IMG/VR virus record: IMGVR_UViG_3300042891_000711 | Span: 124,001-188,000 of that record | Direction: 5' to 3' (one strand) | Length of the DNA: 64,000 nucleotides | Part shown: positions 1 through 64,000 of the stretch, in pieces | Position numbering within the stretch: the first letter of the stretch is position 1 | Layout: the number at the start of each line of letters is the position of its first letter | Program-made: the position numbers and the translations under genes | Notes under the pieces: generated by a model | The model's input: the letters and a program-made list of their open reading frames with translations, nothing else | Database searches by the model: none | What the model was told of the DNA's origin: nothing

Positions 1-625
1 AGATATGTACAATGTTAGGGCACGAGAATATGTCAGTGTGCCCACAGCAGAACCTAAATACATATTAGAACCTGTTGCTTGTGGTATTAATGTAGTCTAT
101 CAAAACTTGCGCGAAGTTGCCGAACGTTCTGGTGAAGGTCGTCGCTTGTTAATATTGGGCAGTGGCTTCCTTGCATGGGTAGCGTATAACACCTTGTTAA
201 TTAATCATTTAGAGTTTGATATCACAGTAATTGGTCGCAGTAATCAAGACTTGTGGCAGGGTAAATTATCTCAAGAAATTACTGGTGTTTATGATGTTAT
301 TATTGATTTAACTGAACGCACTGATTATCTACAAGGCGACTGTGTTGCAAATAATGGTTTAATCATTATTGGTACTGACAAACATATTAATCAAACATTT
401 GGACAATTGATTTGGAAAGCCGTTACTATTAGTTTCCCAAGCCCACGAACACCACGCTTTTATGAAGCAATGGTGTTAGCACGTGATTGGGTTGCTTCTG
501 GTCAATTAACCGTTGACAAGTTCTGGACAAAGTCGTATAATAGAAAGATAGAGTGGCAATCTGCATTTGCAGATGGCGTTAATAGACCAGCAGGCTACAG
601 TAGAGGATACATTAAGTGGGATTAA
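1..625 (+). CDS. Medium-chain (Zn-type) dehydrogenase/reductase-like protein, 5'-truncated by window edge
   Basis: LEPVACG and Rossmann-like ILGSGFLA motifs; frame is open to the window start. Confidence 0.6.
   Translation, partial: DMYNVRAREYVSVPTAEPKYILEPVACGINVVYQNLREVAERSGEGRRLLILGSGFLAWVAYNTLLINHLEFDITVIGRSNQDLWQGKLSQEITGVYDVIIDLTERTDYLQGDCVANNGLIIIGTDKHINQTFGQLIWKAVTISFPSPRTPRFYEAMVLARDWVASGQLTVDKFWTKSYNRKIEWQSAFADGVNRPAGYSRGYIKWD
513..541 (+). promoter_or_regulatory. Consensus sigma70 promoter inside the dehydrogenase CDS
   Basis: TTGACA(513-518)-17 nt-TATAAT(536-541), 75 nt upstream of the next gene. Confidence 0.7.
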
Positions 626-1134
626 ACACAGAAGAACGTCAGGAAGTAGTATATTTTACAGGATATGAAGTAGAGCATACAATATGTTATGGTATGAAAA
701 CATTGTTTGTAGTGGGCACTCCACCTGTAGAAGAAATATTTGAAAAAGCTCGGGCAAATGAATGTAGTCACATTTACTTTGGTACTAGTCAAAGTTTTAA
801 TCCGCAAGCAATGACCTATGAAGAATACAAGCCCTGGGATGATGTTATTCTTGAATGTTTAAAGAATGACTACTGGGTCAGCTTAGACTTTGGTGTAGAA
901 CACATCGAAGGTGTTATTGAAAGCGGGTATTCTGAATACGCTAGATTTGTTCCTATGATCAGTGTTAAATTACCCTACATTAATCAACTTAACTACAATG
1001 CTACACTTAAACTTGATGACATTACGTGGGGTAAAACTAATCCTGGCGTGTGGACACATCATTTACAAACGCTAATGGGTAAAGATAAATTTACCTATTG
1101 GGATCAATATACTCAAGATACAGAGATCAAATAA
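616..1134 (+). CDS. Hypothetical phage protein in the DNA-modification locus
   Basis: 172-aa ORF, GTG start overlapping upstream stop, GAGG upstream. Confidence 0.7.
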   Translation: MGLNTEERQEVVYFTGYEVEHTICYGMKTLFVVGTPPVEEIFEKARANECSHIYFGTSQSFNPQAMTYEEYKPWDDVILECLKNDYWVSLDFGVEHIEGVIESGYSEYARFVPMISVKLPYINQLNYNATLKLDDITWGKTNPGVWTHHLQTLMGKDKFTYWDQYTQDTEIK

Positions 1135-1154
1135 TCAAATACAGAAAGGTTGAT

Positions 1155-1643
1155 ATGAACTTACAATTAGTTACAGAAATCTTAAAAAGCAAACATAATA
1201 ATTTAATGAAATTAGTACCAACATCTGCTAAACTTACTAGTCGAGATTATAATGAAGTTTTTGAAACTAACTATCCATGGTATCAAGTAGTCATCGGACT
1301 AAGCGGAAAATGCACTGACAGTAAAAAAAGAGCAGCCAAAATGGGATTTGACTATAATTTAGATTTAAGATATATGACAGATCTATGGATTAAACAAAAA
1401 GGACGATGTCAATTAACTGGTCAAATTATGAGTTTTCAACCAGGAAACCAATGGAATAAAAACCCGCTATCGTGTTCAATTGACCGAATTGATAACAGCC
1501 AAGGGTATATCAAAGGTAATGTTAGATTACTCACTCACTGGGCTAACAATGCTAAAAGCACATGGGATTTTAATGTCTTTGAGAGTATGATTAAAAGTTC
1601 TTCAATAAATTTGGGATTAATAAATGATACAAGCAGAACGTGA
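1155..1643 (+). CDS. HNH/His-Me finger homing endonuclease-like protein
   Basis: W..Q.GRC.LTG and SIDRIDNSQGY..GNV....ANNAK motifs; ATG 1155 follows AAGG. Confidence 0.7.
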   Translation: MNLQLVTEILKSKHNNLMKLVPTSAKLTSRDYNEVFETNYPWYQVVIGLSGKCTDSKKRAAKMGFDYNLDLRYMTDLWIKQKGRCQLTGQIMSFQPGNQWNKNPLSCSIDRIDNSQGYIKGNVRLLTHWANNAKSTWDFNVFESMIKSSSINLGLINDTSRT

Positions 1644-2028
1644 ACAACTAGAACGTATTAAGTCCAATGGAATACGTACAACTTATATTAAAGTTAGAAC
1701 TGAATTTGAAGGGTTTCATTACTACCCTAACGCAGGTACTATTGATTCGCGTATCAAATTTCTTGAGAATGAACATCGACATATATTCAAAGTTGAGGTG
1801 AAAATATCAGTTACGCACCTCGACCGTGAATTAGAATTTTTCTTAGTTAAATGGGCTTTACAAGAATTTATTAAAGCAGGTAATCAAAATCACAAATCGT
1901 GTGAAATGATTGCTGTTAACATTTTAGAAAATCATTTAATACCATTGTATGGTAATAGATCTTATACTGTAGTAGTATCCGAGGATGGGGAATCAGATGG
2001 TATTATTGAATTTGTTCCACAGCTTTAA
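1624..2028 (+). CDS. dpdL: QueD-paralogous T-fold protein, DpdL-like (putative CDG decarboxylase)
   Basis: FEGFH, LENEHRHIF (LxxxHRHxF), DRELEF, SCEMIA, VSEDGE motifs; separate canonical queD at 12247. Confidence 0.55.
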   Translation: MIQAEREQLERIKSNGIRTTYIKVRTEFEGFHYYPNAGTIDSRIKFLENEHRHIFKVEVKISVTHLDRELEFFLVKWALQEFIKAGNQNHKSCEMIAVNILENHLIPLYGNRSYTVVVSEDGESDGIIEFVPQL

Positions 2029-2740
2029 TTAGTTCTTCTAAAGTTATTGAACAACTTATACGTTTAGATCTATTATCAAACTTAGGTAGTAATTCTAAAT
2101 TAGCATAATGCCCTATAATTTCTGGAGAAATATTTTGTTTAAACCCTTCAGTAATGCTAAATTTATGATCTAATTCAAAGTTAGCACCTCGTTCTAAATT
2201 TTGAGGATTAATTTTATTTTGATAGTGTGTCCAACTCTTATAAGTATGATTAAGGACTTGTTCTCTATACAATTCCCACTCAGTTTTTAGTTCCTTGGAA
2301 ATAGCAATACCATTTTTAATTTTTGTATATGTTGCTTCGATGTAGCAAGAAGGATTTCGTTTAATGGCCTTAGCTGATTGTTTTTGTTTAGTCTCATTAC
2401 TATGAGTCTTATTATACATAGGATTATTTTCGCCGGAATGCCCGCCTCTAGTAGCAATTGCTTTCGAAATTTTATTACCCTTTGTAGCAAGCCAACTACG
2501 ATCGTTATGTCGTTCTTTAAGAACAGCATTTCCTCTCTCGCTCATCAGTTTCATATGAGCACGTCGTTGTTCTGGAGTAATTTTACTATCTCTAGATGCT
2601 TGTGCTTTTTTAATAAAACCAGGACATTGAGTAATTTTCTCAACACATCTCATTTTTTTGGAATTATAACTTATGTAAAAGGCTTGACATCCGCACAAAT
2701 AACACGTATTATTAACATTAACATTAGTAAGTTTAGGCAT
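2003..2740 (-). mobile_element. Free-standing HNH homing endonuclease with NUMOD3-type motif, inserted antisense
   Basis: N-terminal CxxC, GENNPMYNKTHSNETKQKQS (NUMOD3-like), C-terminal LDHKFS...NLELLPKFDNRSK HNH motif; opposite strand to flanking operon. Confidence 0.75.
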
Positions 2741-2800
2741 AGTTCTATCTCTCTATTGTTATTATTTATCTCAGCCGTCACTATTTAAGGAGAATTTTCC

Positions 2801-3031
2801 GTGGCAAATCCAGTTTGGCTTAAAAAGTATCTTACTATGAAGCCTGAAGTAAGACAAATCTACAACGACTTAGATGCATGGTGCAACTACTGTCGTTTCC
2901 ACATGATCAAGTATGACGAGGCTGATTTATATGTTAGCCCAGCTTACAAAGAATGGCAGGAAAAACGCAAACGTCGTGAACAATGGCGTCAACAGCAAGG
3001 ACAAACGCAGGGTTATCAAGGACGTAGATAG
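2801..3031 (+). CDS. Small hypothetical protein
   Basis: 76 aa, GTG start with AAGGAG RBS. Confidence 0.7.
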   Translation: MANPVWLKKYLTMKPEVRQIYNDLDAWCNYCRFHMIKYDEADLYVSPAYKEWQEKRKRREQWRQQQGQTQGYQGRR

Positions 3032-3032
3032 C

Positions 3033-4130
3033 ATGACTGTCTACATCGTTGATTTAGAAGCGGTGGATACAAGGTACACGGGTCAATGGAAGACTCATGT
3101 ACCTATGTTACTTGAAGATCATGGGCACGAAGTATTTGTAATTAGCGGCCCTCATGATATTCCTAGTGCTACTACCCCCGGCGCTTTCCTTAACTTTGGT
3201 GGTACTAACATTTACAAAGCCGCACAGGTTGAGCAAATGGCTAGACTATTCACTGAAGGTCAAATTCATAAAGGTGACCACTTCATCTTTACTGATGCTT
3301 GGCATCCTGGCATCATTAACTTAAAGTACATGAGCGAGCTGTTACAGATTCCTGTAACCATACACGCATTATGGCATGCTGGCAGTTATGATCCACAGGA
3401 CTTCTTAGGTCGTTTAATTGGTAATGCTCCGTGGGTACGTCACGCAGAAAAGAGTTTCTTTCATGCTATTGACTATAACTACTTTGCTACAGACTTTCAT
3501 ATCGAGATGTTCTTTACTAATCTATTAAATGATTACCCTAGCGAAAATCCTTGGTTTGACGAGGACTTGGCAGAACTACGTGCAGGTACCTTGACAGATA
3601 AGATTGTACGTACAGGTTGGCCTATGGAATATATGCCTACTACTATTAGTCCGTTCAAGACTGAGAAGCGTGACCTAATCTTATTCCCACATCGTATAGC
3701 ACCAGAAAAGCAAGTTGAAATCTTTAAAGAACTAGCGACTGCATTACCACAATACGAGTGGATTGTTTGCCAAGAACAGAATCTAACTAAAGAAGCATAT
3801 CATACCTTACTGGGCGAAGCTAAGTTGGTGTTTAGTGCCAACCTACAAGAAACTCTAGGCATTAGTATGTATGAAGGTGCCCTAGTAGATGCTATACCTA
3901 TGGTACCAGATAGACTAAGTTATACAGAGATGTATGCTGAGATATGGAAGTATCCTAGTGAGTGGACTGAATCCTATAGTAGTTTCTTACATAATAAGCA
4001 AGCACTATGCGATAAGATTGTAGAGTTCATGACTGACTATGATGAATATGCTAAGTTAGTACCGCAACAGGCACGTAGTCTACATCACGATTTCTTTTCG
4101 GCAACTGGACTATTAAAGAATATTAAGTAA
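3033..4130 (+). CDS. GT-B fold glycosyltransferase (family 1/4-like)
   Basis: FPHRIAPEKQ and ANLQETLGISMYEG (Ex7E) motifs; likely start ATG 3033. Confidence 0.75.
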   Translation: MTVYIVDLEAVDTRYTGQWKTHVPMLLEDHGHEVFVISGPHDIPSATTPGAFLNFGGTNIYKAAQVEQMARLFTEGQIHKGDHFIFTDAWHPGIINLKYMSELLQIPVTIHALWHAGSYDPQDFLGRLIGNAPWVRHAEKSFFHAIDYNYFATDFHIEMFFTNLLNDYPSENPWFDEDLAELRAGTLTDKIVRTGWPMEYMPTTISPFKTEKRDLILFPHRIAPEKQVEIFKELATALPQYEWIVCQEQNLTKEAYHTLLGEAKLVFSANLQETLGISMYEGALVDAIPMVPDRLSYTEMYAEIWKYPSEWTESYSSFLHNKQALCDKIVEFMTDYDEYAKLVPQQARSLHHDFFSATGLLKNIK

Positions 4131-4714
4131 TGTCAGCATTTGATCCAATATACCAGTTTGAACGAGCATTAGGTGAGCTTACAGGCGCACCTTTTGTTGT
4201 TATGACAGATTCATGTACACATGCACTAGAACTGTGTCTACGTTACGACAAGGTAAAACGATGTCTTTTTACAGCATTTACCTACCTTAGTGTGCCAATG
4301 ACCATGCATAAATTAGACATTTCTTATGGTTTATTGGGCGATAATGAATGGGTCGGAGAATATCCTATACTTGGTACACGGATATGGGATAGTGCAAGAT
4401 TACTACGTACGGGCATGTATCGTGCGGGGCAGATGCAGTGTTTGAGTTTTGGCCACAGCAAACCATTAGACATCGGTCGTGGTGGTGCAATACTACTAGA
4501 CGATGAAGTTGCCTACAATAAACTTATACAGCAACGTAGCGACGGTAGAGACCTAAAGATAACACCTTGGCAAAGTCAAAAGGTATTTGAAGTTGGCTAT
4601 CACTACCGCCCTACAATAGAAGAAGCACAACAAGCATTAGAAAAATTACCCTCAGTAGATCAATCACCTAAATACTATGAATATCCGGACCTACGTGAAA
4701 TTATTATCAAATAA
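4130..4714 (+). CDS. Short DegT/DnrJ-family PLP aminotransferase-like protein
   Basis: SCTHALEL, WDSA, SFGHSKPL..GRGGAIL motifs; only 194 aa. Confidence 0.7.
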   Translation: MSAFDPIYQFERALGELTGAPFVVMTDSCTHALELCLRYDKVKRCLFTAFTYLSVPMTMHKLDISYGLLGDNEWVGEYPILGTRIWDSARLLRTGMYRAGQMQCLSFGHSKPLDIGRGGAILLDDEVAYNKLIQQRSDGRDLKITPWQSQKVFEVGYHYRPTIEEAQQALEKLPSVDQSPKYYEYPDLREIIIK

Positions 4715-4715
4715 T

Positions 4716-4745
4716 TTGACACCGCCTAAATAATAGTGTTACACT
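4716..4745 (+). promoter_or_regulatory. sigma70-type promoter with nested TAAATA upstream of folE
   Basis: TTGACA-18 nt-(TGt)TACACT; CCTAAATA within spacer. Confidence 0.55.
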
Positions 4746-4791
4746 AATATATCAGTCGCCAATATCCACTGGCTTAACATAGGAGCAATAA

Positions 4792-5493
4792 ATGTCAGAA
4801 ATTAAATATGCAGTAAGCGAACGAATTCGCAGTAACTTAAAAGCGAAGAACAAACGCTTCTGGGCAGGTGACAATGTATCAGAATACATCACCGAAGAAG
4901 ATAAACAACTATTAATCGATGAAGCAACAGAAGCTTTTGAAACTGTATTAGACACATTGCTTATTGATCGTGAGAATGATCCTAACAGTAAAGGTACAGC
5001 ACGTAGACTTGCTAAGATGTACTATCATGAAATTATGGCAGGTAGATATGATCCAGCACCAGATGCAACTGCATTTCCAAATGACAGCACGGATCGCTAT
5101 GAAGGTATGCTAGTGGTACGTAGTGAACTACGTAGTATGTGCAGTCATCACCATCAGCCAGTTAAAGGTGTAGCCTATATTGGTATTATTGCTGCACAAA
5201 AACTAATTGGTCTAAGTAAGTATACACGTATCGCGCAATGGTGTGCTACACGTGGCACATTACAAGAAGAATTGTGTAATGATATTTCAAGAGAGATTAT
5301 GAAGGCAACTGGTAGTAACGATGTTGCTGTATATATTCAAGCAACACATGGTTGCTGTGAGAATCGTGGTATTCTAGCACATAGCTCGCTTACACAAACT
5401 ACAGTACTCAAAGGTGCATTTAATAATGACCCAGGTACTAAACAAGAATTCTTTGATAATGTAAAACTTCAACAGCAGTTTGCACCACGATGA
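4792..5493 (+). CDS. folE: GTP cyclohydrolase I
   Basis: SMCSHHHQP, IGLSKYTRIA, LQEEL, HGCCENRG motifs; AGGAG RBS. Confidence 0.95.
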   Translation: MSEIKYAVSERIRSNLKAKNKRFWAGDNVSEYITEEDKQLLIDEATEAFETVLDTLLIDRENDPNSKGTARRLAKMYYHEIMAGRYDPAPDATAFPNDSTDRYEGMLVVRSELRSMCSHHHQPVKGVAYIGIIAAQKLIGLSKYTRIAQWCATRGTLQEELCNDISREIMKATGSNDVAVYIQATHGCCENRGILAHSSLTQTTVLKGAFNNDPGTKQEFFDNVKLQQQFAPR

Positions 5494-5834
5494 ACAATAT
5501 CAAACGCACAGTAAAAGAATATTGTTGGGCACTCTGCGACAAGAAGTTAGATAAAGTTGCAGAGTTCTTACACGATGATGTAGTTAGTTACGGTAGATGG
5601 ATCCCTGGACTAATGAAGGCTAATGTATTATCTGCACACGAAAAACTATTTGCACAGTTTGACAAACTACAGGTGTTGCCATTGTACACATACTTTGACG
5701 AAGATACTGTGGCCTGTAGATTTAATGTTCATGAGAATGGTGCGGCCGCATACGAAATGGCAGTGTTCATTACTGTTGACGAGCAAGGGCTGTTCAAAGA
5801 AATTAGAACGTTTAAGAATAGTAATAAGGAATAG
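5490..5834 (+). CDS. NTF2/SnoaL-like protein
   Basis: 114 aa; helix-then-beta pattern with FLHDDVV motif. Confidence 0.5.
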   Translation: MNNIKRTVKEYCWALCDKKLDKVAEFLHDDVVSYGRWIPGLMKANVLSAHEKLFAQFDKLQVLPLYTYFDEDTVACRFNVHENGAAAYEMAVFITVDEQGLFKEIRTFKNSNKE

Positions 5835-5836
5835 TT

Positions 5837-6178
5837 ATGAAATGGTTTGATAATTGGATTCAACGTTGCTACAATCGTGCTCGTGAACGTGATGAACTTA
5901 TTGATGTCGACGGCTGGGATGAACCAAAACGTAGTCGTCGTGGGCGTCTTGGTAAAGGAGGGCCTATAAGTAATGGCACACGTAGAGTAGAGCATAACTA
6001 TGATGATGACAGTGTTATTACATTTAAAATCTATGGTGCCAATGGTGGTAAGATTGTAGAAACATCACGCTACGATGAAAAGAAAGATAACGAAAGTATC
6101 AGACGTTATGTCATTGACGAAAACGCAGATATGGCAGAAAGTTTAAGTAAAATTGTTACTATGGAGTATATGCGATGA
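5837..6178 (+). CDS. Hypothetical protein
   Basis: 113-aa ORF with AAGGA RBS. Confidence 0.7.
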   Translation: MKWFDNWIQRCYNRARERDELIDVDGWDEPKRSRRGRLGKGGPISNGTRRVEHNYDDDSVITFKIYGANGGKIVETSRYDEKKDNESIRRYVIDENADMAESLSKIVTMEYMR

Positions 6179-6723
6179 ATAATGTTGAAAAAGTGTACTA
6201 CGAATATCTACATATACACGATATGGTTGCTAATATTGTATCTCAAATGTACAAGGACAACTGGCGTCCAGACTACATTGTTGGACTTACCCGCGGTGGA
6301 TTGATTCCGGCTGTGGTTATGAGCAATGTTTATCATATTCCAATGGAGACTTTAAAGGTTAGTCTACGTGATAGCGACACCGGTCCGGAAAGTAACTTAT
6401 GGATGGCGGAAGATGCGTTTGGTCAAGTAGTTGATCATGCTGTGGAAGATAGAAAAGTTATGGTACACGGTACACGCAAGAAAATTCTTATCTTAGATGA
6501 CATCAACGATACAGGCGCTACACTAGATTGGATTATCCAAGATTGGCAATCAAGCTGCTTACCCGATGATCCGCTTTGGGAAAGCGTTTGGGGCAACAAC
6601 GTGCGCTTTGCTGTGCTAATTGATAATTTAAGTAGTAACTTTAGTCGTAAAGTTGATTATTCCGCTAAAGAGATTAATAAAGCAGAAAAAGATGTATGGA
6701 TCGTTTATCCATGGGAGAGATAG
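6175..6723 (+). CDS. Type I phosphoribosyltransferase (xanthine/guanine PRT-like)
   Basis: IVGLTRGG, PRPP-binding ILILDDINDTGAT, C-terminal WIVYPWE. Confidence 0.88.
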   Translation: MNNVEKVYYEYLHIHDMVANIVSQMYKDNWRPDYIVGLTRGGLIPAVVMSNVYHIPMETLKVSLRDSDTGPESNLWMAEDAFGQVVDHAVEDRKVMVHGTRKKILILDDINDTGATLDWIIQDWQSSCLPDDPLWESVWGNNVRFAVLIDNLSSNFSRKVDYSAKEINKAEKDVWIVYPWER

Positions 6724-8738
6724 CTGTTAATAAAAATAAAATCTTTATTGTTAACAGACCCGGTACTACAACTTTTCCTATTCCGTTACTGTGGGCAAGT
6801 GCAAAAACATACTACGAAGAAAATAGTAAGCACTCTGCACAATGGGAGTGGGGCACTCCAGATTTAAATTACAACGACTTTGATCAACTATTGGCATTCT
6901 TGATAGATGAAAGACCTACTGTGGTGGGTTTTAGTCTATATGTATGGAATGAAACATTCTCTCTCAAACTAGCCAAAGAATTAAAACATCATCTTAAAGA
7001 TACTATCATAGTTGTTGGTGGGCCACAAGCTGATATACAATACAACACTGATTATTTTAAACTTCACCCGTATGTTGACTTGGTAATCCCAAGTGATGCT
7101 TATGGAGAAAGATCTATATTAGATATTTTGGATACTATTACAGAATCTACCTCAACTCCAAAGTGGGATAACCTACAATATAGTTATTATCCTGATAGTC
7201 AAGGCAATATAAAATTCAACAGTTTAGCACCAAAGAAAAGAGAATTTAAATGGCCGTCTAATCCATTTAGAGCACAGGAATCATATATAAAATCATTGAT
7301 TGATAATCGTGATTATTTCATTATGATCTTAATTGAGACTTCGAGAGGCTGTCCATATAAATGTAGTTTTTGTGATTGGGGAGGCGGAGTATTTACTAAA
7401 GTAGTTAAAAAAGAATTTGCCACGGTACTTGATGAGATTACATGGGCTGGTGAGAATGCAATCGATATGTTATCTTTTACTGATGCCAATTTTGGTGCAT
7501 TTGATATTGATATAGAATATATAAAACATCTGATTGATGTTAATAAAAAATATGGATTCCCATCAGGCGTTAAAATACAACCCACCAAGTCAAAAATACA
7601 CAATCTATTTAAAATATATTCAATGTTAGCTGATGCTAACTTATTATCACATTATCAAATTTCTATTCAGGACCTAGACGATAATGTAAAGAAGAATGTT
7701 GATCGCATTGATTTTTCTTTCGAAGAGCAAATATCAATGTTCCACCAACTACAACAGCACAAATATCTACCAGTGTATATCGAAATGATTCTTGGATTAC
7801 CAGGTAGTTCGTTGGCCACAGTTAAAGATAGTATACACAAAATCAGCTTAGAAAAATTAGCATCACCAGTAGGGCATTTTTGGGCATTGCTGCCAACAAC
7901 TCCTGCATATAATCCCGTCTATCGAGAAAAATATAAATTAGTCACAGTTAACGGTAAAACATCCTACGGAGCCGATGCCGGTAGCAGCGCACTTAGGGAA
8001 AAATCAATCTGTATTACAGATGATATAACCACTGAATTTGTTGTAGGATCATTTTCTTATACAACAGACGAGTGGATTAATATGCATCTATTACAGCTTT
8101 TTACTGCATCAGTTCAAGGCTCGGAAATCTTAAATTTAATAGCTGATTATTTGTGGCAAACTTATAATATTAAATATGGCGAGTTTTTTGATACATGTAT
8201 GCAGACCTTGTTAACTGACCAACACGTTGATCAAAAATTACAACACGATGTATTGTTATATCGTAATAAACTATTAAATTGGTTAGATGGGGCGACTGGA
8301 GATTTGTATATTGATTATTGCAAGGAATTTTCGTTTTTACTGTCTCCATCGATATACTACATATTTTTAGCGTTAACGCAGACGGACGAGTTTTTTAAAG
8401 GTGTATTACTATCTATATCAAAATTAACACCAGTAACTGATGAAATTATTGATTTATGCGAGTTTTCTAAAAATAGACTTAAAGATATCACGTATCGCCC
8501 AGGAAAAATATTTACCACACAATACAACTGGCCTAAATACATCGAAACTGCTGTATTAGAAAAATCAGCCAAAACCTATCAATTATTAGATACCTCAATT
8601 GATAGATACGGTTACAGTATGCCACTTGATCATATTCAATATTCGAAGAATTCTGTTGAATACATAGTTAAGTATATAGAATTAATAGCCGATGTACACA
8701 AAGGTAAAAAAACGGTTGATCGAATGATAGAAGTATAG
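6711..8738 (+). CDS. B12-binding domain radical SAM protein
   Basis: VGFSLYVWN...VGGPQ cobalamin-binding domain; ETSRGCPYKCSFCDWG CxxxCxxC; TDANFG. Confidence 0.88.
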   Translation: MGEIAVNKNKIFIVNRPGTTTFPIPLLWASAKTYYEENSKHSAQWEWGTPDLNYNDFDQLLAFLIDERPTVVGFSLYVWNETFSLKLAKELKHHLKDTIIVVGGPQADIQYNTDYFKLHPYVDLVIPSDAYGERSILDILDTITESTSTPKWDNLQYSYYPDSQGNIKFNSLAPKKREFKWPSNPFRAQESYIKSLIDNRDYFIMILIETSRGCPYKCSFCDWGGGVFTKVVKKEFATVLDEITWAGENAIDMLSFTDANFGAFDIDIEYIKHLIDVNKKYGFPSGVKIQPTKSKIHNLFKIYSMLADANLLSHYQISIQDLDDNVKKNVDRIDFSFEEQISMFHQLQQHKYLPVYIEMILGLPGSSLATVKDSIHKISLEKLASPVGHFWALLPTTPAYNPVYREKYKLVTVNGKTSYGADAGSSALREKSICITDDITTEFVVGSFSYTTDEWINMHLLQLFTASVQGSEILNLIADYLWQTYNIKYGEFFDTCMQTLLTDQHVDQKLQHDVLLYRNKLLNWLDGATGDLYIDYCKEFSFLLSPSIYYIFLALTQTDEFFKGVLLSISKLTPVTDEIIDLCEFSKNRLKDITYRPGKIFTTQYNWPKYIETAVLEKSAKTYQLLDTSIDRYGYSMPLDHIQYSKNSVEYIVKYIELIADVHKGKKTVDRMIEV

Positions 8739-8744
8739 TATAAT
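8716..8744 (+). promoter_or_regulatory. sigma70-type promoter for queE
   Basis: TTGATC-17 nt-TATAAT. Confidence 0.55.
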
Positions 8745-8762
8745 TAAAATATTAATCGAAGA

Positions 8763-9623
8763 ATGGATAAACAAATGAAATTAAAAGTCAGTGAAATATT
8801 CTACAGTGCGCAAGGTGAAGGACGCTTTATTGGTGTCCCGTCGTTGTTTCTGCGTACATTTGGCTGTAACTTTACCTGCGGTGGATTTGGGATGCCTCGT
8901 GGCGAAGTTAGTACAGAGCGAAATGTAATCAAAGTAGAGCAGTACAAGACATACAATGACCTGCCTTTGGTTAATACAGGCTGTGATAGTTACGCAAGCT
9001 GGGATCCTCGCTTTAAAAGTTTAAGTCCATTGTTATCCGTAGACGAAACAGTTAAACAAATGCTAGATGTTGTTCCTAATAACAATTGGCATCAGGCAAA
9101 TGGTAATAATGTGCATTTGGTTATTACAGGCGGCGAGCCGTTATTAGGTTGGCAACGTGCGTTTCCTAAACTGTTAGCACATGATGATATGTTTAACCTG
9201 CTTAACTTAACATTTGAAACAAATGGTACTCAGGCATTACATGATGACTTTGCGGCCTATTTGAAACTGTGGAAAAGACAAGCACGTGAGATTACATTTA
9301 GTGTAAGTCCAAAGTTAAGTGCCAGTGGTGAAACTTGGGAAGATGCTATTAAGCCCGAAATTGTAGCAAGTTACGAAAAGGTTGGTACAACATATCTCAA
9401 GTTTGTTATCGAAACACCTAAAGACTTCGATGAAGTTGATTGTGCTGTCGTAGCATATAGAGCGGCAGGCTTTACAGGCGTAGTATATGTTATGCCCGTT
9501 GGTGGTGTTGTTAGCGTATATGATGGTAATAAGTTCCATATAGCAGATGAAGCAATGAAACGTGGTTATTATTACAGTCCTAGATTGCACGTTGATCTTT
9601 GGGGCAATTCTTGGGGGAAATAG
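8763..9623 (+). CDS. queE: 7-carboxy-7-deazaguanine synthase (radical SAM)
   Basis: EIFYSAQGEG, FLRTFGCNFTC...GCDS, ITGGEPLL, FETNGT, SVSPKL, SPRLHVDLWG. Confidence 0.93.
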   Translation: MDKQMKLKVSEIFYSAQGEGRFIGVPSLFLRTFGCNFTCGGFGMPRGEVSTERNVIKVEQYKTYNDLPLVNTGCDSYASWDPRFKSLSPLLSVDETVKQMLDVVPNNNWHQANGNNVHLVITGGEPLLGWQRAFPKLLAHDDMFNLLNLTFETNGTQALHDDFAAYLKLWKRQAREITFSVSPKLSASGETWEDAIKPEIVASYEKVGTTYLKFVIETPKDFDEVDCAVVAYRAAGFTGVVYVMPVGGVVSVYDGNKFHIADEAMKRGYYYSPRLHVDLWGNSWGK

Positions 9624-9624
9624 T

Positions 9625-10059
9625 ATGTGGAAGAAAATTAAAGCGTCACTAGGATTAAACAAAGCAGAACTTGCGGCAGAAGCTGAAGCCAAGGCATTAG
9701 CTGCACTTGAAGCAGCGGCTAAACGTGCAGAAGCCAAAGCCAAAGCCAAAGTTAAAGTAGTATCAGCTAAAGATGAAGCAACTGCAAAGGGTGAACCTTG
9801 GGTAAAAATATTAAGTATGGATTTAGATCCTAACGACCCAGGCAACGGAGCATTTGAATTAGATTGGAATGATAAATTCGTAGCTAACTTAATACGTGCA
9901 GGCTATCAAGGTCGAACAGATGCTGATATTGTAGACAACTGGTTCAAAGCAATATGCCGCAATGTAATCACTGAATCATACGAACAAGACCAAGCTGATC
10001 CAGCAAAACGCAATGAACGTAGACGTGATTTAGGTAATGGCCGTACAGAAGTCTCTTGA
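9625..10059 (+). CDS. Hypothetical phage protein
   Basis: ATG 9625; Ala/Lys-rich N-terminus then ATAKGEPWV...FELDWN domain. Confidence 0.7.
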   Translation: MWKKIKASLGLNKAELAAEAEAKALAALEAAAKRAEAKAKAKVKVVSAKDEATAKGEPWVKILSMDLDPNDPGNGAFELDWNDKFVANLIRAGYQGRTDADIVDNWFKAICRNVITESYEQDQADPAKRNERRRDLGNGRTEVS

Positions 10060-10084
10060 CATTTAACCAAATTGAAAGTATAAT
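10056..10084 (+). promoter_or_regulatory. Consensus sigma70 promoter, probably giving a leaderless mRNA
   Basis: TTGACA-17 nt-TATAAT, ATG 6 nt after the -10 box, no RBS. Confidence 0.75.
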
Positions 10085-10090
10085 AGCTAC

Positions 10091-11113
10091 ATGAGATACT
10101 TAATCGTAGATGCAGCAAACACATTTTTCCGTGCTAGACACAGCGCACATAGACAAAGCGATACTTGGGATAAGTTAGGCTTTGCTATACACGTTACCTT
10201 AGCATCAATTAACAAAGCATGGCGCGATCAACGTGCAGATCACGTTATCGTGTGTCTAGAGGGTCGTAGCTGGCGCAAGGACTTTTATACTCCGTATAAA
10301 GCCAATCGCGCTGTGGCACGTGCTGCCAAGACTGAAGCAGAGCAAGAAGAAGAACAAATGTTCTGGGACGCCTTTGATGCTATGAAAACATTCCTAGCTG
10401 AAAAGACTAACTGTACTGTATTGCAACACAGTGAGCTCGAAGCAGATGATTTGATTGCTGGCTGGATTCAAACACACCCAACTGACCACCATACTATTGT
10501 TAGTAGCGACACAGACTTTTATCAACTGTTAAGTGATAACGTTAATCAGTATAATGGTATTGCAGACGAATTACACACGCTTACTGGTATATATGATAAG
10601 AAAGGTAAACTAGTTATCGATAAGAAAACTAAAGAGCCTAAGAAGATTCCGGACCCTAAGTTTATTCTATTTGAAAAATGTATGCGTGGTGATCCTACTG
10701 ATAATATCTTTAGTGCTTATCCTGGTGTGCGCACTAAAGGCACTAAGAACAAAGTTGGTTTAGAAGAAGCGTTCGGTGATAAGGATCGACAAGGTTATGC
10801 TTGGAATAATCTAATGTTACAACGTTGGACTGATCATAACGGTGATGAACATCGTGTGTTGGATGACTACAATCGTAATGTTACTTTAGTAGACTTGGCG
10901 GCACAGCCTGAAGAATATAAACTTATGATAGAAGAAACTATCAAAGCTAATGCAACTGCACTTAATCGTCCTATGGTAGGTGCACAGTTCTTAAAGTTCT
11001 GCGGCAGATATGACCTAGTTAAACTAAGCGACAATGCCAGCAATATGGCAGAATGGATGTGTGCTAGTTATCCATCGTCAGCAGTAACATTATATCATTT
11101 AATTAATAGTTAG
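10091..11113 (+). CDS. T4 RNase H-like 5'-3' exonuclease / flap endonuclease
   Basis: LIVDAAN, SWRK..Y..YKANR, LEADDLIA, IVSSDTDF.QL, GDPTDNI motifs. Confidence 0.9.
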   Translation: MRYLIVDAANTFFRARHSAHRQSDTWDKLGFAIHVTLASINKAWRDQRADHVIVCLEGRSWRKDFYTPYKANRAVARAAKTEAEQEEEQMFWDAFDAMKTFLAEKTNCTVLQHSELEADDLIAGWIQTHPTDHHTIVSSDTDFYQLLSDNVNQYNGIADELHTLTGIYDKKGKLVIDKKTKEPKKIPDPKFILFEKCMRGDPTDNIFSAYPGVRTKGTKNKVGLEEAFGDKDRQGYAWNNLMLQRWTDHNGDEHRVLDDYNRNVTLVDLAAQPEEYKLMIEETIKANATALNRPMVGAQFLKFCGRYDLVKLSDNASNMAEWMCASYPSSAVTLYHLINS

Positions 11114-11123
11114 AAAGTAAATT

Positions 11124-11708
11124 TTGATAGACAAATCACAGAAGTTTTTAGCGTTAGACTTAGAATTAAACCAACCCAGTGGCAAGATCATTCAGGTTGG
11201 CATTGCCATTGGCAGTGCAAATGATAAGTTTGAAAATTACATAACTAAAAAATGGTATATTGATCCAAACGAACCAATTGACCAATTTATTATTGACTTG
11301 ACTGGTATCACTGATCACGACATTAGATTAAACTGCGTAAGTCATGTTACAGTTGCACGTGAGCTCAGTGACTTAATCAAACAGCACAACACATGGATCA
11401 ATCCTATTACATGGGGTGGTGGCGATAGTAGAGAACTATTAGATGAGTTCTGCAAAAACTATGCCGACTTTCCACACTTTGGTAGACGTTGGATTGATTG
11501 TAAAACATTCTATACGTTTATGATGTTTGCACGTGGTAAGAATCCAAGTGGTGGACTTGCTAGTGCCATGGGCACATTCAAACTGCATTTTAAAGGTACT
11601 GCACACAGAGCAGACGTTGATGCAGTTAATACTCTTGCACTATTCTTTAAGTTCCTCGAACGACAACGTGGTCTTGAAAACTTATTACATGATGCTAAAG
11701 TTATATAG
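11124..11708 (+). CDS. DEDDh 3'-5' exonuclease
   Basis: LALDLE, LTGIT, WGGGD, HRADVDA motifs. Confidence 0.88.
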   Translation: MIDKSQKFLALDLELNQPSGKIIQVGIAIGSANDKFENYITKKWYIDPNEPIDQFIIDLTGITDHDIRLNCVSHVTVARELSDLIKQHNTWINPITWGGGDSRELLDEFCKNYADFPHFGRRWIDCKTFYTFMMFARGKNPSGGLASAMGTFKLHFKGTAHRADVDAVNTLALFFKFLERQRGLENLLHDAKVI

Positions 11709-12198
11709 TTCGCTAATACTGGCCGTTATGTTAGTTGGCTGTGCTACTCCAGAAATAACCAAACTCGGTGAGCAGGACTATAAAGTTGTAGGTAAACTTC
11801 ATAAAGAAGAATACGATGAAATAATCACTATAGTTCGACAACACCCCAACCAACCTTTGAATTTTTATGTTACATCAATTGGTGGTACCAGTGAAGATTT
11901 GTTAGATGCTATGGACACTGTACATCAACACGGACAAGTAAATTGGTATGCTGTAGAATACTGCGATAGTGCTTGTGCTATTATGGCATTGGCCACACAT
12001 CATGCCTACGGTGAGTTTAAACTACATTCATTCTATTCTCGAGGTCATCATCAAGTACTGGCGGCACCAGAGTATAACGAACGTATACTAAAAAAGTTAA
12101 ACTCATATGGATATGATACAGATCGTATACATCATATGTTTGATAGTGTAGAACAGTTATGGCCGGTAATTATCGAAGATGGCAAAATAATCAATTGA
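11689..12198 (+). CDS. Lipoprotein with ClpP/crotonase-like fold
   Basis: Signal peptide with LVGC lipobox; TSIGG, CDSACA, LH motifs. Confidence 0.55.
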   Translation: MMLKLYSSLILAVMLVGCATPEITKLGEQDYKVVGKLHKEEYDEIITIVRQHPNQPLNFYVTSIGGTSEDLLDAMDTVHQHGQVNWYAVEYCDSACAIMALATHHAYGEFKLHSFYSRGHHQVLAAPEYNERILKKLNSYGYDTDRIHHMFDSVEQLWPVIIEDGKIIN

Positions 12199-12223
12199 CT
12201 TTATGCAAAAACCTAAATACAAT
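12195..12223 (+). promoter_or_regulatory. sigma70-type promoter with nested TAAATA upstream of queD
   Basis: TTGACT-17 nt-TACAAT; CCTAAATA overlapping the -10 box. Confidence 0.6.
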
Positions 12224-12246
12224 AGTAATATAGACAAGGAAAACTT

Positions 12247-12798
12247 ATGACACACGTAATTGATAAAACATTTGAATTCTGTTATGGACACAGAGTACAC
12301 ACACAACGACTAAATGGTGAATATGCGGCAGACTTAAAGTGTGCTTGCCGGCACTTACATGGACATGAAGGTAAGATGCAGGTGTTCTTGAAGAGCCCAA
12401 CTGGCGTTTTAGATTCAACAGGTATGGTAACTGACTTTAGACACCTAGAGTGGTTAAAGAAGTGGATCAATGAATACATTGACCATCAATTTATGCTGGA
12501 TGTTAATGATCCATTGTTTAGTCAACTGATTGGCACACGCACAATGATTCCTGTGTACATTCCAGAAACAGATCAATACGCAGGTAGTACGCTTGATTTG
12601 AGTGATTTAGAACCTAATACGCCAGAGTATGAATACTTTGAAGGTTTCTTTATTGTAGACTTTGTTCCTACTAGCGAAAACTTATCAAGTTGGATGGCAG
12701 AGTTAGTGGATGCTAAAATGAAGAAACTAAATGTAACAGTAGATCGCATTGACTGGTGGGAAACTCCCAAGTCGCGTAGTACTTTTATTAGAGGCTAG
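12247..12798 (+). CDS. queD: 6-carboxytetrahydropterin synthase
   Basis: FCYGHR, CRHLHGH, GMVTDF, DHQF, PTSENL, WETP motifs. Confidence 0.93.
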   Translation: MTHVIDKTFEFCYGHRVHTQRLNGEYAADLKCACRHLHGHEGKMQVFLKSPTGVLDSTGMVTDFRHLEWLKKWINEYIDHQFMLDVNDPLFSQLIGTRTMIPVYIPETDQYAGSTLDLSDLEPNTPEYEYFEGFFIVDFVPTSENLSSWMAELVDAKMKKLNVTVDRIDWWETPKSRSTFIRG

Positions 12799-12799
12799 T

Positions 12800-13441
12800 G
12801 TGAAGATTTATTCAATGTTAATTCATCCCTCAGAACACAGTTTCAATAAGGAAATGTTTTCTGCGGCAAATACAGTATTTGCTGATAACGGGCATACTGT
12901 AAAAACTATTGACTTGTATCATAGTCAATTTGACCCACGTGAATTAACCAACAATATAGTAAATTTATCTAATTCATCGTATGATCAAAAATGGACCAGA
13001 GCCGAAAAGTTAGATCTATTGCCAGAATTTACTATAGGAGAATTAGAAAAATTAAAAGAATGTGATATATTGTATATTCAGTCTCCCATATGGTTGTGGA
13101 GCCCACCTGCAATATTAAAATCATATATGGAAAGTGTTTTTATATTTAATACAGTATTTACAACACCACACCATGCATTTGATACTACATTGCCATTTCG
13201 ACTATTTAAAGGCAAACGAGTAATTTTGTCTCTGACTGCGTCGGCTTCTGAAGAAATGATGTTGCAGAACTTTAGAGATAAACACGAATTATTAGTTCAT
13301 TTAAAAAATGTGTTTGAACTTGTTGGGTTTGAATTTATTGATCCTTTTATTGCCTGGGAACAAAATGGTGAAAGTGATCATAGAGAAACTGATATTAATA
13401 ATTTATGTAACTATATACAATCAACTGTACTAAAGGACTAA
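12800..13441 (+). CDS. Flavodoxin-like NAD(P)H:quinone oxidoreductase (MdaB/KefF-like)
   Basis: HP...SFN, DLY...FDP, PIWLWSPPAILKSYME motifs; GTG start. Confidence 0.8.
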   Translation: MKIYSMLIHPSEHSFNKEMFSAANTVFADNGHTVKTIDLYHSQFDPRELTNNIVNLSNSSYDQKWTRAEKLDLLPEFTIGELEKLKECDILYIQSPIWLWSPPAILKSYMESVFIFNTVFTTPHHAFDTTLPFRLFKGKRVILSLTASASEEMMLQNFRDKHELLVHLKNVFELVGFEFIDPFIAWEQNGESDHRETDINNLCNYIQSTVLKD

Positions 13442-13442
13442 C

Positions 13443-13808
13443 ATGACTATAACTGTTTTCATTCTACTGGTGTTATTTGGTATTAAGCATTTTATTGCTG
13501 ACTTTTTAATGCAGTATGAGTATATGCTACGTGAAAAAGGTATATATGGTGCGGAAGGTGGATTGCATCACGCGGCTGTACATGCGGCACTCACTCTCTT
13601 TATTCTTGTATTCTTTGCGCATAGTGCCAATGCTATTATTCTTCTTGCCCTGGCAGATGGAGTTATTCATTACCATATCGATTGGGTTAAACAACAACTA
13701 AATCGAGGGCTAACCTCAGCTGATCGCATGTTTTGGGTCTGGATGGGTGCCGATCAAGGCCTGCATTACTTAACATATATAGGAATTATCTATGTCGGAA
13801 CAATATAA
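13443..13808 (+). CDS. DUF3307-like membrane protein
   Basis: KHFIADF.MQ, HAAVH, HYHIDW.K, DQGLH motifs; hydrophobic helices. Confidence 0.75.
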   Translation: MTITVFILLVLFGIKHFIADFLMQYEYMLREKGIYGAEGGLHHAAVHAALTLFILVFFAHSANAIILLALADGVIHYHIDWVKQQLNRGLTSADRMFWVWMGADQGLHYLTYIGIIYVGTI

Positions 13809-14358
13809 ACGTTTTTGTGAATTTGAAAAAACCTGCGCAGATGCAGCTGCCTGCGCTGGACCAACCTTTACGTTATTAGCGAAAACTATTGTAAAAAACA
13901 AATGTTGGGTTGTTGAAAGTGATGGTACTAAGGTTGCTACTATACTTGCTAACGATGGTAACAGCGGAGTCACACTAGTACACGACGGGCAGCGAGAAAG
14001 ATTCAGCAGTTTGAAGTTATTAAGTGCTCGTTATAATATTATCATTGACAAGACCAAAGTAACTAAAGTAGCGAAAGAATCACATGAGGTATACGGTTAT
14101 CCCTGCGAAAACAAACCGCAGAATGCCTTATGGGACGTACAGCACAAGCTACCGGTGTTTACCAAAGGTAGTAAGAGTAAGAGTTTTTTCTGTGCCGGCT
14201 ATTACATTGTACAGTTTAACAATGGTTGGGTTAAGAGTTATTGCCCTAAATTGATTACACTTAATCGATATCCCTATCAAGGTCCGTTTAAAACCCAAGA
14301 AGAAAGAAATATTCAACTAAAAATAGCCAACGGAGGCCACGATGGAGAATCAACTTAG
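13792..14358 (+). CDS. Hypothetical phage protein
   Basis: 188-aa ORF in tight operon; FTK..KSKSFFCAGYY...CPKLITL.RY motif. Confidence 0.7.
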   Translation: MSEQYKRFCEFEKTCADAAACAGPTFTLLAKTIVKNKCWVVESDGTKVATILANDGNSGVTLVHDGQRERFSSLKLLSARYNIIIDKTKVTKVAKESHEVYGYPCENKPQNALWDVQHKLPVFTKGSKSKSFFCAGYYIVQFNNGWVKSYCPKLITLNRYPYQGPFKTQEERNIQLKIANGGHDGEST

Positions 14359-14563
14359 TCTACACTTAAAAGCATTTAACAATCGCGTTAAGGTAATGAA
14401 TCAAACTAACAGTAAGGATCTAACACTGTCTGCTGCAGATGTTAGAAATTTACATAACGATATATTTGAATTACTAGCACAAATTGCGGCATTAACTGCT
14501 ATTAAAGAAGCAGAAGAAGCCGAAGCAGTAGTTAACGTTGAGATGGATGGCGGAGGTTTTTAG
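14342..14563 (+). CDS. Small hypothetical protein
   Basis: 73 aa ending MDGGGF; GGAGG RBS. Confidence 0.7.
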   Translation: MENQLSLHLKAFNNRVKVMNQTNSKDLTLSAADVRNLHNDIFELLAQIAALTAIKEAEEAEAVVNVEMDGGGF

Positions 14564-14612
14564 AATTATATATGTAGTTAATTGGCATAAATAAACGTAG
14601 CAAGGATACTTT

Positions 14613-14900
14613 ATGTCAAGACCAAAGCCAACAGTACTGTTAGAGCATGTTAATAAAACAAATTACAAGAGTGATCAGATTCTGGATTCAGAAGGTATCT
14701 GGGCAGTCTTCTTCGACAATCAACCAATCAATCTAAAAACACAAAATATCTTAGTAGCCTATCCAGGCCCAAAGTATAAGAAAGTTTCATTTAGTAATCC
14801 CGGTCACGCAATCAATCTCGCTAAGAAACTTAATACGCTGTTTAAGTCAGAAAAGTTTTCAGTTGTGCTACTTAAAGCCGGCGATACCATCTATCCATAA
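14613..14900 (+). CDS. Hypothetical phage protein
   Basis: 95 aa; TAAATA and AAGGA upstream. Confidence 0.75.
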   Translation: MSRPKPTVLLEHVNKTNYKSDQILDSEGIWAVFFDNQPINLKTQNILVAYPGPKYKKVSFSNPGHAINLAKKLNTLFKSEKFSVVLLKAGDTIYP

Positions 14901-14902
14901 TC

Positions 14903-15238
14903 ATGTTACAAGCAGAATGGCAGGCTAAGTTTTACGCTTTAACTCCATACTCAGTAAGCCCTAGCAGTTGGTGGTATAATCCAACTAATCACAACAGTTT
15001 ACGTTTAACTCAAAAAGCCTATTTGGAAGTGCGTAAACACATTAAATTCTACAAGTTTGAACTTAGTCACGATATACGTCCTAAAACGTTTATACAGCTA
15101 GAGCGGTGGTTTAAAGAACCATATTACGTACAAAATCGTAAGACTATACACATTGTCAGCGACCGTGATGCTATGATGTTAAGCCTACACGCAAATAATT
15201 TACAACAATACTTAGATAACCAAAGCGGCACCAACTAA
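14903..15238 (+). CDS. Hypothetical protein
   Basis: 111-aa ORF directly following previous gene. Confidence 0.65.
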   Translation: MLQAEWQAKFYALTPYSVSPSSWWYNPTNHNSLRLTQKAYLEVRKHIKFYKFELSHDIRPKTFIQLERWFKEPYYVQNRKTIHIVSDRDAMMLSLHANNLQQYLDNQSGTN

Positions 15239-15240
15239 AT

Positions 15241-16773
15241 ATGTTAATGAAAGCCCATGATATAGTTATCTGTTCATTGCCACCGTATCCCACAGGGGCA
15301 CCGCCTGCAGCACCCGGTATACTACGAGGGTGTGTAGAACAGCACGGTTTTTCTGCCAGAACAATTGATTTAAATCAATATCTATACGTAACTGAATGTA
15401 AAAAATCTAAGAAAAAATATACTATAGTTGCAGATGCACTCACTCCATTTATTAATTTTACTCAATTACCCCTTAAAGAACAACTAGCTACCCAAAAGTT
15501 CATCGTTAATGCGGCTAATAAAATATTAGAACTCAACCCAACTTATGTTGGGTTAAGTGTGTTTAGTTCATACATGCATAAATCAACTTATTTGTTATGT
15601 CAAAAACTTAAAGAATTATCCCCCAACATAAAGATTATAATCGGTGGTAGAGGAGTTGATGTTCCAATTAAACAAATGAATCAGGATCTTGGGCTACCAA
15701 CTAAAATGAGAGATATGTTCACTCCATTTTGTAAATTTTTAATAGATACTAATCTTGCCGATTACACTATTGTTGGAGATGGTGAAGAAGCTATTGTAAA
15801 AATACTACAGCAAGTTGACAGTATCGACGAGCGACAAACTAATGATATGTTCAGTGTACCTATACCTAACTTCGATGACTATAAATTTGATGACTACGGT
15901 GACGGAGTATGGTTACCCGTAACTGGTAGTAAAGGGTGTGTACGAAATTGTGAATTCTGCGATGTTAATAAACAGTATGGTAAATTTAAATACAGATCAG
16001 GAGTTGACGTAGCCAATGAAATGATTGCTTTAGCTAATAGATATAGTATTTCAAACTTTTTCCTAAATGATAGTCTGGTAAACGGATCCTTAAAAGCATT
16101 TACAGAATTTGTCACAGTTCTGGCAGAATATAATCAAACTGCAACTGATAAAATAACATGGAGCGGACAGTATATATCACGACCACAATCACAGGTCAAA
16201 CGAGAAGTCTATCAGCTTATGCGGCAAAGTGGCGCTATTAATATGCTAATAGGAGTTGAGAGTGGCAGCAACGATGTATTAAAATCAATCAACAAAAAAG
16301 TCACAATCGAAGATGTATTAGATGAACTACGAATTTTTAGTGAGTTTGGAATAACTTGTTCAACTAATATTATCCCTGGATATTGGAATGAGTCGTGGGA
16401 TAACTTTTTAGAAACTGTTAAATTCCTTAAAGATATATACCCCTATGTTAAAGACGGCACAGTTGCTAATATTGCCATATTACTACCTTTGGTAATATAT
16501 GATCGAACACCTTTATGGGATCGACGAGAAGAATATAAATTGCACACCGGTCCATATGCTACTGATCATGCGCACATGTGGTGGAGCGAATTAAATCCTC
16601 GCTTGACATTAAAAGAACGTTATTATAGAAAATTATTATTAGACGCGGTAGTTACTAAATTAAATTATTCACTAGGTGATGCGTTTAGAAGTCATGAACA
16701 TATTATTAAATATTTAAAATCAAATACCAAGGAAATAAATGAATTTTACCAAACTTTATTACCCCACAGCTGA
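15241..16773 (+). CDS. B12-binding domain radical SAM protein
   Basis: VGLSVFS...IIIGG B12 domain; SKGCVRNCEFCDV; DSLVNG; GVESGS. Confidence 0.88.
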   Translation: MLMKAHDIVICSLPPYPTGAPPAAPGILRGCVEQHGFSARTIDLNQYLYVTECKKSKKKYTIVADALTPFINFTQLPLKEQLATQKFIVNAANKILELNPTYVGLSVFSSYMHKSTYLLCQKLKELSPNIKIIIGGRGVDVPIKQMNQDLGLPTKMRDMFTPFCKFLIDTNLADYTIVGDGEEAIVKILQQVDSIDERQTNDMFSVPIPNFDDYKFDDYGDGVWLPVTGSKGCVRNCEFCDVNKQYGKFKYRSGVDVANEMIALANRYSISNFFLNDSLVNGSLKAFTEFVTVLAEYNQTATDKITWSGQYISRPQSQVKREVYQLMRQSGAINMLIGVESGSNDVLKSINKKVTIEDVLDELRIFSEFGITCSTNIIPGYWNESWDNFLETVKFLKDIYPYVKDGTVANIAILLPLVIYDRTPLWDRREEYKLHTGPYATDHAHMWWSELNPRLTLKERYYRKLLLDAVVTKLNYSLGDAFRSHEHIIKYLKSNTKEINEFYQTLLPHS

Positions 16774-17293
16774 AGCGGCGGCTGATGACCCAGATTTCTT
16801 AAAGAAAGCTTTAGCAGATGACACTATCTCAATTGACTTAACTATTCAGTCTGAATTAGGGCCAGCAGATATTGTAATAACTCTATTAGATCAAATTTTG
16901 TTCTCGGGAATTATCAATGAAGAATTTTCCTTAGTACAAACTATATCAGCCACTGATTGGCTATGGTCTACTGGTGAGTTGTTAATTCAGTTAATCGACG
17001 GGGATAGTCAACGTAAAATAAAATTAACAAAATGTAAATTACAAGGGATTAATATGTTAGAATATCCTATATCAGAACTAATTACAGTCACGCAGAACAA
17101 TCAACAATGGGTAGATACCTGTGTGGAATCATATGGTATATTGTCATTATCCATATCTAATCCGATTTGTATACAAGCAGAACATATTCTCAGGGCGCAC
17201 TATACTCACCCTGTTGACGAAATTCGAGGATATCTAACCGCTGAACAAGACAATACTATAATTAAAAAATATTTAAAAAAATTGCGAATTTAA
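16739..17293 (+). CDS. Hypothetical protein coupled to the radical SAM gene
   Basis: 184-aa ORF overlapping upstream gene, AAGGA RBS. Confidence 0.6.
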   Translation: MNFTKLYYPTAEAAADDPDFLKKALADDTISIDLTIQSELGPADIVITLLDQILFSGIINEEFSLVQTISATDWLWSTGELLIQLIDGDSQRKIKLTKCKLQGINMLEYPISELITVTQNNQQWVDTCVESYGILSLSISNPICIQAEHILRAHYTHPVDEIRGYLTAEQDNTIIKKYLKKLRI

Positions 17294-17298
17294 GTTGA

Positions 17299-17327
17299 TT
17301 GACTTTTGAATATGTTTATGTTATAAT
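17299..17327 (+). promoter_or_regulatory. sigma70 early promoter
   Basis: TTGACT-17 nt-(TGt)TATAAT. Confidence 0.7.
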
Positions 17328-17363
17328 TGCTGTGTATTAAATACAATCCAAGGAATAACTATT

Positions 17364-17657
17364 ATGAAGAAAACACTTTTAGCATTACTATTAGCAACGC
17401 TTAGTACCACAGCAATAGCAGATGGATACCATAATCGAAACTATCATGGTAACGGTAATGACGTGTTACTTCCACTAATTGTCGGTGGCACACTCGGTTA
17501 TATTATAGCCCAACCTCGTACTATAGTAGTACAGCAACCACAATACACACCGCTACCAAGCTATGTGCCAGCTAACAACGAACCAATCTATCAATATCAG
17601 AACATTTATGATGGTAATTGTGCTTGTTATCGTCGAGTTTTGGTTCAAATCAATTAA
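17364..17657 (+). CDS. Small secreted protein
   Basis: Signal peptide MKKTLLALLLATLSTTAIA; Pro/Gln/Tyr-rich. Confidence 0.7.
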   Translation: MKKTLLALLLATLSTTAIADGYHNRNYHGNGNDVLLPLIVGGTLGYIIAQPRTIVVQQPQYTPLPSYVPANNEPIYQYQNIYDGNCACYRRVLVQIN

Positions 17658-17660
17658 CGA

Positions 17661-17688
17661 TTGACTTCTACTACAAAGAGTGTATAAT
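17661..17688 (+). promoter_or_regulatory. sigma70 early promoter
   Basis: TTGACT-16 nt-TATAAT followed by TAGGAG RBS. Confidence 0.65.
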
Positions 17689-17716
17689 AGCACTATTAGT
17701 TAAGTAGGAGTTAATC

Positions 17717-18244
17717 ATGACAGACCTTGTAGCCAGAGCAGACGCATTTGCTGCTGCCGCACATGGCGCAATCAAACACAAACGAAAATACACAGGTGAC
17801 GACTACATTGTTCACCCTCGTGAAGTTGCGGCTATTGTTGCCACTGTTCCCCACACAGCTGAAATGTTAGCGGCGGCCTTGTTGCACGACACCGTAGAGG
17901 ACACGGGTGTAGCCATTGAAACTATCCGTGAGGAGTTTGGTCCAATTGTTGCAATGTATGTAGCAGACCTAACTGATGTTAGCCGTGCCGATGATGGCAA
18001 CAGGGCTGTACGCAAGGCCATTGATTTAGCACATACTGCCAAGGCCTGCGCCGATGCTAAAACAATTAAACTTGCCGACTTGCTGTCAAACACTGCTAGT
18101 ATTGTTGCCTACGACCCTGGCTTTGCCCGTGTGTATCTTAAAGAAAAAACAGCCTTACTCAAAGTATTAACGGAAGGTGATGCAACTTTGTTGGCTCGCG
18201 CCACTGATACACTGTCTAAATCACTTGACAAATTGGTAAAATGA
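17717..18244 (+). CDS. Stand-alone RelA/SpoT-type HD hydrolase (Mesh1/small alarmone hydrolase-like)
   Basis: AH....RKYTG..YI.HP..VA, AALLHDTVEDT, LTD, IKLAD..SN motifs. Confidence 0.85.
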   Translation: MTDLVARADAFAAAAHGAIKHKRKYTGDDYIVHPREVAAIVATVPHTAEMLAAALLHDTVEDTGVAIETIREEFGPIVAMYVADLTDVSRADDGNRAVRKAIDLAHTAKACADAKTIKLADLLSNTASIVAYDPGFARVYLKEKTALLKVLTEGDATLLARATDTLSKSLDKLVK

Positions 18245-18253
18245 CTGTATAAT
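18225..18253 (+). promoter_or_regulatory. Consensus sigma70 early promoter
   Basis: TTGACA-17 nt-TATAAT. Confidence 0.75.
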
Positions 18254-18286
18254 GTTACACATACACTAACAACACAGGAGCAATAA

Positions 18287-18697
18287 ATGGCTTATATTAA
18301 CGCACAAGATGTTAAAGCAATACGTGACGAACTTAAAGCAACTTTTCCTAAATTCAAGTTTGGTGTACGTAAAGGTTATGAAGGCAGTTCAGTTGATGTA
18401 ACTATTAAACAAGGTCCAGTTGACTTTGCTGAAGTGTTCAACGAAGGCCATTTACCTACTAAACGTAAATATGTTCAAATCAACGAATATCATTTATATA
18501 ACTATGGCAAGTACGAAGCGTTCTTTGAACAAGTATTAGAAATTATCAAGTGTGCTCCGGCTCGCGCTGGTGGTCGTGCTTGGTTTGATAAAAGTGATTC
18601 GCAAATAGATTATTTCCATATTGCCTATTACATTCATTTAAACGTAGGTGAGTGGGACGAGCCATATACCTGCACAAAAGAAAAGGAGTTTGCATAA
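18287..18697 (+). CDS. Early protein, LPD29-like domain
   Basis: IRDELKATFPKFKFGVR...SVDVTI..GP and D.SDSQIDYF pattern; AGGAG RBS. Confidence 0.55.
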   Translation: MAYINAQDVKAIRDELKATFPKFKFGVRKGYEGSSVDVTIKQGPVDFAEVFNEGHLPTKRKYVQINEYHLYNYGKYEAFFEQVLEIIKCAPARAGGRAWFDKSDSQIDYFHIAYYIHLNVGEWDEPYTCTKEKEFA

Positions 18698-18861
18698 TGA
18701 GTAAAAATTTACAACGTATTTTAATTTCAGTGATGTTAATCATTGGTTATGTAACATTAGGATTACTTGGTGAGAATGGTTTGATGTTACATGACCTACT
18801 AGGTAACTTTGCTGTCGGTTGGGTAGTTTGGGAAATTGCCGCAGGTATTGTTGGTGATTAA
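18697..18861 (+). CDS. Small membrane protein
   Basis: TAATG coupling, AAGGAG RBS, two hydrophobic segments. Confidence 0.65.
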   Translation: MSKNLQRILISVMLIIGYVTLGLLGENGLMLHDLLGNFAVGWVVWEIAAGIVGD

Positions 18862-18868
18862 CGAGCAC

Positions 18869-18897
18869 TTGACAAAACAAAAATTTGATAGTACAAT
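18869..18897 (+). promoter_or_regulatory. sigma70 early promoter for the AAA ATPase
   Basis: TTGACA-17 nt-TACAAT; TTAGGAG RBS. Confidence 0.75.
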
Positions 18898-18928
18898 GTG
18901 GTTTTACATTAATTATTAGGAGTGACAA

Positions 18929-20026
18929 ATGGCGGCAATTACTGAAAATAGAACTGTTACTGCAACAGAAGCAAAGGCGGCAATACTACGTTGCTTTACA
19001 AAACAACGCCCATTATTTTTATGGGGTCCTCCCGGTATTGGTAAAAGTGAATTAGTAGAAGGTATTACTAAGGACATGGGCGGGTTGATGATTGACTTGC
19101 GCTTGGCACAGATGGACCCGACGGACATACGTGGTATTCCTTATTTTAATAAAGACTTGGGTGTAATGGATTGGGCTCCGCCAATTGATTTGCCCACAGA
19201 AGAACTTGCGGCACAATATCCGATTGTGGTGTTGTTTTTAGATGAGATGAACAGTGCGGCGCCGAGTGTGCAGGCAGTTGCTTATCAACTTGTACTAAAC
19301 AGACGTGTAGGCAAGTACAAACTGCCTGATAACGTTGTTATGGTAGCGGCAGGTAACAGGGATGGTGACAAAGGTGTTAGCTACAGAATGCCAAGTCCAC
19401 TTGCTAACAGGTTTGTGCATTTGGAAATGCGTGTAGACTTTGAGAGCTGGTTAGGTTGGGCTACTGAAAATCGTATTAACAAAGACGTGATTGGTTACAT
19501 TAGTTTTGCTAAACAAGACTTGTATGACTTTGATCCAAAAAGTTCAAGTCGTAGTTTTGCAACACCTCGTAGCTGGACATTTGTTAGTGAATTGTTAGAC
19601 GATGGCATGGCAGATGGCACTACTACAGATATTGTAGCAGGTACTATTGGTGAAGGTACTGCGGTTAAGTTTATGGCACATAGAAAAATTTCTGCTAAAA
19701 TGCCTAACCCAAGTGACATTTTAAATGGTAAGGTTACAGAACTTGCTGTTAAAGAAATTAGTGCTATGTATAGTTTGACAATGAGTATGTGTTACGAGTT
19801 GAAAGATGCGTACACTAAAATTGGCAAGGAAGACAATGCTAAATGGCACACTATGGCAGATTACTTCTTTAAGTTTATGATGGAGAACTTTACTACAGAA
19901 GTTACTGTTATGGGCGCACGTGTAGCGTTAACAACTTTTAACTTGCCTTTTGTGCCTAACAAGTTGAAAAACTTTGATGAGTTCCACAAACGCTTTGGCA
20001 AATATGTTGTGGCTGCGGTCGCATAA
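18929..20026 (+). CDS. MoxR-type AAA+ ATPase
   Basis: Walker A GPPGIGKS, Walker B LFLDEMN, AAGN, PLANRF, ATPRSW. Confidence 0.92.
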   Translation: MAAITENRTVTATEAKAAILRCFTKQRPLFLWGPPGIGKSELVEGITKDMGGLMIDLRLAQMDPTDIRGIPYFNKDLGVMDWAPPIDLPTEELAAQYPIVVLFLDEMNSAAPSVQAVAYQLVLNRRVGKYKLPDNVVMVAAGNRDGDKGVSYRMPSPLANRFVHLEMRVDFESWLGWATENRINKDVIGYISFAKQDLYDFDPKSSSRSFATPRSWTFVSELLDDGMADGTTTDIVAGTIGEGTAVKFMAHRKISAKMPNPSDILNGKVTELAVKEISAMYSLTMSMCYELKDAYTKIGKEDNAKWHTMADYFFKFMMENFTTEVTVMGARVALTTFNLPFVPNKLKNFDEFHKRFGKYVVAAVA

Positions 20027-20031
20027 TAAGG

Positions 20032-20054
20032 AAAAGCCCCGCAAGGGGCTTTTT
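20032..20054 (+). terminator. Rho-independent terminator (bidirectional geometry)
   Basis: AAAAGCCCC-GCAA-GGGGCTTTTT immediately after ATPase stop. Confidence 0.85.
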
Positions 20055-20060
20055 ACATGT

Positions 20061-20372
20061 ATGAGTAATTATAAAATAACTAAGATGGATGGTAGACATA
20101 CAGGTCACGAACTGTTTAATCATTATATAAATTATAATGTTTATACTCGTAGAAACTTTAATCCTGTCTCTGAGAATGAAGTAAACTTTCTCAAAGCCCG
20201 TGTTTGGTTTTGGGAAAAGTTTGGTCCAAGTAGCGAACTTGGTAAATGTCATCGACTAAACAGTATCGATCACCAAACCCCATTATGGGCTTGGCAAACT
20301 GAACATAACCTACTAAGAATATATGTATCAGAAAAGGCCCTAGACTTCTTTCTGTTAACACATTCAGCTTGA
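20061..20372 (+). CDS. Hypothetical protein between ATPase and vWA genes
   Basis: ATG 20061; KMDGRH, WFWEKFGPSSEL, WAWQ motifs. Confidence 0.6.
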   Translation: MSNYKITKMDGRHTGHELFNHYINYNVYTRRNFNPVSENEVNFLKARVWFWEKFGPSSELGKCHRLNSIDHQTPLWAWQTEHNLLRIYVSEKALDFFLLTHSA

Positions 20373-20397
20373 CAAACTTCACATTTGAATGTATAAT
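20369..20397 (+). promoter_or_regulatory. Consensus sigma70 early promoter for the vWA gene
   Basis: TTGACA-17 nt-TATAAT; TTAGGAG RBS. Confidence 0.78.
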
Positions 20398-20428
20398 AGC
20401 TGTTATAGTAAACAATTAGGAGTAACAT

Positions 20429-21700
20429 ATGGCAACAGCAACGGCAACAACTAGTGCAGAAAAGAAAAAAGTAGTTACTGTAACAGATGCACGTATTGAT
20501 GCGGCTGTACGTGAAAAACTTATTACGGCACGTATTGCGCTATTACTTAAAGCGCCGTTTTTTGGTAACTTAGCAACACGTTTAAAATTAATTAACGCAG
20601 ACGAGTGGTGTAGCACTGCGGCTACAGACGGGCGTAATTTTTACTATAATAGTGAATTTGTAAACAAACTGCCTCAGAAACAAGTGGAGTTTTTAGTAGG
20701 GCATGAAGTGTTACACGTAGTTTACGATCACATGGGACGTAGGCAGGATAGAGATGGGCAGTTGTATAACGTTGCGGCAGACTATTGTGTTAATGCTGAT
20801 TTAATTGACAGCAAGATTGGTGAGAAAATTACAAGTGTGCCTATTTTGTATGATAGAAAATACGCTGGCATGAGCTCGGAAGAAGTGTACGACTTGCTGT
20901 ACGAAAATGCTGAAAAAATTAACGTCGACGATTTGATTAAACAAATGTTAGATGAACATTTAGATGACGGCGACGACGACAGCGAAGAAGGTGAAGGTGC
21001 GGGAGAAGGTGGACGTCCGGGTAAAATGACTGCTGAAGAAAAGAAAGCATTGCGTGACGAAATACGCGAAGCTGTACTACAGGCGGCAGAAGCGGCGGGT
21101 GCTGGTAACTTGCCAGCAGGTGTTAAACGTATGATTAACACACTGACGAACCCACAGTTAAACTGGCGTGAACTTATTAGACAACAGGTACAGAGTTTAG
21201 TACGTGCTGACTTTACTTGGGCACGTATGAATAGAAAAGGGCAACATTTAGATGCAATTTTGCCAGGTAGCAACTTTGCAGAAACAATTGATGTTAGTGT
21301 TAGTATTGATGCGTCGGGCAGTATGAGTGAAGGTATGTTGCGTGATATCCTAAGTGAAGTTAAAGGTATTATGGAGTCGTTTGACGACTTTAAACTTGAT
21401 GTATGGTCTTTTGATACAGATGTTTATGGTTACGAAAAATTCACACCAGACAACATTGACGATATTGACACTTACGAACTACAAGGTGGTGGCGGTACAG
21501 ACTTTGAATGTAATTGGGAATTTATGCGTGAAAATGAAATTGCGCCAAAATTGTTTATTATGTTTACAGATGGTTACCCAGGTGGTGGGTGGGGTGACGA
21601 AAGTTACGCAGACACCTTATTTGTAATACACGGTACTACTAGTATTGAAGCACCATTTGGTATTACAGCTTATTATGATTTATCGAAAGGATCCAATTAA
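20429..21700 (+). CDS. DUF2201-type metallopeptidase plus vWA domain protein (MoxR partner)
   Basis: TAATDG, HEVLH (HExxH), acidic linker, MIDAS DASGS, GGGGTDF, FTDGY. Confidence 0.88.
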   Translation: MATATATTSAEKKKVVTVTDARIDAAVREKLITARIALLLKAPFFGNLATRLKLINADEWCSTAATDGRNFYYNSEFVNKLPQKQVEFLVGHEVLHVVYDHMGRRQDRDGQLYNVAADYCVNADLIDSKIGEKITSVPILYDRKYAGMSSEEVYDLLYENAEKINVDDLIKQMLDEHLDDGDDDSEEGEGAGEGGRPGKMTAEEKKALRDEIREAVLQAAEAAGAGNLPAGVKRMINTLTNPQLNWRELIRQQVQSLVRADFTWARMNRKGQHLDAILPGSNFAETIDVSVSIDASGSMSEGMLRDILSEVKGIMESFDDFKLDVWSFDTDVYGYEKFTPDNIDDIDTYELQGGGGTDFECNWEFMRENEIAPKLFIMFTDGYPGGGWGDESYADTLFVIHGTTSIEAPFGITAYYDLSKGSN

Positions 21701-22035
21701 TGTCAGTATATCAAAGTTTTAGTTATAGTCCTACAGAGTTAGCAGAGCAAATGTCTAGTGCTACACACGACACACTGGCTTATCTGTGGAAGTACAAATA
21801 CATCACTACCGAACAGTATAATGAATTGTCAGGTAAAATAATGGTTATGGCTGTACCAAATCGTAAAGGGTTTGGTAAGAAACTGTTAGAATACTTTTTT
21901 GGTGATAATAAAGAAGAGAATTCTTGGGTATTCCCTATTGTAGAAGTGGCGACCCACTATAGACCTGCTACACCAGAAAAGCCAAAGAATGTAACTAAAC
22001 TTAACAGTAAACCTAAGTTAGAGATTGTTGAGTAA
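21700..22035 (+). CDS. Hypothetical protein
   Basis: 111 aa, TAATG coupling. Confidence 0.65.
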   Translation: MSVYQSFSYSPTELAEQMSSATHDTLAYLWKYKYITTEQYNELSGKIMVMAVPNRKGFGKKLLEYFFGDNKEENSWVFPIVEVATHYRPATPEKPKNVTKLNSKPKLEIVE

Positions 22036-22493
22036 TGAGCACAGGTAGAATGAAAGACCAAAAAGACTTTGATCTTGAACAGATCGTTCAAGTAATAGAT
22101 CAAGCACTAGAGTCAGATGATCAACGCATTAAGGACGCCTTACGTGCGCTTATGACTATAACTGTGCTGTGTACCGCAGAACATCCTGATCAAATGCTAC
22201 GCAACGGTCCGCTGGCACGTGTGTTTGAGGACATGCGCAATCTTAATCAGCGTTTAGGTCGTTTAGAAGATGACCTAAACAAGATTAAATGGGATCAACA
22301 AAAGCGTCAAGTTGAACCATTTACACCACCATATAATCCAGGCAGTCCGTTTGGTCCGGTTGGTACACCAACTACTTCTAAACCAACTCCTATGTGGGGA
22401 CCGAGTTGGAGTGCCGGTGATGATCCTAACTATAAAGGCGCAAGTTCTGGTATGCTTGCTGAAGACTTCATAAAAGAATTGGAAAAACGATAA
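22035..22493 (+). CDS. Hypothetical protein (coiled coil plus Pro-rich tail)
   Basis: 152 aa, TAATG coupling. Confidence 0.65.
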   Translation: MSTGRMKDQKDFDLEQIVQVIDQALESDDQRIKDALRALMTITVLCTAEHPDQMLRNGPLARVFEDMRNLNQRLGRLEDDLNKIKWDQQKRQVEPFTPPYNPGSPFGPVGTPTTSKPTPMWGPSWSAGDDPNYKGASSGMLAEDFIKELEKR

Positions 22494-22939
22494 TGGCCTT
22501 AGGTTGGGAAGATGTACAGCGTGTAAAGCGTGTAGAAGCTCGAGCAGAAGAGCTTGGGTTTAAGTTTTCTTCTTCAGCTAATTATAACTACGGTAGTAAC
22601 AACAATATAAGTTATATCTGTTTAAAACCCAAGGAAGATTGTTTACCACACTACAGTCGTGATGCCGATGTCTTTATAGGCACACTTGAGGAGATCAATA
22701 CCTGGTTAACTGGCGTTGAATGGGCTCGTGGCTACGAAGAGATGCTTAAACTCGGCAATGATAAGAAACGTAAGGAAAAAGAACAAGTTGAGCGTAATCG
22801 ACAATTACTACGCACCATTAAAACTGGTCGTGAAGTTAAAGGTACTATTGGATGTACCAGTGTTGACGAATGGCGCTTGCATCTTGAAGAAGAGTACGAT
22901 ATCGACGATGACGTCGATTACGATGCAATACCATTTTAG
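22493..22939 (+). CDS. Hypothetical protein
   Basis: 148 aa, acidic C-terminus ending DYDAIPF. Confidence 0.65.
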   Translation: MALGWEDVQRVKRVEARAEELGFKFSSSANYNYGSNNNISYICLKPKEDCLPHYSRDADVFIGTLEEINTWLTGVEWARGYEEMLKLGNDKKRKEKEQVERNRQLLRTIKTGREVKGTIGCTSVDEWRLHLEEEYDIDDDVDYDAIPF

Positions 22940-22948
22940 GAGAATATA

Positions 22949-23422
22949 ATGACAAAAGTAATGACTATGACAAAAATAATCGAATCATTGCCGTATGAAT
23001 TAAGCGAGTGTACTACAGAGCAAGCACCGTGGACTACATTAGTAGAAGAAGATTTCCATATTGCTATTTTTAAAGACGGCTTTCCTGTTAGTAACGGACA
23101 CCTGCTGTTTGTGCCCAAGTATAATACCGCAGACGTATTAGCCGATGCAGTGGCAGATGCTATTGCGCACGGACAACGTATAGTTGCTGAAGGTAACTGT
23201 GATGGATATAACATTGGCATTAACGTTGGCGAAGCGGCCGGACAAACAGTTGCTTGGCCACATGTACACATGATTCCACGACGTGTGGGTGATGTAACTG
23301 ATCCACGCGGTGGTGTGCGCAATGTCATTCCACGTTTTGGCAATTATTTTAAAGACAGGGTTACTGATGCCTACGACGAAGTAAACAAATGGTATGGCGA
23401 TTTTGGTGATGCGAGAGACTAG
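22949..23422 (+). CDS. HIT family nucleotide hydrolase
   Basis: DGFPVSNGHLLFVPK, AAGQTV..PHVHMIPRR histidine triad. Confidence 0.9.
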   Translation: MTKVMTMTKIIESLPYELSECTTEQAPWTTLVEEDFHIAIFKDGFPVSNGHLLFVPKYNTADVLADAVADAIAHGQRIVAEGNCDGYNIGINVGEAAGQTVAWPHVHMIPRRVGDVTDPRGGVRNVIPRFGNYFKDRVTDAYDEVNKWYGDFGDARD

Positions 23423-23426
23423 TTAA

Positions 23427-23717
23427 ATGCTCAAGCATAACGAACCAAATCCCCTAAACGTACACGGGCTAAGACAGCTAGGTCATTGCCCGCCACACTT
23501 CACTCCCGTGATATTTGATCTTGCTGTGCAAGACAAAGACCTAGTAGATTGGCTGTATGAAAACTTAGAAGGACGTTTCTATTCTGGACAAATTGACGTT
23601 AGGCAAGAGTCCGGTGTTATTGCACGTCAACATTGCATTGCCTTCGAACTGGCTTCTGAGGCCAGTTACTTTGCCTTATTCCTGCCCCAACTTAATCAAT
23701 CCAATATTATGTGGTAA
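23427..23717 (+). CDS. Hypothetical phage protein
   Basis: 96-aa ORF. Confidence 0.65.
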   Translation: MLKHNEPNPLNVHGLRQLGHCPPHFTPVIFDLAVQDKDLVDWLYENLEGRFYSGQIDVRQESGVIARQHCIAFELASEASYFALFLPQLNQSNIMW

Positions 23718-23777
23718 TAAAATATTTCCACCTGTTTAGACCATGGTAAATAAAGTTATCCCAAGGAGAACTTTTTA

Positions 23778-24026
23778 ATGGCCAAAGCAGAAACAACCGC
23801 AACAGAAGATTCAACGCCTGTTGCATCCACAGAAGCACAACAACCAGCACCGAGTTTAACGCTGCAAGATTTAGTTCTTGTTGCACAAATCATCCAACTT
23901 ACCTCACAACGCGGCGCTTATCGTGCCGAAGAGTTAGCCAACGTTGGTGCGTTATACAATAAATTAATTGCATTTTTAGACAGCGTTGGTGCAATTTCTA
24001 AACCAGAAACTGCTGCACAGGAGTAA
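23778..24026 (+). CDS. Hypothetical phage protein
   Basis: 82 aa; TAAATA and AAGGAG upstream. Confidence 0.75.
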   Translation: MAKAETTATEDSTPVASTEAQQPAPSLTLQDLVLVAQIIQLTSQRGAYRAEELANVGALYNKLIAFLDSVGAISKPETAAQE

Positions 24027-24030
24027 TACT

Positions 24031-24735
24031 ATGATTAAGCACGTAGGTAGACATAATAACAAGCGAGTTGTTATTGCATATAGACAAGTACCAGATGAAG
24101 ATCACATGTGTTTGGTGATCTACAGTGAAACATTACCAATGCGTATTCATGATGAAGTAATGAAAGTATTAGAAAGCGATATTGGTCAACAGGCCAACGA
24201 CTTTGCCGATGCACTATTCCGTCATACTATGGCAGATGGTGTTAATTGCTTAAATGCAATTCACCGTGGTGGCTTATTATCCAAAGTACCAACTAACCAA
24301 GTTATTGTAACACCAACTTCAGCTAGTTCAGTACGCTTAGATGAGTTAAACACACTATTAAATGAAATTGCCAAAGGCGAAGCCGCAACTGAAAAATTAG
24401 CCAAGGCAGATGCAGGACAAAGATGGGAAGGCAGAGAGTTAGGTGAGCCGGCAAGAACTACAGCAGAAAGTGTAAATACTACATCAGCTAGTGTTAATAC
24501 AGATGGCGTGTTGTCTGATGCTGATATTGCAAATCAACGCATAGCACAAGCTACAAAAATGGAAGCTGAAGCTAAAAGTTTATTAGCTGAAGCTAAACGT
24601 TTAAAAGAAGAAGCAAACGCACTAGCACCTAAGGTAACTAAGGCAAAAGTAGCAAAAGCAACTACAAATACAACAACTACTGCGAAGAAAACAAATGCCA
24701 GAAAACCTACCACAACCAAAAAAGCCGCGGCGTAA
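24031..24735 (+). CDS. Hypothetical phage protein with basic Lys/Ala/Thr-rich tail
   Basis: ATG 24031 after AGGAG; C-terminal KAKVAKATTNTTTTAKK...KKAAA. Confidence 0.75.
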   Translation: MIKHVGRHNNKRVVIAYRQVPDEDHMCLVIYSETLPMRIHDEVMKVLESDIGQQANDFADALFRHTMADGVNCLNAIHRGGLLSKVPTNQVIVTPTSASSVRLDELNTLLNEIAKGEAATEKLAKADAGQRWEGRELGEPARTTAESVNTTSASVNTDGVLSDADIANQRIAQATKMEAEAKSLLAEAKRLKEEANALAPKVTKAKVAKATTNTTTTAKKTNARKPTTTKKAAA

Positions 24736-25051
24736 GGCTACACCAGGCAAAAAACTTAACATGAGTGTTAAGAAACGTTGGCAAGATATTGTTAGAGACG
24801 TTGATAAAAAGGAAGTGCCAGTTACTGTGCTACAGCGTATTATCGTTAAGCTCGTTGATGGCACTGACCTTAGTATTGACGTTAAACAATTACTCGATGA
24901 TGGACAAGATCCAGATGAAATCGAAGAGTTACTCAATGCCAAGTTTCAAGACCTAGATGAGTATATCGAAACTGTAGACTTCTTTATCGACATTGATAAA
25001 GTAGTTGGTGCAGTTCAACCTGAGACTGACAAGGTACTAAAGAATCTATGA
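24695..25051 (+). CDS. Hypothetical protein
   Basis: 118-aa ORF (start may be 24761). Confidence 0.6.
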   Translation: MPENLPQPKKPRRKATPGKKLNMSVKKRWQDIVRDVDKKEVPVTVLQRIIVKLVDGTDLSIDVKQLLDDGQDPDEIEELLNAKFQDLDEYIETVDFFIDIDKVVGAVQPETDKVLKNL

Positions 25052-25551
25052 TTATATCTATTCTAGCTAGCACCAGTACCGGCGGTATTGGTAATAGAGG
25101 TACCTTGCCTTGGCCTCATAATAAAGAAGACATGCGGTGGTTTGCTCAACACACTACAGGTAATATTGTAGTCATGGGTCGTAACACCTGGGATGATCCT
25201 AAGATGCCCAAACCATTGCCTAATCGTGAAAACTATGTTGTCAGTAGTCGACATGTAGCACAACAATATCAACACTTGGTTAAATGGATTCCTAGTAATC
25301 CTGTAGAGAATATACTACAGTTACAAAAGGATAATCCCGCTAAGGATGTGTATGTTATTGGTGGTCGACAGTTATACGAAGCAACAGAAAGTATTGTTGA
25401 TCGAGTTTATCTTACACGTATCAAAGGTGCTTGGTTTACTGATACACGTATTCAATTAGAAAGTATGCTGGCATGCTTTCAAATCAAATCAGTCAAGCCT
25501 GGCGATAACTGTACCTACGAAACGTGGGATCGCATAATGTTTTTTAAGTAG
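25048..25551 (+). CDS. folA: Dihydrofolate reductase
   Basis: IGNRGTLPW...EDM.WF...T, VMGRNTW, PLPNREN.VVS, VIGG..LY. Confidence 0.93.
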   Translation: MIISILASTSTGGIGNRGTLPWPHNKEDMRWFAQHTTGNIVVMGRNTWDDPKMPKPLPNRENYVVSSRHVAQQYQHLVKWIPSNPVENILQLQKDNPAKDVYVIGGRQLYEATESIVDRVYLTRIKGAWFTDTRIQLESMLACFQIKSVKPGDNCTYETWDRIMFFK

Positions 25552-25580
25552 TTGACTTATAGAACTATCTCTGTTATACT
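25552..25580 (+). promoter_or_regulatory. sigma70 promoter, probably leaderless thyA mRNA
   Basis: TTGACT-17 nt-(TGt)TATACT, ATG 6 nt downstream. Confidence 0.7.
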
Positions 25581-25586
25581 AATAAT

Positions 25587-26420
25587 ATGAAAACATATCT
25601 TGATTCTTTAAAATTTGTCCTAGACAATGGTACAATAAGACCAGACCGTACATCAACAGGTACTGTTGGTGTGTTTGGTATGCAACAACGCTATGATTTA
25701 AGTAAGGGCTTTCCAGCTGTTACTACCAAGCGATTAGCGTTCAAAGCCTGTCTCAGTGAGTTGTTGTGGTTTATTGAAGGTTCAGGTGATGAAAAGCGCC
25801 TACGAGAGTTATTACATGGTAGTAGGGACTCTGAAAAGAGTACCATCTGGACTGCCAATGCTACAGCAACTTACTGGACTCCTAAAGCAAAGTTCGACGG
25901 TGACCTAGGTCGTGTCTACGGAGTACAATGGCGTGACTTTGGTGGCGTAGACCAACTACTGCAATTGGTAGAAGGCATTAAAAAGGATCCGTTTGGTCGT
26001 AGACACATTCTAACAGCGTGGAACCCGGGCGAATTGGATCAAATGGCCTTACCTCCATGTCATTGTTTTGCACAGTTTTATGTCAGTGCAGATAATAAGT
26101 TGTCGTGTCAAATGTATCAGCGATCATGCGATATGTTCTTAGGAGTTCCTTTTAACATAGCATCCTACAGCCTGCTAACGCATATGGTAGCCCAAGTGTG
26201 TGGCCTTGGGGTAGGCGAATTCGTTCACGTACTCGGTGATGCTCATATATATTTGAATCATATAGATCAGGTAAACGAACAATTGAAACGTGAACCCTTA
26301 CCTGCACCACAACTTTGGATTAACCCAGATGTTCGAGACATCACTAAATTTACCATGGAAGACTTTAAATTAAATGGCTATGAATCATACGCAAGCATTA
26401 AAGCACCAATGGCAGTCTAA
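25587..26420 (+). CDS. thyA: Thymidylate synthase
   Basis: DRT.TGT, ELLWF, YG.QWR, MALPPCH, YQRSCDMFLGVPFNIASY, GDAHIY.NH. Confidence 0.97.
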   Translation: MKTYLDSLKFVLDNGTIRPDRTSTGTVGVFGMQQRYDLSKGFPAVTTKRLAFKACLSELLWFIEGSGDEKRLRELLHGSRDSEKSTIWTANATATYWTPKAKFDGDLGRVYGVQWRDFGGVDQLLQLVEGIKKDPFGRRHILTAWNPGELDQMALPPCHCFAQFYVSADNKLSCQMYQRSCDMFLGVPFNIASYSLLTHMVAQVCGLGVGEFVHVLGDAHIYLNHIDQVNEQLKREPLPAPQLWINPDVRDITKFTMEDFKLNGYESYASIKAPMAV

Positions 26421-26694
26421 GAAACCCGATACCCATCGTGTAAGATTCTTTACCAGCACATTCACTGACGATGTTGACACACAAATGTCTGACAGATTCT
26501 GGCGGATTGCTGAAGAATTTAAACTAACTCCACAGGCCCAATGGGTTAAAGATAATGATATTACACTAGCGTGGATGGAAGATGACATATACTACTCATT
26601 CGGCAAGATGTGTATTATATACGGTGACTTAACTGAAAGACAATATGTAGATTATAGTCTACGATTCTTTCAACATCAGTCTGAGTGGAAATGA
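26374..26694 (+). CDS. Hypothetical protein
   Basis: ~100-aa ORF overlapping thyA end; start uncertain. Confidence 0.5.
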   Translation: MAMNHTQALKHQWQSKKPDTHRVRFFTSTFTDDVDTQMSDRFWRIAEEFKLTPQAQWVKDNDITLAWMEDDIYYSFGKMCIIYGDLTERQYVDYSLRFFQHQSEWK

Positions 26695-27758
26695 ACAAGA
26701 TATTTTGCGTAACGTCAACTGACTCAGTTGGGTGTACATTTTTAGATTGGAGTATTCACTATCTATCAGGTTCTACTAAATTTTATAATGTTGAATCTGG
26801 CTGGAGTGATTTAGTAACTACTCCTTTAGACTCGTCCAACGCTCACGCACACCCAAAGAATCATCCTAACGGTGTTGAATTAACCAACAAAGTAATAGAC
26901 AAATTAACTAATGTTAGTGCTACAGTACCGCTTTCATTTTATCCTGTTCCAATACACGAAGAACTAGCGGCTAAACAAATAAATCTCGTAATAAATCAAC
27001 CTACTGACTTTTATGATGATAAAATAACACAATATCAACAACATGACTATGCCGACATTTGGCAGCAATTGGCAGTTAATAATATCTCTATTGTTTATAT
27101 TAAATTAACTAGTAATTGTTTATACACCCAATCAGTTAGACAGCTGGATAGAAATGCTCCAAATTTATCCAATCAATTACAAACAACAAAAGAAGTACAA
27201 GCTAACTATTTAAATACATTTTTTAAAGACAGTCAACTATACTGGAATAAACTTGGTCTAACTAATAACTGGGATCACCGTGAATTTATTGCATTAAATA
27301 TTCGTCCCTATTATTACAACGACATTGACAAATATATTGATTTTTCTGCCTCGCATTATTATGTAGATGCTCAAGAATTATGGTACAACGGAAAAAATAC
27401 ACTAATTAATATTATGCAGTATCTAGGTTTAACTGTAGACGCTGGCAGATTAACATCGTGGTTACCTGTATATTATGAATGGCAACAAAAACAATTAGGT
27501 ATTTTAAAATTTAGTTGGAACATCGACCATATATGTAATTGTATCGTTAATAATTATTATTATGATATTAGCTCATATAATTTAGACCTATGGCACGAAG
27601 CAATTATACAACACAATTTAATTTATAAACACAATGTAACATTTAAAGCCTGGGGATTAGAAACATTGCCAACTAATACACAAGAATTACATCTGTTACT
27701 AGAACCAAATATTCACCCGGTGGAAGATGTATATGGCATGTTAAAAGGGCTATCATGA
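26691..27758 (+). CDS. Hypothetical protein, possible sulfotransferase-like fold
   Basis: N-terminal beta strand plus SVGCTFL loop resembling a PAPS-binding loop; AT-rich. Confidence 0.4.
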   Translation: MNKIFCVTSTDSVGCTFLDWSIHYLSGSTKFYNVESGWSDLVTTPLDSSNAHAHPKNHPNGVELTNKVIDKLTNVSATVPLSFYPVPIHEELAAKQINLVINQPTDFYDDKITQYQQHDYADIWQQLAVNNISIVYIKLTSNCLYTQSVRQLDRNAPNLSNQLQTTKEVQANYLNTFFKDSQLYWNKLGLTNNWDHREFIALNIRPYYYNDIDKYIDFSASHYYVDAQELWYNGKNTLINIMQYLGLTVDAGRLTSWLPVYYEWQQKQLGILKFSWNIDHICNCIVNNYYYDISSYNLDLWHEAIIQHNLIYKHNVTFKAWGLETLPTNTQELHLLLEPNIHPVEDVYGMLKGLS

Positions 27759-28741
27759 AAATACTAATCACAGGTGGTGCAGGATTCATTGGACACAATG
27801 TAACTCGCATATTAGAACAGCAAGGTCACGAATGTTATGTCATTGACACCGCAACAGACTATGGCTTTATACCAAAAAAGGAATTAACTTATCTCAAATC
27901 TTCGCGTAAAGAACGTTTTAACTCACGTGTTATACATACTGATATATGTAGCGTTAATCATATCGACAGTATTTTTAGCGCAGTACGTCCAGAGCTAGTA
28001 ATACATCTTGCTAGCTTTCCTAGACAAAAAATAGTCAGTCAGGATCCAATACTTGGGTCAGAAGTAATGACCACTGGATTGATTAATCTGCTGGAAGCCA
28101 GCACACGTTATAACATCAATAAGTTTGTCTACATTAGTTCAAGTATGGTCTACGGTGACTTCAATAATGAATCGTTTGATGGCATCGGTGAATATGTTGA
28201 ATGCAATCCAATTGGGCAGTATGGCATTATGAAATACATGGGCGAGAAACTTGTAGCTGATTATACTCGACGTGTTTGTTTTTCGCACACTATCATTCGT
28301 CCTAGTGCTGTATACGGACCGTGGGACGTTGAAGACAGAGTTGTTAGTAAGTTTATGCTAGCGGCCCTACGTGGAGAAGTATTAAAAGTCAAAGGTGCCA
28401 ATGAAGTTCTGGACTTTACATACGTTGAAGATACTGCCATGGGTATTGCACAGGCCGCACTAAGCGACAATGCCAACAATAAAATTTATAATATAACACG
28501 TTCATCGGACGTAGAATATACACTACTAGATGCTGCTCAGCTTGCTGTTAAGATTGCAGGCAAGGGTAGTATAGAAATTGCAGACCGTGACTTGGCATTT
28601 CCTACACGTGGTAGATTGAATATTATGAATGCAAGAGCAGACTTTGGGTATAATCCCCTAGTTAACGTAGAAGATGGTTTTGCTCGTTATCATGAATGGT
28701 TTACTACATCACCTTTTTGGAACAAACAACTCGCAAAATGA
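27755..28741 (+). CDS. NAD-dependent nucleotide-sugar epimerase/dehydratase
   Basis: ITGGAGFIG, SSSMVYG, YGIMK (YxxxK), VYGP, DFTYVED. Confidence 0.92.
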   Translation: MKILITGGAGFIGHNVTRILEQQGHECYVIDTATDYGFIPKKELTYLKSSRKERFNSRVIHTDICSVNHIDSIFSAVRPELVIHLASFPRQKIVSQDPILGSEVMTTGLINLLEASTRYNINKFVYISSSMVYGDFNNESFDGIGEYVECNPIGQYGIMKYMGEKLVADYTRRVCFSHTIIRPSAVYGPWDVEDRVVSKFMLAALRGEVLKVKGANEVLDFTYVEDTAMGIAQAALSDNANNKIYNITRSSDVEYTLLDAAQLAVKIAGKGSIEIADRDLAFPTRGRLNIMNARADFGYNPLVNVEDGFARYHEWFTTSPFWNKQLAK

Positions 28742-29829
28742 TTCCATTCTTCGGTGTAGATCGTCAATATAAAACAATACGTGAAGAGATACTCGATGTA
28801 ACAGATCTTGTATACTCTAGCGGACAGGTCTTAGACGGACAATATACCAATACGTTTGAACAGACTATAGCCAAACTAACAGAACGCAAGTATGGTGTGG
28901 CTGTTAATAGTTGTACACAGGCATTAGTGTTTGCCCTACGATCAATTGACTTTTATTCCTTATTTCACAAAAACAAAGTATTAATTCCAAGTCAAAGTTT
29001 TGCCGCTACAGTTAATGTTGTATACGAAGCCGGCTTTGAACCTGTGTTCTGTGATGTTGATCCTATCTCAGGATTAATTGATCTTAACAGTATTCCAGTT
29101 AAACCAGATGAAGTTGCAGCTGTTATGTATGTTAACTTGTTTGGCAATATCATCGACTACGATAAATTACAAACGTATGTTACGTTCTTTAATAATCATC
29201 GCATACCTGTAATCGAAGATGCCGCACAATCATTTGGTGCTTACTATCGAGGAGTACCCAGTGGCAAGTTGGGAGACCTTAGTTGTTTAAGTTTTGACCC
29301 AACTAAGAATTTCCCTAACTACGGATCGGGAGGAATGATACTCACAGACGACTACGAATTAGCTGAGCTGTGTATTAATATGCGCGACAACGGCAAGGTG
29401 TCAGAGCATTATACAGTTGGCACTAATAGTAAGATGAGTGAAGTCGATTGTGCGCAGATGCTGGTCAAGTTAAGACACTTTGATGCATGGCAACAGCGTC
29501 GTAAAAACATTGCAGAATATTACACAGAAGAACTAGATGGCCCTGTGCAGATGATTCCTGTAGACCATAATGTTGAACATGCATGGCATAAGTTTGTTAT
29601 ACACTATCCAGAACGTTCGCGTTTATTCTCAGATTTACACTATATGGGTATAGAAACTAAAATACATTATACTGCACCATTGCACATGATGGGTGTTGTC
29701 GGTGGACATGAAGTACTAGTAGGTGCCGAACAGTTTAGTAAAACTTGTTTGAGTTTGCCCATCTATCCAGAGATGACTGATGCAGAAGTTGAAGCAGTTG
29801 TTGATGCTATTAAAGAGTGTACTTGGTAG
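28738..29829 (+). CDS. DegT/DnrJ/EryC1/StrS nucleotide-sugar aminotransferase
   Basis: VNSCTQAL, IEDAAQSFG, SFDPTKN, SLPIYPEM. Confidence 0.92.
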   Translation: MIPFFGVDRQYKTIREEILDVTDLVYSSGQVLDGQYTNTFEQTIAKLTERKYGVAVNSCTQALVFALRSIDFYSLFHKNKVLIPSQSFAATVNVVYEAGFEPVFCDVDPISGLIDLNSIPVKPDEVAAVMYVNLFGNIIDYDKLQTYVTFFNNHRIPVIEDAAQSFGAYYRGVPSGKLGDLSCLSFDPTKNFPNYGSGGMILTDDYELAELCINMRDNGKVSEHYTVGTNSKMSEVDCAQMLVKLRHFDAWQQRRKNIAEYYTEELDGPVQMIPVDHNVEHAWHKFVIHYPERSRLFSDLHYMGIETKIHYTAPLHMMGVVGGHEVLVGAEQFSKTCLSLPIYPEMTDAEVEAVVDAIKECTW

Positions 29830-32428
29830 CGTAATACTGTTTCAACCACGCCCATTCAAACGTCAGCATTAGTTTAGCGTAATCACCAGCAACATCATTA
29901 TAATATTCTAGTGCGTCCTGTGCACCTTGTAAACTCGATTCTGCACAGTTACCTTCAGCTGTTGTTAACCATCTGTCCAATCGATAACGACTTTCGATAC
30001 TGCCAGTGCGTTCGACATCATCTTTAAGTTTAATACACTCTCTAAACGCAGTACGCCATGTTAGCTCAGGTGTAGTATTATAATGCGCTGTAGCACTTAG
30101 TAGAGGCACTACAGCATGTGCTTTGCTCAATGTGAAGTCTAGTCCCGTGTCTGTTGTTTCGATTACTAGGCGTTTGTTATACGCAATTACACCCATGTGT
30201 CCGTACTCTAATCCGTTAACCGGATTCTTACTATGGAATATGTAGTGCTTAGGACCTTGTAAGTAGTCTGGTTGCCAATTCCAATCAAACGCTGTGTTAA
30301 CTTCTAATTTAGCAAACACAGCAAAGAACCAAGGTGTTGTACTAAGTTCAGCGGCGGCTTTGTAAGCGTTAGCTCGACCATCAACATTTTGCACACGTTT
30401 AACTGATCTACGTGTCAGGTCTACGGTACTAATTAAATGTTCATACCAACGTTCTGCATCTGGCTCACCATTGCTGATGTAGATAATATCCAATGCATGT
30501 TCATCGAACATAGGCATTTTAGTAATATAAGGATAATCGTATGCTTGTGTATTGATGGCAGATTTGGCGTCTCTAGGGGCTAAAATATAGCTGTTTCCGG
30601 CTGAAAAACCAACGATTTGACGGTCTTTTGCGTACCAAATGCTGGGATTATACTGTACACCACGATCATAGTTAAAAAAGTATGTAAACGGATGTTTAAA
30701 TTCATGCGACTTAATTGCCGCAATTAAATTGTCACCTTCATACTGTTGTCCGGGGATAGGCAAGCGGGGCACTCGTTGTTCTTCGCAGTAGTTAATAACA
30801 TTAAACCAATCCAACATCTCGAGCTCAACCATTTGCAGTTTAAAACTTTCTACGTGTATGTAGAATGTATCACCACGTGCTTGATTGGCACTAGGAAACA
30901 CGTGTATCATTTCTTTCTGCCAGGGTTCTGGTTGCCAGCTAAAGTCAAAGCGGGCATAATCACATAGACTGCTGATTATCCATACGTGTTCTGTTGAGGC
31001 AGTTGCCATAATACGTTTAAAGGTATCAAGGTAGTTGTCAACATATCGAGTCGATTTAATATCGGGGTGTTTCTTTTGTAGTTGCTCAAGTTGATCATTA
31101 TCATTGCCATGATCCACAAAGTAAATGTCATGCAGGTCGTCTGGTATTATAATACTTTGATCTTGTACAAAGTTTAGGTTTGGAAATTCTTCTAAGCTGT
31201 TAGCCCATGCGGATGTACGTTCAAATTCCCAACGATTAATTAAATAGGTATCACTCCACTTTTGATGTTGTGAACCAAATACATGTGTCATGTAACTTTG
31301 CCACGGTTCAGCATGCCATGCAAAGTTAAAGTCATCGTAGACGTTTTCACTACTGATAACCCAAAACTTACTGGTCTTTGCTCGTGCTACACAACGACGA
31401 ATTGTGTCAATCATTGAATTAACATAGCGTACTCGTTGTACCTGTGGATACTGTTCAACTAATTTTTCATAACGTGCGGCCGAACTAGCATTGCTCCGGT
31501 CAATAAAGAATATATCTAATACTTGTATCACCGGGTTATCGTGTTGTCCTATAGTAGGAATATCTCCAGCAAACTTAACTTCGGTTGCACCCGGCGCAGT
31601 ATAGGTCAGTCCGATACTAGATTGAAACTCTGAGCCAAAATGATAGATGTAGGGAGGATCCTGCGGATGCGGCACCCATCCAAAGTCTACAGTATCTGCA
31701 TTGACTTCTTCTGGTATAGTCCATAAGGTACGATCAGGTAAGGTACGTGCTACCACTACATCAATATATTTTTCTTGTGTAGCACCCGGTACGTGATATT
31801 CAGGACCGCCCACTGCATTCCACACTGTAGGGAATTTATATATATAGGGTTCTTCTGCTGGGTGTGGTACCCAACTAAAGTCAAATGATTCTTTGTCTAT
31901 ATTAGCAGGTACCTGCCAACGACTCATGTCACTGAGTGTGCGAGCAAAGAAATCATCTACAAACTTAACAGCAGTTGCACCAGGTACACGATATTCTGGA
32001 CCACCAATACGCTCCCATCCCCACTTAACAGGGAACTGATATACGTATGGTGGATCCAATGGATCAGGTGCCCATCTTTGATCAATACTGGCGGGATCTA
32101 TGTTATCAGGTACATGCCAATAGTCTAAATTAGGCAGACGATGTGTGTATGTTTCTTTATGGTAGTTGTGTACTTTATCTTGTACAGTATACTTGTTAGC
32201 AAAGTAGGTGCCACCATCCTGTTGCCATTGGTTTGCCCACGTATGTATTTGATGCTGTTCCCAAGGCACTGCACGGAAATTAAAATCAAATCCTGTGTAG
32301 TCATTCTGTCCATCTATGTACCAAAAGAATTTAGTGCGACTTAGTTCAGCCGCTTTGGCTAGTGTATCGGCCGGCAGTTCAAAAGGAAATAAGTTGGGCT
32401 TAGGGCCCTTATAGAATACATCAAACAT
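29810..32428 (-). CDS. Multidomain glycosyltransferase-like protein (tandem GT-A-like domains plus Trp/Pro repeats)
   Basis: Repeated DIFFID/DIYFVD/DIIYIS domains; C-terminal domain paralogous to 45940..46836; three ~62-aa W/P-rich repeats. Confidence 0.55.
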   Translation of the reverse strand: MFDVFYKGPKPNLFPFELPADTLAKAAELSRTKFFWYIDGQNDYTGFDFNFRAVPWEQHQIHTWANQWQQDGGTYFANKYTVQDKVHNYHKETYTHRLPNLDYWHVPDNIDPASIDQRWAPDPLDPPYVYQFPVKWGWERIGGPEYRVPGATAVKFVDDFFARTLSDMSRWQVPANIDKESFDFSWVPHPAEEPYIYKFPTVWNAVGGPEYHVPGATQEKYIDVVVARTLPDRTLWTIPEEVNADTVDFGWVPHPQDPPYIYHFGSEFQSSIGLTYTAPGATEVKFAGDIPTIGQHDNPVIQVLDIFFIDRSNASSAARYEKLVEQYPQVQRVRYVNSMIDTIRRCVARAKTSKFWVISSENVYDDFNFAWHAEPWQSYMTHVFGSQHQKWSDTYLINRWEFERTSAWANSLEEFPNLNFVQDQSIIIPDDLHDIYFVDHGNDNDQLEQLQKKHPDIKSTRYVDNYLDTFKRIMATASTEHVWIISSLCDYARFDFSWQPEPWQKEMIHVFPSANQARGDTFYIHVESFKLQMVELEMLDWFNVINYCEEQRVPRLPIPGQQYEGDNLIAAIKSHEFKHPFTYFFNYDRGVQYNPSIWYAKDRQIVGFSAGNSYILAPRDAKSAINTQAYDYPYITKMPMFDEHALDIIYISNGEPDAERWYEHLISTVDLTRRSVKRVQNVDGRANAYKAAAELSTTPWFFAVFAKLEVNTAFDWNWQPDYLQGPKHYIFHSKNPVNGLEYGHMGVIAYNKRLVIETTDTGLDFTLSKAHAVVPLLSATAHYNTTPELTWRTAFRECIKLKDDVERTGSIESRYRLDRWLTTAEGNCAESSLQGAQDALEYYNDVAGDYAKLMLTFEWAWLKQYYATKYTL
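31570..32119 (-). repeat. Three tandem ~62-aa protein repeats
   Basis: W.(V/I)P..(I/V)....D..W.P.P...PY.Y.F......G..Y..PGAT..K repeated three times. Confidence 0.85.
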
Positions 32429-32855
32429 CTAACTGTTCTACTTCCACTCCCGAAGCCTTAAGGAAATTGACTCCACTATCATCGCGATAACTAGTAGCGT
32501 AGTAAACTCGTTTGATACCACTTTGGTATATGAGCTTGGCACAATCCAAACAAGGACTATGAGTAACAAATAAGTCAGCATCAAGTCCAGACTCAGTGCT
32601 CCTGGCTAGTTTTGCAAGTGCGTTAGTTTCAGCATGTAGGACTTCCGGTTTAGTTTTAATCGTGCCATCGTCAAGTTCATACTCGCAGTTATTATCCCAA
32701 CCAGTAGGCATACCATTGTAGCCAATTGAAATAATTCTGTCGTCTTTAACTACTAGTGCACCAACTTTAAGTCTACGTGCTGTGCTTAGATCACTGTAGA
32801 GATGTGCAGCTCGCATGTGTGCTAGTTTATATTTTGTTTTCATTCTAGTATCCAA
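32421..32855 (-). CDS. dCMP deaminase
   Basis: KVGAL, GYNG, HAETNAL, SPCLDCAK Zn-binding motifs. Confidence 0.93.
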   Translation of the reverse strand: MDTRMKTKYKLAHMRAAHLYSDLSTARRLKVGALVVKDDRIISIGYNGMPTGWDNNCEYELDDGTIKTKPEVLHAETNALAKLARSTESGLDADLFVTHSPCLDCAKLIYQSGIKRVYYATSYRDDSGVNFLKASGVEVEQLDV

Positions 32856-33274
32856 ACTAAATCAGCCAAGGTCTTACTCCATTGATCAATATCATCAAAT
32901 GTAGTAATACGGAAATCATATTCTTCAATGGACAAAGGTTCAAACAATTGATTAGTATCTTCGTAACGACCAGACCGAATAGTATCCATCCAAACCACTA
33001 GATCAGCATCAAATATTTTTCTCAGTTCCCGTGTGGGACAGACAAAATCGCATATGGCAATTATATCTCGTTGCTCAATTGCAGTTGCGATATGTCGCAT
33101 GCGATGTGCTTGTCGTAGTCTACCTTCACTGGTAAAATCCCAATCGTTGGTGGCCTGTCGGACTTCGTCGGCATTAACCCACTCTACAGCAAAGTTATTG
33201 GCTATTTCTTCTGTTAACCGTTCAGCTAACGTAGTTTTACCTGAGCCGGGTAGGCCACAAATTAAGATTTTCAT
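32840..33274 (-). CDS. cysC: Adenylyl-sulfate (APS) kinase-like protein
   Basis: GLPGSGKTTLA P-loop, NADEVR, DFT.EGR.RQ, FVCP, FEP; start ATG 33274. Confidence 0.75.
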   Translation of the reverse strand: MKILICGLPGSGKTTLAERLTEEIANNFAVEWVNADEVRQATNDWDFTSEGRLRQAHRMRHIATAIEQRDIIAICDFVCPTRELRKIFDADLVVWMDTIRSGRYEDTNQLFEPLSIEEYDFRITTFDDIDQWSKTLADLVWILE

Positions 33275-33281
33275 ATTAGTT

Positions 33282-33310
33282 ATTATACAACCATTTTTAA
33301 TGTACGTCAA
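33282..33310 (-). promoter_or_regulatory. sigma70 promoter, probably leaderless cysC mRNA
   Basis: TTGACG-17 nt-TATAAT on - strand, ATG 7 nt downstream. Confidence 0.7.
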
Positions 33311-33352
33311 GTATTTAATATCATGTAGCTGCCCCAAATAATAAATACAAGC

Positions 33353-34594
33353 ATGAATGTACTAATTCTTACACCCGACAGAGTTGGGTCAACCCTGCTA
33401 CAAAGATTGCTTACCGTGTATATGTTAAGAAAAGGGTTTGATAAACCAGTAATTAACCTACATGAGTTAACCAACGGACTAGTACAATATTACAATACTA
33501 CCATAAATCAAACTGTTCTGGGTAAACCCGAAGGTCAAGACTGGGGATACCATCAATCCTTGTCCGAAGTTATTGAATTGCTATCTTCAACAGACCATTA
33601 TAAAACTAGTAGACTAGCACACTATCATATTGTTAATAGACAGGATTCTATTGCCGAACAATTAAAGTTTTATGATTATCTCAATAAGAATTTTTATATA
33701 ATCAGCTGTCGTAGAGAAAATCTATTGGAGCATGCACTAAGCTGGTCAATTAATGCGCATAGTAAAAAATTAAATGTATACAGTCCACACGAAAAGATTA
33801 ATTCATTTTATGATATCTATCGTAACGGTATAGAAGTTCAACGAGATACTATGTATGCTCATTTAAAAAAATATAAAGAATATATCGATTGGTCTGACAG
33901 ATATTTTAACATACAGTCACATTTTTATTATGAAAATGATGTGCCTAAGATTGAAGATTATATTTTAAATTTAGATTTTATGCAAGGGCACGCCAACAAC
34001 TCCTGGCAGGATATGTTTGGGCAAAGCTTCGTCGACTATAATACCTGTCACAAACTTATTCCAGATTTATTGTTGTCTAATAATGTTACTGCCGATACAA
34101 CAAAAATCAGTCGTCCACAGTGGGCGTGGAATTCTGAGTCGCTTAATGAATTAAATTGGAATACTGTTAAAGGGAAAGATTGGCCAGAGTACGATGATGT
34201 AACTGTTGAATCATTTAATAAACTGCCAGCACCTATACAATCAGAACTTACTGAATTTGGCTATAACCCAAACAAGTATTCAGTATCAGTTACTGCTGAT
34301 GTTTACAATTTTTTAAACCAGCATGTTGCACAGTATAAAGACACAGATGACCAACTGAACAAACTAGTACAAGATGGATTCTTAGTAACAGGCATTCCAA
34401 TTAAACTACAGTCGTTCAGTGAAAAGAAATCTATTGTTAGAAACTTTAACGAATGTGTCGATTGGTATAATGAGTGGACTGTGGATAATTCCTATGGAAA
34501 GAAATATTCTGCGGAAGACATAAGTCAATTATGCATCATTGAAGATACTCGATTGACATTGCCTTTAGTGACTGTTAGTAAATTACTTTCATAA
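33353..34594 (+). CDS. Sulfotransferase-like P-loop protein (Stf0-like), inverted relative to neighbours
   Basis: ILTPDRVGSTLL (5'-PSB-like), LHE, RRENLLEHALS (3'-PB-like), FYYE. Confidence 0.55.
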   Translation: MNVLILTPDRVGSTLLQRLLTVYMLRKGFDKPVINLHELTNGLVQYYNTTINQTVLGKPEGQDWGYHQSLSEVIELLSSTDHYKTSRLAHYHIVNRQDSIAEQLKFYDYLNKNFYIISCRRENLLEHALSWSINAHSKKLNVYSPHEKINSFYDIYRNGIEVQRDTMYAHLKKYKEYIDWSDRYFNIQSHFYYENDVPKIEDYILNLDFMQGHANNSWQDMFGQSFVDYNTCHKLIPDLLLSNNVTADTTKISRPQWAWNSESLNELNWNTVKGKDWPEYDDVTVESFNKLPAPIQSELTEFGYNPNKYSVSVTADVYNFLNQHVAQYKDTDDQLNKLVQDGFLVTGIPIKLQSFSEKKSIVRNFNECVDWYNEWTVDNSYGKKYSAEDISQLCIIEDTRLTLPLVTVSKLLS

Positions 34595-35423
34595 GGTCTG
34601 ACACAAAATTAGTTGCAGTAGCTTTGTCATAATGGTGACCATCTCTTGCTAGATCAACCTGTGTCAACTGAATAATATTATTACGAATTGCCGAATCGGT
34701 TAGATGTATGTACTCGTAGTAATCATTATAAAAATCATACGTACTTAACTCTTCTTTAATGTTCACAGGAAGGGAATCAAATTCTAGTTTTGTGCGAGGT
34801 GCAGTGGGCCATGTATCTCCACTAAGTTTTTTCCATTTAATATTGAAAAATTCTTCATTTTCTATACGGTACGCACCAGGAATCATTGAATGAATTAATT
34901 TAGTAGTGGTTACAGCGGTATTAACGGCATCTAAATTTTTATCAAAATTATGTAAATAAACTTTATTATCTAAATCAGTATATGCCAGGCGGCGATTCTC
35001 GTCAATCTTAGTGTCATCTGTGTCTTCAGCTCGTTCAACATAAGTCCACTGGATAATTATACATCGAGGAGTTATAGTTTCTAACAAGCGTAGTACTTTT
35101 CTTGCGATCCAATCATTGCTGGCGCCGTCCATACTAACATTAATACACCGAATGTTAGTTTTATTTTGTAATATGTTTACCCAAGTATGCTCTAATGGGC
35201 TACCCAATCCTACTGTAAAACTATCACCAAAGCACCATATTGCATCGGTTATGTTATCGGGCCATTCACTGTCTCTGAATCCTCGAGAATTGTAATTGTA
35301 TTCAATGGCATAAGGATAAGAATTAAAATGATGTTTATCCGTGCAATATTTCTCAGAATCTATACCAGATTCATTCCATACTTTATGTTGTCTGGTAGTT
35401 AATATAAAATCTGGTAGTATCAA
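34575..35423 (-). CDS. SGNH/GDSL-family hydrolase or acyltransferase
   Basis: YNSRGFRD, FGDSFTVG, GASND, ARDGHHY. Confidence 0.75.
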   Translation of the reverse strand: MILPDFILTTRQHKVWNESGIDSEKYCTDKHHFNSYPYAIEYNYNSRGFRDSEWPDNITDAIWCFGDSFTVGLGSPLEHTWVNILQNKTNIRCINVSMDGASNDWIARKVLRLLETITPRCIIIQWTYVERAEDTDDTKIDENRRLAYTDLDNKVYLHNFDKNLDAVNTAVTTTKLIHSMIPGAYRIENEEFFNIKWKKLSGDTWPTAPRTKLEFDSLPVNIKEELSTYDFYNDYYEYIHLTDSAIRNNIIQLTQVDLARDGHHYDKATATNFVSDLMKVIY

Positions 35424-36910
35424 GATAAAACTCGAATTCCGTATAACTGCTCAAAGCGGTCAGCATCTGCACGATCGTTAACCATCGGTTCACCACGTAC
35501 ATTTAAACTTGTATTAAGTAACATAGGACAACCTGTCCAAGTATACCACAAGCACAATAGTTCACGTATACCACTGCCATCTCTGGGCACAGTCTGTACA
35601 CGACTTGTACCATCTACATGTATTATAGCAGGAAATTCATCGGGTCGCAGGCACTTTGCAGTTGTTTGCATGTATCTGCTTGTGGCAAATCCGTTGGGCA
35701 TTTCAAAATACTCATCAACAAACTCCTCTAGTATTATAGGAGCGAATGGTCTAAACTTCTGTCTACGTTTAATTTGATTAACTGCATCTTTAATGTCAGG
35801 GCCACGTGGGTCGGCTAATAAACTACGATTGCCCAATGCTCTAGGGCCAAACTCTGCACGGCCGCTAGCAACGCCAACGATCTTATTGGTCATTAGCTCA
35901 GAGACAACATCGGTGACAGGATAACTGCCACTAATATTATGGCCAAGAAAAGCATTATTCCAATTAAGTTTACCCCCGTGTGCCAATGCCGCCGCTCCAA
36001 GGCTGCTACCAGCATCACCAGGATTAGGCATAATCCATATTTCATCAAAGTATTCTCCTAGATCTCTATTAGCACTGCAATTAAGAGCAACTCCGCCAGC
36101 ATATACTAAATTACTATTAGGTGCTAGCTTCTTTGCCTTGTACATAATATTATGTATCAATTGTTCTGTTAATGTCTGTGCCGCATTAGCAATTTCAAAA
36201 TCATTCCAACGAGCTCGCATGTCATTATCGGGTAGACCAATATGTAGATTGTGTTTTAATGTTAGATTAAACTCATGGTCAACTAACCAAGTTGACAGTT
36301 GATCACTTAGACGTGTGGTATTTTGTTTTGCCCAACCTGCCATACCCATCAAGATGTATTCTTCATCTAGTGGTTTAAGTCCAACTTCTTTAGTAAATGC
36401 ACTGTACATCAAGCCGATGCTGTGTGGATATAGTTGTCGCCATACTCGGGTGTATTCAGCACGGCCATTGACATACTTAGCTGACCATATGCTTATGGTG
36501 TCCCACTCGCCGATGGCATCGATTACCACAACTGTTGCGCTGTCAAACGGGCTAGTTTGAAAGCCGGCCGCTGCATGACTTAAATGATGATTGTATGTAT
36601 TAATCGGAGTAGAACTCAACCACGGAGCGACTTTGTGTATCATGTTGCGCACACTCCAGCCTTTAGTTAGTTCGCTGTACTGGCCAGCATAGAGTTGACG
36701 TGTCTTTTTAACCCAGGGTCTTTCGTAGTAGGCAATTAGATCAGGTTCGCCATGATTAAATATGCAATCTTTAAACAGTTCACTGTTTAAATTTGGATCG
36801 TGTTTAATCTTGCTGTAACGTTCAGCATGGCCCGCAAAGACAATGTCATCGCCTTTGATTAATGTAATTGCTGCGTCATGAAACCCAGCCGAGATGCCTA
36901 ATATGTTCAT
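35420..36910 (-). CDS. Carbamoyltransferase (NodU/CmcH/TobZ family)
   Basis: GISAGFHDAA, HHLSHAA, GGVALN, EFGPRALGNRS, RPFAP, HVDGTSRVQTV, LNTSLN. Confidence 0.95.
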   Translation of the reverse strand: MNILGISAGFHDAAITLIKGDDIVFAGHAERYSKIKHDPNLNSELFKDCIFNHGEPDLIAYYERPWVKKTRQLYAGQYSELTKGWSVRNMIHKVAPWLSSTPINTYNHHLSHAAAGFQTSPFDSATVVVIDAIGEWDTISIWSAKYVNGRAEYTRVWRQLYPHSIGLMYSAFTKEVGLKPLDEEYILMGMAGWAKQNTTRLSDQLSTWLVDHEFNLTLKHNLHIGLPDNDMRARWNDFEIANAAQTLTEQLIHNIMYKAKKLAPNSNLVYAGGVALNCSANRDLGEYFDEIWIMPNPGDAGSSLGAAALAHGGKLNWNNAFLGHNISGSYPVTDVVSELMTNKIVGVASGRAEFGPRALGNRSLLADPRGPDIKDAVNQIKRRQKFRPFAPIILEEFVDEYFEMPNGFATSRYMQTTAKCLRPDEFPAIIHVDGTSRVQTVPRDGSGIRELLCLWYTWTGCPMLLNTSLNVRGEPMVNDRADADRFEQLYGIRVLS

Positions 36911-37424
36911 TGATTACTTCCGCTATTCGTTGATGCCCTAGTTCCAGTGGATGTCCACCCGGTCCTTTTGGACAATCACCCATCCATTCTACTATGCCTT
37001 GGTTTGGCCAGCCTAGCCAACATGATAATCCTGTGTCAGTTGCTTGTTGTTGTATATCAAAGGTACTTACAAACACGTGTGGTATATTGTGTAAATAGGC
37101 ATCTAATAACTTAGTCTGTACTATAAATTTTTTATAAGCCCATGCAGTGTCCCAGTCAGCAAATACACTATTGACTACAGGACCATATTTTTTATAACTA
37201 GCCGATGTTAAATGTTTGCCAGGCAATTCAATACGGTTAGGACTAGTCCATGCTACGATTACATAATCAACTGAATGTGTGTCGACATAGTCAACTGTTG
37301 ATCTAAGTATGTAATCATTACTAGCACCAGGAACACTAATGTTTACAGTGCCACTGATTAAATCAGGCCATGCAACTTCGCTTTCTTCACCTGCGGTAAA
37401 ACTATCGCCATTGACTAAAATCAT
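36876..37424 (-). CDS. SGNH-family protein
   Basis: NGDSFTAG, GASNDYI, WTSPNR, GGHPLELGH. Confidence 0.75.
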   Translation of the reverse strand: MILVNGDSFTAGEESEVAWPDLISGTVNISVPGASNDYILRSTVDYVDTHSVDYVIVAWTSPNRIELPGKHLTSASYKKYGPVVNSVFADWDTAWAYKKFIVQTKLLDAYLHNIPHVFVSTFDIQQQATDTGLSCWLGWPNQGIVEWMGDCPKGPGGHPLELGHQRIAEVINEHIRHLGWVS

Positions 37425-37522
37425 TTATAGATAAAAGGATCGCGTTTACGTAATTCTTTTAATTTTTTACGATAGTTTATTTCTAATCGAATTCTACTGT
37501 ATAAATTCTTTAACCAGTTCAT
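37421..37522 (-). CDS. 33-aa basic peptide MNWLKNLYSRIRLEINYRKKLKELRKRDPFIYK (not in ORF track)
   Basis: Manual translation; GGAG 7 nt upstream of the ATG; TGA overlaps ATG of next gene (ATGA). Confidence 0.75.
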   Translation of the reverse strand: MNWLKNLYSRIRLEINYRKKLKELRKRDPFIYK

Positions 37523-38321
37523 GATAATTCTCCCGAATATATTTTGCAGCATCAATATGCGCAGGTTCCAACGGATGTGTTGTGCCTATAGGATATTTAA
37601 AGTCTCTTGCCCAGGTATAAAATCCTTGATTATTTGGGAAAGTAATCCAACGATCGAAGTCAATTTGATTGTATAATAATGCTATACTTTCATCATTCAT
37701 TAGATGCATACAGTTATTTAATAGTGCTTCATCCACCATTGAAAATATATAGGGTATCTTTCTTAACTGTAGATATTGCTGTAACATAATTATTTCTGTC
37801 AGCGAATTATAAGTTTCCCAATACTGTTCTTTTGATGCACCGATGTGCTTATAAAATGTTTTGGCAAATTCAGTTACGCCTGAACGTTTTGCTCGATTTA
37901 AATGTGTAACGTGATGTTCGAGTATATCAGGATCATCTGTTTTAAATTCGCGTTTAATATCTTCTATATCATCAATGATTGACCAAGAAGTAAGGTTGTA
38001 CCAATTACCCCAACGTTCTTCTGTATCATAATTAAATCTAAATTCGTATCTACCAGGAAAGGTCCATGTCACAATCACTAATCCAACGTCTTGTAATTTT
38101 TCACAGGCGTTCATCGTAGTCCGACGAATAGCACTGTTACTAAATCCGGGATATGCTGCACATTCATAGTGCATACCAAAGTTTTGGGCTAAGAGTGCCG
38201 GGTAAGTACTTAAACTGACTATCTGATGGGCAGGGTCAGGGTTAGTAGTATCTCTATGAGTAACACTATCGGTTAGTTCACTGCCATAAGTAAAACTATC
38301 ACCGCCTGATAGTAAAATCAT
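37494..38321 (-). CDS. SGNH-family protein
   Basis: GGDSFTYGSEL, GFSNSAI, WTFPGR, THPLEPAH. Confidence 0.75.
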   Translation of the reverse strand: MILLSGGDSFTYGSELTDSVTHRDTTNPDPAHQIVSLSTYPALLAQNFGMHYECAAYPGFSNSAIRRTTMNACEKLQDVGLVIVTWTFPGRYEFRFNYDTEERWGNWYNLTSWSIIDDIEDIKREFKTDDPDILEHHVTHLNRAKRSGVTEFAKTFYKHIGASKEQYWETYNSLTEIIMLQQYLQLRKIPYIFSMVDEALLNNCMHLMNDESIALLYNQIDFDRWITFPNNQGFYTWARDFKYPIGTTHPLEPAHIDAAKYIRENYHELVKEFIQ

Positions 38322-38322
38322 C

Positions 38323-39408
38323 TTAGGATATCCTTAGGATCTGTTGATCTCGATAGTCACTGTCTGACCAATCGTATGTATAAGTTACAGTAGCACTACT
38401 AGTTCGTATGCTGTGTACATTTAAGTGTAGGCCGAGCTGTGCCCATATAACGTTATAGTCTGTTGATCCAAAACTTCTAATTAAATCAACTTGTCCGACC
38501 TGTGGGTGACCAATTGTTAATGTTTTATCTTCTGGATCGAATCCATTGTCAATTAACCATGTTCTAAACGCTTCAAGACTTCGTATTTGCCAATGATATT
38601 TGCCCGGGTCATTGGCCCATTCAATATCAAAGTCTCCGGCGGCTTCTGTTTGCGAACGCAATGTTGTAGTAGTCAATTCATCTATTCTATGCCCTGCTGC
38701 GCCTTCATCTCGAAATACTTCATAATGATGTTTGCCCACTGCTTTGTTGACTCCAGCGAATACACCACCCAGTGGTCGGTTTATGCTGTTAATTCCAAAC
38801 AATTCAAAATCATCTGCATCTAATACAAATCTTGGTGCATTTAACCAACACATTAGCTGACTTGGTCTTCGCCATTCTGGTGCGTGCGCGGCTTTGCGCA
38901 TGCTCAACACCAGCGATTCGTATTCATGACATAATAAATTTAATTGTCGAATGTGCCATTTAGTTTGATTATCAGCACGGTTGTAATATTCTGTCATATG
39001 GCCGCTAGTGCCCTGCAGGTCTTCAAAATATCGATGCAATTGATTTAATTTATCATGTATAATCATACCACCTGGTAAATCATCACCTACCGGTCCGGGC
39101 ATTATTGTATTAGCCACTGTGAAATGATCATCAATTTGATAGCCAATATTAGCTTGATTAATTGCAGCAATTGACTGATTCATTTGATCAGTTATATACT
39201 CTGCATTACGTTCAGATTCGATAAAGCCGTGAAAACAATAATTCTTTTCTAAGTGATAGTTATTTTCTACTAGATGATTTAATGCTGATAACCATTTACG
39301 ACTAAGTGAGCTGTCAAATACATCAATGTATACAGTTAACAGTTCGTTGGTTTTATTGTTTTTTAAATCAATTTCAATTTGATCAAGCAATGTTGTTGTA
39401 CCATTCAT
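38323..39408 (-). CDS. Hypothetical protein in the radical SAM cluster
   Basis: 361 aa; LNQLH.YFE, LN.LCHEYE, VGKH His/Glu motifs suggest metal binding. Confidence 0.65.
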   Translation of the reverse strand: MNGTTTLLDQIEIDLKNNKTNELLTVYIDVFDSSLSRKWLSALNHLVENNYHLEKNYCFHGFIESERNAEYITDQMNQSIAAINQANIGYQIDDHFTVANTIMPGPVGDDLPGGMIIHDKLNQLHRYFEDLQGTSGHMTEYYNRADNQTKWHIRQLNLLCHEYESLVLSMRKAAHAPEWRRPSQLMCWLNAPRFVLDADDFELFGINSINRPLGGVFAGVNKAVGKHHYEVFRDEGAAGHRIDELTTTTLRSQTEAAGDFDIEWANDPGKYHWQIRSLEAFRTWLIDNGFDPEDKTLTIGHPQVGQVDLIRSFGSTDYNVIWAQLGLHLNVHSIRTSSATVTYTYDWSDSDYRDQQILRIS

Positions 39409-40672
39409 ATACAGCCGGTCTCTCTTTTAATATGTCTGCTAGCGTATAGGTATCTTTACGTATACTTTCTAATTGTAGCACACGAGCCTTACCTTTTGCA
39501 AGACTTACTTTATATGTATCTGGCCATTGCTCATCAAACGTTGGTCGTGATTTTAACTGCACAAGTATATCCTGCATAGCACCAGAAGTTTGTGGTATTA
39601 GTTCATCTAGCCAAGGATGTAGTAAGTCGCGTGGTAGTGCCAGCGGACTAAGGATGATGTCAGGGCTAAAGCTAAAAATAACTTTAGCCAAGACATCTAC
39701 GTTTTCTTTTTCAGCAAGCTGGGTAATGTTTGTGACTTCAAACATGCCGGGCAGTGTGAGAGTAAAGTCAATTCGCATTTGCCTTCTATGACTTGCTGTT
39801 CTAACTCCTTCACGGAAATTTGCAAGCCATGTATTGTAGTCAAGTCCTGTTCTAATATATTCTCCAATTCGACCAGTTCCGTCGAGGCTTGCACAGATTT
39901 GCCAGTCACGTAGCCCAGATAGAATATCCCTATAGAGATTGATGCCACGATAGTCGACGCGGCTAAGATTTGTATTGTATCTTGCGTAAACATTTTTACC
40001 ATATCCTAGTTCAACAATGCGTTGCATATAACGCCAATGTTGTTCATACATCAAGGGTTCACCACCCACCCAATATACTTCTTCTACTTGATGATCTTCA
40101 ACTGCTTGAGCAAACTCCTGTTCAATTTGACTATCTTGAAATTTTGATATTTCATTTCTTACTTCGGGCCGCATCCAATTGTTCTTTGGATTATGCCAGT
40201 TAATCATGTCATATTGTCTTTGTTCAGACTCCCATGCACTGCTTAACATATCACCACACATACGACATTTGAAATTGCATAAGTTACTAAAGCGATAATC
40301 CCAGCTTACAGGACGAAGTGTAGTAGTTCCGTCTGGTTGGGTATTCTCTAGTACTTGCAAATACTTATGGCCAAACAGACTATCAAAATAACTACGGTAA
40401 ATGCTAGTGTTAAGTAATTTGTCATTGCACACTTCGCACTCAGGTAGTGTTTCACCTGCCATCATACGGCGACGTACACTTTTCATGTGTTCGCTATTCC
40501 AATGTTCTTCAAGTGTAATAGGAATATATGTGCCAGTACCAGCTTTAGTATCTATGTACTGTTCAAAGTTCTGTGCGGGCTCGCGACTAGCACAGCACAT
40601 ACGTCGCTCAGTTTGCGGACTAAGATATGTATGTACCCACGGTGCTAGACAAAGTGTACTAGGCTTCGACAT
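39383..40672 (-). CDS. Twitch/SPASM-domain radical SAM protein
   Basis: N-terminal CLAPW...MCC...CEVC; NLCNFKCRMC; GGEPL; YNTN. Confidence 0.9.
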   Translation of the reverse strand: MSKPSTLCLAPWVHTYLSPQTERRMCCASREPAQNFEQYIDTKAGTGTYIPITLEEHWNSEHMKSVRRRMMAGETLPECEVCNDKLLNTSIYRSYFDSLFGHKYLQVLENTQPDGTTTLRPVSWDYRFSNLCNFKCRMCGDMLSSAWESEQRQYDMINWHNPKNNWMRPEVRNEISKFQDSQIEQEFAQAVEDHQVEEVYWVGGEPLMYEQHWRYMQRIVELGYGKNVYARYNTNLSRVDYRGINLYRDILSGLRDWQICASLDGTGRIGEYIRTGLDYNTWLANFREGVRTASHRRQMRIDFTLTLPGMFEVTNITQLAEKENVDVLAKVIFSFSPDIILSPLALPRDLLHPWLDELIPQTSGAMQDILVQLKSRPTFDEQWPDTYKVSLAKGKARVLQLESIRKDTYTLADILKERPAVYEWYNNIA

Positions 40673-43214
40673 AGCCCATTGCTACAGCAATCTCTCTATG
40701 AGTAGTTAACATACTCTGCTCACGGTATGCGTCTGTCTGTTGCATCTTATGTAGGAATTCTGTGCCATCACTACCACCACCATTTTCGATAAATTGAATT
40801 ATCTTATCAATTTCAACTCGATGCTTAACATTAAATGGATAAGCAGATAATCTATCAATTACTAACTTTTGTGCATCCGTTGTCATTCGATTGATACACA
40901 TAACACTCGGGTCATGCAACATATTAAAATGCACCATATCAAATTGTTGAGTATTAACCCAGTCACATAGCTCGGGCAGATAATAAACATTTTGTATGTT
41001 AACGGTCATGCAAACCTGTGTCTGAATTAAATTAGTTTTCATGGCATTAAATTTTATAACATTAGTTTTTACTTCTTCCCACACAGCACCATAGCGTTCG
41101 TATTCAAAACGTGCTTCGGTATTATCAATACTAACTGCAATTTCAACATTTCTAAATTTACTCCATAAGGCAACTTCTTCGTCGCTTGGGTATACTGTAC
41201 CGTTAGTATTATAGTGTATATCAATACGTTTACTATATCCATGCTCAACTGCATAGCGTAATAGTTTAAAATGCTCTTCGATTAGGAATGGTTCGCCGCC
41301 TGTGAATTCAAAGTACTTAATGTTTGGTAATAGTTCTTTTAAATTTTCCCAAAATACTTCGCTTTCCCTCGGCCAGGTTCCTTCTTGTAGGAACATATAT
41401 GCACCGTGTTGTTTACGGTCATATCCCTGCACGTCTTTATATTTTCTAGCTTCGTAATCAATTTCTTCTTTAGCCCATTTACTGCTACTCCATGATCCGC
41501 ATATACGACATTTAAGATTACAGATGTTGCCTAGTTTAAGATCAATGAACCAAAGTTGATCCGGTGTATCATTACGCCAATCAACTATTGGATAGAATTC
41601 TTTAAGTCTAATTCTGCTGTTGATACGTTTACTAACTATGCCCGCATCTTCTTCACTCCAGCAACGATTGCATGTACTAGGCTTTTCACCTCGACGGAAT
41701 TGTTGGCGCAGGTCCTGCATGTATTCACTATTGTAAATTTCAGCCAAGGAGCTTTCTCTAAGTTTATACGGAGTACCATCGGGTTTAGTAATTTCATCTT
41801 TAGCCAGACAACACGGACGGGCTGTGCCGACTGGACTTGCTTCAATACTGACCCACGGCAACATACAGATATTATCATGTGTCTTATTGATTCCCAAATG
41901 GTCTCTCAACTCTTGATATTCTGGAAACACTTCTTCGAATGTTTCTTTTCTAAACTCATCGGTTTGATCATTTATCTTAAAAAATTCTTTTAATAAATGG
42001 CTCTTATCGTCTTGATACATAAATGTGATAATAGCTCGATAACCCGATATAGCTCGTTGTAAATGATCCTGTGGGTCAAGCCAAGCAATATGTTCTTCAA
42101 CACGTTGCTTAATTCTATCTTTAAACTGAATTGGTAATACATCGATTCGATCACGTTCTGGACTTTGTAGAATGTTAACATTCCAATCCATTGCTTTAAT
42201 TAAGCCAAGTTCAACCCATTCTTTATGAAATTCAGTTAAATGCCAAGCATTAAGTATACTAACTGTACTGCTGACATAAAAGTCAACTTTAGGACAAATT
42301 TCAATCATTTTGCGTCGATTTTCTACTGTTTCTGCCCAGTCTGTGCCCTTGCGGATGTATTCTCCGCGAAGATATGAATCATCTAAACTAGCACCCACAC
42401 TTACTACATCAAACAGTTTCCAATATTCAAATACCATCTTATCTTTAAGACGTATGTGACTGAAGTTTGTGTTGTAGATTAACCTAACATGGAACATTTC
42501 ACGCTTAACCAGTTCTTCTAATATGCGATAATGTTCTTCCATGATTAATGGCTCGCCGCCGGCAAAGTAAATCTGTTCTAGATAGGGAATGTGTTCCTGC
42601 ATCTGTTCCCACATGTCATCTTTATTTTTACCTGCAAACATAATCTGCGGATGATTTAATTTACCGAATAGTTTAGTTTCTTCTGCAAACCAACTACTGC
42701 TGAATAAACTACCACAAGTACGGCAACTAAAGTTACATAGATTACTAAAACGTACATCATAGTAGCGTAGTTTAAAGTCATCTAAACTACCGTCGGCATT
42801 AGTTTTATCTGCTAAGGCAATATGATGTCCAAAGTTCTTATTTTGACTGTTGCGCATCGAAAAGAATCCGTTGTCTTCTTGTTCGTAACAACGTGTACAT
42901 TCTTTACTGGGTTTATCCTCTAACATATTTAGACGCATCTGTTTGTATGGGGTTCCATTCCATACTTCTGCCATGGTATTCTCTTTGAAGTTACCAATCG
43001 GCAAATGCATTTCACCTAAACAACATGGATATGCACGACCATCGGGAATTCCATGCATGTGCGTCCATGGTATCATACAGAAGTGCTTGCTTTCTATTAG
43101 TTTATATGTTTGATCTTCTGTTAACTCATCTTCATGTATATACACAGGTTTACGTGTATTGTAATTGTGATTTTTATGATGTACAGTTAATTTTTTGCTT
43201 GGCTCATCGCTCAT
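40659..43214 (-). CDS. Tandem double Twitch/SPASM radical SAM protein
   Basis: Two full modules: CMIPW..PCC/CNFSCRTC/GGEPL and CMLPW..PCC/CNLKCRIC/GGEPF. Confidence 0.9.
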   Translation of the reverse strand: MSDEPSKKLTVHHKNHNYNTRKPVYIHEDELTEDQTYKLIESKHFCMIPWTHMHGIPDGRAYPCCLGEMHLPIGNFKENTMAEVWNGTPYKQMRLNMLEDKPSKECTRCYEQEDNGFFSMRNSQNKNFGHHIALADKTNADGSLDDFKLRYYDVRFSNLCNFSCRTCGSLFSSSWFAEETKLFGKLNHPQIMFAGKNKDDMWEQMQEHIPYLEQIYFAGGEPLIMEEHYRILEELVKREMFHVRLIYNTNFSHIRLKDKMVFEYWKLFDVVSVGASLDDSYLRGEYIRKGTDWAETVENRRKMIEICPKVDFYVSSTVSILNAWHLTEFHKEWVELGLIKAMDWNVNILQSPERDRIDVLPIQFKDRIKQRVEEHIAWLDPQDHLQRAISGYRAIITFMYQDDKSHLLKEFFKINDQTDEFRKETFEEVFPEYQELRDHLGINKTHDNICMLPWVSIEASPVGTARPCCLAKDEITKPDGTPYKLRESSLAEIYNSEYMQDLRQQFRRGEKPSTCNRCWSEEDAGIVSKRINSRIRLKEFYPIVDWRNDTPDQLWFIDLKLGNICNLKCRICGSWSSSKWAKEEIDYEARKYKDVQGYDRKQHGAYMFLQEGTWPRESEVFWENLKELLPNIKYFEFTGGEPFLIEEHFKLLRYAVEHGYSKRIDIHYNTNGTVYPSDEEVALWSKFRNVEIAVSIDNTEARFEYERYGAVWEEVKTNVIKFNAMKTNLIQTQVCMTVNIQNVYYLPELCDWVNTQQFDMVHFNMLHDPSVMCINRMTTDAQKLVIDRLSAYPFNVKHRVEIDKIIQFIENGGGSDGTEFLHKMQQTDAYREQSMLTTHREIAVAMGYVEA

Positions 43215-44563
43215 AAGGTGTCGTACCAGTTAGTTAATTGTGTAAATGTATATTTAAAGTCTTTGCCTCGACGTTGGTCGTATTGCTGATAAAATTGTTT
43301 AAAATCGTTTTGTAATTTAGGCAAATCAAATGCTTCAGCATGCGGAATATCTACCATGGTCAAATATTCAATTAGTCGTTTAATGTGCTCAAATTCGTGC
43401 TCATGAAATACTGTATTCTTATTATTGTTAGCTAAAAAAGTTTCAAGTTCTAAACTATATTTTTTACGTAGTTCTAAGGGTAATATTAAAGGGCTTTGGA
43501 AACTTGGAAAGCGCAGAATATTTAGAGTAAACGACAATGAATCACGTCCGTATTTCTCTTTGAGTTTCATTATATTGTACAAAAATTCACTGAGGCTTGA
43601 TAAACACAGGGCATTGATTGTGCCCATGATATGCACGCCGCGCACCTGTTTGGATTCTAATAGAAATACTAAATTTTTGACCCATTGTTTCCATTCTAAT
43701 CCATCACGTATATACTCTGCTTGTGCGCCCATAGCTTCGTTACTGGTGTAGATATCAAGTTCGATACCCTGTGTGCTATCCAGCAAGCGTTCGAGTACAT
43801 CACGTTTAAAGCCAAGATTACTATTGATAGCTAGGCGTGTAGTACTGGCACCTTTATGTTCTTTAAACCAATCTATTAGACGCCATGTATAACCCGACAT
43901 CAAGGGTTCACCACCTGTGATGCGCAGTTCTTTTAACGTCTTGTGTAGGTCTGTTTCCCACCACTTAAAGAACGCTTCCACATAAGGATTAACTTCATTG
44001 AGTGTGTAAAGTTGACTACTATCATGAACATGAGTAAAGTGATTCCTACCGTCTGATACCAAGTTTGTGTAAGCACCATTTGTTTTAATATCTCTGACCC
44101 AGGCGCTACTAAAAGCAGGATTGCAGTAACTACAAGCAAATTGACAAGTACGGTCAAAAGAAATTTCCAATGTCTGCAGATCCACGTCTTGGTCCGCGGG
44201 TAAATTATATGCATAATCTAAATCCTCATCTTTATAAATTACAGTTTTGTACACACGGTCACTGACTGCCGCTGTGCCCATGTCTTCAATCTTCCAGCAG
44301 TATTCACAGCCCGCGGGTCGTTCACCTTGTTGCATCATACGACGTTCTTCTTTCTTACGTATGCTGTTGTGCAGGGCTTTGGGATTAGCAGCAATATCCT
44401 CAAGTGACACTTTGTGCGGTAGTGGATGATGACAGCTAGTAGTCATACCCGAACCCAACCATATAGTAGCATTGTACCACTTGGCCGCACAGAATGATTC
44501 TGACTTAATGTCAATTACTCTACGCTTGTATTCTAAGTCTGTTTCGTTATTAATTTTCGGCAT
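43211..44563 (-). CDS. Twitch-domain radical SAM protein
   Basis: CAAKW...SCHHP...CEYCW; CQFACSYC; TGGEPL. Confidence 0.9.
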   Translation of the reverse strand: MPKINNETDLEYKRRVIDIKSESFCAAKWYNATIWLGSGMTTSCHHPLPHKVSLEDIAANPKALHNSIRKKEERRMMQQGERPAGCEYCWKIEDMGTAAVSDRVYKTVIYKDEDLDYAYNLPADQDVDLQTLEISFDRTCQFACSYCNPAFSSAWVRDIKTNGAYTNLVSDGRNHFTHVHDSSQLYTLNEVNPYVEAFFKWWETDLHKTLKELRITGGEPLMSGYTWRLIDWFKEHKGASTTRLAINSNLGFKRDVLERLLDSTQGIELDIYTSNEAMGAQAEYIRDGLEWKQWVKNLVFLLESKQVRGVHIMGTINALCLSSLSEFLYNIMKLKEKYGRDSLSFTLNILRFPSFQSPLILPLELRKKYSLELETFLANNNKNTVFHEHEFEHIKRLIEYLTMVDIPHAEAFDLPKLQNDFKQFYQQYDQRRGKDFKYTFTQLTNWYDTL

Positions 44564-45947
44564 GATATTTGCATTCGTTCCAAAATTCTCGCATCTGTGG
44601 GAATATGTCTGTAAAATGTCCTATGTCAGTTTCGTATGCGCCGCGACGTTTATCGTATTCGCTAAAGAATCGATAGAAGTCCGCACGTTGTAGTGTAACA
44701 TACTTTGCATCTAACTTGCTACCATCTCGCATCCAAAGTAAGTTGCGTTCCATACGCTGTATTTCATAATCTTTAAAGCCAACAAAACTATCGTTGGGCA
44801 TTAGGTTAGCCCGCATAAATGCTATAACATCTTCTAATACTGTCTGGTAACTTGCTGGAAGTATCTGTAAACTTTGCCAAGTTGGACTACGTAGTAAAGG
44901 TGTATCAAACCAAACACGTTGATAAGTTTCGCTATACAATTCACGTTGATCTAATACAGTCTGCAATAATTGTTTTAGTCCTAAAATATTTAAATTACTC
45001 ATCGTGATGATATAGGTTAGGCTATTGCGATAAGGTATATGTGTAAGATAACGATGTACATATGAATTTACTCTATGTTGATTTAAACCACGACGAATAT
45101 ACTCCGACTGTCTGGTGTCACCCGAATCTAAACTAACATACTGCATAAAGTGTTCGATGCGTTCACCTTCGCATAGCTGTTTTACTTTGTCTAGATACTT
45201 GTCAAACAGTTCAGGCTCGACACTAAAGTTACTGGTTACATCAACGTGCAAGTCACTCTTAGGCAAGGCAAGTATGTAGTCAAACACACGATGCGTATTC
45301 TTATCCATAAGTGGTTCGCCACCTGTCATACGGAAGTGTTTTAGTTTAGGATATAGTTCAGGCCACCAAGACCAAAATGCATCTACATAAGGATTTTCTG
45401 CACGTACTGGAATTGGCTTACGTCGACCTTCAAAATGTTCAGGCGCATTGTGCGGAGTACTAGTTGGATATGCTCCCCATCGGTCAATATCTGTACCCCA
45501 CTTAGTACTGTACTGCGGACTGCAATAGCTACATGCCAAATTACAGCCATGACTGAAGTTTACTTCTACATAACTTGGCGTAACGTCCTGATCCCAAGGT
45601 GCATTAACTATAGTTTCGTAGTGTTCAGCAGCCCATGGTTCGCCACTGCGATAATGCCTATCGCTTAGTTGCTGGTTATCTTCTGCACTCCAACAGTAGC
45701 TGCATTCTGCCGGACGTGTTTGCTCTAGCATAAGTTTACGTTGCTGTTTCTTATAGTCAGTATTGTGTAAGGCACTGGGATTGAATAGTAATGGTGCGCT
45801 ATCAATTTCATGTAAAGGCGGATGATAACAACTGTTAGTTAAGCCCGTTGGTAAATGTAGACTTACCTGTTGCCACTTAGCCAAGCAGAGTGCCGGACCT
45901 AACTTGTCCTTCATTTCTTCTGCGGCAGACATGAAATTACTACTCAC
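44550..45947 (-). CDS. Twitch-domain radical SAM protein
   Basis: CLAKW...SCYHP...CSYCW; CNLACSYC; TGGEPL; probable GTG start 45947. Confidence 0.9.
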   Translation of the reverse strand: MSSNFMSAAEEMKDKLGPALCLAKWQQVSLHLPTGLTNSCYHPPLHEIDSAPLLFNPSALHNTDYKKQQRKLMLEQTRPAECSYCWSAEDNQQLSDRHYRSGEPWAAEHYETIVNAPWDQDVTPSYVEVNFSHGCNLACSYCSPQYSTKWGTDIDRWGAYPTSTPHNAPEHFEGRRKPIPVRAENPYVDAFWSWWPELYPKLKHFRMTGGEPLMDKNTHRVFDYILALPKSDLHVDVTSNFSVEPELFDKYLDKVKQLCEGERIEHFMQYVSLDSGDTRQSEYIRRGLNQHRVNSYVHRYLTHIPYRNSLTYIITMSNLNILGLKQLLQTVLDQRELYSETYQRVWFDTPLLRSPTWQSLQILPASYQTVLEDVIAFMRANLMPNDSFVGFKDYEIQRMERNLLWMRDGSKLDAKYVTLQRADFYRFFSEYDKRRGAYETDIGHFTDIFPQMREFWNECKYHAEN

Positions 45948-46836
45948 GTGACATTGGGCCTCGGTTTTTAAACACACTTTTGTAGTGATGTTTAAAGAAT
46001 CTACTTTGATCAGCTGTGAAATGTGGAGCAGGTAATCCTAGTTTTACGCTTAATGTATGTGACATTTCACTACATTCTTCTACTAGATTATATACTTTAT
46101 GTTGATGCCATATATTGTTTAGTGCATCGAAGTCCTGCACTTCTCTATAATCCCAATCTGTAATCATAGTCATGTATGTGCCTAGTTTAGCACCGTACAT
46201 GGCCCAGTCACCGTTCTCTACATCTATGCCCACATTGTGCCATATGCTTAGATGATCATAGTTACGTTCGTGTACACGTTTTTCAAATTCTTGTAGTGTA
46301 GGTTTGGCACCACGATCCAAACACATCTTAACACCTTCTCTAAAGCCAGCTCGCCATGCTTGATAAGGACTTTGATTTGGATATGTTGTGCTGTAGCAAT
46401 CATTCATTGCCCAATATCGTGGATCAAAACAAAACTCAACTGCGGTATCATCTGCACCATCGCTGGCTTCGTGTGTACGCATATTGTTTACAAAATCCTT
46501 GGTCCAGCAACTCATACCACCATTGCCGTACATAAGTCCGTTGATAATGTTACGTGCTTTCCAACGGAATACTACATCTCGATTAGTATCATCCAGTGTA
46601 AGCTGTAGGTTAAAGAACTCTGGATCGGGTAAGTTATCACCATCTATTAATACAAAGCGTTCAGTATCACTTGCGGCGGCCGCGGCTTTATGTGCAGCAT
46701 CACTGCCCTTGACACCGTCTACTCGTTTAGCCCACGGCACCATGTTTTGAATTTTAATCCAAAACTCTTCTTTTTTAGGTTCATCGTAACTTAGGTAGAT
46801 GCAGTCTAAATCTGCAATATCAACGATTTGTGTCAT
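45940..46836 (-). CDS. GT-A fold glycosyltransferase-like protein
   Basis: DCIYLSYDEP, RVDGVKG..AAH.AAA, LIDGD (DxD), YGNGG. Confidence 0.6.
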   Translation of the reverse strand: MTQIVDIADLDCIYLSYDEPKKEEFWIKIQNMVPWAKRVDGVKGSDAAHKAAAAASDTERFVLIDGDNLPDPEFFNLQLTLDDTNRDVVFRWKARNIINGLMYGNGGMSCWTKDFVNNMRTHEASDGADDTAVEFCFDPRYWAMNDCYSTTYPNQSPYQAWRAGFREGVKMCLDRGAKPTLQEFEKRVHERNYDHLSIWHNVGIDVENGDWAMYGAKLGTYMTMITDWDYREVQDFDALNNIWHQHKVYNLVEECSEMSHTLSVKLGLPAPHFTADQSRFFKHHYKSVFKNRGPMSRE

Positions 46837-47176
46837 AGTATTCTATATCCTGGTAGGTGTCAGTTGATTCTATTATTAGTCCTGCATGTTTCTTTACAGT
46901 AGCGTAGCCTGTGATACTACTAGTTAATTGTACACGATAACCCGGGTTGTTGTCAATCTTTTTTAGACGGCAGTCTACAATTGTATAGCGGAAATAATTC
47001 TCATATTCATCTTGACTAACAACAACATACTGCGTATCTGCTGGGTGGTTCATCATTGTACACATTGTAATGATTCCAAGTTCATTGTAGTGTAATCTAT
47101 ATTCTTTAACTTCTTCTACAGTAGGTTTGAGCATTGCCAATGCTTTTTCAAATTCACTTAAAGAGTTCATGTTCAT
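46820..47176 (-). CDS. Hypothetical protein
   Basis: 118 aa, AAGGAG RBS. Confidence 0.65.
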   Translation of the reverse strand: MNMNSLSEFEKALAMLKPTVEEVKEYRLHYNELGIITMCTMMNHPADTQYVVVSQDEYENYFRYTIVDCRLKKIDNNPGYRVQLTSSITGYATVKKHAGLIIESTDTYQDIEYYDTNR

Positions 47177-48011
47177 ACTCCTTGACTAATTGATCCGTTA
47201 CCCAAGACTTTTCATGATAGTGAACGGGGTGATATTGATTGGTGTTTGCTATGCGTATCATTGGCAGTTCTGTTTCACACATGACTAACTCGGGCCAGGG
47301 TGTACTAGTCCATGCATTAATTGCTGGCTTCATATGCACAAAATTAATAAAGTCTAGGCTAGGTAGTGTACAATCTTCTACACCAAGTAACTTTGCAGCT
47401 AGAGCATAGACAACATCAGTAGTGGGATTATCATCACGGCAGTTAAGTAATACATTGTCACGTATGTAGGCCCAATTTTTAAATATTTGTTCTGCTAAGG
47501 CAAAGAATTGCGTAGCTTCACGACTGTATCTAAAATACATTAGCCCATTGTAGGTATCGGGCAATTCATTATCGTCAAATAACTTTCTGTATTCTCGTGA
47601 TACGCTTAACTCCTGCTGATAGTTTCTACAGCCGGTGCTTAGTACAACATTTTTTAATCTAAAAGCAGTCCACCAATGTGCAATACTTCTAGTGAATACA
47701 ATGTCACTTTCAAGTTTAATTGTTTCTTTGAATGGAGTGAGATAAAATGCCTGCCATTCATTTGATAACTTCCATGTTTCGTTTTCAGCTAGGTCATTCT
47801 CAATAGTAACAACATAATCAAACACCCGTCGATGTTGTTCTGTTATCTGTTCAAGTGTATGTTTATCAACTGCTACTGCGTATAAACTATCAGGCATGGT
47901 CAGTTTAATACTCATTGCTTGCACGTAAGCAAGCTGTAAGTAATCAACCTCTGTGGTATTCTGCGCAATGGTCATAAAACCCTGCTGTGCTTGATGTGGT
48001 GTTATGCGCAT
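47154..48011 (-). CDS. Glycosyltransferase-like protein (GT8-like)
   Basis: DYLQLA, TPFKETIKLESD, TDVVYA, FVHMK motifs; paralog of next gene. Confidence 0.55.
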   Translation of the reverse strand: MRITPHQAQQGFMTIAQNTTEVDYLQLAYVQAMSIKLTMPDSLYAVAVDKHTLEQITEQHRRVFDYVVTIENDLAENETWKLSNEWQAFYLTPFKETIKLESDIVFTRSIAHWWTAFRLKNVVLSTGCRNYQQELSVSREYRKLFDDNELPDTYNGLMYFRYSREATQFFALAEQIFKNWAYIRDNVLLNCRDDNPTTDVVYALAAKLLGVEDCTLPSLDFINFVHMKPAINAWTSTPWPELVMCETELPMIRIANTNQYHPVHYHEKSWVTDQLVKEYEHELFK

Positions 48012-48778
48012 ACTGTATCTACCAACTGATTAAAATTTTCACTAAGCAAATAATCTTTATCCATCACGTGTATGTTTTGCAGGGCAATGACATGTGCAGA
48101 ATTTTCTTCGCGTATAATCATCTTTTCGCCCGTTATTTCAATGTTTTTAATTAGTTTATCCAGGGTTAACATAGTCCAAGGTATACTTTGTGTGGTGTTA
48201 GTAGTGTACCCATTAATGATGTTGTTAGCAATAGCAAACGCATAATCATTGCGGAAATTACGTTCTCTTAAGTGATATAGTTTTTGATAGTAAGCATAGT
48301 TACGTTCAATACGACCAACTAAATCAAATAACATTTGTGTTTTATCTGTACGCTTAAATGTTATAGCAGTTGCCCATACATAATCTAAACTTAACTGACC
48401 CATGTTGCCCGACATTGACTGTTCAGGGCTTTGATTATTGTGCATTAACTTATAATCAACTGTTGTATCAAGTATAGTTAATAAACTTGAGTCTAACTGT
48501 AGATAGTCACTGTCAAGTAAGATAGTTTCGTCATAAGGGCTAAGTTCGTATGCACGATATCTACCACCATTCTTCCATTCTGTACCACCAGCATAGCCAG
48601 TGCGATAGTTAGCTAAACTAGGTACGCCCAGATCTGTGATAATGGTAGTAGGTAAGTTTAATGTATGTTTTATTAGTCGTGCGGCTTGCTCAGCGATTCT
48701 AACATAATCAACTGTGGCAGTGTTAACAGCAAATAGTACAACACCTTTAGACTTTGCGGGCACGTCGAATTTCTTCAT
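48002..48778 (-). CDS. Glycosyltransferase-like protein (GT8-like)
   Basis: SPYDETILLDSDY (DxD), WAT..F, FRNDYAFAIA, HVMDK. Confidence 0.6.
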   Translation of the reverse strand: MKKFDVPAKSKGVVLFAVNTATVDYVRIAEQAARLIKHTLNLPTTIITDLGVPSLANYRTGYAGGTEWKNGGRYRAYELSPYDETILLDSDYLQLDSSLLTILDTTVDYKLMHNNQSPEQSMSGNMGQLSLDYVWATAITFKRTDKTQMLFDLVGRIERNYAYYQKLYHLRERNFRNDYAFAIANNIINGYTTNTTQSIPWTMLTLDKLIKNIEITGEKMIIREENSAHVIALQNIHVMDKDYLLSENFNQLVDTVCA

Positions 48779-49064
48779 ATTGAATATGCCATGCGTTCAT
48801 TACTTGTTGATAGTGTTGCTGACACAATTCTAAAAATGCTAGTCGTTGTATTTCTATAGGATTTTCGTAGGTATCTTCAAGATATAGTGTATCAGCAGTC
48901 CAAGTTGATAGGAATGCTATAAGTTCCGGTGTTACTTTAAAGAGTCCATTGTTATACGGAACATGTAAGTCCGTTTGTATTTTTTCTTTAAGTATGCGTT
49001 TGTTGGTTTGATAATCCGTTGCTTGTTTAATTTGAGCAACTAGTTGAGTAATTTCTGTTGTCAT
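48747..49064 (-). CDS. Hypothetical phage protein
   Basis: Likely start ATG 49064 (MTTEIT...); YNNGLFKVTPELI. Confidence 0.7.
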   Translation of the reverse strand: MTTEITQLVAQIKQATDYQTNKRILKEKIQTDLHVPYNNGLFKVTPELIAFLSTWTADTLYLEDTYENPIEIQRLAFLELCQQHYQQVMNAWHIQYEEIRRARKV

Positions 49065-49079
49065 AATAGTAATTAGCCA

Positions 49080-49111
49080 TAAAAATAGGTAAGTCAAAAT
49101 AACTTACCTAT
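49080..49111 (-). terminator. Rho-independent terminator after tail genes
   Basis: 10-bp perfect stem ATAGGTAAGT/ACTTACCTAT, 7-nt loop, T-run on - strand. Confidence 0.7.
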
Positions 49112-49140
49112 AGTATAAGACATTTGTATTAAGTTGTCAA
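49112..49140 (-). promoter_or_regulatory. sigma70 promoter for the tailoring operon, abutting the terminator
   Basis: TTGACA-17 nt-TATACT on - strand. Confidence 0.7.
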
Positions 49141-50082
49141 CTAAGTTATAGTTGGTGTACCCCATGCATTAGTTGTAAGATACGTTGATTCTGGGTATAC
49201 AACGTCAACTGCCATTCTGTAGGTTAAACTTAATGTGTCATTCCAGGTTTTGTCAGCAACAGTGAACACAGTGCGGAAAACTACGTTTAATCCGTTTGAG
49301 CCGTTAGTAGTGTCACTACTGCTTGTATACACTTGTAAATACCCAGTGCTTGCTGTGTAACTTGCTGTGGTATCAGTTACTTGCACTATAGTAGCCGGTG
49401 TGTTAAGTACGTTAGTTCTATAACCAAGTGCTGTATTGTTGGTATTTAAGGTAATACCAGACCCAGTGCGTCCTGTGTTCGTGGTATTTCTAAATCCAAC
49501 ACCGCCTAGGCCAGTTACTAGTCTAGCAAAACTACTTTCTGATCCGTTGTCAGCCGCATTAAGTGTGCTTAGTCGTAAATTTAATTGGCCACCAGCATTA
49601 AAGAAATAGCGTGCTTGATTGGCGCTGCCAAATGTCACTACACGGTCTACTGTATAACTACTTAAACCTGTTGAACCAGTTACTGATGCATCAAAGTTGG
49701 CGCCAGTTAGTGTAGAACCTTGCGCACTATATAAAGCCGCATTTGTATTAATTGTTGTTACCGCTGTTGCTACGTTGGCAAAGTATGTAATAGTTTGTCC
49801 GGCAGTATAGTTACCACTTAATTGTGCGCCGGCACCACTTTGATGTCCCAATGCACCATTAAGTAGTGTTAGTAATCCACTCCATTGTGTGGCTGTTACA
49901 GTTGCGGCAGCTGCAACTGTATTAATAGCAGTAACAGTTTGACCATATCCTGTGGCACCTGTGCCTACACCCATAACATACGCAATGTTTTTAGTAACAT
50001 TGGTATAGGTACCCTGGGTACCGCCCCATGCTAGGTTGTTATAGTCTGTTGCTGAAATTAATCCACCTGATGCGTATGCCAT
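49141..50082 (-). CDS. Virion structural protein (tail-associated)
   Basis: Thr/Gly/Asn-rich; GYGQT and ARYFFNAGG motifs; AAGGA RBS. Confidence 0.65.
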   Translation of the reverse strand: MAYASGGLISATDYNNLAWGGTQGTYTNVTKNIAYVMGVGTGATGYGQTVTAINTVAAAATVTATQWSGLLTLLNGALGHQSGAGAQLSGNYTAGQTITYFANVATAVTTINTNAALYSAQGSTLTGANFDASVTGSTGLSSYTVDRVVTFGSANQARYFFNAGGQLNLRLSTLNAADNGSESSFARLVTGLGGVGFRNTTNTGRTGSGITLNTNNTALGYRTNVLNTPATIVQVTDTTASYTASTGYLQVYTSSSDTTNGSNGLNVVFRTVFTVADKTWNDTLSLTYRMAVDVVYPESTYLTTNAWGTPTIT

Positions 50083-50092
50083 TCTTTATTCC

Positions 50093-51550
50093 TTAACTGT
50101 TTAATTTGACTATTGCCTCAACAGTGCCTTCGCCTGTTGATGTTTTATTCTCTAACGCACGTCCGATAACATTAAATGCTGTCATTTCGCTACGTGTTGC
50201 GGCGCGAGCTAGCCCGCGTCCTGCACTTACTAATCTATCGCCTTTGGTTACACTACCAATTACTCTAACGGGTACACGCCCATTAACTGCCACTGGCGGG
50301 TGAGTGGCGTTATCACCTGCACTACCATTCATTAGGAAGCCTGCGTTAGTACTTATCACACCAAAAACTGCTTCACTTAATTCTTGAACTGCGGCAGTAA
50401 TTTCTTTAACTCCGCCAAGTTCAACTACTGTGCCCGGTAATAATGGTGTATCTGTTTCAAATCGTTCTGCCAAGTCAGCGTAACTTGCTGTAATTGCCTG
50501 ACCAATAAAAAATGTACCATGTACGTTAGCAAATCTACTCGATGTACTACCAATGTTAATTGTAGCATTACCGTTAGGTAGTATTGAGTTAGATACAACT
50601 GTAATACCTTGATTTAAAGTATAGCCAGTAACTGTTAAATTACCCGCAACACTTGCTGCACCCTGCGCAATTAAACTACCTGGTAATGTAACTGCTGCAG
50701 TAGTACCGCTAATACCGATTGCTTTAGTATCGCCGCCACTACTTCTTTTAACCCATAAATTCATATCACCATTAACAAAACTATTAGTTAAACTAATTGT
50801 ACCAGTTGCTGAACGAATAGCTAGATTACCAACATCAACTCCGCCGCCAGCGGCAATATTATATGCAGTTTCAGTATCTTGGTCTGAACGTAAATACGAT
50901 CCGCCGGCAACACCGCCTACTTGTAATGCATTACTAGCCGATCCAGTAAATTGTGCCCCGGTTAATACAGTTGGACTAATTAAATTCATACCAGGTTTAA
51001 TTGAATCAAAACCTGTAATCGATGTCTGCGGAGTAAATTCGCTGTCTTTGCTCAGAATAGCAATTACACTATTTGAAATATAAAATTTAACAATAACGTG
51101 ACTAATTGTATTACTGTCTAAAATAGTTTCAACTACTGCTCCGCTGGTGCCAGATGTTGTTGTATACGATGGGCCAATTGTTACCCATGCACTGCCGCTC
51201 CATACTTTAAGTTGTGCATTGCTAGTGTCCCACCATAAGTCGCCTGTTACAGGTCCTGTTGGTGAACTGCTAGATGCTGCTGAACTGCTGATAGGCTTCC
51301 ACAAACTACCACTATATACTTTTAATACATTATTTGTACTATCATACCATAACTGACCGGTGCGTGCATTTAATGGTGCTACTGTGTTGGTAAAATTTTC
51401 AAGTAATTTAACATAATTCTCATTAAGGAACAAACCATAACCGGCATAGTTTTTACCAATCAGAGTTAAACTTGTAGCAGATGTATTCACTGTTCCATCT
51501 GCTATACTTGCAATAGTTACTCCTGCTGTTGTAGTTACTGTATATGACAT
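50093..51550 (-). CDS. Tail fibre/baseplate-associated protein with C-terminal intramolecular-chaperone-like domain
   Basis: GQLWYD/GDLWWD repeats; YADLAERF...GVIST...GRVPVRV.G...KGDRLVS...IGRALE domain. Confidence 0.7.
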   Translation of the reverse strand: MSYTVTTTAGVTIASIADGTVNTSATSLTLIGKNYAGYGLFLNENYVKLLENFTNTVAPLNARTGQLWYDSTNNVLKVYSGSLWKPISSSAASSSSPTGPVTGDLWWDTSNAQLKVWSGSAWVTIGPSYTTTSGTSGAVVETILDSNTISHVIVKFYISNSVIAILSKDSEFTPQTSITGFDSIKPGMNLISPTVLTGAQFTGSASNALQVGGVAGGSYLRSDQDTETAYNIAAGGGVDVGNLAIRSATGTISLTNSFVNGDMNLWVKRSSGGDTKAIGISGTTAAVTLPGSLIAQGAASVAGNLTVTGYTLNQGITVVSNSILPNGNATINIGSTSSRFANVHGTFFIGQAITASYADLAERFETDTPLLPGTVVELGGVKEITAAVQELSEAVFGVISTNAGFLMNGSAGDNATHPPVAVNGRVPVRVIGSVTKGDRLVSAGRGLARAATRSEMTAFNVIGRALENKTSTGEGTVEAIVKLNS

Positions 51551-51582
51551 TGTTTTTACCTATTATATATTATTTATCTGTT

Positions 51583-52941
51583 CTATACAGTGTATTGGAA
51601 CCAGAAATCGCCATCATTACCCTGTCCAGAATCCGGAGCTGATGTGCTTACAAATTTAGCACTGCCGCCCCACCATTGGCCGGCTGTTCTTACATATTGT
51701 GTAGTTGCTACTGCACCATTACCTGCACTTGTATAAGTCTGCGCCTGAGTTGTCGCAGTTGCACCAGATGCTAAAAATACACCACTTGCACTTGCAGTTA
51801 ATACACTTGTACCATCGATGGCTAAATTTGCACTGCCTGTTCCGCTATCAAGAATTTCTAAGAAACTATTTCCTTGATATATTTTATTTTTTAAGAAACC
51901 AGAATTATTAACAACAAATTCAGTAGTCGCAATTGCAGTATTTGCTGTCAAAGCTGGCATTGTAATTGCTGTCGAAATTCCAGTTAATGTAGCATCAACA
52001 AAACTGCCGTCAACATAATTTTTTGTAGCAACACCCAATGTAGTTGTTGGATCTGCGGCAACTTCGATAGTGCCGGTTGTGCCATTAACTGTTAAATAAG
52101 TTGTGCTGTTAGTAACTAAATTAATATCACCATTGGTAGAATTGTTTATTATCGATGCGTTAACTCCGCTAACTGATAACGATAAGTCCAGTCCAGCACC
52201 AATTGTAATTCCACTATCATTTATAATGCGCAGATTACCGGTGCTACTGTTATTAGTGTCTGTACGTAGATAATTGCTAGCAATAACACCACCTAAATAA
52301 CTAGCATTATTAGCAGTACCCCATAGTGTGTGACTACTACGTAAATTATGTCCAGTTTTAATAGAAGTAAATCCAGTAATTGCAGTCTGCGGGGTAAATT
52401 CACTATCTTGATTAATAATTGCTGTACGTGTGCCATCTATGTACAATGATACAACATTATGAGTTATAGAACTAGTGTCTATAATTTGTTCCCATAAGGC
52501 GCCGCTCTCACCGTTCCTTATGCTCCATACCGGTCCAACTAATTTCCAGCCTGCGACATTATACGGAGTAGTACCATCATATACGTATAATTGTTCGGCA
52601 TAGGTATCCCACCAGATATCTCCTGCAACGACTGTTGACGGTGCACCAACGGTATCACTATTTTGTGCAGTTGCACTGCTGATAATTTTAAAATATGTAC
52701 CAGTGTATACTTTTAATAATTTAGCTGAAGTATCCCACCACAATTGTCCATCTAGTGGATTACTAGGTTCAATGTCATAGGCAAAATTTTCAATTAATGC
52801 TACTAAGTTATCAGTCATTATCTGACCGTAGTTACTGTAGTTACGACCAACTAATGTTAAACTAGTCTGCGCAGTATCTACAGTACCATCTAGGATAGTA
52901 CCAAGTGTTGTTCCGTTTGTTTTTCTTATTATATACGCCAT
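51583..52941 (-). CDS. Tail fibre/baseplate-associated protein, paralog of 50093..51550
   Basis: Shared N-terminus (DGTV...SLTL.G.NY..YG...ENF), GQLWWD, ATKNYVD, GNDGDFWFQY. Confidence 0.7.
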   Translation of the reverse strand: MAYIIRKTNGTTLGTILDGTVDTAQTSLTLVGRNYSNYGQIMTDNLVALIENFAYDIEPSNPLDGQLWWDTSAKLLKVYTGTYFKIISSATAQNSDTVGAPSTVVAGDIWWDTYAEQLYVYDGTTPYNVAGWKLVGPVWSIRNGESGALWEQIIDTSSITHNVVSLYIDGTRTAIINQDSEFTPQTAITGFTSIKTGHNLRSSHTLWGTANNASYLGGVIASNYLRTDTNNSSTGNLRIINDSGITIGAGLDLSLSVSGVNASIINNSTNGDINLVTNSTTYLTVNGTTGTIEVAADPTTTLGVATKNYVDGSFVDATLTGISTAITMPALTANTAIATTEFVVNNSGFLKNKIYQGNSFLEILDSGTGSANLAIDGTSVLTASASGVFLASGATATTQAQTYTSAGNGAVATTQYVRTAGQWWGGSAKFVSTSAPDSGQGNDGDFWFQYTV

Positions 52942-52954
52942 TTTATTATCCTAG

Positions 52955-53671
52955 TTATGCAGTGGTACTTAAATTAGTCAGTGTTTGTATGCGCACTGTG
53001 TAATCAATTTGAATCAATCTGTTTAGTGATTTTTGTACTGGGCTAAAAATCACGTGTGTTAGTAATTTACCAAGTCCTTCGCCCGAAGAACTAAATCCTT
53101 TTAAGCCTAGTTCATCAAATACAAATTGATCGTTTAAATCTTGGCTGTTATCAAATACCGCTTGTCCGTTTGGTTCACCGTAATCTAATAGACAGCTAAC
53201 AATGATGTCTGAATAAATTTGCCCCGGTACGTGAGTAATCACCATTTTATTGCGTAATGGGTCACCGTTGGCAGCGTTGGTATCATCAACAATCTTAAAA
53301 TATTGTGGACTGTATAAGTCAGCATTTTGTACGTTGGTGTTTGTGGGCAAGTATGTAATAACACCAGTGGGGTCAACTGTAGTACCACCGTTACCGAAAT
53401 GCATTTCAGTAATAAATTGTGTACCTTTATTACTTAAACTTTGTGCAATTGCTTCACTCATGTTTTCATAATGAATAGCGTTGCGTTTGTTTACAAAGAC
53501 TTCGTTAGTCTCAGGATCAAATATCTTAATATGACCTTGAAGGTGTATACCACCACGCTCATCAGGTTGTTTAGCTGGTGCAGCAGTTGGTTGTGAGTTC
53601 ATTGTTGAATCTTGCATTTTTTTATCCATATACTTATTTATTTCATTATCATTCATAGGTCTTTCTACCAT
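52955..53671 (-). CDS. Virion structural protein (baseplate-associated)
   Basis: GHIKIFDP, NAIHYENMS, LDYGEP, VFDELGL, PVQKSLNR; true start probably ~53629 after TAAATA. Confidence 0.6.
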   Translation of the reverse strand: MVERPMNDNEINKYMDKKMQDSTMNSQPTAAPAKQPDERGGIHLQGHIKIFDPETNEVFVNKRNAIHYENMSEAIAQSLSNKGTQFITEMHFGNGGTTVDPTGVITYLPTNTNVQNADLYSPQYFKIVDDTNAANGDPLRNKMVITHVPGQIYSDIIVSCLLDYGEPNGQAVFDNSQDLNDQFVFDELGLKGFSSSGEGLGKLLTHVIFSPVQKSLNRLIQIDYTVRIQTLTNLSTTA

Positions 53672-55293
53672 GCGTCACGTGCAGCTCTAATCCATTGATC
53701 GGTTTCAACACAGATATAAATGTAACTAGCATCGTATACAATGTCACCTTTAATACCAGTATCAGTGGCACTAGCTGGAGTTACATTGGCTAATGTTGCT
53801 GTATATGCTGTTTGCTGATTTGTACTATCAGGAAAACTAATTACTCCCACATTAGCAACTGTAGTAAATAACCAACTGTAACTTACATTACCGTCAATTT
53901 GGTCACCTATTATAATAGCGGCATTGTATTCATTAACAGTAACTTGGTTGAATACTCCGTTAATCGCTGTAATATTTGAACTAATGGCTGCAATGGACAC
54001 ACCACCATTGATTCCAGACGACAGACTTACCGATGGCATTCCTGGGGTATCTTCGTTTGTTTCTAATACACTGCCGTTTGGTAAATTAATATCGCCATCT
54101 TTAGTGAACTGCCAAGTGTGTGTCACCGCTGTGTTTGCATTATATATTAAAACATTAGCTTGGGTTTGAGTAACTGCTACATAATTATTACTAGCAGTTA
54201 TTGCCGCTCCGCCAATATTCGATCCGTTTAATACTGAATAATCTGTTCCTTCAAATAATACACTAGTTAGTGTGCCATTTAATGGTAAGTTTATAGTTGA
54301 TACTGAAATAGTATTAGTATATAAACTAGTCCATTGATACGACATGTTACCCAACGAATACAAACCATCTACAGATGGTATAATATTTCCAAATCCTATC
54401 GATCCGTTAGTAATGTTTTCAATTGATGTTAATTGAGTTGCATTATTAGCATCGACATAGCCCTTCATATTGGTGTTGGCTGTTGTAATTGTATTAGTTA
54501 ACGTAACCGAAAGATTGGCATCATTTCCTAATGCCGCTGCTATTTCATTTAATGTGTCAAGTGCCGACGGTGCGCCACCTATCAATGAGGTAAGTTGTCC
54601 ATCAACGTAGCCCTTCATGTTGGTGTTGGCTGTTACAATAGCGGCATTAGCACCAGTTACTGAATTACTAACGACTGTGATTTCATTTGATTGAATTGTA
54701 TTAGCCGCATCAACATAGCCTTTCATATTGGTGTTGGCTGTTACAATAGCGGCATTAGCACCAGTTACTGAATTGCTAATTATAGTATCTTGTGCATCAA
54801 CATAACCTTTAAGTGCTGTATTAGCTGTTACAATAGCAGCATTGGCACCAGTTACTGAATTGCTAATTATAGTATCTTGTGCATCAACATAACCTTTAAG
54901 TGCTGTATTAGCTGTTACAATAGCAGCATTGGCAGCTATAACCGAATTACTGATTATAGTATCTTGTGCATCAACATAACCTTTAAGTGCTGTATTAGCT
55001 GTTACAATAGCAGCATTGGCAGCTGTTATCTGACTTAATTGTGTTTCGGCATTGGCCTGCCAGGCAGCACTAACGTCAGCAATTGCGCCACTTTGTACTG
55101 CAGCATTAGCTGTAGTTGACGCAGTTAAATTTGCTAAATCTGTAACTACAGTTCCGAGGATGTATGTTTGTAATTGTGCAACATTACTTTGTACTGTTGT
55201 CAATGTTCCGGCAATATTACCAACTACAGGAATTATTACATTCCCCTGCACCGTGGTTAAATTTCCTAATTGGCTAATCTTAATCGTCGACAT
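53665..55293 (-). CDS. Tail fibre-like protein with coiled-coil repeats
   Basis: IKISQL N-terminus, KGYVD repeats, APSALDTLNEIAAALGND motif, C-terminal G..GDI.YD..YIYICV...W.R. Confidence 0.75.
   Translation of the reverse strand: MSTIKISQLGNLTTVQGNVIIPVVGNIAGTLTTVQSNVAQLQTYILGTVVTDLANLTASTTANAAVQSGAIADVSAAWQANAETQLSQITAANAAIVTANTALKGYVDAQDTIISNSVIAANAAIVTANTALKGYVDAQDTIISNSVTGANAAIVTANTALKGYVDAQDTIISNSVTGANAAIVTANTNMKGYVDAANTIQSNEITVVSNSVTGANAAIVTANTNMKGYVDGQLTSLIGGAPSALDTLNEIAAALGNDANLSVTLTNTITTANTNMKGYVDANNATQLTSIENITNGSIGFGNIIPSVDGLYSLGNMSYQWTSLYTNTISVSTINLPLNGTLTSVLFEGTDYSVLNGSNIGGAAITASNNYVAVTQTQANVLIYNANTAVTHTWQFTKDGDINLPNGSVLETNEDTPGMPSVSLSSGINGGVSIAAISSNITAINGVFNQVTVNEYNAAIIIGDQIDGNVSYSWLFTTVANVGVISFPDSTNQQTAYTATLANVTPASATDTGIKGDIVYDASYIYICVETDQWIRAARDAW
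54450..55022 (-). repeat. 87-bp (29-aa) tandem repeats in tail fibre
   Basis: TATAGTATCTTGTGCATCAACATAACCTTTAAG recurs at 54781, 54868, 54955, plus degenerate copies; ANAAIVTANT(AL/NM)KGYVD units. Confidence 0.92.
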
Positions 55294-55295
55294 TC

Positions 55296-58200
55296 TTAAT
55301 CCTCAATAATTGTTTTACTATCTTCAGTAGTTAGTGTATTTACCGCATCTTCTGTTGTAATCATATCTTTAATCGCTGTAATTACGATATTTGTTGCTGT
55401 ACTGCCTTTTAAGAATGTCACTGGTACAGTTGTTGAACCGTCAAATCCAGTACCATCAGTTGCTACTCCACTGCCCAAATTATACCATACATTTGTTGTG
55501 TGTAATTCTATATTTGCTGCAATAGTTACGTTACCGTTATTATCAACAAACGGAATTCCGTTATCGTTTCTACCAACCGGAACAATACTTAACGGGTAAA
55601 CATTTCCGGTGTTAGTACCATTTATTATTATTTCCGAATTAAGTGTGATATTACCAGTTATAGTAGTTGGATAAACTGCAACATTGGATCCATTTATTGC
55701 AATATTACCACTAGCTCTGCCTGTATTCAATGTTGTAATGCCGTAGTAACTTACTTCAACGTTGCTAACATTGGCACCAGTAGTCAATACTGTTACATTA
55801 GCACCTGTTGATGATTGTGTTATGTAATCACCACTAGATACTGTAACATTTCCGCTTAGTTTTAAATAATTATCTTGGAACGTTAAGCTGTTTGAATTAT
55901 TCCGCACAACCAATAATACTCTGGCTACTGAATCAATACCAGCTACCGTTAGTGATGCACCAGATGCAGTTTGTGTTATTACATCACCCACGTTAGCAGT
56001 TATACTTTCAGTTAGTGAAAGATAGTATGAACGAGTCGATGTCACAGTATACGGTGTAGTTGTACTAAGAACTACATTAGACACTGTTCCTGGAACAATT
56101 TGGTCAACACTACCATCAGTTACAACTGCACCGGCGTATTGAATTACTGGAGTAGCAGTACCTTGTGTACCACGACGTATTTGCCCAAGTGTATTAGTAA
56201 TTAAATCACGAGTGTAGTAAGTTATACGTTCACCGTTAATAAACACTACTCCTGGAATAGATATTTGTGCTATACCAATTGCATCCATAAATGGTTCAGC
56301 CAGTTTGCTAGCATCCGCTACGACAATTTCAGTATCAGTTAAGCCCAACGGAGCCGCAAGTGTCGTTGCGTGTGCATCAGCAATACGCAAGTAACTTTCT
56401 TCACGCATCATGTTACTAAACATTCTGTAGGCAATTACATCAACGTTGCTGTTAATTTTAGTATAGACCTGCATGTCTAGTGTGTCAAATACAATACCAG
56501 GAACCATTTCTTCTGGAGCATGGCTCGAGTATGTGTCTACATAAGCACCACCGACAACATCGATATCTTCTGCACGTGTGCCAAGAGCTAAGTCAGTATA
56601 GTTACTCTGTATAATTGTATCAACGGTTGCATCATCTAATAATGGTAAGCCATCTGCATCATATTGTATTTGGTCAAACAAGCCGGTATCAAATGGTGTT
56701 GCTCCACTGAACCCAGGTGCTTGATCAAATCCAAGTCCTTGTACTCGTACACCTGGATAATCAATTCCACGTAGTAGTTGATTCAAATCACGTGCTGGCA
56801 TTGAAGCACCAGGCTCATAATATCCCACAATACGATCGTTAGCAGTAGTAAAATTAGCCGAGTTATATTCAGTATAATCATCCGTATGTACAAAAGTAGA
56901 GCCTGATGTTATATTTGCTGTTACTATAAATGCATGACGAACAGCACCTGCCAGTGAGCCCACATGAGTCACGATATCGCCAACGGTATAAGCAGTATTT
57001 GCTGTCCATTCCTGCACGCTACTTGTATAGCTAATTCTATCAAATTTTAGTGTTGTATCAAATGTTCTGACTTGATTATTTTTAAGCACAGCATACGCAG
57101 TTGCTGGTGTTGTATTTGTACCATTGATTAACACAGTTGGAGTTAAGAAATATCCAGTGCCACGAGTTAAGATTTCAATACTGGTTACGGTACCTAAATC
57201 AAAATCAATAATTGCACGTGCTGTTGCTCCCGTAGCTGCGAGGCCGCCGCCAACAATAGTAACGATTGGTTCAGCAGTGTATCCACTACCGCCATATTCC
57301 ACAATGATATTCTCGACACGGTGATTTCTATTCGCATACCATTGATTATACGTATCAGTTTGCCACAATGCTTCATCTTTAATTACATTTTCGCCACTTG
57401 GACTACGGAATACTTTTGTTTCAGTATCGTAATAAGCCGGTAAATCAAAGTCAGTTACACTACCTGCAAATTCATCATTACTGTCATAATTAATAGAATA
57501 TTCACGTATTTTAGTTGAATATGGTTTAACTTCTGTAATGTAATTTTCGTAATACGTTTGATTATCTTTAATATAATTAGGATATTGCAATAGTGAACGT
57601 AACTTATGTGATACACTAATAAAGCTGGTTTTAAATATCCAATCAACATATTTTTGCTCATTGAATAGATAGTTAATCATTACAAAGAATAATTTGTTAA
57701 ATTCTGTATCTAATTCGCCAACAAAAATATCATCTTTAAGTGCGTTAATTATATAACGAACTTCAGTGGTCGGAGTTGTATTATTAATAAAATTCCCAGA
57801 CGATGTTTTTAATTGTATAGTGCCGTCTTGTATTCCTACAACGTCAAATTGGTTATTGCTGTTAAGAACTAGTAGGTTCCACCCACGACTATTGCCAGTA
57901 CTTACTCTGACCAGTACTTCTTCACCGACAGCCACTGGTAATTTTAAGGCATCTGTTAATGTTTCAACTACATACTCGAGTTGAGTGTCTGTGCCATAAC
58001 CAGGAGCATACCAATCAACATACTCCCAATACAAGTCAGTTTTATAACTTTGAATTCGAATTATTTCCCAAATTTTAGTAGTAGACAACTCGTATAGCAC
58101 CCACAGGTTATCTCGGGTAGTATCTTGATTTACTAGAACTTTATACCCAACAGCCAATACACTCACATCGAGATATTGTAACTCTATTTCTGTTGCTATT

Positions 58201-61200
58201 TTTAAATTGTATTCACCTAATTTAATATTAGGTTGTGCTTCGGCTGAACTAATAGTAGTCAAATCACAATTTCTTGCTATCGGTTTAGTTATCAATATAC
58301 TATTCGCATAGTCCACTAAGTTAGCATAGGCTGCAAATCTATCAGCAAATATAGCCTGACGTGGTCTAGTGCCCAGGCCAAATTTATCAGCCTGGCTGAG
58401 TGCAGGATCAGGAACTTCTGCACCTAATATATCAATACCAGCTAGACTATCAATTAGCTTATTAATAATTTTAGGAGATATAATACTATTTGCATTACCT
58501 TTTTCTACTAGTTCATACTCACTGTGAATAATATTAGTGTTCTTAACTGTGTTATAGTCAAGGTGCAAAATAGTATTTTTCGCAGAAAGATAACTACCCA
58601 CGTTGTATACAACAAATGCATTGTTTTGTATAATTGCTGCATAAGGTGTACCTTGATTTTTAGGATTTTCAATTATATCTTTTATTGCGGCAATTGGTAA
58701 ACGTCTAGTTTCGTTGTTTAGATCAACTGTAGTTTTATCTTTAACCCAGTAAAAATATTTGATACTGATAATATTAGTAACTTGGTCAACATACACAAGT
58801 TCAACATAGGCACTATCGTCGGCATATTTTGGAATGCCTTCACCACCGTTGGCAACATACGCACTTGGTAAGTAATCACTTTCTACCCACTCTAATAATT
58901 CGACAGTTGAGCCAGGGAATAATCGACCCCAGTTAATACTACGATATGTTAATGTATCTTGCTCATAGTCAATATAACTAAGTTGACTTAGGTTCCACCA
59001 TACTTGTCCAACTTGCTCGCCATTCCAGAATATAGTATCATTTAAACTAACTGCACTATTTGTGCCGCGATTATACACAGCTGGATCGTAGCCGGTTTTG
59101 TATGATATTTCTTGATCTGCACGGCCAAGTATTTTACCTTTTGCAGGATCAATAAATTCTAATGTTGTTAGAATAGTGTTTGACAGATTGCTGTATAGAT
59201 ACATTCTATTAACTGATTCTATATCCACTGTCGGTTGCTGATATCTAATTAAACTCCAACCACGTTTGTTTATTGTATTATTAAATAGATATATACTACC
59301 TGTGTTTTCAACAACATTATTAATATAAGTTGATGTAGCAACACCATTAATCCAAATTGGATATACAACTTCAACTCCGTCAACTATTACTGTACCCGTC
59401 ACAAAATGATCTGTCCCAGCCGGTGATACTGTAATATTTGTACTAGCAGTGGCATCAGCACTAACAATATATCTAATATTATCTGACGCTTTTTGGGTAA
59501 TTATATCCCCAGCACGTACAGTTACCGCTGTAGATAATGTAAGATTGGTTATAGTGTCATCGCTTGGTGCACTTACTATAATGTGTCCGCCAATTATGTC
59601 AATTGCTGCGCCAAAGCCGTCGCCTGTGTTTAAATCAGTTGGATTAAGTTGTTGACAGAATGCATAACGTCCAGGATGTTCAACCATATCACGAGGGTCA
59701 TCGTACAATTCATATGTATACACACTACCGCTGGCTTTAACACTATCAACAAACGGCGTAGAATCATCATCAATTACTGTGGTATCGCTGTCAAAGGTAG
59801 TAAACGTATTGGTTGTTCCTCCATCACTGCTGATAACCAACATGTATGCGTTACGAGCTAATATAACTTTAGTACCAAAATATTCATTGTTACTACTGTA
59901 TGGATTAACAATAATCTGCATGAACGCAAATATAGCCAAGCCTGCGTCAGCATACACTGCACCACTACCTGATAGAACACGTAAACGATTTTTAGCTACA
60001 GTTTTATCACTGTCTAATCTTAAGTATCCATTTTCATTGACTGCCGTAATACCCAATAGTTTAGCATCATTGATATCTTTTATTAAACTATCAAGACTTG
60101 ACATAGGCAATCCGGTAATAGGATCATTATGCAATGGTTGTACAGTAATTTGGAAGTTATCCAACCGAATTGTATCGCCCGGAGTAAATGTTGGATTTTT
60201 CGTAAATCCTCTGTTGATACCGTATAGCGTACCTTTGTTATGGAATTTCCACACAGCACCAGTATTATAAACTGTATCTGCATTATAGAATGGAGCACCG
60301 ATATAGAATGCACAATTATTTGAACAAATAGTCAGCGATGTTCCGAATCGTGCACCTTGTTGGATAGCACTTAAACTTCCACCTAAGCTGTCAACCCCAA
60401 TTAATTTTTCTAATAGAGTAAATTGATTAGTTTCAATTTTTACATTTTTACCTACCCCAAGCGGTACAAATAGTGTTATTTCGTTTGCGCCAGTCTTAGT
60501 ATAATTAAATGTTTCGATATCATCAACTGTTACTGCATGCACAGGTGCAATATTCCCTTCTGTAGTATACACTGTGCCATTTGTACTATTGAATGCCTCA
60601 ATTACCCGATCGTAAACATAAACAGCACCAGCACTTACATTTTCAACATAAGATATACGCGGTAATACATTACCATCTACAGTAATCGATGCAGTATTAG
60701 TTCCTACAGGAATTGATCGGTCAACTGTTGTTATTCCATCACTAAACACTGCTACGTTAACAGTATCTGCAGGTGCGCCTACACCAAGTTGTGCACCATT
60801 TAAACTTGCATCAATACAAAAACCAAATTCACTGCCTGCCGGTCCAACAAGTGGATAAAGTGGATCAGTTGGATCACCGATTAACGCATAGTACGGACCT
60901 TGTGAAATTGTCAGCGTATCGTTAACGTTTCCGGATATAAATGTTATCGTTGTTCCGGATAAGGTGTAATCAATATTTGGAATGTATGTACGTGTCGCAC
61001 TAGTAACTACTAATGAATTAGCATCATCAGTTACTTCGGGTGTGAATGGTACTGTTATAGATGATACTGAACCAGATGTAGTAACTGTTCCATTTGCTTC
61101 AGTTACAAATCGTTTTAAACCGTAGACATAAACTTTAGGAGTCGATTCATAAGGTGCACCGACATATAACCAGTGACCCAATTCATCAAACGCAAAGCCA

Positions 61201-64000
61201 TAGCCGAACTGTCCGTTAACGGCGCTGACATTGCCTGCAATAACCTGTCCTCGATTCCATACAGTTTCGCCTTCAAGTTTATTATAGGTATAGATTAAAC
61301 CAACATTAGCAGCACCAGCTAAACCAGAACTTGTCGGTGCATTAACTGCTAGACGTACCTGTGTACCATCAACGGCTGTATCGATATGTGAACCATAGGT
61401 AAATGTGTTTACACCGTCGGGTATTATTGTAGTTGATGTACTATATATGTTTGCAGTATTTTTATCAAATACATTAACTGCACCCGTATTAGTCGAAACA
61501 GATAAGTTTGCATATAACGTAGTACCAACAAAAATAGTTTGCTCGGCATTATCAATCATTTTTAATGCTCGACCGTAGCCAATGTTTGCAGAATATTCAT
61601 TATTAGTTGTCAATGAAGATACTGTAGTGTTTGCTGGGAATATATTATTAGTACTAACTATCTGACTTGCGCTTACAGAAAAAGCATTTGCACTAGTAAG
61701 GAAATTTGATATAATACCCACAGCATTACCTGTAATAGTTGTGATATTAGTTACAACGTTGCCGCCAATAGTTAATGTACTTGTGGCATTGGCCAATGCT
61801 ACATTACTAAATGTAATGTACATGTCATTGGTTTTTACCAAGCGTTGATCTATTTCCCATGGATGTGTTTTTTCGTAGACTTTCCATGTGCCACTAGGTT
61901 GCGTACCATATGGTTGACCCTGCACTGCATTAGTTTCGGCATCATCGTCGATCCAAATCTTTTCACCAACTTTCCATTGATGTTTAGGAGAATATAATCG
62001 TGCATCTTCCATGTATTGAAATCGTATGCTATCTAAAATAAACAACATACCGTCGCCATCAAGTGTGGTTAATTGTGTTGTATCACCAGAATATTTGACT
62101 AATATATTATTGAGGTCAACTATTTCTTCAACTTGGTAGAATCCATCAAATTCTGTAGTAAAACTACGAATTAGGAATATATCGCCAGCGGCCAATCCGT
62201 GTGGATCATCGGTGGTAAATGTCACATATCCATCGAGTGAGTTTGACACCAACAATACATGATTGTTAGTTTCTGATACTCGATAAACATTCCAGTTTTG
62301 CGAAAAGTCTTTTGCACACCATATAGTATATCCAGTACCTATTGCACTTAAAGAATTGTTTAAATCTATAAAATTAGCCAAATCAAATATAGTAGTATCA
62401 ACATCGTCGATGTTTACATATCCGGCGGTGGCAATATCATTATTATAATCACTAGCTGCATCTCTGTTTAATGCAATAGTACCTGCATATTGTTCAGTTG
62501 ATTTATATAGTTGTGATTTATTAAATGTAGTTACACCGTCACTGCCATCAGCAGTCACAAAAGTAGCAATTGCAGGATTAACCGAAAATGCTTTTTCGTC
62601 GAGTGCAATTTCAACATACGGGTTAGTATCTAACGCACCGTATTCACCCACACGTATTGCCCATTCTTCGTAGAAATTTATAGCACTACTTAAATTGTTA
62701 AATTCTGCATTTGATAATTGATTAATTGCATTTGCAGAACCTTTTTGTTTAATGAATCCTTTATACAATTCAATTTGTGTAGTGTCACTTAGGCCCAGAT
62801 CTGCTAGATATTGACGTGGTTTAAATCCGATTAAGCCGTGACTATATTTGATTTGGTCTGCATCTTTAAAGTTTGTATATGAATCATAATATACCTGCGA
62901 CTTAGCAGCTATAGTGGCAAAGTTTGGTAACAACCCCTTTTTAATTTCAGTTGTAGAAATTTGTTTCCAGTAAGCAAATACAAATTCAGTTGTTGCTGCA
63001 ACATTTTGTAGGGCAACATAATATTGATTTTTATATTGTACCAGATCACCTTTTAAATAATCCTTGCCGCCTTGCCAGGCATCTACATCACCAGAATTAT
63101 AAATAAAGCCCGGAGCACTTAAACTGCCATCCCAATCTGCTGTTTTTTGTCCAATTAATTTTAATCTAAATTGTCTATTACCTAGTTCTGGTTTGTAAAT
63201 AATATCGTTGAACACTGTTGTATTATCAAATATCAATACATGTTCATATTGCACCAAATTTAATTCAATGTAGCCTATAACTGCATCGTTAGTTAATGTC
63301 AGTTTAAAAGCAGTTGGACTACGCAATACGTTATAGTTTGTAGTCTTAACCAGGGCAAAATTTTGATCTAATACTTTAGAACCGTATTGACTATCTGTAA
63401 TAGCATCCGTAATTGCGCCAACGGTAACTGCATTTATTACATTAGCCACCGGACTTAGTACCAAGATACTACCAGGTGCCCACCCTTGTTGCGCCCAGAA
63501 TAAGAATTCCTTAGTTGATAGTTTCCAATTACGAGTTTCACCAAGTTGTTCATCGGTATCATTGAACGTAAAGCCTTGTGCCATTAAATGTCTTTCGTAA
63601 CTAATTAAAAAATCAGCTACTTGTTGTTGAGTATTAAATTCGTAGCCGTATGGCACTGTTAGTTTTAAGTTTTGATAATCTTTAAACACAGTCACTGAAT
63701 TGTTTAATACAGTAATTTTATATGCGTTTGTGTTTATAACACTTGGAATAATAGTAAAGTATGGATTGGATAAATTATATCCACGTACACTATACCCGTT
63801 TGTAGTTTTTTCAACAATTACACCGCTGTAGACTATCCTATCAACCGGAGTTGATTTATACAAATGTACATTATAATTTTCATTTGGGATAATAATACTA
63901 TCATTTGTACTAGTCGGTGAACTTTGCTCTGCCAACACCTGCAGATATTTTTGATCACTGAATCCAGCCATTTTATATGCAAGATTAACTTCGTAATTTT
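55296..64000 (-). CDS. Giant (>2890 aa) virion structural protein, baseplate/tail-associated, 5'-truncated by window edge
   Basis: Frame open to the window end; FG-GAP-like propeller motifs (FG...VGAP...GAVYVY), GSGY..P repeats, Thr/Asn-rich inserts. Confidence 0.75.
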   Translation of the reverse strand, partial: NYEVNLAYKMAGFSDQKYLQVLAEQSSPTSTNDSIIIPNENYNVHLYKSTPVDRIVYSGVIVEKTTNGYSVRGYNLSNPYFTIIPSVINTNAYKITVLNNSVTVFKDYQNLKLTVPYGYEFNTQQQVADFLISYERHLMAQGFTFNDTDEQLGETRNWKLSTKEFLFWAQQGWAPGSILVLSPVANVINAVTVGAITDAITDSQYGSKVLDQNFALVKTTNYNVLRSPTAFKLTLTNDAVIGYIELNLVQYEHVLIFDNTTVFNDIIYKPELGNRQFRLKLIGQKTADWDGSLSAPGFIYNSGDVDAWQGGKDYLKGDLVQYKNQYYVALQNVAATTEFVFAYWKQISTTEIKKGLLPNFATIAAKSQVYYDSYTNFKDADQIKYSHGLIGFKPRQYLADLGLSDTTQIELYKGFIKQKGSANAINQLSNAEFNNLSSAINFYEEWAIRVGEYGALDTNPYVEIALDEKAFSVNPAIATFVTADGSDGVTTFNKSQLYKSTEQYAGTIALNRDAASDYNNDIATAGYVNIDDVDTTIFDLANFIDLNNSLSAIGTGYTIWCAKDFSQNWNVYRVSETNNHVLLVSNSLDGYVTFTTDDPHGLAAGDIFLIRSFTTEFDGFYQVEEIVDLNNILVKYSGDTTQLTTLDGDGMLFILDSIRFQYMEDARLYSPKHQWKVGEKIWIDDDAETNAVQGQPYGTQPSGTWKVYEKTHPWEIDQRLVKTNDMYITFSNVALANATSTLTIGGNVVTNITTITGNAVGIISNFLTSANAFSVSASQIVSTNNIFPANTTVSSLTTNNEYSANIGYGRALKMIDNAEQTIFVGTTLYANLSVSTNTGAVNVFDKNTANIYSTSTTIIPDGVNTFTYGSHIDTAVDGTQVRLAVNAPTSSGLAGAANVGLIYTYNKLEGETVWNRGQVIAGNVSAVNGQFGYGFAFDELGHWLYVGAPYESTPKVYVYGLKRFVTEANGTVTTSGSVSSITVPFTPEVTDDANSLVVTSATRTYIPNIDYTLSGTTITFISGNVNDTLTISQGPYYALIGDPTDPLYPLVGPAGSEFGFCIDASLNGAQLGVGAPADTVNVAVFSDGITTVDRSIPVGTNTASITVDGNVLPRISYVENVSAGAVYVYDRVIEAFNSTNGTVYTTEGNIAPVHAVTVDDIETFNYTKTGANEITLFVPLGVGKNVKIETNQFTLLEKLIGVDSLGGSLSAIQQGARFGTSLTICSNNCAFYIGAPFYNADTVYNTGAVWKFHNKGTLYGINRGFTKNPTFTPGDTIRLDNFQITVQPLHNDPITGLPMSSLDSLIKDINDAKLLGITAVNENGYLRLDSDKTVAKNRLRVLSGSGAVYADAGLAIFAFMQIIVNPYSSNNEYFGTKVILARNAYMLVISSDGGTTNTFTTFDSDTTVIDDDSTPFVDSVKASGSVYTYELYDDPRDMVEHPGRYAFCQQLNPTDLNTGDGFGAAIDIIGGHIIVSAPSDDTITNLTLSTAVTVRAGDIITQKASDNIRYIVSADATASTNITVSPAGTDHFVTGTVIVDGVEVVYPIWINGVATSTYINNVVENTGSIYLFNNTINKRGWSLIRYQQPTVDIESVNRMYLYSNLSNTILTTLEFIDPAKGKILGRADQEISYKTGYDPAVYNRGTNSAVSLNDTIFWNGEQVGQVWWNLSQLSYIDYEQDTLTYRSINWGRLFPGSTVELLEWVESDYLPSAYVANGGEGIPKYADDSAYVELVYVDQVTNIISIKYFYWVKDKTTVDLNNETRRLPIAAIKDIIENPKNQGTPYAAIIQNNAFVVYNVGSYLSAKNTILHLDYNTVKNTNIIHSEYELVEKGNANSIISPKIINKLIDSLAGIDILGAEVPDPALSQADKFGLGTRPRQAIFADRFAAYANLVDYANSILITKPIARNCDLTTISSAEAQPNIKLGEYNLKIATEIELQYLDVSVLAVGYKVLVNQDTTRDNLWVLYELSTTKIWEIIRIQSYKTDLYWEYVDWYAPGYGTDTQLEYVVETLTDALKLPVAVGEEVLVRVSTGNSRGWNLLVLNSNNQFDVVGIQDGTIQLKTSSGNFINNTTPTTEVRYIINALKDDIFVGELDTEFNKLFFVMINYLFNEQKYVDWIFKTSFISVSHKLRSLLQYPNYIKDNQTYYENYITEVKPYSTKIREYSINYDSNDEFAGSVTDFDLPAYYDTETKVFRSPSGENVIKDEALWQTDTYNQWYANRNHRVENIIVEYGGSGYTAEPIVTIVGGGLAATGATARAIIDFDLGTVTSIEILTRGTGYFLTPTVLINGTNTTPATAYAVLKNNQVRTFDTTLKFDRISYTSSVQEWTANTAYTVGDIVTHVGSLAGAVRHAFIVTANITSGSTFVHTDDYTEYNSANFTTANDRIVGYYEPGASMPARDLNQLLRGIDYPGVRVQGLGFDQAPGFSGATPFDTGLFDQIQYDADGLPLLDDATVDTIIQSNYTDLALGTRAEDIDVVGGAYVDTYSSHAPEEMVPGIVFDTLDMQVYTKINSNVDVIAYRMFSNMMREESYLRIADAHATTLAAPLGLTDTEIVVADASKLAEPFMDAIGIAQISIPGVVFINGERITYYTRDLITNTLGQIRRGTQGTATPVIQYAGAVVTDGSVDQIVPGTVSNVVLSTTTPYTVTSTRSYYLSLTESITANVGDVITQTASGASLTVAGIDSVARVLLVVRNNSNSLTFQDNYLKLSGNVTVSSGDYITQSSTGANVTVLTTGANVSNVEVSYYGITTLNTGRASGNIAINGSNVAVYPTTITGNITLNSEIIINGTNTGNVYPLSIVPVGRNDNGIPFVDNNGNVTIAANIELHTTNVWYNLGSGVATDGTGFDGSTTVPVTFLKGSTATNIVITAIKDMITTEDAVNTLTTEDSKTIIED

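Follow-up and report, generated by a model that had tools for sequence, protein, structure and literature searches.

The region analyzed here, a 64,000-nt window spanning positions 124,001-188,000 of the 218.9-kb uncultured jumbo phage contig IMGVR_UViG_3300042891_000711, carries a guanine-modification island in which FolE, QueD and QueE are encoded together with a DpdL-type QueD paralogue and without an identifiable QueC, matching the pathway type described for the 2'-deoxy-7-deazaguanosine (dDG) of Cellulophaga phage phiST (PMC10516641). A putative insertion enzyme is encoded just upstream of the window, and a glycosyltransferase that is a conserved member of the module in the environmental relatives examined hints at a still undescribed sugar-decorated form of the base. 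Such a glycosylated deazaguanine is plausible but unproven, as plain 7-deazaguanine offers no obvious acceptor atom. The module has three further conserved members, namely the glycosyltransferase, a purine phosphoribosyltransferase (PRTase) and a 172-aa protein. The observation made in an earlier note, that 7-deazaguanine genes are interleaved with a dehydrogenase, glycosyltransferase, short aminotransferase, SnoaL-like protein, PRTase and B12 radical SAM gene, was confirmed in full, with every one of these genes present on the positive strand. Its interpretation, that the glycosyltransferase, dehydrogenase and aminotransferase add a sugar or amino-sugar to give a new base, is only partly supported.

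Four genes of the module encode proteins assigned to 7-deazaguanine synthesis. FolE, a GTP cyclohydrolase I (4792-5493), was identified by PF01227 (9.3e-38) and phrog_2197 (2.1e-43). QueE, the 7-carboxy-7-deazaguanine (CDG) synthase (8763-9623), reaches 8.5e-13 to 4.9e-8 with NCBIfam QueE models, and alignment with phage QueE proteins shows a conserved Cys triad and GGEP motif, with an insert of about 35 residues between the second and third cluster cysteines. QueD, the 6-carboxytetrahydropterin synthase (12247-12798), was identified by PF01242 (6.5e-26), TIGR03367 (1.5e-14) and its CRHLHGH signature, which fits CxxxHGH. The DpdL-type protein (1624-2028), the proposed CDG decarboxylase, reads FLENEHRHIF, in agreement with the LxxxHRHxF motif that defines the family (PMC10516641), and has BLASTP matches to phiST CGPG_00067 (2.6e-13) and to Synechococcus phage BUCT-ZZ01 (7.6e-50). 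No QueC, QueF or TGT Pfam hit was found among the 50 window ORFs and six ORFs scanned from L001, a locus that includes sequence upstream of the window, and none is listed in the precomputed Pfam tables for the called genes of L001 and of L098, a 22.7-kb locus reaching 19 kb upstream of the window. In addition, no SGGxDS PP-loop motif occurs in any ORF of 80 aa or more in the window or in L098.

The earlier note had named the lack of any DpdA or other incorporation route in the genome as grounds for rejecting its reading, however a DpdA-like gene with a predicted TGT fold was found 2.5-4.2 kb upstream of window base 1 (L001:5171-6859). The AlphaFold2 model of this 562-aa protein (pLDDT 86.8) has as its 34 best PDB matches only bacterial or archaeosine tRNA-guanine transglycosylases (TGT), at probability 1.0, and its viral matches include phage proteins named TGT or queuine tRNA-ribosyltransferase. 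The DSGGFQ motif and residues D114, D159 and D307 are invariant in 61 relatives. A profile of the protein hits the Acidovorax phage ACP17 protein next to DpdL (1e-8) and phiST DpdA3 (3e-4; hhalign 89%).

The arrangement is not due to chance, as the same gene order recurs in 38 related environmental loci that span the whole cluster. The DpdA-like gene, the 172-aa protein, DpdL, the glycosyltransferase and QueE are present in 38/38 of these complete loci, FolE in 37/38 and the PRTase in 35/38. The glycosyltransferase (3033-4130) is a GT-B, GT4-like enzyme of unknown donor and acceptor; the window protein itself misses Pfam thresholds, however 7 of 12 family members hit Glycos_transf_1 (best 8e-12), the EX7E motif (E273/E281) and residues K212, R221 and K226 are invariant in the family alignment, and the Atlas structural neighbours of the family are GT4 proteins. 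Co-occurrence of this gene with deazaguanine genes, proposed beforehand as a test of the association, was borne out: among loci seeded with the glycosyltransferase, all 69 with enough flanking sequence carry DpdL and all 60 with more flank carry the DpdA-like gene, while among loci seeded with DpdL, 33/35 carry the glycosyltransferase at 4-4122 bp from DpdL. The gene also lies next to DpdL or DpdA, embedded in the deazaguanine cluster, in six isolate lineages (PA5oct, ACP17, X1, BCSR5, Phosso and BUCT-ZZ01), despite only 20-47% identity among the glycosyltransferases.

The core status of two further genes was missed by the earlier note. The product of the first (616-1134) is a conserved 172-aa acidic alpha/beta protein of unknown function with no Pfam or NCBIfam hit, whose AlphaFold2 model (pLDDT 81) gave no significant PDB fold match and only weak TIM-barrel-like segments; a homologue lies directly upstream of DpdA in ACP17. 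The second (6175-6723) encodes a type I purine (6-oxopurine-like) PRTase (PF00156, 2.9e-12), near-core in its distribution, whose best PDB relatives are archaeal purine PRTases and HGPRTs. Among 50,697 phage records, homologues of this PRTase occur only in DpdL phages, namely the phiST group, BUCT-ZZ01 and, by profile, PA5oct. A 113-aa protein of unknown function without a family hit (5837-6178) is semi-conserved, being present in 23/38 loci.

In contrast, the remaining enzymes highlighted in the earlier note are not fixed partners of the pathway and at most vary a decoration. The dehydrogenase, of which the 3' two-thirds occupy positions 1-625, is a 298-aa Zn-type (MDR) alcohol/sugar dehydrogenase that starts 272 nt upstream of the window (full gene L001:9114-10010; ADH_N 1.1e-10 and NCBIfam MDR hits) and is always paired with a GFO/IDH/MocA oxidoreductase encoded upstream of the window, the two occurring together in 14/38 complete loci. 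The short aminotransferase-like gene (4130-4714), whose start overlaps the stop of the glycosyltransferase gene, encodes a 194-aa miniature DegT/DnrJ-like PLP protein (PF01041, 4.3e-13) in which the SFGHSK lysine aligns with the PLP lysine of the full-length DegT at 28696-29829. It is present in 14/38 loci, and its homologues lie directly after glycosyltransferases in glycan cassettes of two other phages. The SnoaL-like (NTF2-fold) protein (5490-5834; PF12680, 3.8e-6, just above the Pfam cutoff) is found in 6/38 loci. The cobalamin-binding radical SAM enzyme (6696-8738), of the class B methyltransferase type, contains PF02310 and PF04055 domains and a CPYKCSFC cluster motif and matches a KedN5-family C-methyltransferase model (1.1e-48, below its cutoff); it occurs in 6/38 loci, all of them mini-DegT loci, at different positions inside the cluster, and has no homologue in the 50,697 phage records. 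As a group, these variable genes resemble sugar-tailoring enzymes. Also interleaved are two selfish inserts, an HNH homing endonuclease (1098-1643, positive strand; phrog_3322, 1.2e-21) present only in the closest relatives and a NUMOD3-type homing endonuclease (2003-2740, negative strand; PF07460, 3.3e-8), as well as two replication nucleases, a FEN (10091-11113) and an RNase T-like protein (11124-11708).

These results are best explained by a QueC-less DpdA/DpdL-type pathway, in which FolE, QueD and QueE would convert GTP to CDG, DpdL would remove the carboxyl group to give 7-deazaguanine, and the DpdA-like enzyme would exchange guanine in phage DNA for that base. These steps are inferred from family membership, and the DpdL reaction has been proposed in the literature but never shown biochemically, whereas the conserved membership of the glycosyltransferase, PRTase and 172-aa protein is demonstrated here by comparative genomics; what these additional proteins do is again inference. 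In this view, the glycosyltransferase works in the same pathway and most likely adds a sugar to the deazaguanine-derived base, either on DNA or on a precursor, while the GFO-type and MDR-type dehydrogenases, mini DegT-like protein, B12 radical SAM methylase, SnoaL-like protein and an upstream methyltransferase remodel that sugar, by analogy with glycan diversification on T-even phage hydroxymethylcytosine. The PRTase may either recycle the displaced guanine into GTP or activate CDG or 7-deazaguanine with PRPP. We consider a DpdA/DpdL-type 7-deazaguanine DNA modification highly likely, and involvement of the glycosyltransferase in that pathway somewhat more likely than not, as is this explanation as a whole, however it is doubtful, though possible, that the final base in DNA carries a sugar. 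Consistent with a need for additional enzymes, dpdA and dpdL of phiST and ACP17 did not yield dDG in E. coli, and the authors suggested that further enzymes may be needed.

Several points weigh against this explanation, in which DpdL activity is itself unproven. No chemistry is available for this phage, nothing shows that the sugar goes onto the deazaguanine, and about 136 kb of the contig was not examined. 7-Deazaguanine has no hydroxyl group for an O-glycoside, and no hydroxylase or hydroxymethylase is recognizable in the core; GT4 enzymes are retaining O-glycosyltransferases, and we are aware of no C- or N-glycosylation of a purine analogue by this family. The glycosyltransferase is strongly acidic (pI 5.15, net charge about -21), unlike a typical DNA-binding enzyme, although the polymerase and the DpdA-like protein are acidic too. 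DpdL phages without the glycosyltransferase exist (the phiST group, Bakedbeans and RHph_I1_18), with phiST DNA carrying plain dDG, and a distant branch of the glycosyltransferase family (25% identity) lies in a GlmS/LmbE-deacetylase context with no deazaguanine genes within 8 kb.

Of the alternatives, the best surviving, though unlikely, is that the phage makes unglycosylated dDG exactly as phiST does, and that the glycosyltransferase and sugar-type accessory enzymes serve another target, such as virion or host-envelope glycans or a modified pyrimidine made elsewhere in the genome, being located here only because this is an early-gene island near the polymerase. In addition to the points above, this is favoured by a separate nucleotide-sugar cassette in the window (an SDR epimerase/dehydratase and the full-length DegT, 27755-29829), by many other glycan- or radical-SAM-type genes in the window, and by the occurrence of mini-DegT homologues in generic glycan cassettes. 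Against it, the glycosyltransferase lies inside the deazaguanine cluster, between or next to DpdA, DpdL, FolE or QueE, in seven lineages whose glycosyltransferases share only 20-47% identity and whose gene orders otherwise differ, and the co-occurrence described above is 69/69 and 33/35. The thymidylate synthase in the window is a classical dUMP enzyme (PFNIAS) next to DHFR, so no hydroxylated pyrimidine source is seen here.

A less likely possibility is a pre-replicative, nucleotide-level route analogous to tubercidin biosynthesis, in which the PRTase condenses CDG or 7-deazaguanine with PRPP, DpdL decarboxylates the nucleotide, and host kinases and ribonucleotide reductase yield the deoxynucleoside triphosphate for incorporation by the phage family-B polymerase, leaving the TGT-fold protein an auxiliary or different role. 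The near-core distribution of the PRTase, its resemblance to 6-oxopurine PRTases and its restriction to DpdL phages in the records searched support this route, and FolE, QueD and QueE with a PRTase and no QueC follow the logic of the tubercidin pathway, where TubE uses CDG and PRPP. phiST also carries a MazG-like pyrophosphatase and a P-loop kinase-like gene beside DpdL, guanine replacement is complete in phiST, the ADG nucleoside is reported from the cytoplasm of CP220-infected cells, and dpdA and dpdL alone failed in E. coli. However, no UbiD-type decarboxylase, GMP-reductase-like enzyme or evident dGTP-excluding enzyme was identified, although an HD-domain hydrolase at 17717-18244 was not tested further, and the PRTase is equally well explained as salvage of the guanine released by base exchange. 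The published view is that all known phage 7-deazaguanines are post-replicative, and a TGT-fold enzyme with an intact catalytic Asp set is universally present and adjacent, TGT enzymes using free bases. Lastly, a pterin glycoside pathway akin to cyanobacterial biopterin glucoside is superficially matched by FolE, a T-fold protein, oxidoreductases and a GT-B enzyme, and the nearest DpdL homologue is in a cyanophage, but this is very unlikely given that QueE, which commits to 7-deazapurines, and a TGT-fold enzyme are core, DpdL lacks the catalytic Cys of PTPS/QueD, the dehydrogenases are absent from most relatives, and phiST, which has DpdL, has dDG in its DNA.

Among known systems, the phiST pathway (FolE, QueD, QueE, DpdL and DpdA3; Cui/Hutinet et al., NAR 2023, PMC10516641) shares the QueC-less gene set, a DpdL with LxxxHRHxF, a distant TGT-fold transglycosylase encoded nearby, and a homologous purine PRTase elsewhere in its genome. 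However, phiST has no homologue of the glycosyltransferase or the 172-aa protein, its DpdA3 is 259 aa and related only at profile level, and its MazG-like and kinase-like genes were not found here. The locus EST35_0316 to EST35_0322 of Pseudomonas jumbo phage PA5oct (Wroclawvirus) has the same order of DpdA-like protein (34% identity over the full length), glycosyltransferase (41%), DpdL, PRTase and QueE, and shares the clamp-like protein and family-B polymerase upstream. PA5oct lacks the dehydrogenases, mini-DegT, SnoaL-like protein, B12 radical SAM enzyme and 172-aa protein, and its DpdL reads HFH instead of HRH; its DNA resists G-containing restriction sites and carries a modified G of undetermined structure (PMC12191111). 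In Acidovorax phage ACP17, Xanthomonas phage X1 and Synechococcus phage BUCT-ZZ01, the glycosyltransferase is next to DpdL and a TGT-like protein of roughly 420 aa, with FolE, QueD and QueE, and ACP17 additionally has the 172-aa protein and BUCT-ZZ01 the PRTase. Their transglycosylase belongs to a different subfamily, hit by the profile of the present protein only at 1e-8 in ACP17, their hosts and gene orders differ, and they have no sugar-tailoring accessory genes.

The T-even DNA glucosyltransferases acting on 5-hydroxymethylcytosine and the arabinosyl-5-hydroxycytosine systems (PMC13326640) share the concept of a phage GT-B enzyme decorating a non-canonical base with a sugar that varies between strains. 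Those systems need a hydroxyl on a pyrimidine made by a thymidylate-synthase homologue, whereas here the only such homologue in the window is a classical ThyA, the partner genes are purine-modification genes, and there is no detectable sequence relation. The eukaryotic/bacterial QTMAN (GTDC1-like) tRNA-queuosine mannosyltransferase is a GT4-type enzyme that glycosylates a 7-deazaguanine derivative in a nucleic acid, using the cyclopentenediol hydroxyl of queuosine, which has no counterpart here. No QTMAN_N Pfam hit was obtained in any of the 12 family members, however a QTMAN-like cluster is among the structural neighbours of the model for this glycosyltransferase family (TM 0.74), with generic GT4 proteins as close or closer (TM 0.80).

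The 64-kb window lies on a 218,902-bp metagenomic contig (JBFDNT010002873.1, also IMG/VR UViG_3300042891_000711), with window base 1 corresponding to record position 124,001 and a GC content of about 38%. Megablast of window positions 1-13000 against 50,697 phage records found no match, although protein-level relatives are very abundant in metagenomes on contigs of up to about 375 kb. Pfam, PHROGs and NCBIfam scans, together with direct reading of the translations, confirm every gene that the earlier note had named from the sequence alone, and its observation therefore holds. The enzymes that make CDG from GTP are FolE (PF01227, 9.3e-38), QueD at 12247-12798 (PF01242, 6.5e-26), which has the canonical CxxxHGH motif as CRHLHGH, and QueE at 8763-9623, which is divergent but matches NCBIfam QueE models (8.5e-13) and keeps the cysteine triad and GGEP when aligned with phage QueEs. 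A Flavodoxin_2 (NAD(P)H quinone-reductase-like) gene and a gene for a DUF3307 membrane protein (12812-13808) follow QueD, and DUF3307 travels with QueD in the relatives where both are in range.

The 134-aa protein at 1624-2028 reads FLENEHRHIF, the LxxxHRHxF signature that takes the place of the QueD CxxxHGH and defines DpdL, the QueD paralogue proposed to decarboxylate CDG to 7-deazaguanine in Cellulophaga phage phiST (PMC10516641). The signature is conserved in 7 of 8 aligned phage DpdLs, the PA5oct protein (EST35_0318, at 12013-12390 of the PA5oct locus) reading H-F-H-Y-F where all other aligned DpdLs have H-R-H-x-F. The window protein is homologous to phiST DpdL (CGPG_00067; BLASTP 2.6e-13) and to seven other phage DpdLs, whereas its link to the QueD-like T-fold was only partial here (hhalign 75%, 46 columns), the published HHpred link being 99.9%. 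Decarboxylation by DpdL was not assayed here and has never been shown experimentally; the 2023 study reported that dpdA and dpdL from phiST or ACP17 gave no dDG in E. coli, and suggested that other enzymes may be required. No QueC, QueF or TGT family hit occurs among the 56 ORFs scanned or in the precomputed Pfam tables for the called genes upstream, and no SGGxDS PP-loop motif occurs in ORFs of the window or of a 22.7-kb upstream locus (L098). These searches reached 19 kb upstream of the window and left about 136 kb of the contig unexamined. The absence of the QueC, Gat-QueC or QueF enzymes of the preQ0, G+ and preQ1 branches fits the DpdL branch.

The earlier note found no dpdA in the window and named the lack of a DpdA/TGT or other incorporation route as a condition that would refute its reading; that condition is not fulfilled, as a DpdA-like gene exists 2.5-4.2 kb upstream of the window. 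In the upstream flanking locus (L001), the gene order is a family-B DNA polymerase, a methyltransferase-like gene, a clamp-like gene, a 562-aa protein with no family hit (u562, L001:5171-6859), a GFO/IDH/MocA oxidoreductase, a SulP permease and the dehydrogenase that runs into the window. The u562 protein is 34% identical over its full length to PA5oct EST35_0316, which lies directly upstream of the PA5oct glycosyltransferase (GT). A search of 1.84 billion representatives found 955 relatives, whose alignment has the invariant residues D114-S-G-G-F-Q, D159, H274/G277 and D307, recalling TDSGGFQ (Asp102), Asp156 and the nucleophile Asp280 of Zymomonas TGT. Single-sequence and profile searches against PDB sequences and Pfam found nothing, and the Xanthomonas phage X1 protein annotated as a TGT gave no PDB sequence hit either; u562 was identified only by the motif and by structure comparison. 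An AlphaFold2 model built on the alignment is confident (pLDDT 86.8, pTM 0.88), and its 34 best Foldseek matches in the PDB are all bacterial TGT or archaeosine TGT at probability 1.0. Activity on DNA was not assayed. Among viral models, u562 matches phage proteins named tRNA-guanine transglycosylase or queuine tRNA-ribosyltransferase, and the family profile also hits the ACP17 424-aa protein beside DpdL (1e-8) and phiST DpdA3 (3e-4; hhalign 89%). Long members of the family carry no fused GT, DpdL or PRTase domain.

To separate core from accessory genes, 80 IMG/VR loci seeded with the GT (69-100% identity) were fetched and all cluster proteins were mapped onto them. Of the 38 complete loci spanning u562 to QueE, all 38 carry u562, the 172-aa protein (u172), DpdL, the GT and QueE, while FolE is found in 37, the PRTase in 35, a 113-aa protein in 23, the GFO and MDR dehydrogenases (always together) in 14, the mini-DegT in 14, the B12 radical SAM enzyme in 6 (only within mini-DegT loci, at varying positions), the SnoaL-like protein in 6 and the SulP permease in 3. 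Co-occurrence of the GT with dpdA and dpdL, which the earlier note had proposed as a check on its reading, was observed throughout this sample: every GT-seeded locus with more than 2.5 kb upstream has DpdL (69/69), and every one with more than 6 kb upstream has the DpdA-like gene (60/60). A second sample, seeded with a DpdL alignment, gave 35 loci with at least 6 kb on both sides, but it overlaps the same broad clade, which dominates the environmental samples, and is not an independent estimate for all phages. Of these 35 loci, 33 have the GT (4-4122 bp from DpdL), 33 the DpdA-like gene, 30 the 172-aa protein and 24 the PRTase. Two homing endonucleases, an HNH type (1098-1643) and a NUMOD3 type on the minus strand (2003-2740), are inserted on either side of dpdL; they occur only in the nearest relatives and are absent from most, which shows recent selfish-element invasion of the modification cluster.

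Among cultured phages, the GT (20-47% identity) lies inside the deazaguanine cluster in PA5oct-like Pseudomonas jumbo phages, Acidovorax ACP17, Xanthomonas X1/BUDD, Burkholderia BCSR5, Sinorhizobium Phosso and Synechococcus BUCT-ZZ01, in each case next to DpdL and/or a TGT-like protein. PA5oct DNA resists several G-containing restriction sites, and its modified G has not been identified (PMC12191111). DpdL occurs without the GT in the phiST group, Vibrio Bakedbeans and Rhizobium RHph_I1_18. In Bakedbeans gp176 (positions 11221-12372 of its locus), DpdL forms the C-terminal 120 residues of an annotated 383-aa protein; this ORF was examined as a possible DpdA-DpdL fusion, however its N-terminal 255 residues match neither DpdA profile, and it is either a fusion or a mis-called start. 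A distant GT branch (25% identity) in Xanthomonas PhiXhv phages lies between GlmS and an LmbE-type deacetylase, with no deazaguanine genes within 8 kb. In the literature searched, no paper was found that links a glycosyltransferase or a PRTase to DpdL.

The GT is a GT-B, GT4-like enzyme whose family alignment shows an invariant EX7E motif (ETLGISMYE) and conserved Lys and Arg residues in the C-terminal, nucleotide-sugar-binding domain. Seven of 12 family members reach Pfam Glycos_transf_1 (PF00534, best 8e-12), although the window protein itself is below threshold, and a profile search of the PDB gives only weak GT4 hits. The Atlas model of its cluster has generic GT4 proteins as structural neighbours (TM 0.80) as well as a QTMAN-like cluster (TM 0.74); no QTMAN_N domain is detected by Pfam, so a QTMAN-like reading is not supported and that resemblance is a lead only. 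It was also considered whether the GT might itself be the missing DpdA3, but this was rejected as it shows no similarity to phiST DpdA3 and has clear GT4 features. The protein is acidic (pI 5.15) and no fused domains were found; donor and acceptor were not assayed. A separate nucleotide-sugar cassette at 27755-29829, in which an SDR epimerase/4,6-dehydratase-type gene (PF01370, 1.6e-40) overlaps a full-length DegT/DnrJ aminotransferase (1.3e-84), could supply an amino-deoxy-sugar donor for a phage glycosyltransferase.

The PRTase resembles archaeal purine PRTases and HGPRTs. tBLASTn over the phage collection finds homologues only in the phiST group and BUCT-ZZ01, and a profile adds PA5oct, all of which are DpdL phages; the association is specific but rests on few lineages. 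It fits two roles, either salvage of the guanine displaced by base exchange or activation of CDG/7-deazaguanine with PRPP as in the tubercidin pathway. The 172-aa protein models as an alpha/beta protein (pLDDT 81) with no PDB profile hit and no significant fold match, and it shows no similarity to phiST CGPG_00066 or to the Phosso "glycosylase". Atlas feature hits to glycoside-hydrolase fragments scored only 0.85 and are a lead at best.

The first ORF of the window (1-625) is the 3' part of a 298-aa MDR-type dehydrogenase that starts 272 nt before the window, and both it and the GFO-type dehydrogenase hit sugar and cyclitol dehydrogenase models weakly. Between the two dehydrogenase genes lies a phage-encoded SulP-family anion permease (L001:7930-9111; 393 aa, no STAS domain, PF00916 5e-49; BicA/sulfate permease-like), found in only 5 of the 80 GT-seeded relatives. 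The B12 radical SAM enzyme is of the class B (cobalamin) methyltransferase type, with an N-terminal B12-binding domain (PF02310, 1.7e-8) and a radical SAM core (PF04055, 2.1e-9) carrying a CxxxCxxC motif (CPYKCSFC). Its best hit is the KedN5 family of cobalamin-dependent C-methyltransferases (1.1e-48, far below that model's cutoff), and no homologue was found in the phage collection. The short DegT-like protein keeps the Schiff-base lysine but lacks about 50 residues of the large domain and most of the C-terminal domain. Homologues of the same short length lie directly downstream of glycosyltransferases in glycan cassettes in Flavobacterium phage immuto_2-6A and Synechococcus phage S-SCSM2R, where a radical SAM gene follows. 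A GFO-type dehydrogenase, a DegT-type aminotransferase, a methyltransferase and a cobalamin radical SAM C-methylase are the enzyme types that remodel an already attached sugar in gentamicin biosynthesis, although this is an analogy only. The patchy distribution of these genes suggests optional diversification rather than a fixed pathway.

Taken together, the well-supported part of this reading is a phiST/PA5oct-type, QueC-less DpdA/DpdL 7-deazaguanine DNA modification island, in which the DpdL and DpdA-like activities are inferred and not shown. The contig is uncultured and metagenomic, no chemistry was available, and whether the virion DNA contains a 7-deazaguanine nucleoside was not measured. 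What is new relative to the described pathway, and rests on the comparative genomics, is that the GT, the PRTase and the 172-aa protein are conserved members of this module. The location of the GT among the pathway genes, in lineages with otherwise different gene orders, argues for a functional link. The earlier note had proposed a hypermodified G bearing a sugar or amino-sugar group, an interpretation that is only partly supported. Which atom would accept a sugar is unresolved, since 7-deazaguanine has no hydroxyl and phiST makes plain dDG without a GT. Nor was a thymidylate-synthase homologue found that would make 5-hm or 5-ho pyrimidine nucleotides, the hydroxylated acceptors of T-even-type base glycosylation; the only thymidylate-synthase homologue in the window is a classical dUMP enzyme (LPPCH, PFNIAS) next to DHFR, the rest of the genome not having been examined on this point. 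A sugar-bearing deazaguanine in DNA is therefore only a tentative possibility. In its fullest form, guanine in this abundant environmental jumbo-phage lineage, and in PA5oct, ACP17, X1, BCSR5, Phosso and BUCT-ZZ01, would be replaced by a glycosylated 7-deazaguanine, the first sugar-bearing purine-derived base in DNA, installed by a GT4-type enzyme acting after DpdL and DpdA. In this particular phage the sugar would be remodelled further by oxidation, transamination and B12-radical-SAM C-methylation, and the PRTase and the 172-aa protein would be the components missing from earlier failed reconstitutions of the dDG pathway.

Of the alternatives, an unrelated role for the GT is somewhat less likely than a sugar-bearing base. 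A PRTase-driven pre-replicative route, similar to that of tubercidin or toyocamycin, is less likely still: a purine-type PRTase is present in a CDG pathway for which no QueC was found, is near-core and is restricted to DpdL phages, but its substrate was not identified and no UbiD-like or GMP-reductase-like partner was seen, which leaves this route neither favoured nor excluded by the test. An HD-domain phosphohydrolase (HD_4), a HIT-family protein, DHFR and the classical thymidylate synthase are encoded at 17717-18244, 22949-23422 and 25048-26420; the HD protein was not examined as a possible dGTP-excluding enzyme.

Eight 7-deazaguanine bases are known in phage DNA, none of which carries a sugar, and the DpdL step has never been reconstituted. 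The GT, the purine PRTase and the small protein of unknown function recur as partners of DpdL and DpdA across unrelated hosts and across a very abundant uncultured phage lineage; the GT search returned at least 8000 scored candidates, all significant, and the DpdA-like protein has 955 representative clusters. These proteins are concrete candidates for the "other unknown enzymes" invoked in the 2023 study, and offer a candidate explanation for the unidentified modified G of the therapeutic jumbo phage PA5oct. Several carriers are culturable, making the question accessible to direct testing. The result bears on phage evasion of restriction, of END nucleases and of anti-deazaguanine glycosylases, and on whether complete G replacement is post- or pre-replicative.

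Further genes of interest lie outside the modification cluster. A second B12-binding radical SAM protein (510 aa) is encoded at 15241-16773, about 2.4 kb downstream of QueD, and an AAA ATPase followed by a DUF2201 (VWA plus metallopeptidase-like) protein at 18929-21700. On the minus strand at 35420-45977, a carbamoyltransferase (NodU/CmcH type) is followed by a run of radical SAM genes at 39383-40672, 40659-43214 (851 aa with two radical SAM cores plus SPASM), 43211-44563 and 44550-45977, of unknown function; this density of radical SAM enzymes is unusual for a phage. Upstream of the polymerase, a 1075-aa protein with a weak Amidoligase_2 hit (L098:3561-6788, record about 108.4-111.6 kb) lies next to a Pol-beta-type nucleotidyltransferase, with a fatty-acid-desaturase-like gene on the opposite strand about 1.7 kb further downstream. 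A single giant ORF of 2891 aa occupies 55296-63971 on the minus strand.

What the first reader, a model, noticed from the sequence alone, without database searches (positions are those of the whole stretch)
34157..34835. Shared ~35-aa module in two unrelated, convergent enzymes
Seen: the sulfotransferase-like protein contains WNTVKGKDWP...FNKLPAPIQSEL (34157-34250, +). The SGNH protein contains WKKLSGDTWP...FDSLPVNIKEEL (about 34745-34835, -). The consensus is W-x2-h-x-G-x2-WP-x8/9-F-x2-LP-x2-I-x2-EL, apparently inserted within otherwise unrelated folds. Inference: a small mobile docking or targeting domain that recruits tailoring enzymes to a common scaffold or substrate.
Basis: partly seen in the sequence, partly recalled or inferred. 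Interest (0 to 1): 0.62.

Follow-up and report, generated by a model that had tools for sequence, protein, structure and literature searches.

The report
Mobile 40-residue module in phage enzymes
Two neighbouring, structurally unrelated enzymes of an uncultured jumbo phage share a real 40-residue helical module; the same undescribed module is inserted or fused into at least eight enzyme families of this phage group, but its function has not been tested.

Summary
Gene A (33353-34594, +) has a sulfotransferase-like fold and gene B (34575-35423, -) has an SGNH fold. They share only one stretch of about 40 residues, W-x2-h-K/S-G-x2-W-P ... L-P-x2-I-x2-E-L/I. The pairwise BLASTP E-value is 5e-4, and the comparison of the two family profiles gives E 1.4e-15.

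The predicted secondary structure of the module is the same in both proteins: helix, W-P loop, short helix, then a helix that starts at L-P. No Pfam, PHROG, NCBIfam or PDB sequence family covers it.

A module profile found 203 representatives among 1.84 billion proteins. With the module masked, the 150 listed fall into at least eight unrelated groups:
- families A and B;
- radical SAM proteins, with tandem copies;
- two methyltransferase types, with the module at the N or C terminus;
- DUF6071 proteins;
- an ADI-like family, supported only weakly;
- a 275-residue family with a G-G-K motif near its N terminus.

Within family A only one subclade carries the module. Within family B it sits at two different sites, and many orthologues lack it. 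Three complete 340-352 kb relatives have no copy; other relatives have up to five.

So this is a mobile accessory mini-domain that some orthologues of A and B lack. Docking or shared substrate recognition is the most plausible role, but it is inferred, not shown.

The parts
33353..34594 (+). Gene A, 413 aa (P0001): sulfotransferase-like enzyme that carries the module as an internal insertion
34145..34267 (+). Module copy in A: HMM match aa 265-305, core motif W269-L300 at 34157-34252
   Evidence: Model helices are 266-272, 285-289 and 293-302, with low-confidence linkers on both sides. More distant A orthologues lack this segment.
34575..35423 (-). Gene B, 282 aa (P0002/P0122): SGNH-fold hydrolase or acyltransferase that carries the module between the beta-strand at 175-180 and the D261-x-x-H264 loop
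34722..34847 (-). Module copy in B: HMM match aa 193-234, core motif W197-L227 at 34743-34835
   Evidence: Model helices are 190-200, 212-216 and 220-228, pLDDT 93-96. Other B orthologues carry the module at a different site or lack it.
34575..34594 (.). 20-nt overlap of the convergent 3' ends of genes A and B
   Evidence: Coordinates. Adjacent A and B genes, with overlapping or abutting ends, recur in many related loci.
32840..33337 (-). APS-kinase-like P-loop kinase next to A; possible supplier of PAPS
   Evidence: Pfam APS_kinase E 1.1e-11. NCBIfam adenylyl-sulfate kinase models match below their cut-offs. The same neighbour occurs in L097 and L004.
35420..36910 (-). NodU/CmcH-type carbamoyltransferase downstream of B, in conserved synteny
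   Evidence: Pfam Carbam_trans_N and Carbam_trans_C, E 3e-38 and 1e-47. PHROG 1601. Same gene order in L097.
36876..38321 (-). Two further SGNH/DUF6071-like genes (36876-37424 and 37494-38321) that do not carry the module
   Evidence: Weak Pfam DUF6071 and Lipase_GDSL_2 hits. No module hit in the contig-wide scan. A DUF6071 protein from elsewhere (P0321) does carry the module.

Best explanation
The shared stretch is a previously undescribed helical mini-domain of about 35-45 residues, probably folding on its own: a helix ending in K/S-G, a W-P loop, a short helix, then a helix that starts at L-P and carries I-x2-E-L/I. In one clade of uncultured aquatic jumbo phages (genomes of about 340-350 kb) it has been inserted or fused repeatedly into enzymes of unrelated folds.

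Shown:
- The module is homologous between A and B.
- It occurs in at least eight unrelated protein contexts and at different positions.
- Some orthologues of A and of B lack it.
- It sits at two different sites in the B family.
- Whole, complete genomes of the clade lack it.

Inferred:
- Because orthologues and whole genomes do without it, it is probably not needed for catalysis and is an accessory part. No enzyme was assayed.
- It most likely gives different tailoring enzymes (sulfotransferase-like, SGNH, methyltransferases, radical SAM, ADI-like) one common recognition function. That would mean binding the same partner, such as a shared carrier, substrate feature or scaffold. It would work like dockerins, RiPP recognition elements or peripheral-subunit-binding domains, without being a member of any of those families.
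- The conserved residues are mainly hydrophobic or Gly/Pro (W, L, W-P, F, L-P, I, L, F). They look like fold determinants, so any binding surface is probably formed by variable, lineage-specific residues.
For: Homology: hhalign E 1.4e-15, and only this region aligns between the full family profiles.

Same secondary-structure pattern in both AF2 models.

Spread: 203 representatives at E<=1e-3 in 1.84 billion proteins. With the module masked, the 150 listed split into unrelated clusters. Pfam labels are Radical_SAM, Methyltransf_24, MTS, DUF6071 and a weak ADI match. The motif is visible in each cluster.

Mobility and dispensability:
- A orthologues at or below 50% identity carry a short variable linker instead.
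- B orthologues carry the module after 'QWSYxHRRE', or after 'IIHSxIP', or not at all.
- Three complete or near-complete genomes (95-100% by CheckV), G002, G004 and G005, have no copy, while G001 and G003 have 4-5.

Protein-level selection rather than DNA copying: there is no DNA repeat, and synonymous codons differ at conserved residues.

Weak hint of co-variation: modules of A and B from the same contig are slightly more alike than cross-contig pairs (29.9% against 27.7% identity, permutation p 0.003). The effect is concentrated in the two residues between G and W-P.

Context is a conserved tailoring island: DegT aminotransferase, APS kinase, A, B, carbamoyltransferase, DUF6071.
Against: No partner is known. 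The A+B complex prediction gave no verdict. A phyletic profile over 10 genomes found no gene that tracks the module. Within-genome similarity of modules is not raised across those 10 genomes (p 0.48), so the co-variation may only reflect lineage-level subtypes. I could not read model coordinates, so neither the superposition of the two copies nor their position relative to the active sites was checked. Autonomous folding is inferred from the conservation pattern, the terminal and tandem occurrences and the flexible linkers in A; it was not tested. Small proteins that seem to consist of modules alone come from contigs of about 1 kb and may be fragments.
Confidence: 0.55

Rival explanations
1. 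The module acts in cis as a substrate lid. It sits beside each active site and recognises a chemical feature common to the substrates of all these enzymes, rather than docking to a separate protein.
For: Both independent insertion sites in the SGNH family follow beta-strands: after the strand at B residues 121-126 and after the strand at 175-180. In alpha/beta folds the C-terminal strand ends form the catalytic face (general knowledge). The module in B is modelled with pLDDT 93-96 and the whole model has pTM 0.91. The insertion in A lies just before the highly conserved 341-359 stretch.
Against: In methyltransferases the module is at the extreme N or C terminus, and in radical SAM proteins it is tandem. 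In A it hangs on low-confidence linkers. That looks like an independent domain rather than a fitted lid.
Confidence: 0.22
2. The module is the footprint of a selfish DNA element that inserts in frame, in the manner of Rickettsia palindromic elements. It would be tolerated at surface sites and have no function for the enzymes.
For: Patchy presence and absence among orthologues, several insertion sites in one family, 0-5 copies per genome, and dispersal over unrelated genes.
Against: There is no nucleotide-level repeat or palindrome between the copies. The copies are only about 27-37% identical as protein, yet the same residues (W, G, W-P, L-P, I, E) are kept across deep divergence while synonymous sites differ. 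That indicates long purifying selection on the peptide. The origin of the insertions could still have been of this kind.
Confidence: 0.1
3. The module is a homotypic oligomerisation element: modules bind each other and assemble the tailoring enzymes into a complex.
For: Several module-bearing enzymes usually occur in one genome, tandem copies exist, and A and B are conserved neighbours.
Against: G010, a record only 55% complete, shows one module-bearing protein. In the 20 kb loci L033-L036 only B carries the module, although the full records of the G003 and G006 genomes hold further copies. The A+B prediction gave no verdict, which counts neither way. There is no direct evidence.
Confidence: 0.1
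4. The similarity is chance or convergence on a short motif.
For: The pairwise identity is only 27% over 44 residues, E 5e-4.
Against: The profile-profile E-value is 1.4e-15. Database-wide hits reach E down to 9e-12 in 1.84 billion proteins. The secondary-structure pattern is the same in both models.
Confidence: 0.03

Closest known systems
Dockerin modules of cellulosomal enzymes
   Same: A small module appended to catalytically unrelated enzymes. It is not needed for catalysis and serves a shared recruitment function. This is the closest analogy to the proposed role.
   Different: Dockerins are about 70 residues with two Ca-binding repeats and sit at protein termini. They bind a known cohesin. 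The module here has no such repeats, is often inserted inside a fold, and has no identified partner. Pfam reports no dockerin hit on any module-bearing protein.
RiPP recognition element (PqqD-like RRE)
   Same: A recognition domain shared by radical SAM enzymes, methyltransferases and other tailoring enzymes of one pathway. The enzyme set here is reminiscent of that: radical SAM/SPASM genes, a CgnD-like SGNH protein and a carbamoyltransferase.
   Different: The RRE is a winged helix-turn-helix of about 85-90 residues with a three-stranded sheet (established knowledge). The module is 35-45 residues and all-helical in both models. There is no PqqD Pfam hit and no precursor peptide was identified.
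Helical mini-domains that bind proteins (PSBD, UBA, and the UBM of DNA polymerase iota)
   Same: Similar size, a helix-loop-helix build and flexible linkers. The second half of the module, F-x2-L-P-x2-I-x2-E-I, resembles the L-P core of the UBM.
   Different: The best PDB sequence match is the Pol iota UBM at E 0.049 over 14 residues, which is not significant. The W-x2-L-K-G-x2-W-P half has no counterpart there. The module's structure could not be compared on its own.
Rickettsia palindromic elements (in-frame mobile insertions)
   Same: Peptide segments of 30-50 residues scattered into unrelated proteins at sites that tolerate them.
   Different: Those elements are recognisable DNA repeats. 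Here there is no DNA similarity between copies, and the peptide is conserved across deep divergence.
Host enzymes: Stf0/SULT-type sulfotransferases (A) and SGNH hydrolases such as CgnD and TesA (B)
   Different: Neither protein reaches any Pfam, NCBIfam or PHROG cut-off. Only about 190-220 of A's 413 residues align to solved sulfotransferases. None of the solved relatives matched the module profile in the PDB sequence search.

Membership tests
Sulfotransferase fold (protein A) | P-loop-like alpha/beta fold shared with PAPS-dependent sulfotransferases | tested here: met
Sulfotransferase fold (protein A) | 5'-phosphosulfate-binding loop and 3'-phosphate-binding R...S motif | tested here: inconclusive
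   T7-P8-x-R10-V-G-S-T14 and R121, N123, S130 are invariant in 62 homologues. Equating them with the PSB and PB motifs rests on recall of the family, not on a residue-level structural alignment.
Sulfotransferase fold (protein A) | Match to a curated sulfotransferase sequence model | tested here: not met
   No Pfam, PHROG or NCBIfam sulfotransferase hit.
SGNH/GDSL hydrolases (protein B) | SGNH flavodoxin-like fold | tested here: met
SGNH/GDSL hydrolases (protein B) | Block I G-D-S, block II Gly, block V D-x-x-H | tested here: met
   G66-D67-S68, N95/S97/G100, D261 and H264 are invariant in 66 homologues.
SGNH/GDSL hydrolases (protein B) | Block III G-x-N-D | tested here: inconclusive
   No G-x-N-D is evident after the strand at residues 121-126. 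W126, S127 and R131 are conserved there instead.
Ubiquitin-binding motif UBM (module) | Significant sequence match to UBM, including the L-P core with its flanking helices | tested here: not met
   Best PDB hit is the Pol iota UBM at E 0.049, covering 14 residues only.
PqqD-like RRE (module) | Winged helix of about 85-90 residues with three beta-strands, and a PqqD family match | tested here: not met
   The module is 35-45 residues and all-helical. No PqqD hit appears in any Pfam scan.
Dockerin (module) | Duplicated Ca-binding loop-helix repeats, and a cohesin partner | tested here: not met
   No dockerin Pfam hit. The consensus has no duplicated acidic loop. No partner gene was found.
In-frame mobile DNA repeat (RPE-like) | Nucleotide-level repeat or palindrome shared by the copies | tested here: not met
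   The two coding stretches share only 12-nt chance matches. Synonymous codons differ at identical residues.
Promiscuous accessory protein domain (general kind) | The same homologous segment in proteins that are otherwise unrelated, at varying positions, with orthologues that lack it | tested here: met

The most novel reading that the evidence does not exclude
The module is the recognition handle of a new recruitment system specific to these jumbo phages. Sulfotransferase-like, SGNH, methyltransferase, radical SAM and ADI-like enzymes would all be brought to one carrier-bound substrate or scaffold, whether a peptide, a glycan carrier or an assembly platform. That would be a compact 40-residue functional analogue of the RRE or of dockerin, with lineage-specific subtypes (W..LKG.DWP against Y..VKD.SWP.C) that co-evolve with their partner.
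Probability: 0.25. Interest if true: 0.8.

Novelty: new variant of a known kind. Interest (0 to 1): 0.6.

Why it matters
Small domains shared by unrelated enzymes usually mark enzymes that act on one substrate or within one complex. This module would then serve as a cheap sequence tag for finding the members of an unknown tailoring pathway in a large, abundant and wholly uncultured group of aquatic jumbo phages. Most of their genes have no annotation. The module also offers a clean natural example of domain insertion: one enzyme family carries the same module at two different sites or lacks it altogether. If a partner exists, the module is a compact docking part of about 40 residues that might be reused in protein engineering.

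Tried and rejected
- Complex prediction of A+B (full length, own alignments) gave 'no answer', score 0.00. It counts neither for nor against binding.
I used the family A alignment instead.
- I ran a phyletic profile for a partner gene using nine related phage records fetched whole, plus the window's own contig. No orthologous group is present in all module-positive genomes and absent from all module-negative ones. The best candidate is a B12-binding radical SAM protein (window 15241-16773), found in 4 of 5 positive and 0 of 5 negative genomes, and it is missing from the complete positive genome G001. The genomes are very divergent (only 25 groups occur in all ten), so the test has little power.
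- Within-genome similarity of modules is not above between-genome similarity in those ten genomes (p 0.48). The A/B same-contig excess (p 0.003) is therefore treated only as a weak hint at the lineage level. The A/B pairs were matched by equal longest-contig length, which is a proxy.
- A DNA inverted repeat or recent gene conversion was rejected.
- ESM Atlas feature search with the module gave scores of 0.83, below the useful range.
- tblastn of A and of B against 50,697 GenBank phage records found no match. blastn of the locus matched only an 86-nt piece of a carbamoyltransferase gene.
- The PDB sequence-profile search found nothing significant.
- Two full-text literature searches found nothing on this module or gene set.
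- Hits to eukaryote-type repeat proteins (P0253 with SEA domains, P0285, P0341, P0326, P0263, P0298, P0342) match only half of the motif, repeatedly. I set them aside as spurious and did not pursue them.
- The upstream 'H-x-h-h-P' similarity in the full-length hhalign was not followed up and may be chance.
- I could not superpose the two modelled modules or search a fold library with the module alone.

Full report
**Where the window lies.** The window is positions 124001-188000 of a 218.9 kb IMG/VR viral contig that CheckV rates 62% complete. GC content is about 38%. Relatives in IMG/VR reach 340-352 kb, and one of them has direct terminal repeats. The window therefore comes from an uncultured jumbo phage. 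Neither protein of interest matches any of 50,697 GenBank phage records.

**Checking the observation.**
- Gene A (33353-34594, +, 413 aa) and gene B (34575-35423, -, 282 aa) are convergent, and their 3' ends overlap by 20 nt.
- The motif lies at A residues 269-300 (window 34157-34252) and B residues 197-227 (window 34743-34835).
- A strict pattern for the motif hits only these two places in all six frames of the window.
- BLASTP aligns only this stretch, E 5e-4.
- Each protein has more than 1600 homologue clusters, all from metagenomes.
- The motif is conserved within the close homologues of each protein, and the two family consensus sequences resemble each other more than the two window copies do.
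- Profile against profile gives probability 98.6%, E 1.4e-15 over 36 columns.
- With full-length family profiles only this region aligns, E 1.6e-7.
- There is no nucleotide-level inverted repeat between the two coding stretches.

**The two host proteins.**
- The AF2 models are confident: A has pLDDT 88 and pTM 0.86; B has pLDDT 95 and pTM 0.91.
- A has an invariant P-loop-like T-P-x-R-V-G-S-T and an R...S pair.
- A's neighbour is an APS-kinase-like gene.
- Neither protein reaches any Pfam, PHROG or NCBIfam cut-off.

**Anatomy of the module.** Both models give the same pattern: a helix ending in K/S-G, a loop holding W-P, a short helix, then a helix that begins at L-P. In A the helices are 266-272, 285-289 and 293-302. 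In B they are 190-200, 212-216 and 220-228. In A the module is flanked by low-confidence linkers. In B it is modelled with high confidence. The conserved positions are mostly hydrophobic or Gly/Pro, with a few polar ones (N, K, D, E). That is the pattern of a small fold's core, not of a catalytic site.

**Distribution beyond A and B.**
- A profile of 77 module sequences found 203 representatives at E<=1e-3 among 1.84 billion proteins, the best at 9e-12.
- After masking the module, the 150 listed proteins split into unrelated clusters.
- Besides families A and B, these clusters are:
  - a 275-residue family with a G-G-K motif near its N terminus, the largest cluster, with no Pfam match;
  - a family of 340-400 residues with a weak arginine-deiminase-like match, module near residue 100-145;
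  - Methyltransf_24 proteins with the module at the C terminus;
  - an MTS methyltransferase with the module at the N terminus;
  - a DUF6071 protein;
  - radical SAM proteins with two tandem copies of a Cys-containing variant;
  - several small groups.
- All of these are unnamed metagenome proteins.
- Some eukaryote-type repeat proteins match only half of the motif and were set aside as spurious.
- No Pfam, PHROG, NCBIfam or PDB sequence family covers the module.
- The best PDB hit is the L-P core of the DNA polymerase iota ubiquitin-binding motif at E 0.049. It is a lead only.

**Evidence for mobility.**
- I fetched 80 IMG/VR loci with family A homologues.
- In family A only the subclade at least 52% identical to the window protein has the module. 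More distant orthologues carry a shorter, variable linker between the same conserved anchors.
- In family B the module occupies two different sites.
  - In the window's lineage it follows 'IIHSxIP'.
  - In another lineage it follows 'QWSYxHRRE', about 40 residues earlier.
  - Conserved anchors lie between the two sites, so this is not an alignment artefact.
  - Many B orthologues have no module at all.
- Whole-record scans give the following counts:

| Record | Completeness (CheckV) | Module-bearing ORFs |
|---|---|---|
| G000 (own contig) | 62% | 2 |
| G001 | 100% | 4-5 |
| G003 | 95% | 4-5 |
| G006 | 76% | 2 |
| G009 | 66% | 4 |
| G010 | 55% | 1 |
| G002, G004, G005 | 98-100% | 0 |
| G007 | 79% | 0 |
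| G008 | 67% | 0 |

- Two subtypes follow lineage rather than host enzyme: W..LKG.DWP in the window's lineage and Y..VKD.SWP.C elsewhere.

**What this implies for function.**
- Orthologues and whole genomes do without the module, so it is probably an accessory part rather than a piece of the catalytic machinery. No enzyme was assayed.
- It tolerates internal, terminal and tandem placement, which suggests a self-contained domain.
- Its conserved residues are kept while synonymous sites differ, so the peptide is under selection. It is not a recently copied piece of DNA.
- It decorates enzymes that add or remove small groups. In the window these sit in a conserved island: sugar epimerase/dehydratase, DegT aminotransferase, APS kinase, A, B, carbamoyltransferase, two DUF6071-like genes, then four radical SAM/SPASM genes.

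A close rival is a substrate lid acting in cis. Both B insertion sites follow beta-strands, which is where alpha/beta enzymes build their active-site face.

**Tests of the docking idea that gave nothing.**
- The A+B complex prediction returned no verdict.
- A phyletic profile over ten genomes found no gene that tracks the module.
- A small excess of similarity between the A and B modules of the same contig (p 0.003) was not matched by any within-genome excess over the ten genomes (p 0.48).

The function therefore remains inferred.

**Novelty and score.** The module itself appears to be undescribed. The kind of thing it is, a small accessory domain shared by unrelated enzymes, is well known. 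I rate it a new variant of a known kind, with interest 0.6. 

Noticed in passing
window 29810-32428 (-): An 872-aa protein with no Pfam, PHROG or NCBIfam match carries a repeated motif of the form W-x-P-x-P-x2-P-P-Y-I-Y-x-F-P, with variants, about six times. The copies are spaced by similar segments that look like repeated domains.
   Followed up: partly
window 39383-45977 (-): Four consecutive radical SAM genes of 429, 851, 450 and 475 aa. In the first, the SPASM domain precedes the radical SAM core. The 851-aa protein looks like a fusion of two SPASM plus radical SAM units. None of the four carries the module.
   Followed up: partly
window 27755-38321, and L097: A conserved tailoring island: NAD-dependent sugar epimerase/dehydratase, DegT/EryC1 aminotransferase, APS-kinase-like gene, sulfotransferase-like A, SGNH B, NodU-type carbamoyltransferase and DUF6071-like genes. 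Much of the gene order recurs in a phage whose A protein is about 55% identical. The product of the island is unknown.
   Followed up: partly
window 25048-26420 (+) and 32421-32855 (-): Nucleotide-metabolism genes flank the island: dihydrofolate reductase, thymidylate synthase and dCMP deaminase.
   Followed up: no
window 15241-16773 (+): A B12-binding radical SAM protein of 510 aa. Its orthologues occur in 4 of 5 module-positive genomes and in none of 5 module-negative genomes. In G003 one copy lies next to two module-bearing genes.
   Followed up: partly
G000 contig 179299-192420 (-), i.e. from window 55299 to beyond the window's end: A single open frame of about 4374 aa appears in the six-frame scan of the contig. 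It was not examined.
   Followed up: no
P0312, P0327, P0358 (radical SAM proteins from other metagenome contigs): Their two tandem module copies are a Cys-bearing variant (W-P-E/D-C ... E-C, in most copies), giving up to four Cys in total. These might bind a metal or an auxiliary cluster. NCBIfam gives a weak 'twitch domain radical SAM' match on the N-terminal core.
   Followed up: no
L053 and L054 (B orthologues): At the window-type insertion site these proteins carry a stretch with W-W-N-x-R-x3-W-P-E-x-L-P that the module HMM does not score. It may be a degenerate remnant of the module.
   Followed up: no
window 18929-21700 (+): An AAA ATPase (MoxR-like) followed by a DUF2201 metallopeptidase/VWA protein, a gene pair known from cellular genomes.
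   Followed up: no

Follow-up and report, generated by a model that had tools for sequence, protein, structure and literature searches.

We analyzed a 64,000-nucleotide stretch of DNA (the window), which corresponds to positions 124,001 to 188,000 of the IMG/VR virus record IMGVR_UViG_3300042891_000711; all coordinates below are those of the window. The source virus record is 218,902 bases long, with a CheckV completeness estimate of 62%. A gene encoding a 33-aa microprotein lies on the minus strand at 37421–37522, with its ATG starting at 37522 and its TGA stop codon, included in these coordinates, at 37423–37421. A Shine-Dalgarno-like GGGAG, read directly from the sequence, is located on the same strand at 37530–37534, 7 nt 5′ of the ATG. 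At the other end of the gene, an ATGA overlap (37421–37424, minus strand) places the TGA of the peptide gene on bases shared with the ATG of the next gene (37424–37422). This next gene (36876–37424) has no visible Shine-Dalgarno sequence, whereas the peptide gene has its own. These signals bear out the first-pass annotation, which had described a 33-aa ORF with a ribosome binding site and ATGA coupling. The 5′ end of the peptide gene overlaps the final 29 nt of an upstream gene for a 275-aa protein (37494–38321). A longer, TTG-started frame of 44 aa is also present in the window; the residues preceding the ATG are not conserved.

The peptide gene belongs to a single, operon-like run of same-strand genes that also includes radical SAM, SGNH-like, and carbamoyltransferase genes, as the same annotation had recognized. 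Directly 3′ of the peptide gene is the gene for a 182-aa SGNH-type protein of the DUF6071 kind (36876–37424, minus strand; DUF6071 at 16.5 bits, below the cut-off). This protein contains an N-terminal NGDS block followed by GASND and GGHPLELGH blocks, and is without a C-terminal tail; its alignment with true DUF6071 proteins revealed that the SGNH Ser, Gly, Asn, and His are invariant. The following gene (35420–36910, minus strand) encodes a 496-aa O-carbamoyltransferase (CT) of the NodU/TobZ type, with a Kae1-like N domain and a YrdC-like C domain. The CT matches Carbam_trans_N (3.4e-38), Carbam_trans_C (1.3e-47), and phrog_1601 (2.9e-96), and the metal and nucleotide motifs are invariant in the CT alignment. 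Located 3′ of the CT gene is a gene for a 282-aa, weakly GDSL-like protein (34575–35423, minus strand; Lipase_GDSL_2 at 16.9 bits, below the cut-off), homologues of which are encoded directly 5′ of the peptide in Verrucomicrobiota and Edaphobacter loci.

On the 5′ side, the 275-aa protein immediately adjacent to the peptide (37494–38321, minus strand) has no family assignment, and in 24 of 106 loci the gene just 5′ of the peptide encodes a homologue of it. Next to it is the gene for a 361-aa protein, also with no family (38323–39408, minus strand), whose homologues occupy the upstream position in 48 of 106 loci; in phage loci, no other gene is found 5′ of the peptide as often. Four N-terminal-twitch radical SAM genes in a row (39383–45977, minus strand) encode proteins of 429 aa, 851 aa (a tandem double), 450 aa, and 475 aa, with matches to NF033640 at 2.7e-86, 8.5e-216, and 1.9e-87, and with the 475-aa protein matching Radical_SAM. 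No near-identity DNA match to window positions 34500–40700 was found in the phage collection.

The product of the 33-aa gene is very basic, with 11 Lys or Arg among its 33 residues and a net charge of +8, and its C-terminus is the family motif RKRDPFIYK. The best 15-residue Kyte-Doolittle mean was −0.27, indicating that there is no membrane segment. The helix hydrophobic moment (0.20–0.25) gave no clear amphipathic signal, and we therefore make no claim of membrane binding.

We investigated the conservation of the peptide by a word search, in which the TTG-started 44-aa frame served as the query, and by a profile search. The word search returned 272 clusters, nearly all of exactly 33 aa (104 of the 121 proteins listed), which were labelled "hypothetical protein" in their sources. 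The profile search, covering 1.84 billion representative proteins at E up to 1e-3, returned 323 clusters, nearly all of 30–60 aa. Among 63 distinct DNA versions of the 33-aa form, residues 18–33 were invariant or nearly so, each being encoded by 2–5 synonymous codons (five for R18 and for L24, four for P29), and the motif was kept with quite different codons in GC-rich actinomycete versions; the start codons of these GC-rich homologues are uncertain. Retention of the same amino acids under varied synonymous codons indicates selection on the protein, not on an RNA or DNA element. In the family alignment, the C-terminus is invariant and the N-terminus variable, with the N-terminal half constrained as well at W3, I11, L13, and E14. 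Among 53 diverse members, D28, P29, and Y32 are the only invariant residues, and F30 is present in more than 90%. The 33-aa ORF is a real gene, conserved far beyond chance.

Scans of Pfam, NCBIfam, and PHROG, including those at E up to 10, found no family for the window peptide or for the 53 members. Scattered matches to PriX, Cas5p, and others (E 3e-4 to 0.3; 1–7 members each) were rejected as low-complexity basic-helix noise. Three longer proteins on short contigs were also set aside as probable gene-calling or assembly artefacts: P0184, which runs on into the N-terminus of the CT as if by a frameshift; P0197, in which the peptide is joined to part of a GATase; and P0145. We found no description of the family in the family libraries or in the literature searched; the latter search returned no paper with DUF5989 or DUF6071, and none that brought carbamoyltransferase, jumbo phage, and radical SAM together.

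We then characterized the linkage between the peptide and the CT, using loci fetched through the CT protein (96 viral and 68 genome) and a peptide HMM that was iterated four times over all stop-to-stop frames of these loci. A same-strand peptide homologue was present in about 121 of 167 CT loci, with a few more recognized by eye. Peptide-bearing CT loci occur in jumbo phages as well as in Actinomycetota, Acidobacteriota, and Pseudomonadota. Ralstonia phage RsoM2USA, an isolated jumbo phage, has the homologue as an unannotated 36-aa ORF between CDS 201 and CDS 200, and another homologue is found on a marine single-virus contig. Cellular homologues were found in Amycolatopsis, Actinosynnema, Nocardia, Micromonospora, Glycomyces, Actinomadura, Nonomuraea, Dactylosporangium, Agromyces, and Edaphobacter, and a further homologue on a 2.58-Mb gammaproteobacterial contig. 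Many loci from "bacterial" MAGs (L100–L104 and L162), with CTs 55–64% identical to that of the window, have phage-like neighbours and may be binned phage DNA. The homologue search near phage carbamoyltransferases that the first-pass annotation had suggested bears out the conservation of the ORF, which is found in hundreds of loci overall.

Directly 3′ of the peptide gene, the CT itself follows in 72 cases. In another 30, a DUF6071-like gene stands between the peptide and the CT, and in 5 the next gene is GDSL-like. The order in the window (peptide, DUF6071-like, CT) is the same as in RsoM2USA. A 4-nt ATGA overlap with the following gene was observed in 67 of 119 loci, and the spacing was between −4 and +15 nt in 111 of 119. 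In 53 viral and 11 genome-contig loci, the peptide accompanies the CT, and a DUF6071-like gene is absent within 4 kb. Six-frame profile searches of five whole bacterial genomes (5.7–10.5 Mb) gave one match each, at the CT locus, and the peptide profile had no match in a sample of 400 other Actinomycetota genomes. These results indicate that the profile is specific, and that the family is rare in cells and common in large aquatic phages. A few peptide copies were also seen preceding other genes, namely radical SAM genes in loci L203 and L097, and unknown genes in loci L204 and L041.

On a quick CT tree with 31 unsupported forks, the state of the peptide (free, tail, or none) is strongly clustered, changing 10 times versus a shuffled mean of 33.4. 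The outgroup CTs on this tree are without the peptide; Plantactinospora forms a CT subclade that also lacks it, as do a few phage loci. Gene order varies: an Opitutales MAG (L109) has the peptide 3′ of the CT, with a TGATG overlap. In actinomycetes, the CT is accompanied by glycosyltransferases, a DHQ-synthase-like cyclase, a DegT aminotransferase, epimerases, and APH, and these contexts look like sugar or cyclitol pathways, judging from their gene content.

The regular position of the peptide ahead of a coupled gene would also suit a cis-acting leader or arrest peptide, whose nascent chain, or mere translation, would control the downstream gene via termination-reinitiation. The peptide gene is usually upstream, it has its own Shine-Dalgarno sequence while the following gene has none visible, the ATGA overlap recurs in 67 of 119 loci, and the last ~17 residues are invariant over a length fitting the ribosomal exit tunnel. 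However, the same sequence forms the C-terminal tail of 290–330-aa enzymes in 8–11 loci, the peptide sits downstream of the CT in the Opitutales MAG, the N-terminal half is itself constrained (W3, I11, L13, E14), and the complex prediction reported below was positive relative to its controls. We consider such a leader very unlikely. Translational coupling probably does occur, yet it leaves the conserved sequence unexplained.

The first-pass annotation had also offered the peptide as a RiPP-like substrate of the neighbouring radical SAM enzymes, and a RiPP or cofactor precursor modified by these twitch/SPASM enzymes has some appeal in phage loci, where the gene run that holds the peptide includes four or more radical SAM genes. 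A peptide copy stands directly before a radical SAM gene in L203 and L097, and conserved C-terminal tyrosines are also a feature of cofactor-type precursors such as PqqA or MftA. This proposal gained no support from the cellular loci. No radical SAM homologue was detected within 4–10 kb in the peptide-bearing actinomycete, Acidobacteriota, and Verrucomicrobiota loci, and actinomycete loci whose nearest 10 kb are free of radical SAM genes still keep the invariant C-terminus. Furthermore, the peptide is fused to SGNH enzymes in 8–11 bacterial loci, and conservation is highest in the would-be core at the C-terminus and lowest in the would-be leader, the reverse of typical RiPPs. No NCBIfam precursor or maturase equivalog reached its cut-off, and no Pfam precursor matched. 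A precursor role is highly improbable in our judgment.

The RsoM2USA counterpart of the 182-aa neighbour matches DUF6071 (PF19547) with an E of 2.4e-12, and DUF6071 genes follow CT genes in actinomycete loci. An AlphaFold2 model of DUF6071 (pLDDT 86) matches GDSL esterases and TesA. Tailed DUF6071 proteins (Pfam E 1e-29 to 1e-37) were identified in Streptomyces, Antrihabitans, an Actinobacteria MAG, and a Magnetococcales MAG; their tail is a basic C-terminal extension of ~60 aa that ends in DPYIYP, DPFIYP, or DPFLYP. The Pfam DUF6071 model stops before this tail, which is not described there.

We tallied the free and fused forms over 33 genome-contig loci with a DUF6071-like gene near the CT. 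A tail-less DUF6071 with a free peptide was found in 18 loci, a tailed DUF6071 with the free peptide absent in 8, and variant tails (DRFIYP, NFIYT), again with the free peptide absent, in 3; a tail and a free peptide together were found in 0 loci. One metagenome contig carries DUF6071 and then the peptide, with a 4-nt overlap. In a Terrimicrobiaceae MAG (L112), a GDSL-like protein bears the tail in frame. The close relative L113 has the two in separate frames, and the arrangement in L112 may be a real fusion or a MAG frameshift.

We define the module here as a short basic segment followed by D-P-(F/Y/H)-(I/L/M)-Y within 0–3 residues of the C-terminus, encoded on the same strand as a CT of the clade, either adjacent to it or with SGNH-type genes in between. 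The window peptide has this C-terminal motif, lies on the same strand as a neighbouring CT of the clade, and occurs in free form together with a tail-less DUF6071-like protein. Because the free peptide and the DUF6071 tail are mutually exclusive, the 33-aa gene is best regarded, from these comparisons, as a split-off version of the enzyme tail. At the sequence level, the peptide is constrained as a translated product, linked to the CT, and interchangeable with the DUF6071 tail.

Complex prediction was performed for the CT and the peptide, as the first-pass annotation had proposed. The median ipSAE was 0.57 (runs of 0.57, 0.67, and 0.17) against 0.00 for the best control, a result graded as "weak support": the ipSAE mark was reached by 58 of 80 solved complexes and by 2 of 110 mismatched pairs, with scores passing the mark at 0.60 or under in only 7 of the 80 solved complexes and in both of the passing mismatches, and these benchmark counts hold only roughly for a prediction that used custom CT and peptide alignments. 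At least 95% of contacts are common to the runs, and the partner pLDDT is at least 66. The roughly 121 peptide-bearing loci, the single match at the CT locus in whole bacterial genomes, and, weakly, this prediction support the earlier suggestion that the peptide is tied to the carbamoyltransferase module.

With a little more confidence than doubt, we regard the peptide as a free-standing module tied to one NodU/TobZ-type CT clade, where it would serve as a small docking or adaptor subunit working with the CT. The module consists of a basic helix and a D-P-(F/Y)-(I/L)-Y sequence at or next to the C-terminus, and travels with this CT clade. Some bacteria have it as a flexible C-terminal tail on the SGNH-fold DUF6071 protein encoded next door, whereas many others, and the phages, have it split off as a tiny gene, translationally coupled to the following gene. 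The DPF(I/L)Y end may dock on the CT, and the peptide may act as an adaptor or accessory subunit that stabilizes or activates the CT, or couples it to the SGNH partner, while the fused form would tether the SGNH enzyme to the CT. We favour docking on the CT because the CT is common to the free peptides, the DUF6071 tails, and the CT-linked DUF5989 proteins, and because of the complex score; the effect of such binding, be it activation, tethering, or other, is purely conjectural.

Several observations count against the CT as the partner. Fusion (Rosetta-stone) logic points equally to DUF6071, and the peptide gene of the window directly precedes the DUF6071-like gene, not the CT gene. The few peptide copies that stand before other genes, and the Plantactinospora CTs and phage loci that lack a peptide, also weigh against it. 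The real partner might accordingly be the SGNH-fold DUF6071 (or GDSL-like) enzyme, which the peptide would complete or regulate, for example as a lid or as a membrane- or substrate-binding tail, and the linkage to the CT would then only mirror a shared pathway. The fusion to DUF6071 in 8–11 bacterial loci and to a GDSL-like protein in the Terrimicrobiaceae MAG fits this arrangement. A DUF6071-like gene also comes immediately after the peptide gene in the window and in RsoM2USA, as it does in 30 loci. It is harder to reconcile with the 53 viral and 11 genome-contig loci in which a peptide and a CT are found but a DUF6071-like gene is missing from the nearest 4 kb, with the direct peptide–CT coupling in 72 loci, and with DUF5989, which also has a PFIY end and is also CT-linked. 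We also examined a folded DUF6071–tail fusion, in which the SGNH core was confident (pLDDT about 90+) and the tail was disordered (pLDDT <50) and off the core; with a shallow tail alignment (11 rows), this disorder argues weakly against docking on its own enzyme. The model weakly suggests that the DUF6071 tail does not pack back on the protein that carries it. DUF6071, instead of the CT, is a serious rival for the role of partner, although we consider it unlikely.

The invariant tyrosine allows a further reading, by analogy, in which the module is a carrier or substrate tail: the CT would carbamoylate the invariant Tyr (or the next Lys), and the SGNH enzyme would pass the group to a final acceptor. 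Y32 is invariant in all 53 diverse members, and the tail is flexible in the model and attached to an enzyme of serine-hydrolase fold. The CT also belongs to a YrdC/Kae1-type family that includes HypF, which acts on the C-terminal residue of a protein (PMC6022934). On the other hand, the enzymes of this CT family that have been characterized use hydroxyl groups of small molecules as acceptors, the sugar- or cyclitol-like contexts of actinomycetes offer the CT an obvious small-molecule substrate, and plain docking motifs also typically have aromatic residues. We think such a carrier quite unlikely; the detailed version, in which the tail would swing and an aryl carbamate on the Tyr would go to the serine of the SGNH-fold DUF6071, appears just as doubtful.

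These findings bear on annotation, since genes of this size are routinely missed: the homologues in RsoM2USA and in RefSeq actinomycetes are unannotated. The family is nonetheless among the most strongly conserved genes in a cluster that recurs across hundreds of contigs from large aquatic phages, and among bacteria it is the mark of an entire O-carbamoyltransferase clade, some members of which lie in sugar or cyclitol natural-product-like clusters. If the peptide is a required partner of the CT, heterologous expression of such CTs, in natural-product tailoring or in studies of phage auxiliary genes, may fail without it. The free-versus-fused pattern provides a testable hypothesis for the function of DUF6071 and, by analogy, of DUF5989/SxtK; both have stood uncharacterized beside carbamoyltransferase genes since the saxitoxin cluster was described. 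Should the carrier reading prove true, the system would be a protein-borne carbamoyl relay with a new post-translational modification, and the 33-aa phage peptide would be its minimal free carrier.

Among known systems, the DUF6071 (PF19547) tail shares with the free peptide a basic stretch, the DP(F/Y)(I/L)Y end, and a CT of the clade next door, and the two are mutually exclusive. It differs in being covalently attached to an enzyme of ~230 aa, in its Y-P end versus the Y-K of the free peptide, and in a basic part that is R-rich and less helical-looking.

HypE/HypF offers a second comparison. HypF carbamoylates the C-terminal cysteine of HypE, and a carbamoyltransferase of the YrdC/Kae1 type thus engages the flexible C-terminus of its protein partner (PMC6022934), as would be the case here. 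However, the HypE acceptor is a C-terminal cysteine on an ATP-dependent enzyme of ~330 aa, whereas the conserved residue of the peptide is a tyrosine, and the CT of the window has the O-carbamoyltransferase domain order. MbtH-like proteins are folded proteins of ~70 aa that serve as small partners of NRPS adenylation domains. They resemble the module as tiny cluster-encoded proteins, sometimes fused to a pathway enzyme and sometimes separate, presumed to stabilize or activate an enzyme; there is no relation in sequence or fold, the peptide being predicted to form one basic helix that ends in a short hydrophobic stretch.

The first-pass annotation had pointed to DUF5989 (PF19451), which we take to be the SxtK type of the saxitoxin cluster, as a tiny protein found at carbamoyltransferase loci and ending in a similar motif. 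The link between DUF5989 and carbamoyltransferase genes holds: a CT lies within 1.5 kb in 29 of 30 DUF5989 loci, the DUF5989 stop often falls 12 nt before the CT start, and members end in APFIYTLF. DUF5989 is also similar to the window peptide in being very small (49 aa versus 33 aa), in its place beside a CT gene, and in the P-F-I-Y of its C-terminus, the only part of the APFIYTLF end that the two share. Membership did not hold, since the DUF5989 HMM (27-bit gathering score) found no match in the window peptide even at E 10, nor in the whole virus record. DUF5989 has a membrane helix (LLPILI...LLGGLIV) and the PFIYTLF end, whereas the peptide is of a soluble type, with a charge of +8 and a DPFIYK end; the two families accompany different CT clades. 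The occurrence of the two also differs, with DUF5989 in 60 of 301 Pseudomonadota genomes, and the peptide family in 0 of 400 sampled Actinomycetota and in hundreds of phage contigs.

The peptide might still be a divergent DUF5989/SxtK-type protein that lost its membrane helix, a homologue and not an analogue. Both are tiny, both lie beside CT genes, both end in PF(I/V)Y, and their N-terminal aromatic/basic patterns are loosely similar by eye; the Magnetococcales DCbin4 genome has both kinds, each with its own CT. Against such descent, hhalign (local and global, the family versus 30 DUF5989 proteins) aligned 5 columns with a probability of 23% and a P of 9e-4, none of the 53 family members matched PF19451 at E up to 1, the peptide is without a hydrophobic segment, and the associated CTs fall in different clades. 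Homology seems to us improbable, and the likeness to DUF5989 appears to be one of motif and context, not membership. In the saxitoxin cluster, sxtJ and sxtK are uncharacterized short ORFs beside sxtI (PMC2885083). The peptide belongs with these loosely known, tiny, uncharacterized ORFs beside carbamoyltransferase genes, among which its family seems to be a new one.

An unannotated 36-aa homologue of the 33-aa basic peptide, ending in RKQDPFIYK, was located between CDS 201 and CDS 200 of the Ralstonia phage RsoM2USA (MG752970.1; locus L001, 5014–5136). The homologue is followed by a protein of the SGNH-fold family DUF6071 (E = 2.4e-12) and then by the carbamoyltransferase (CT), matching the gene order of the window; because RsoM2USA is a cultured phage with this order, it provides a usable experimental system. 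Whether the peptide family is annotated varies with the gene caller, as illustrated by Glycomyces rutgersensis: the same 30-aa gene was called in a Logan assembly (L202, 7259–7351) but is missing from the gene calls of that species' NCBI record (L201).

In some phage loci the peptide is present twice, as diverged copies that lie 5' of different genes. Such pairs were found at L033 (3272–3373 and 3891–3992), L087 (2006–2101 and 2993–3094), L088 and L041, and the called protein P0122 (75 aa) consists of two copies joined in one frame. In the window itself, four radical SAM genes of the N-terminal-twitch type (NF033640) follow one another on the minus strand (39383–45977), and the 851-aa one is a tandem double; with the 475-aa paralogue counted in, five radical SAM domains lie within this single phage gene run. 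At two other loci (L203, 1864–1965; L097, 1992–2081), a peptide copy sits directly 5' of a twitch radical SAM gene, not of a CT or SGNH gene. The link between peptide and radical SAM enzymes, which the first-pass annotation had raised by proposing a RiPP-like substrate as one of two options, is kept alive solely by these two copies.

A subclade of five CTs from AT-rich MAG contigs (L111, L116, L119, L123 and L124) was scored as lacking the peptide; in three of them (L116, L123 and L124), short lysine-rich frames ending in [D/E]-x-F-I-Y (e.g., KKKDFIY, KKEFIY and DDRFIY) occur right at the CT start, and these are probably degenerate family members that have no proline. Upstream of the Kyanoviridae-type outgroup CT, L003 (5933–6004) and L158 (1186–1287) have similar stretches that translate as PLKVACRGV[L/F]GPPFF but lack a start codon; they may reflect conservation of a DNA/RNA element or a tiny ORF of another kind.

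Elsewhere in the window, genes for a dCMP deaminase (phrog_174, 3.3e-55) and for a P-loop kinase (phrog_10255, 9.8e-34) occupy 32421–33337 on the minus strand. They share this strand with the CT module, from which they are separated by one plus-strand gene of 413 aa; the module might be connected with the modification of nucleotides or DNA rather than with glycan chemistry. Downstream of the biosynthetic run, this very large phage has structural genes on the minus strand: a 2891-aa ORF (55296–63971) and a gene for a tail-fibre-like protein of 485 aa (50093–51550) that contains a Peptidase_G2 intramolecular-chaperone domain.

The DUF5989 and DUF6071-tail systems coexist in the single genome of Magnetococcales DCbin4 (L168, 1333–1650; L117, 3010–3972), where one CT is preceded, at a distance of 12 nt, by a classic DUF5989 gene, and a second CT, which belongs to the window's clade, is preceded at 25 nt by a DUF6071 gene with a DPFIYP tail.
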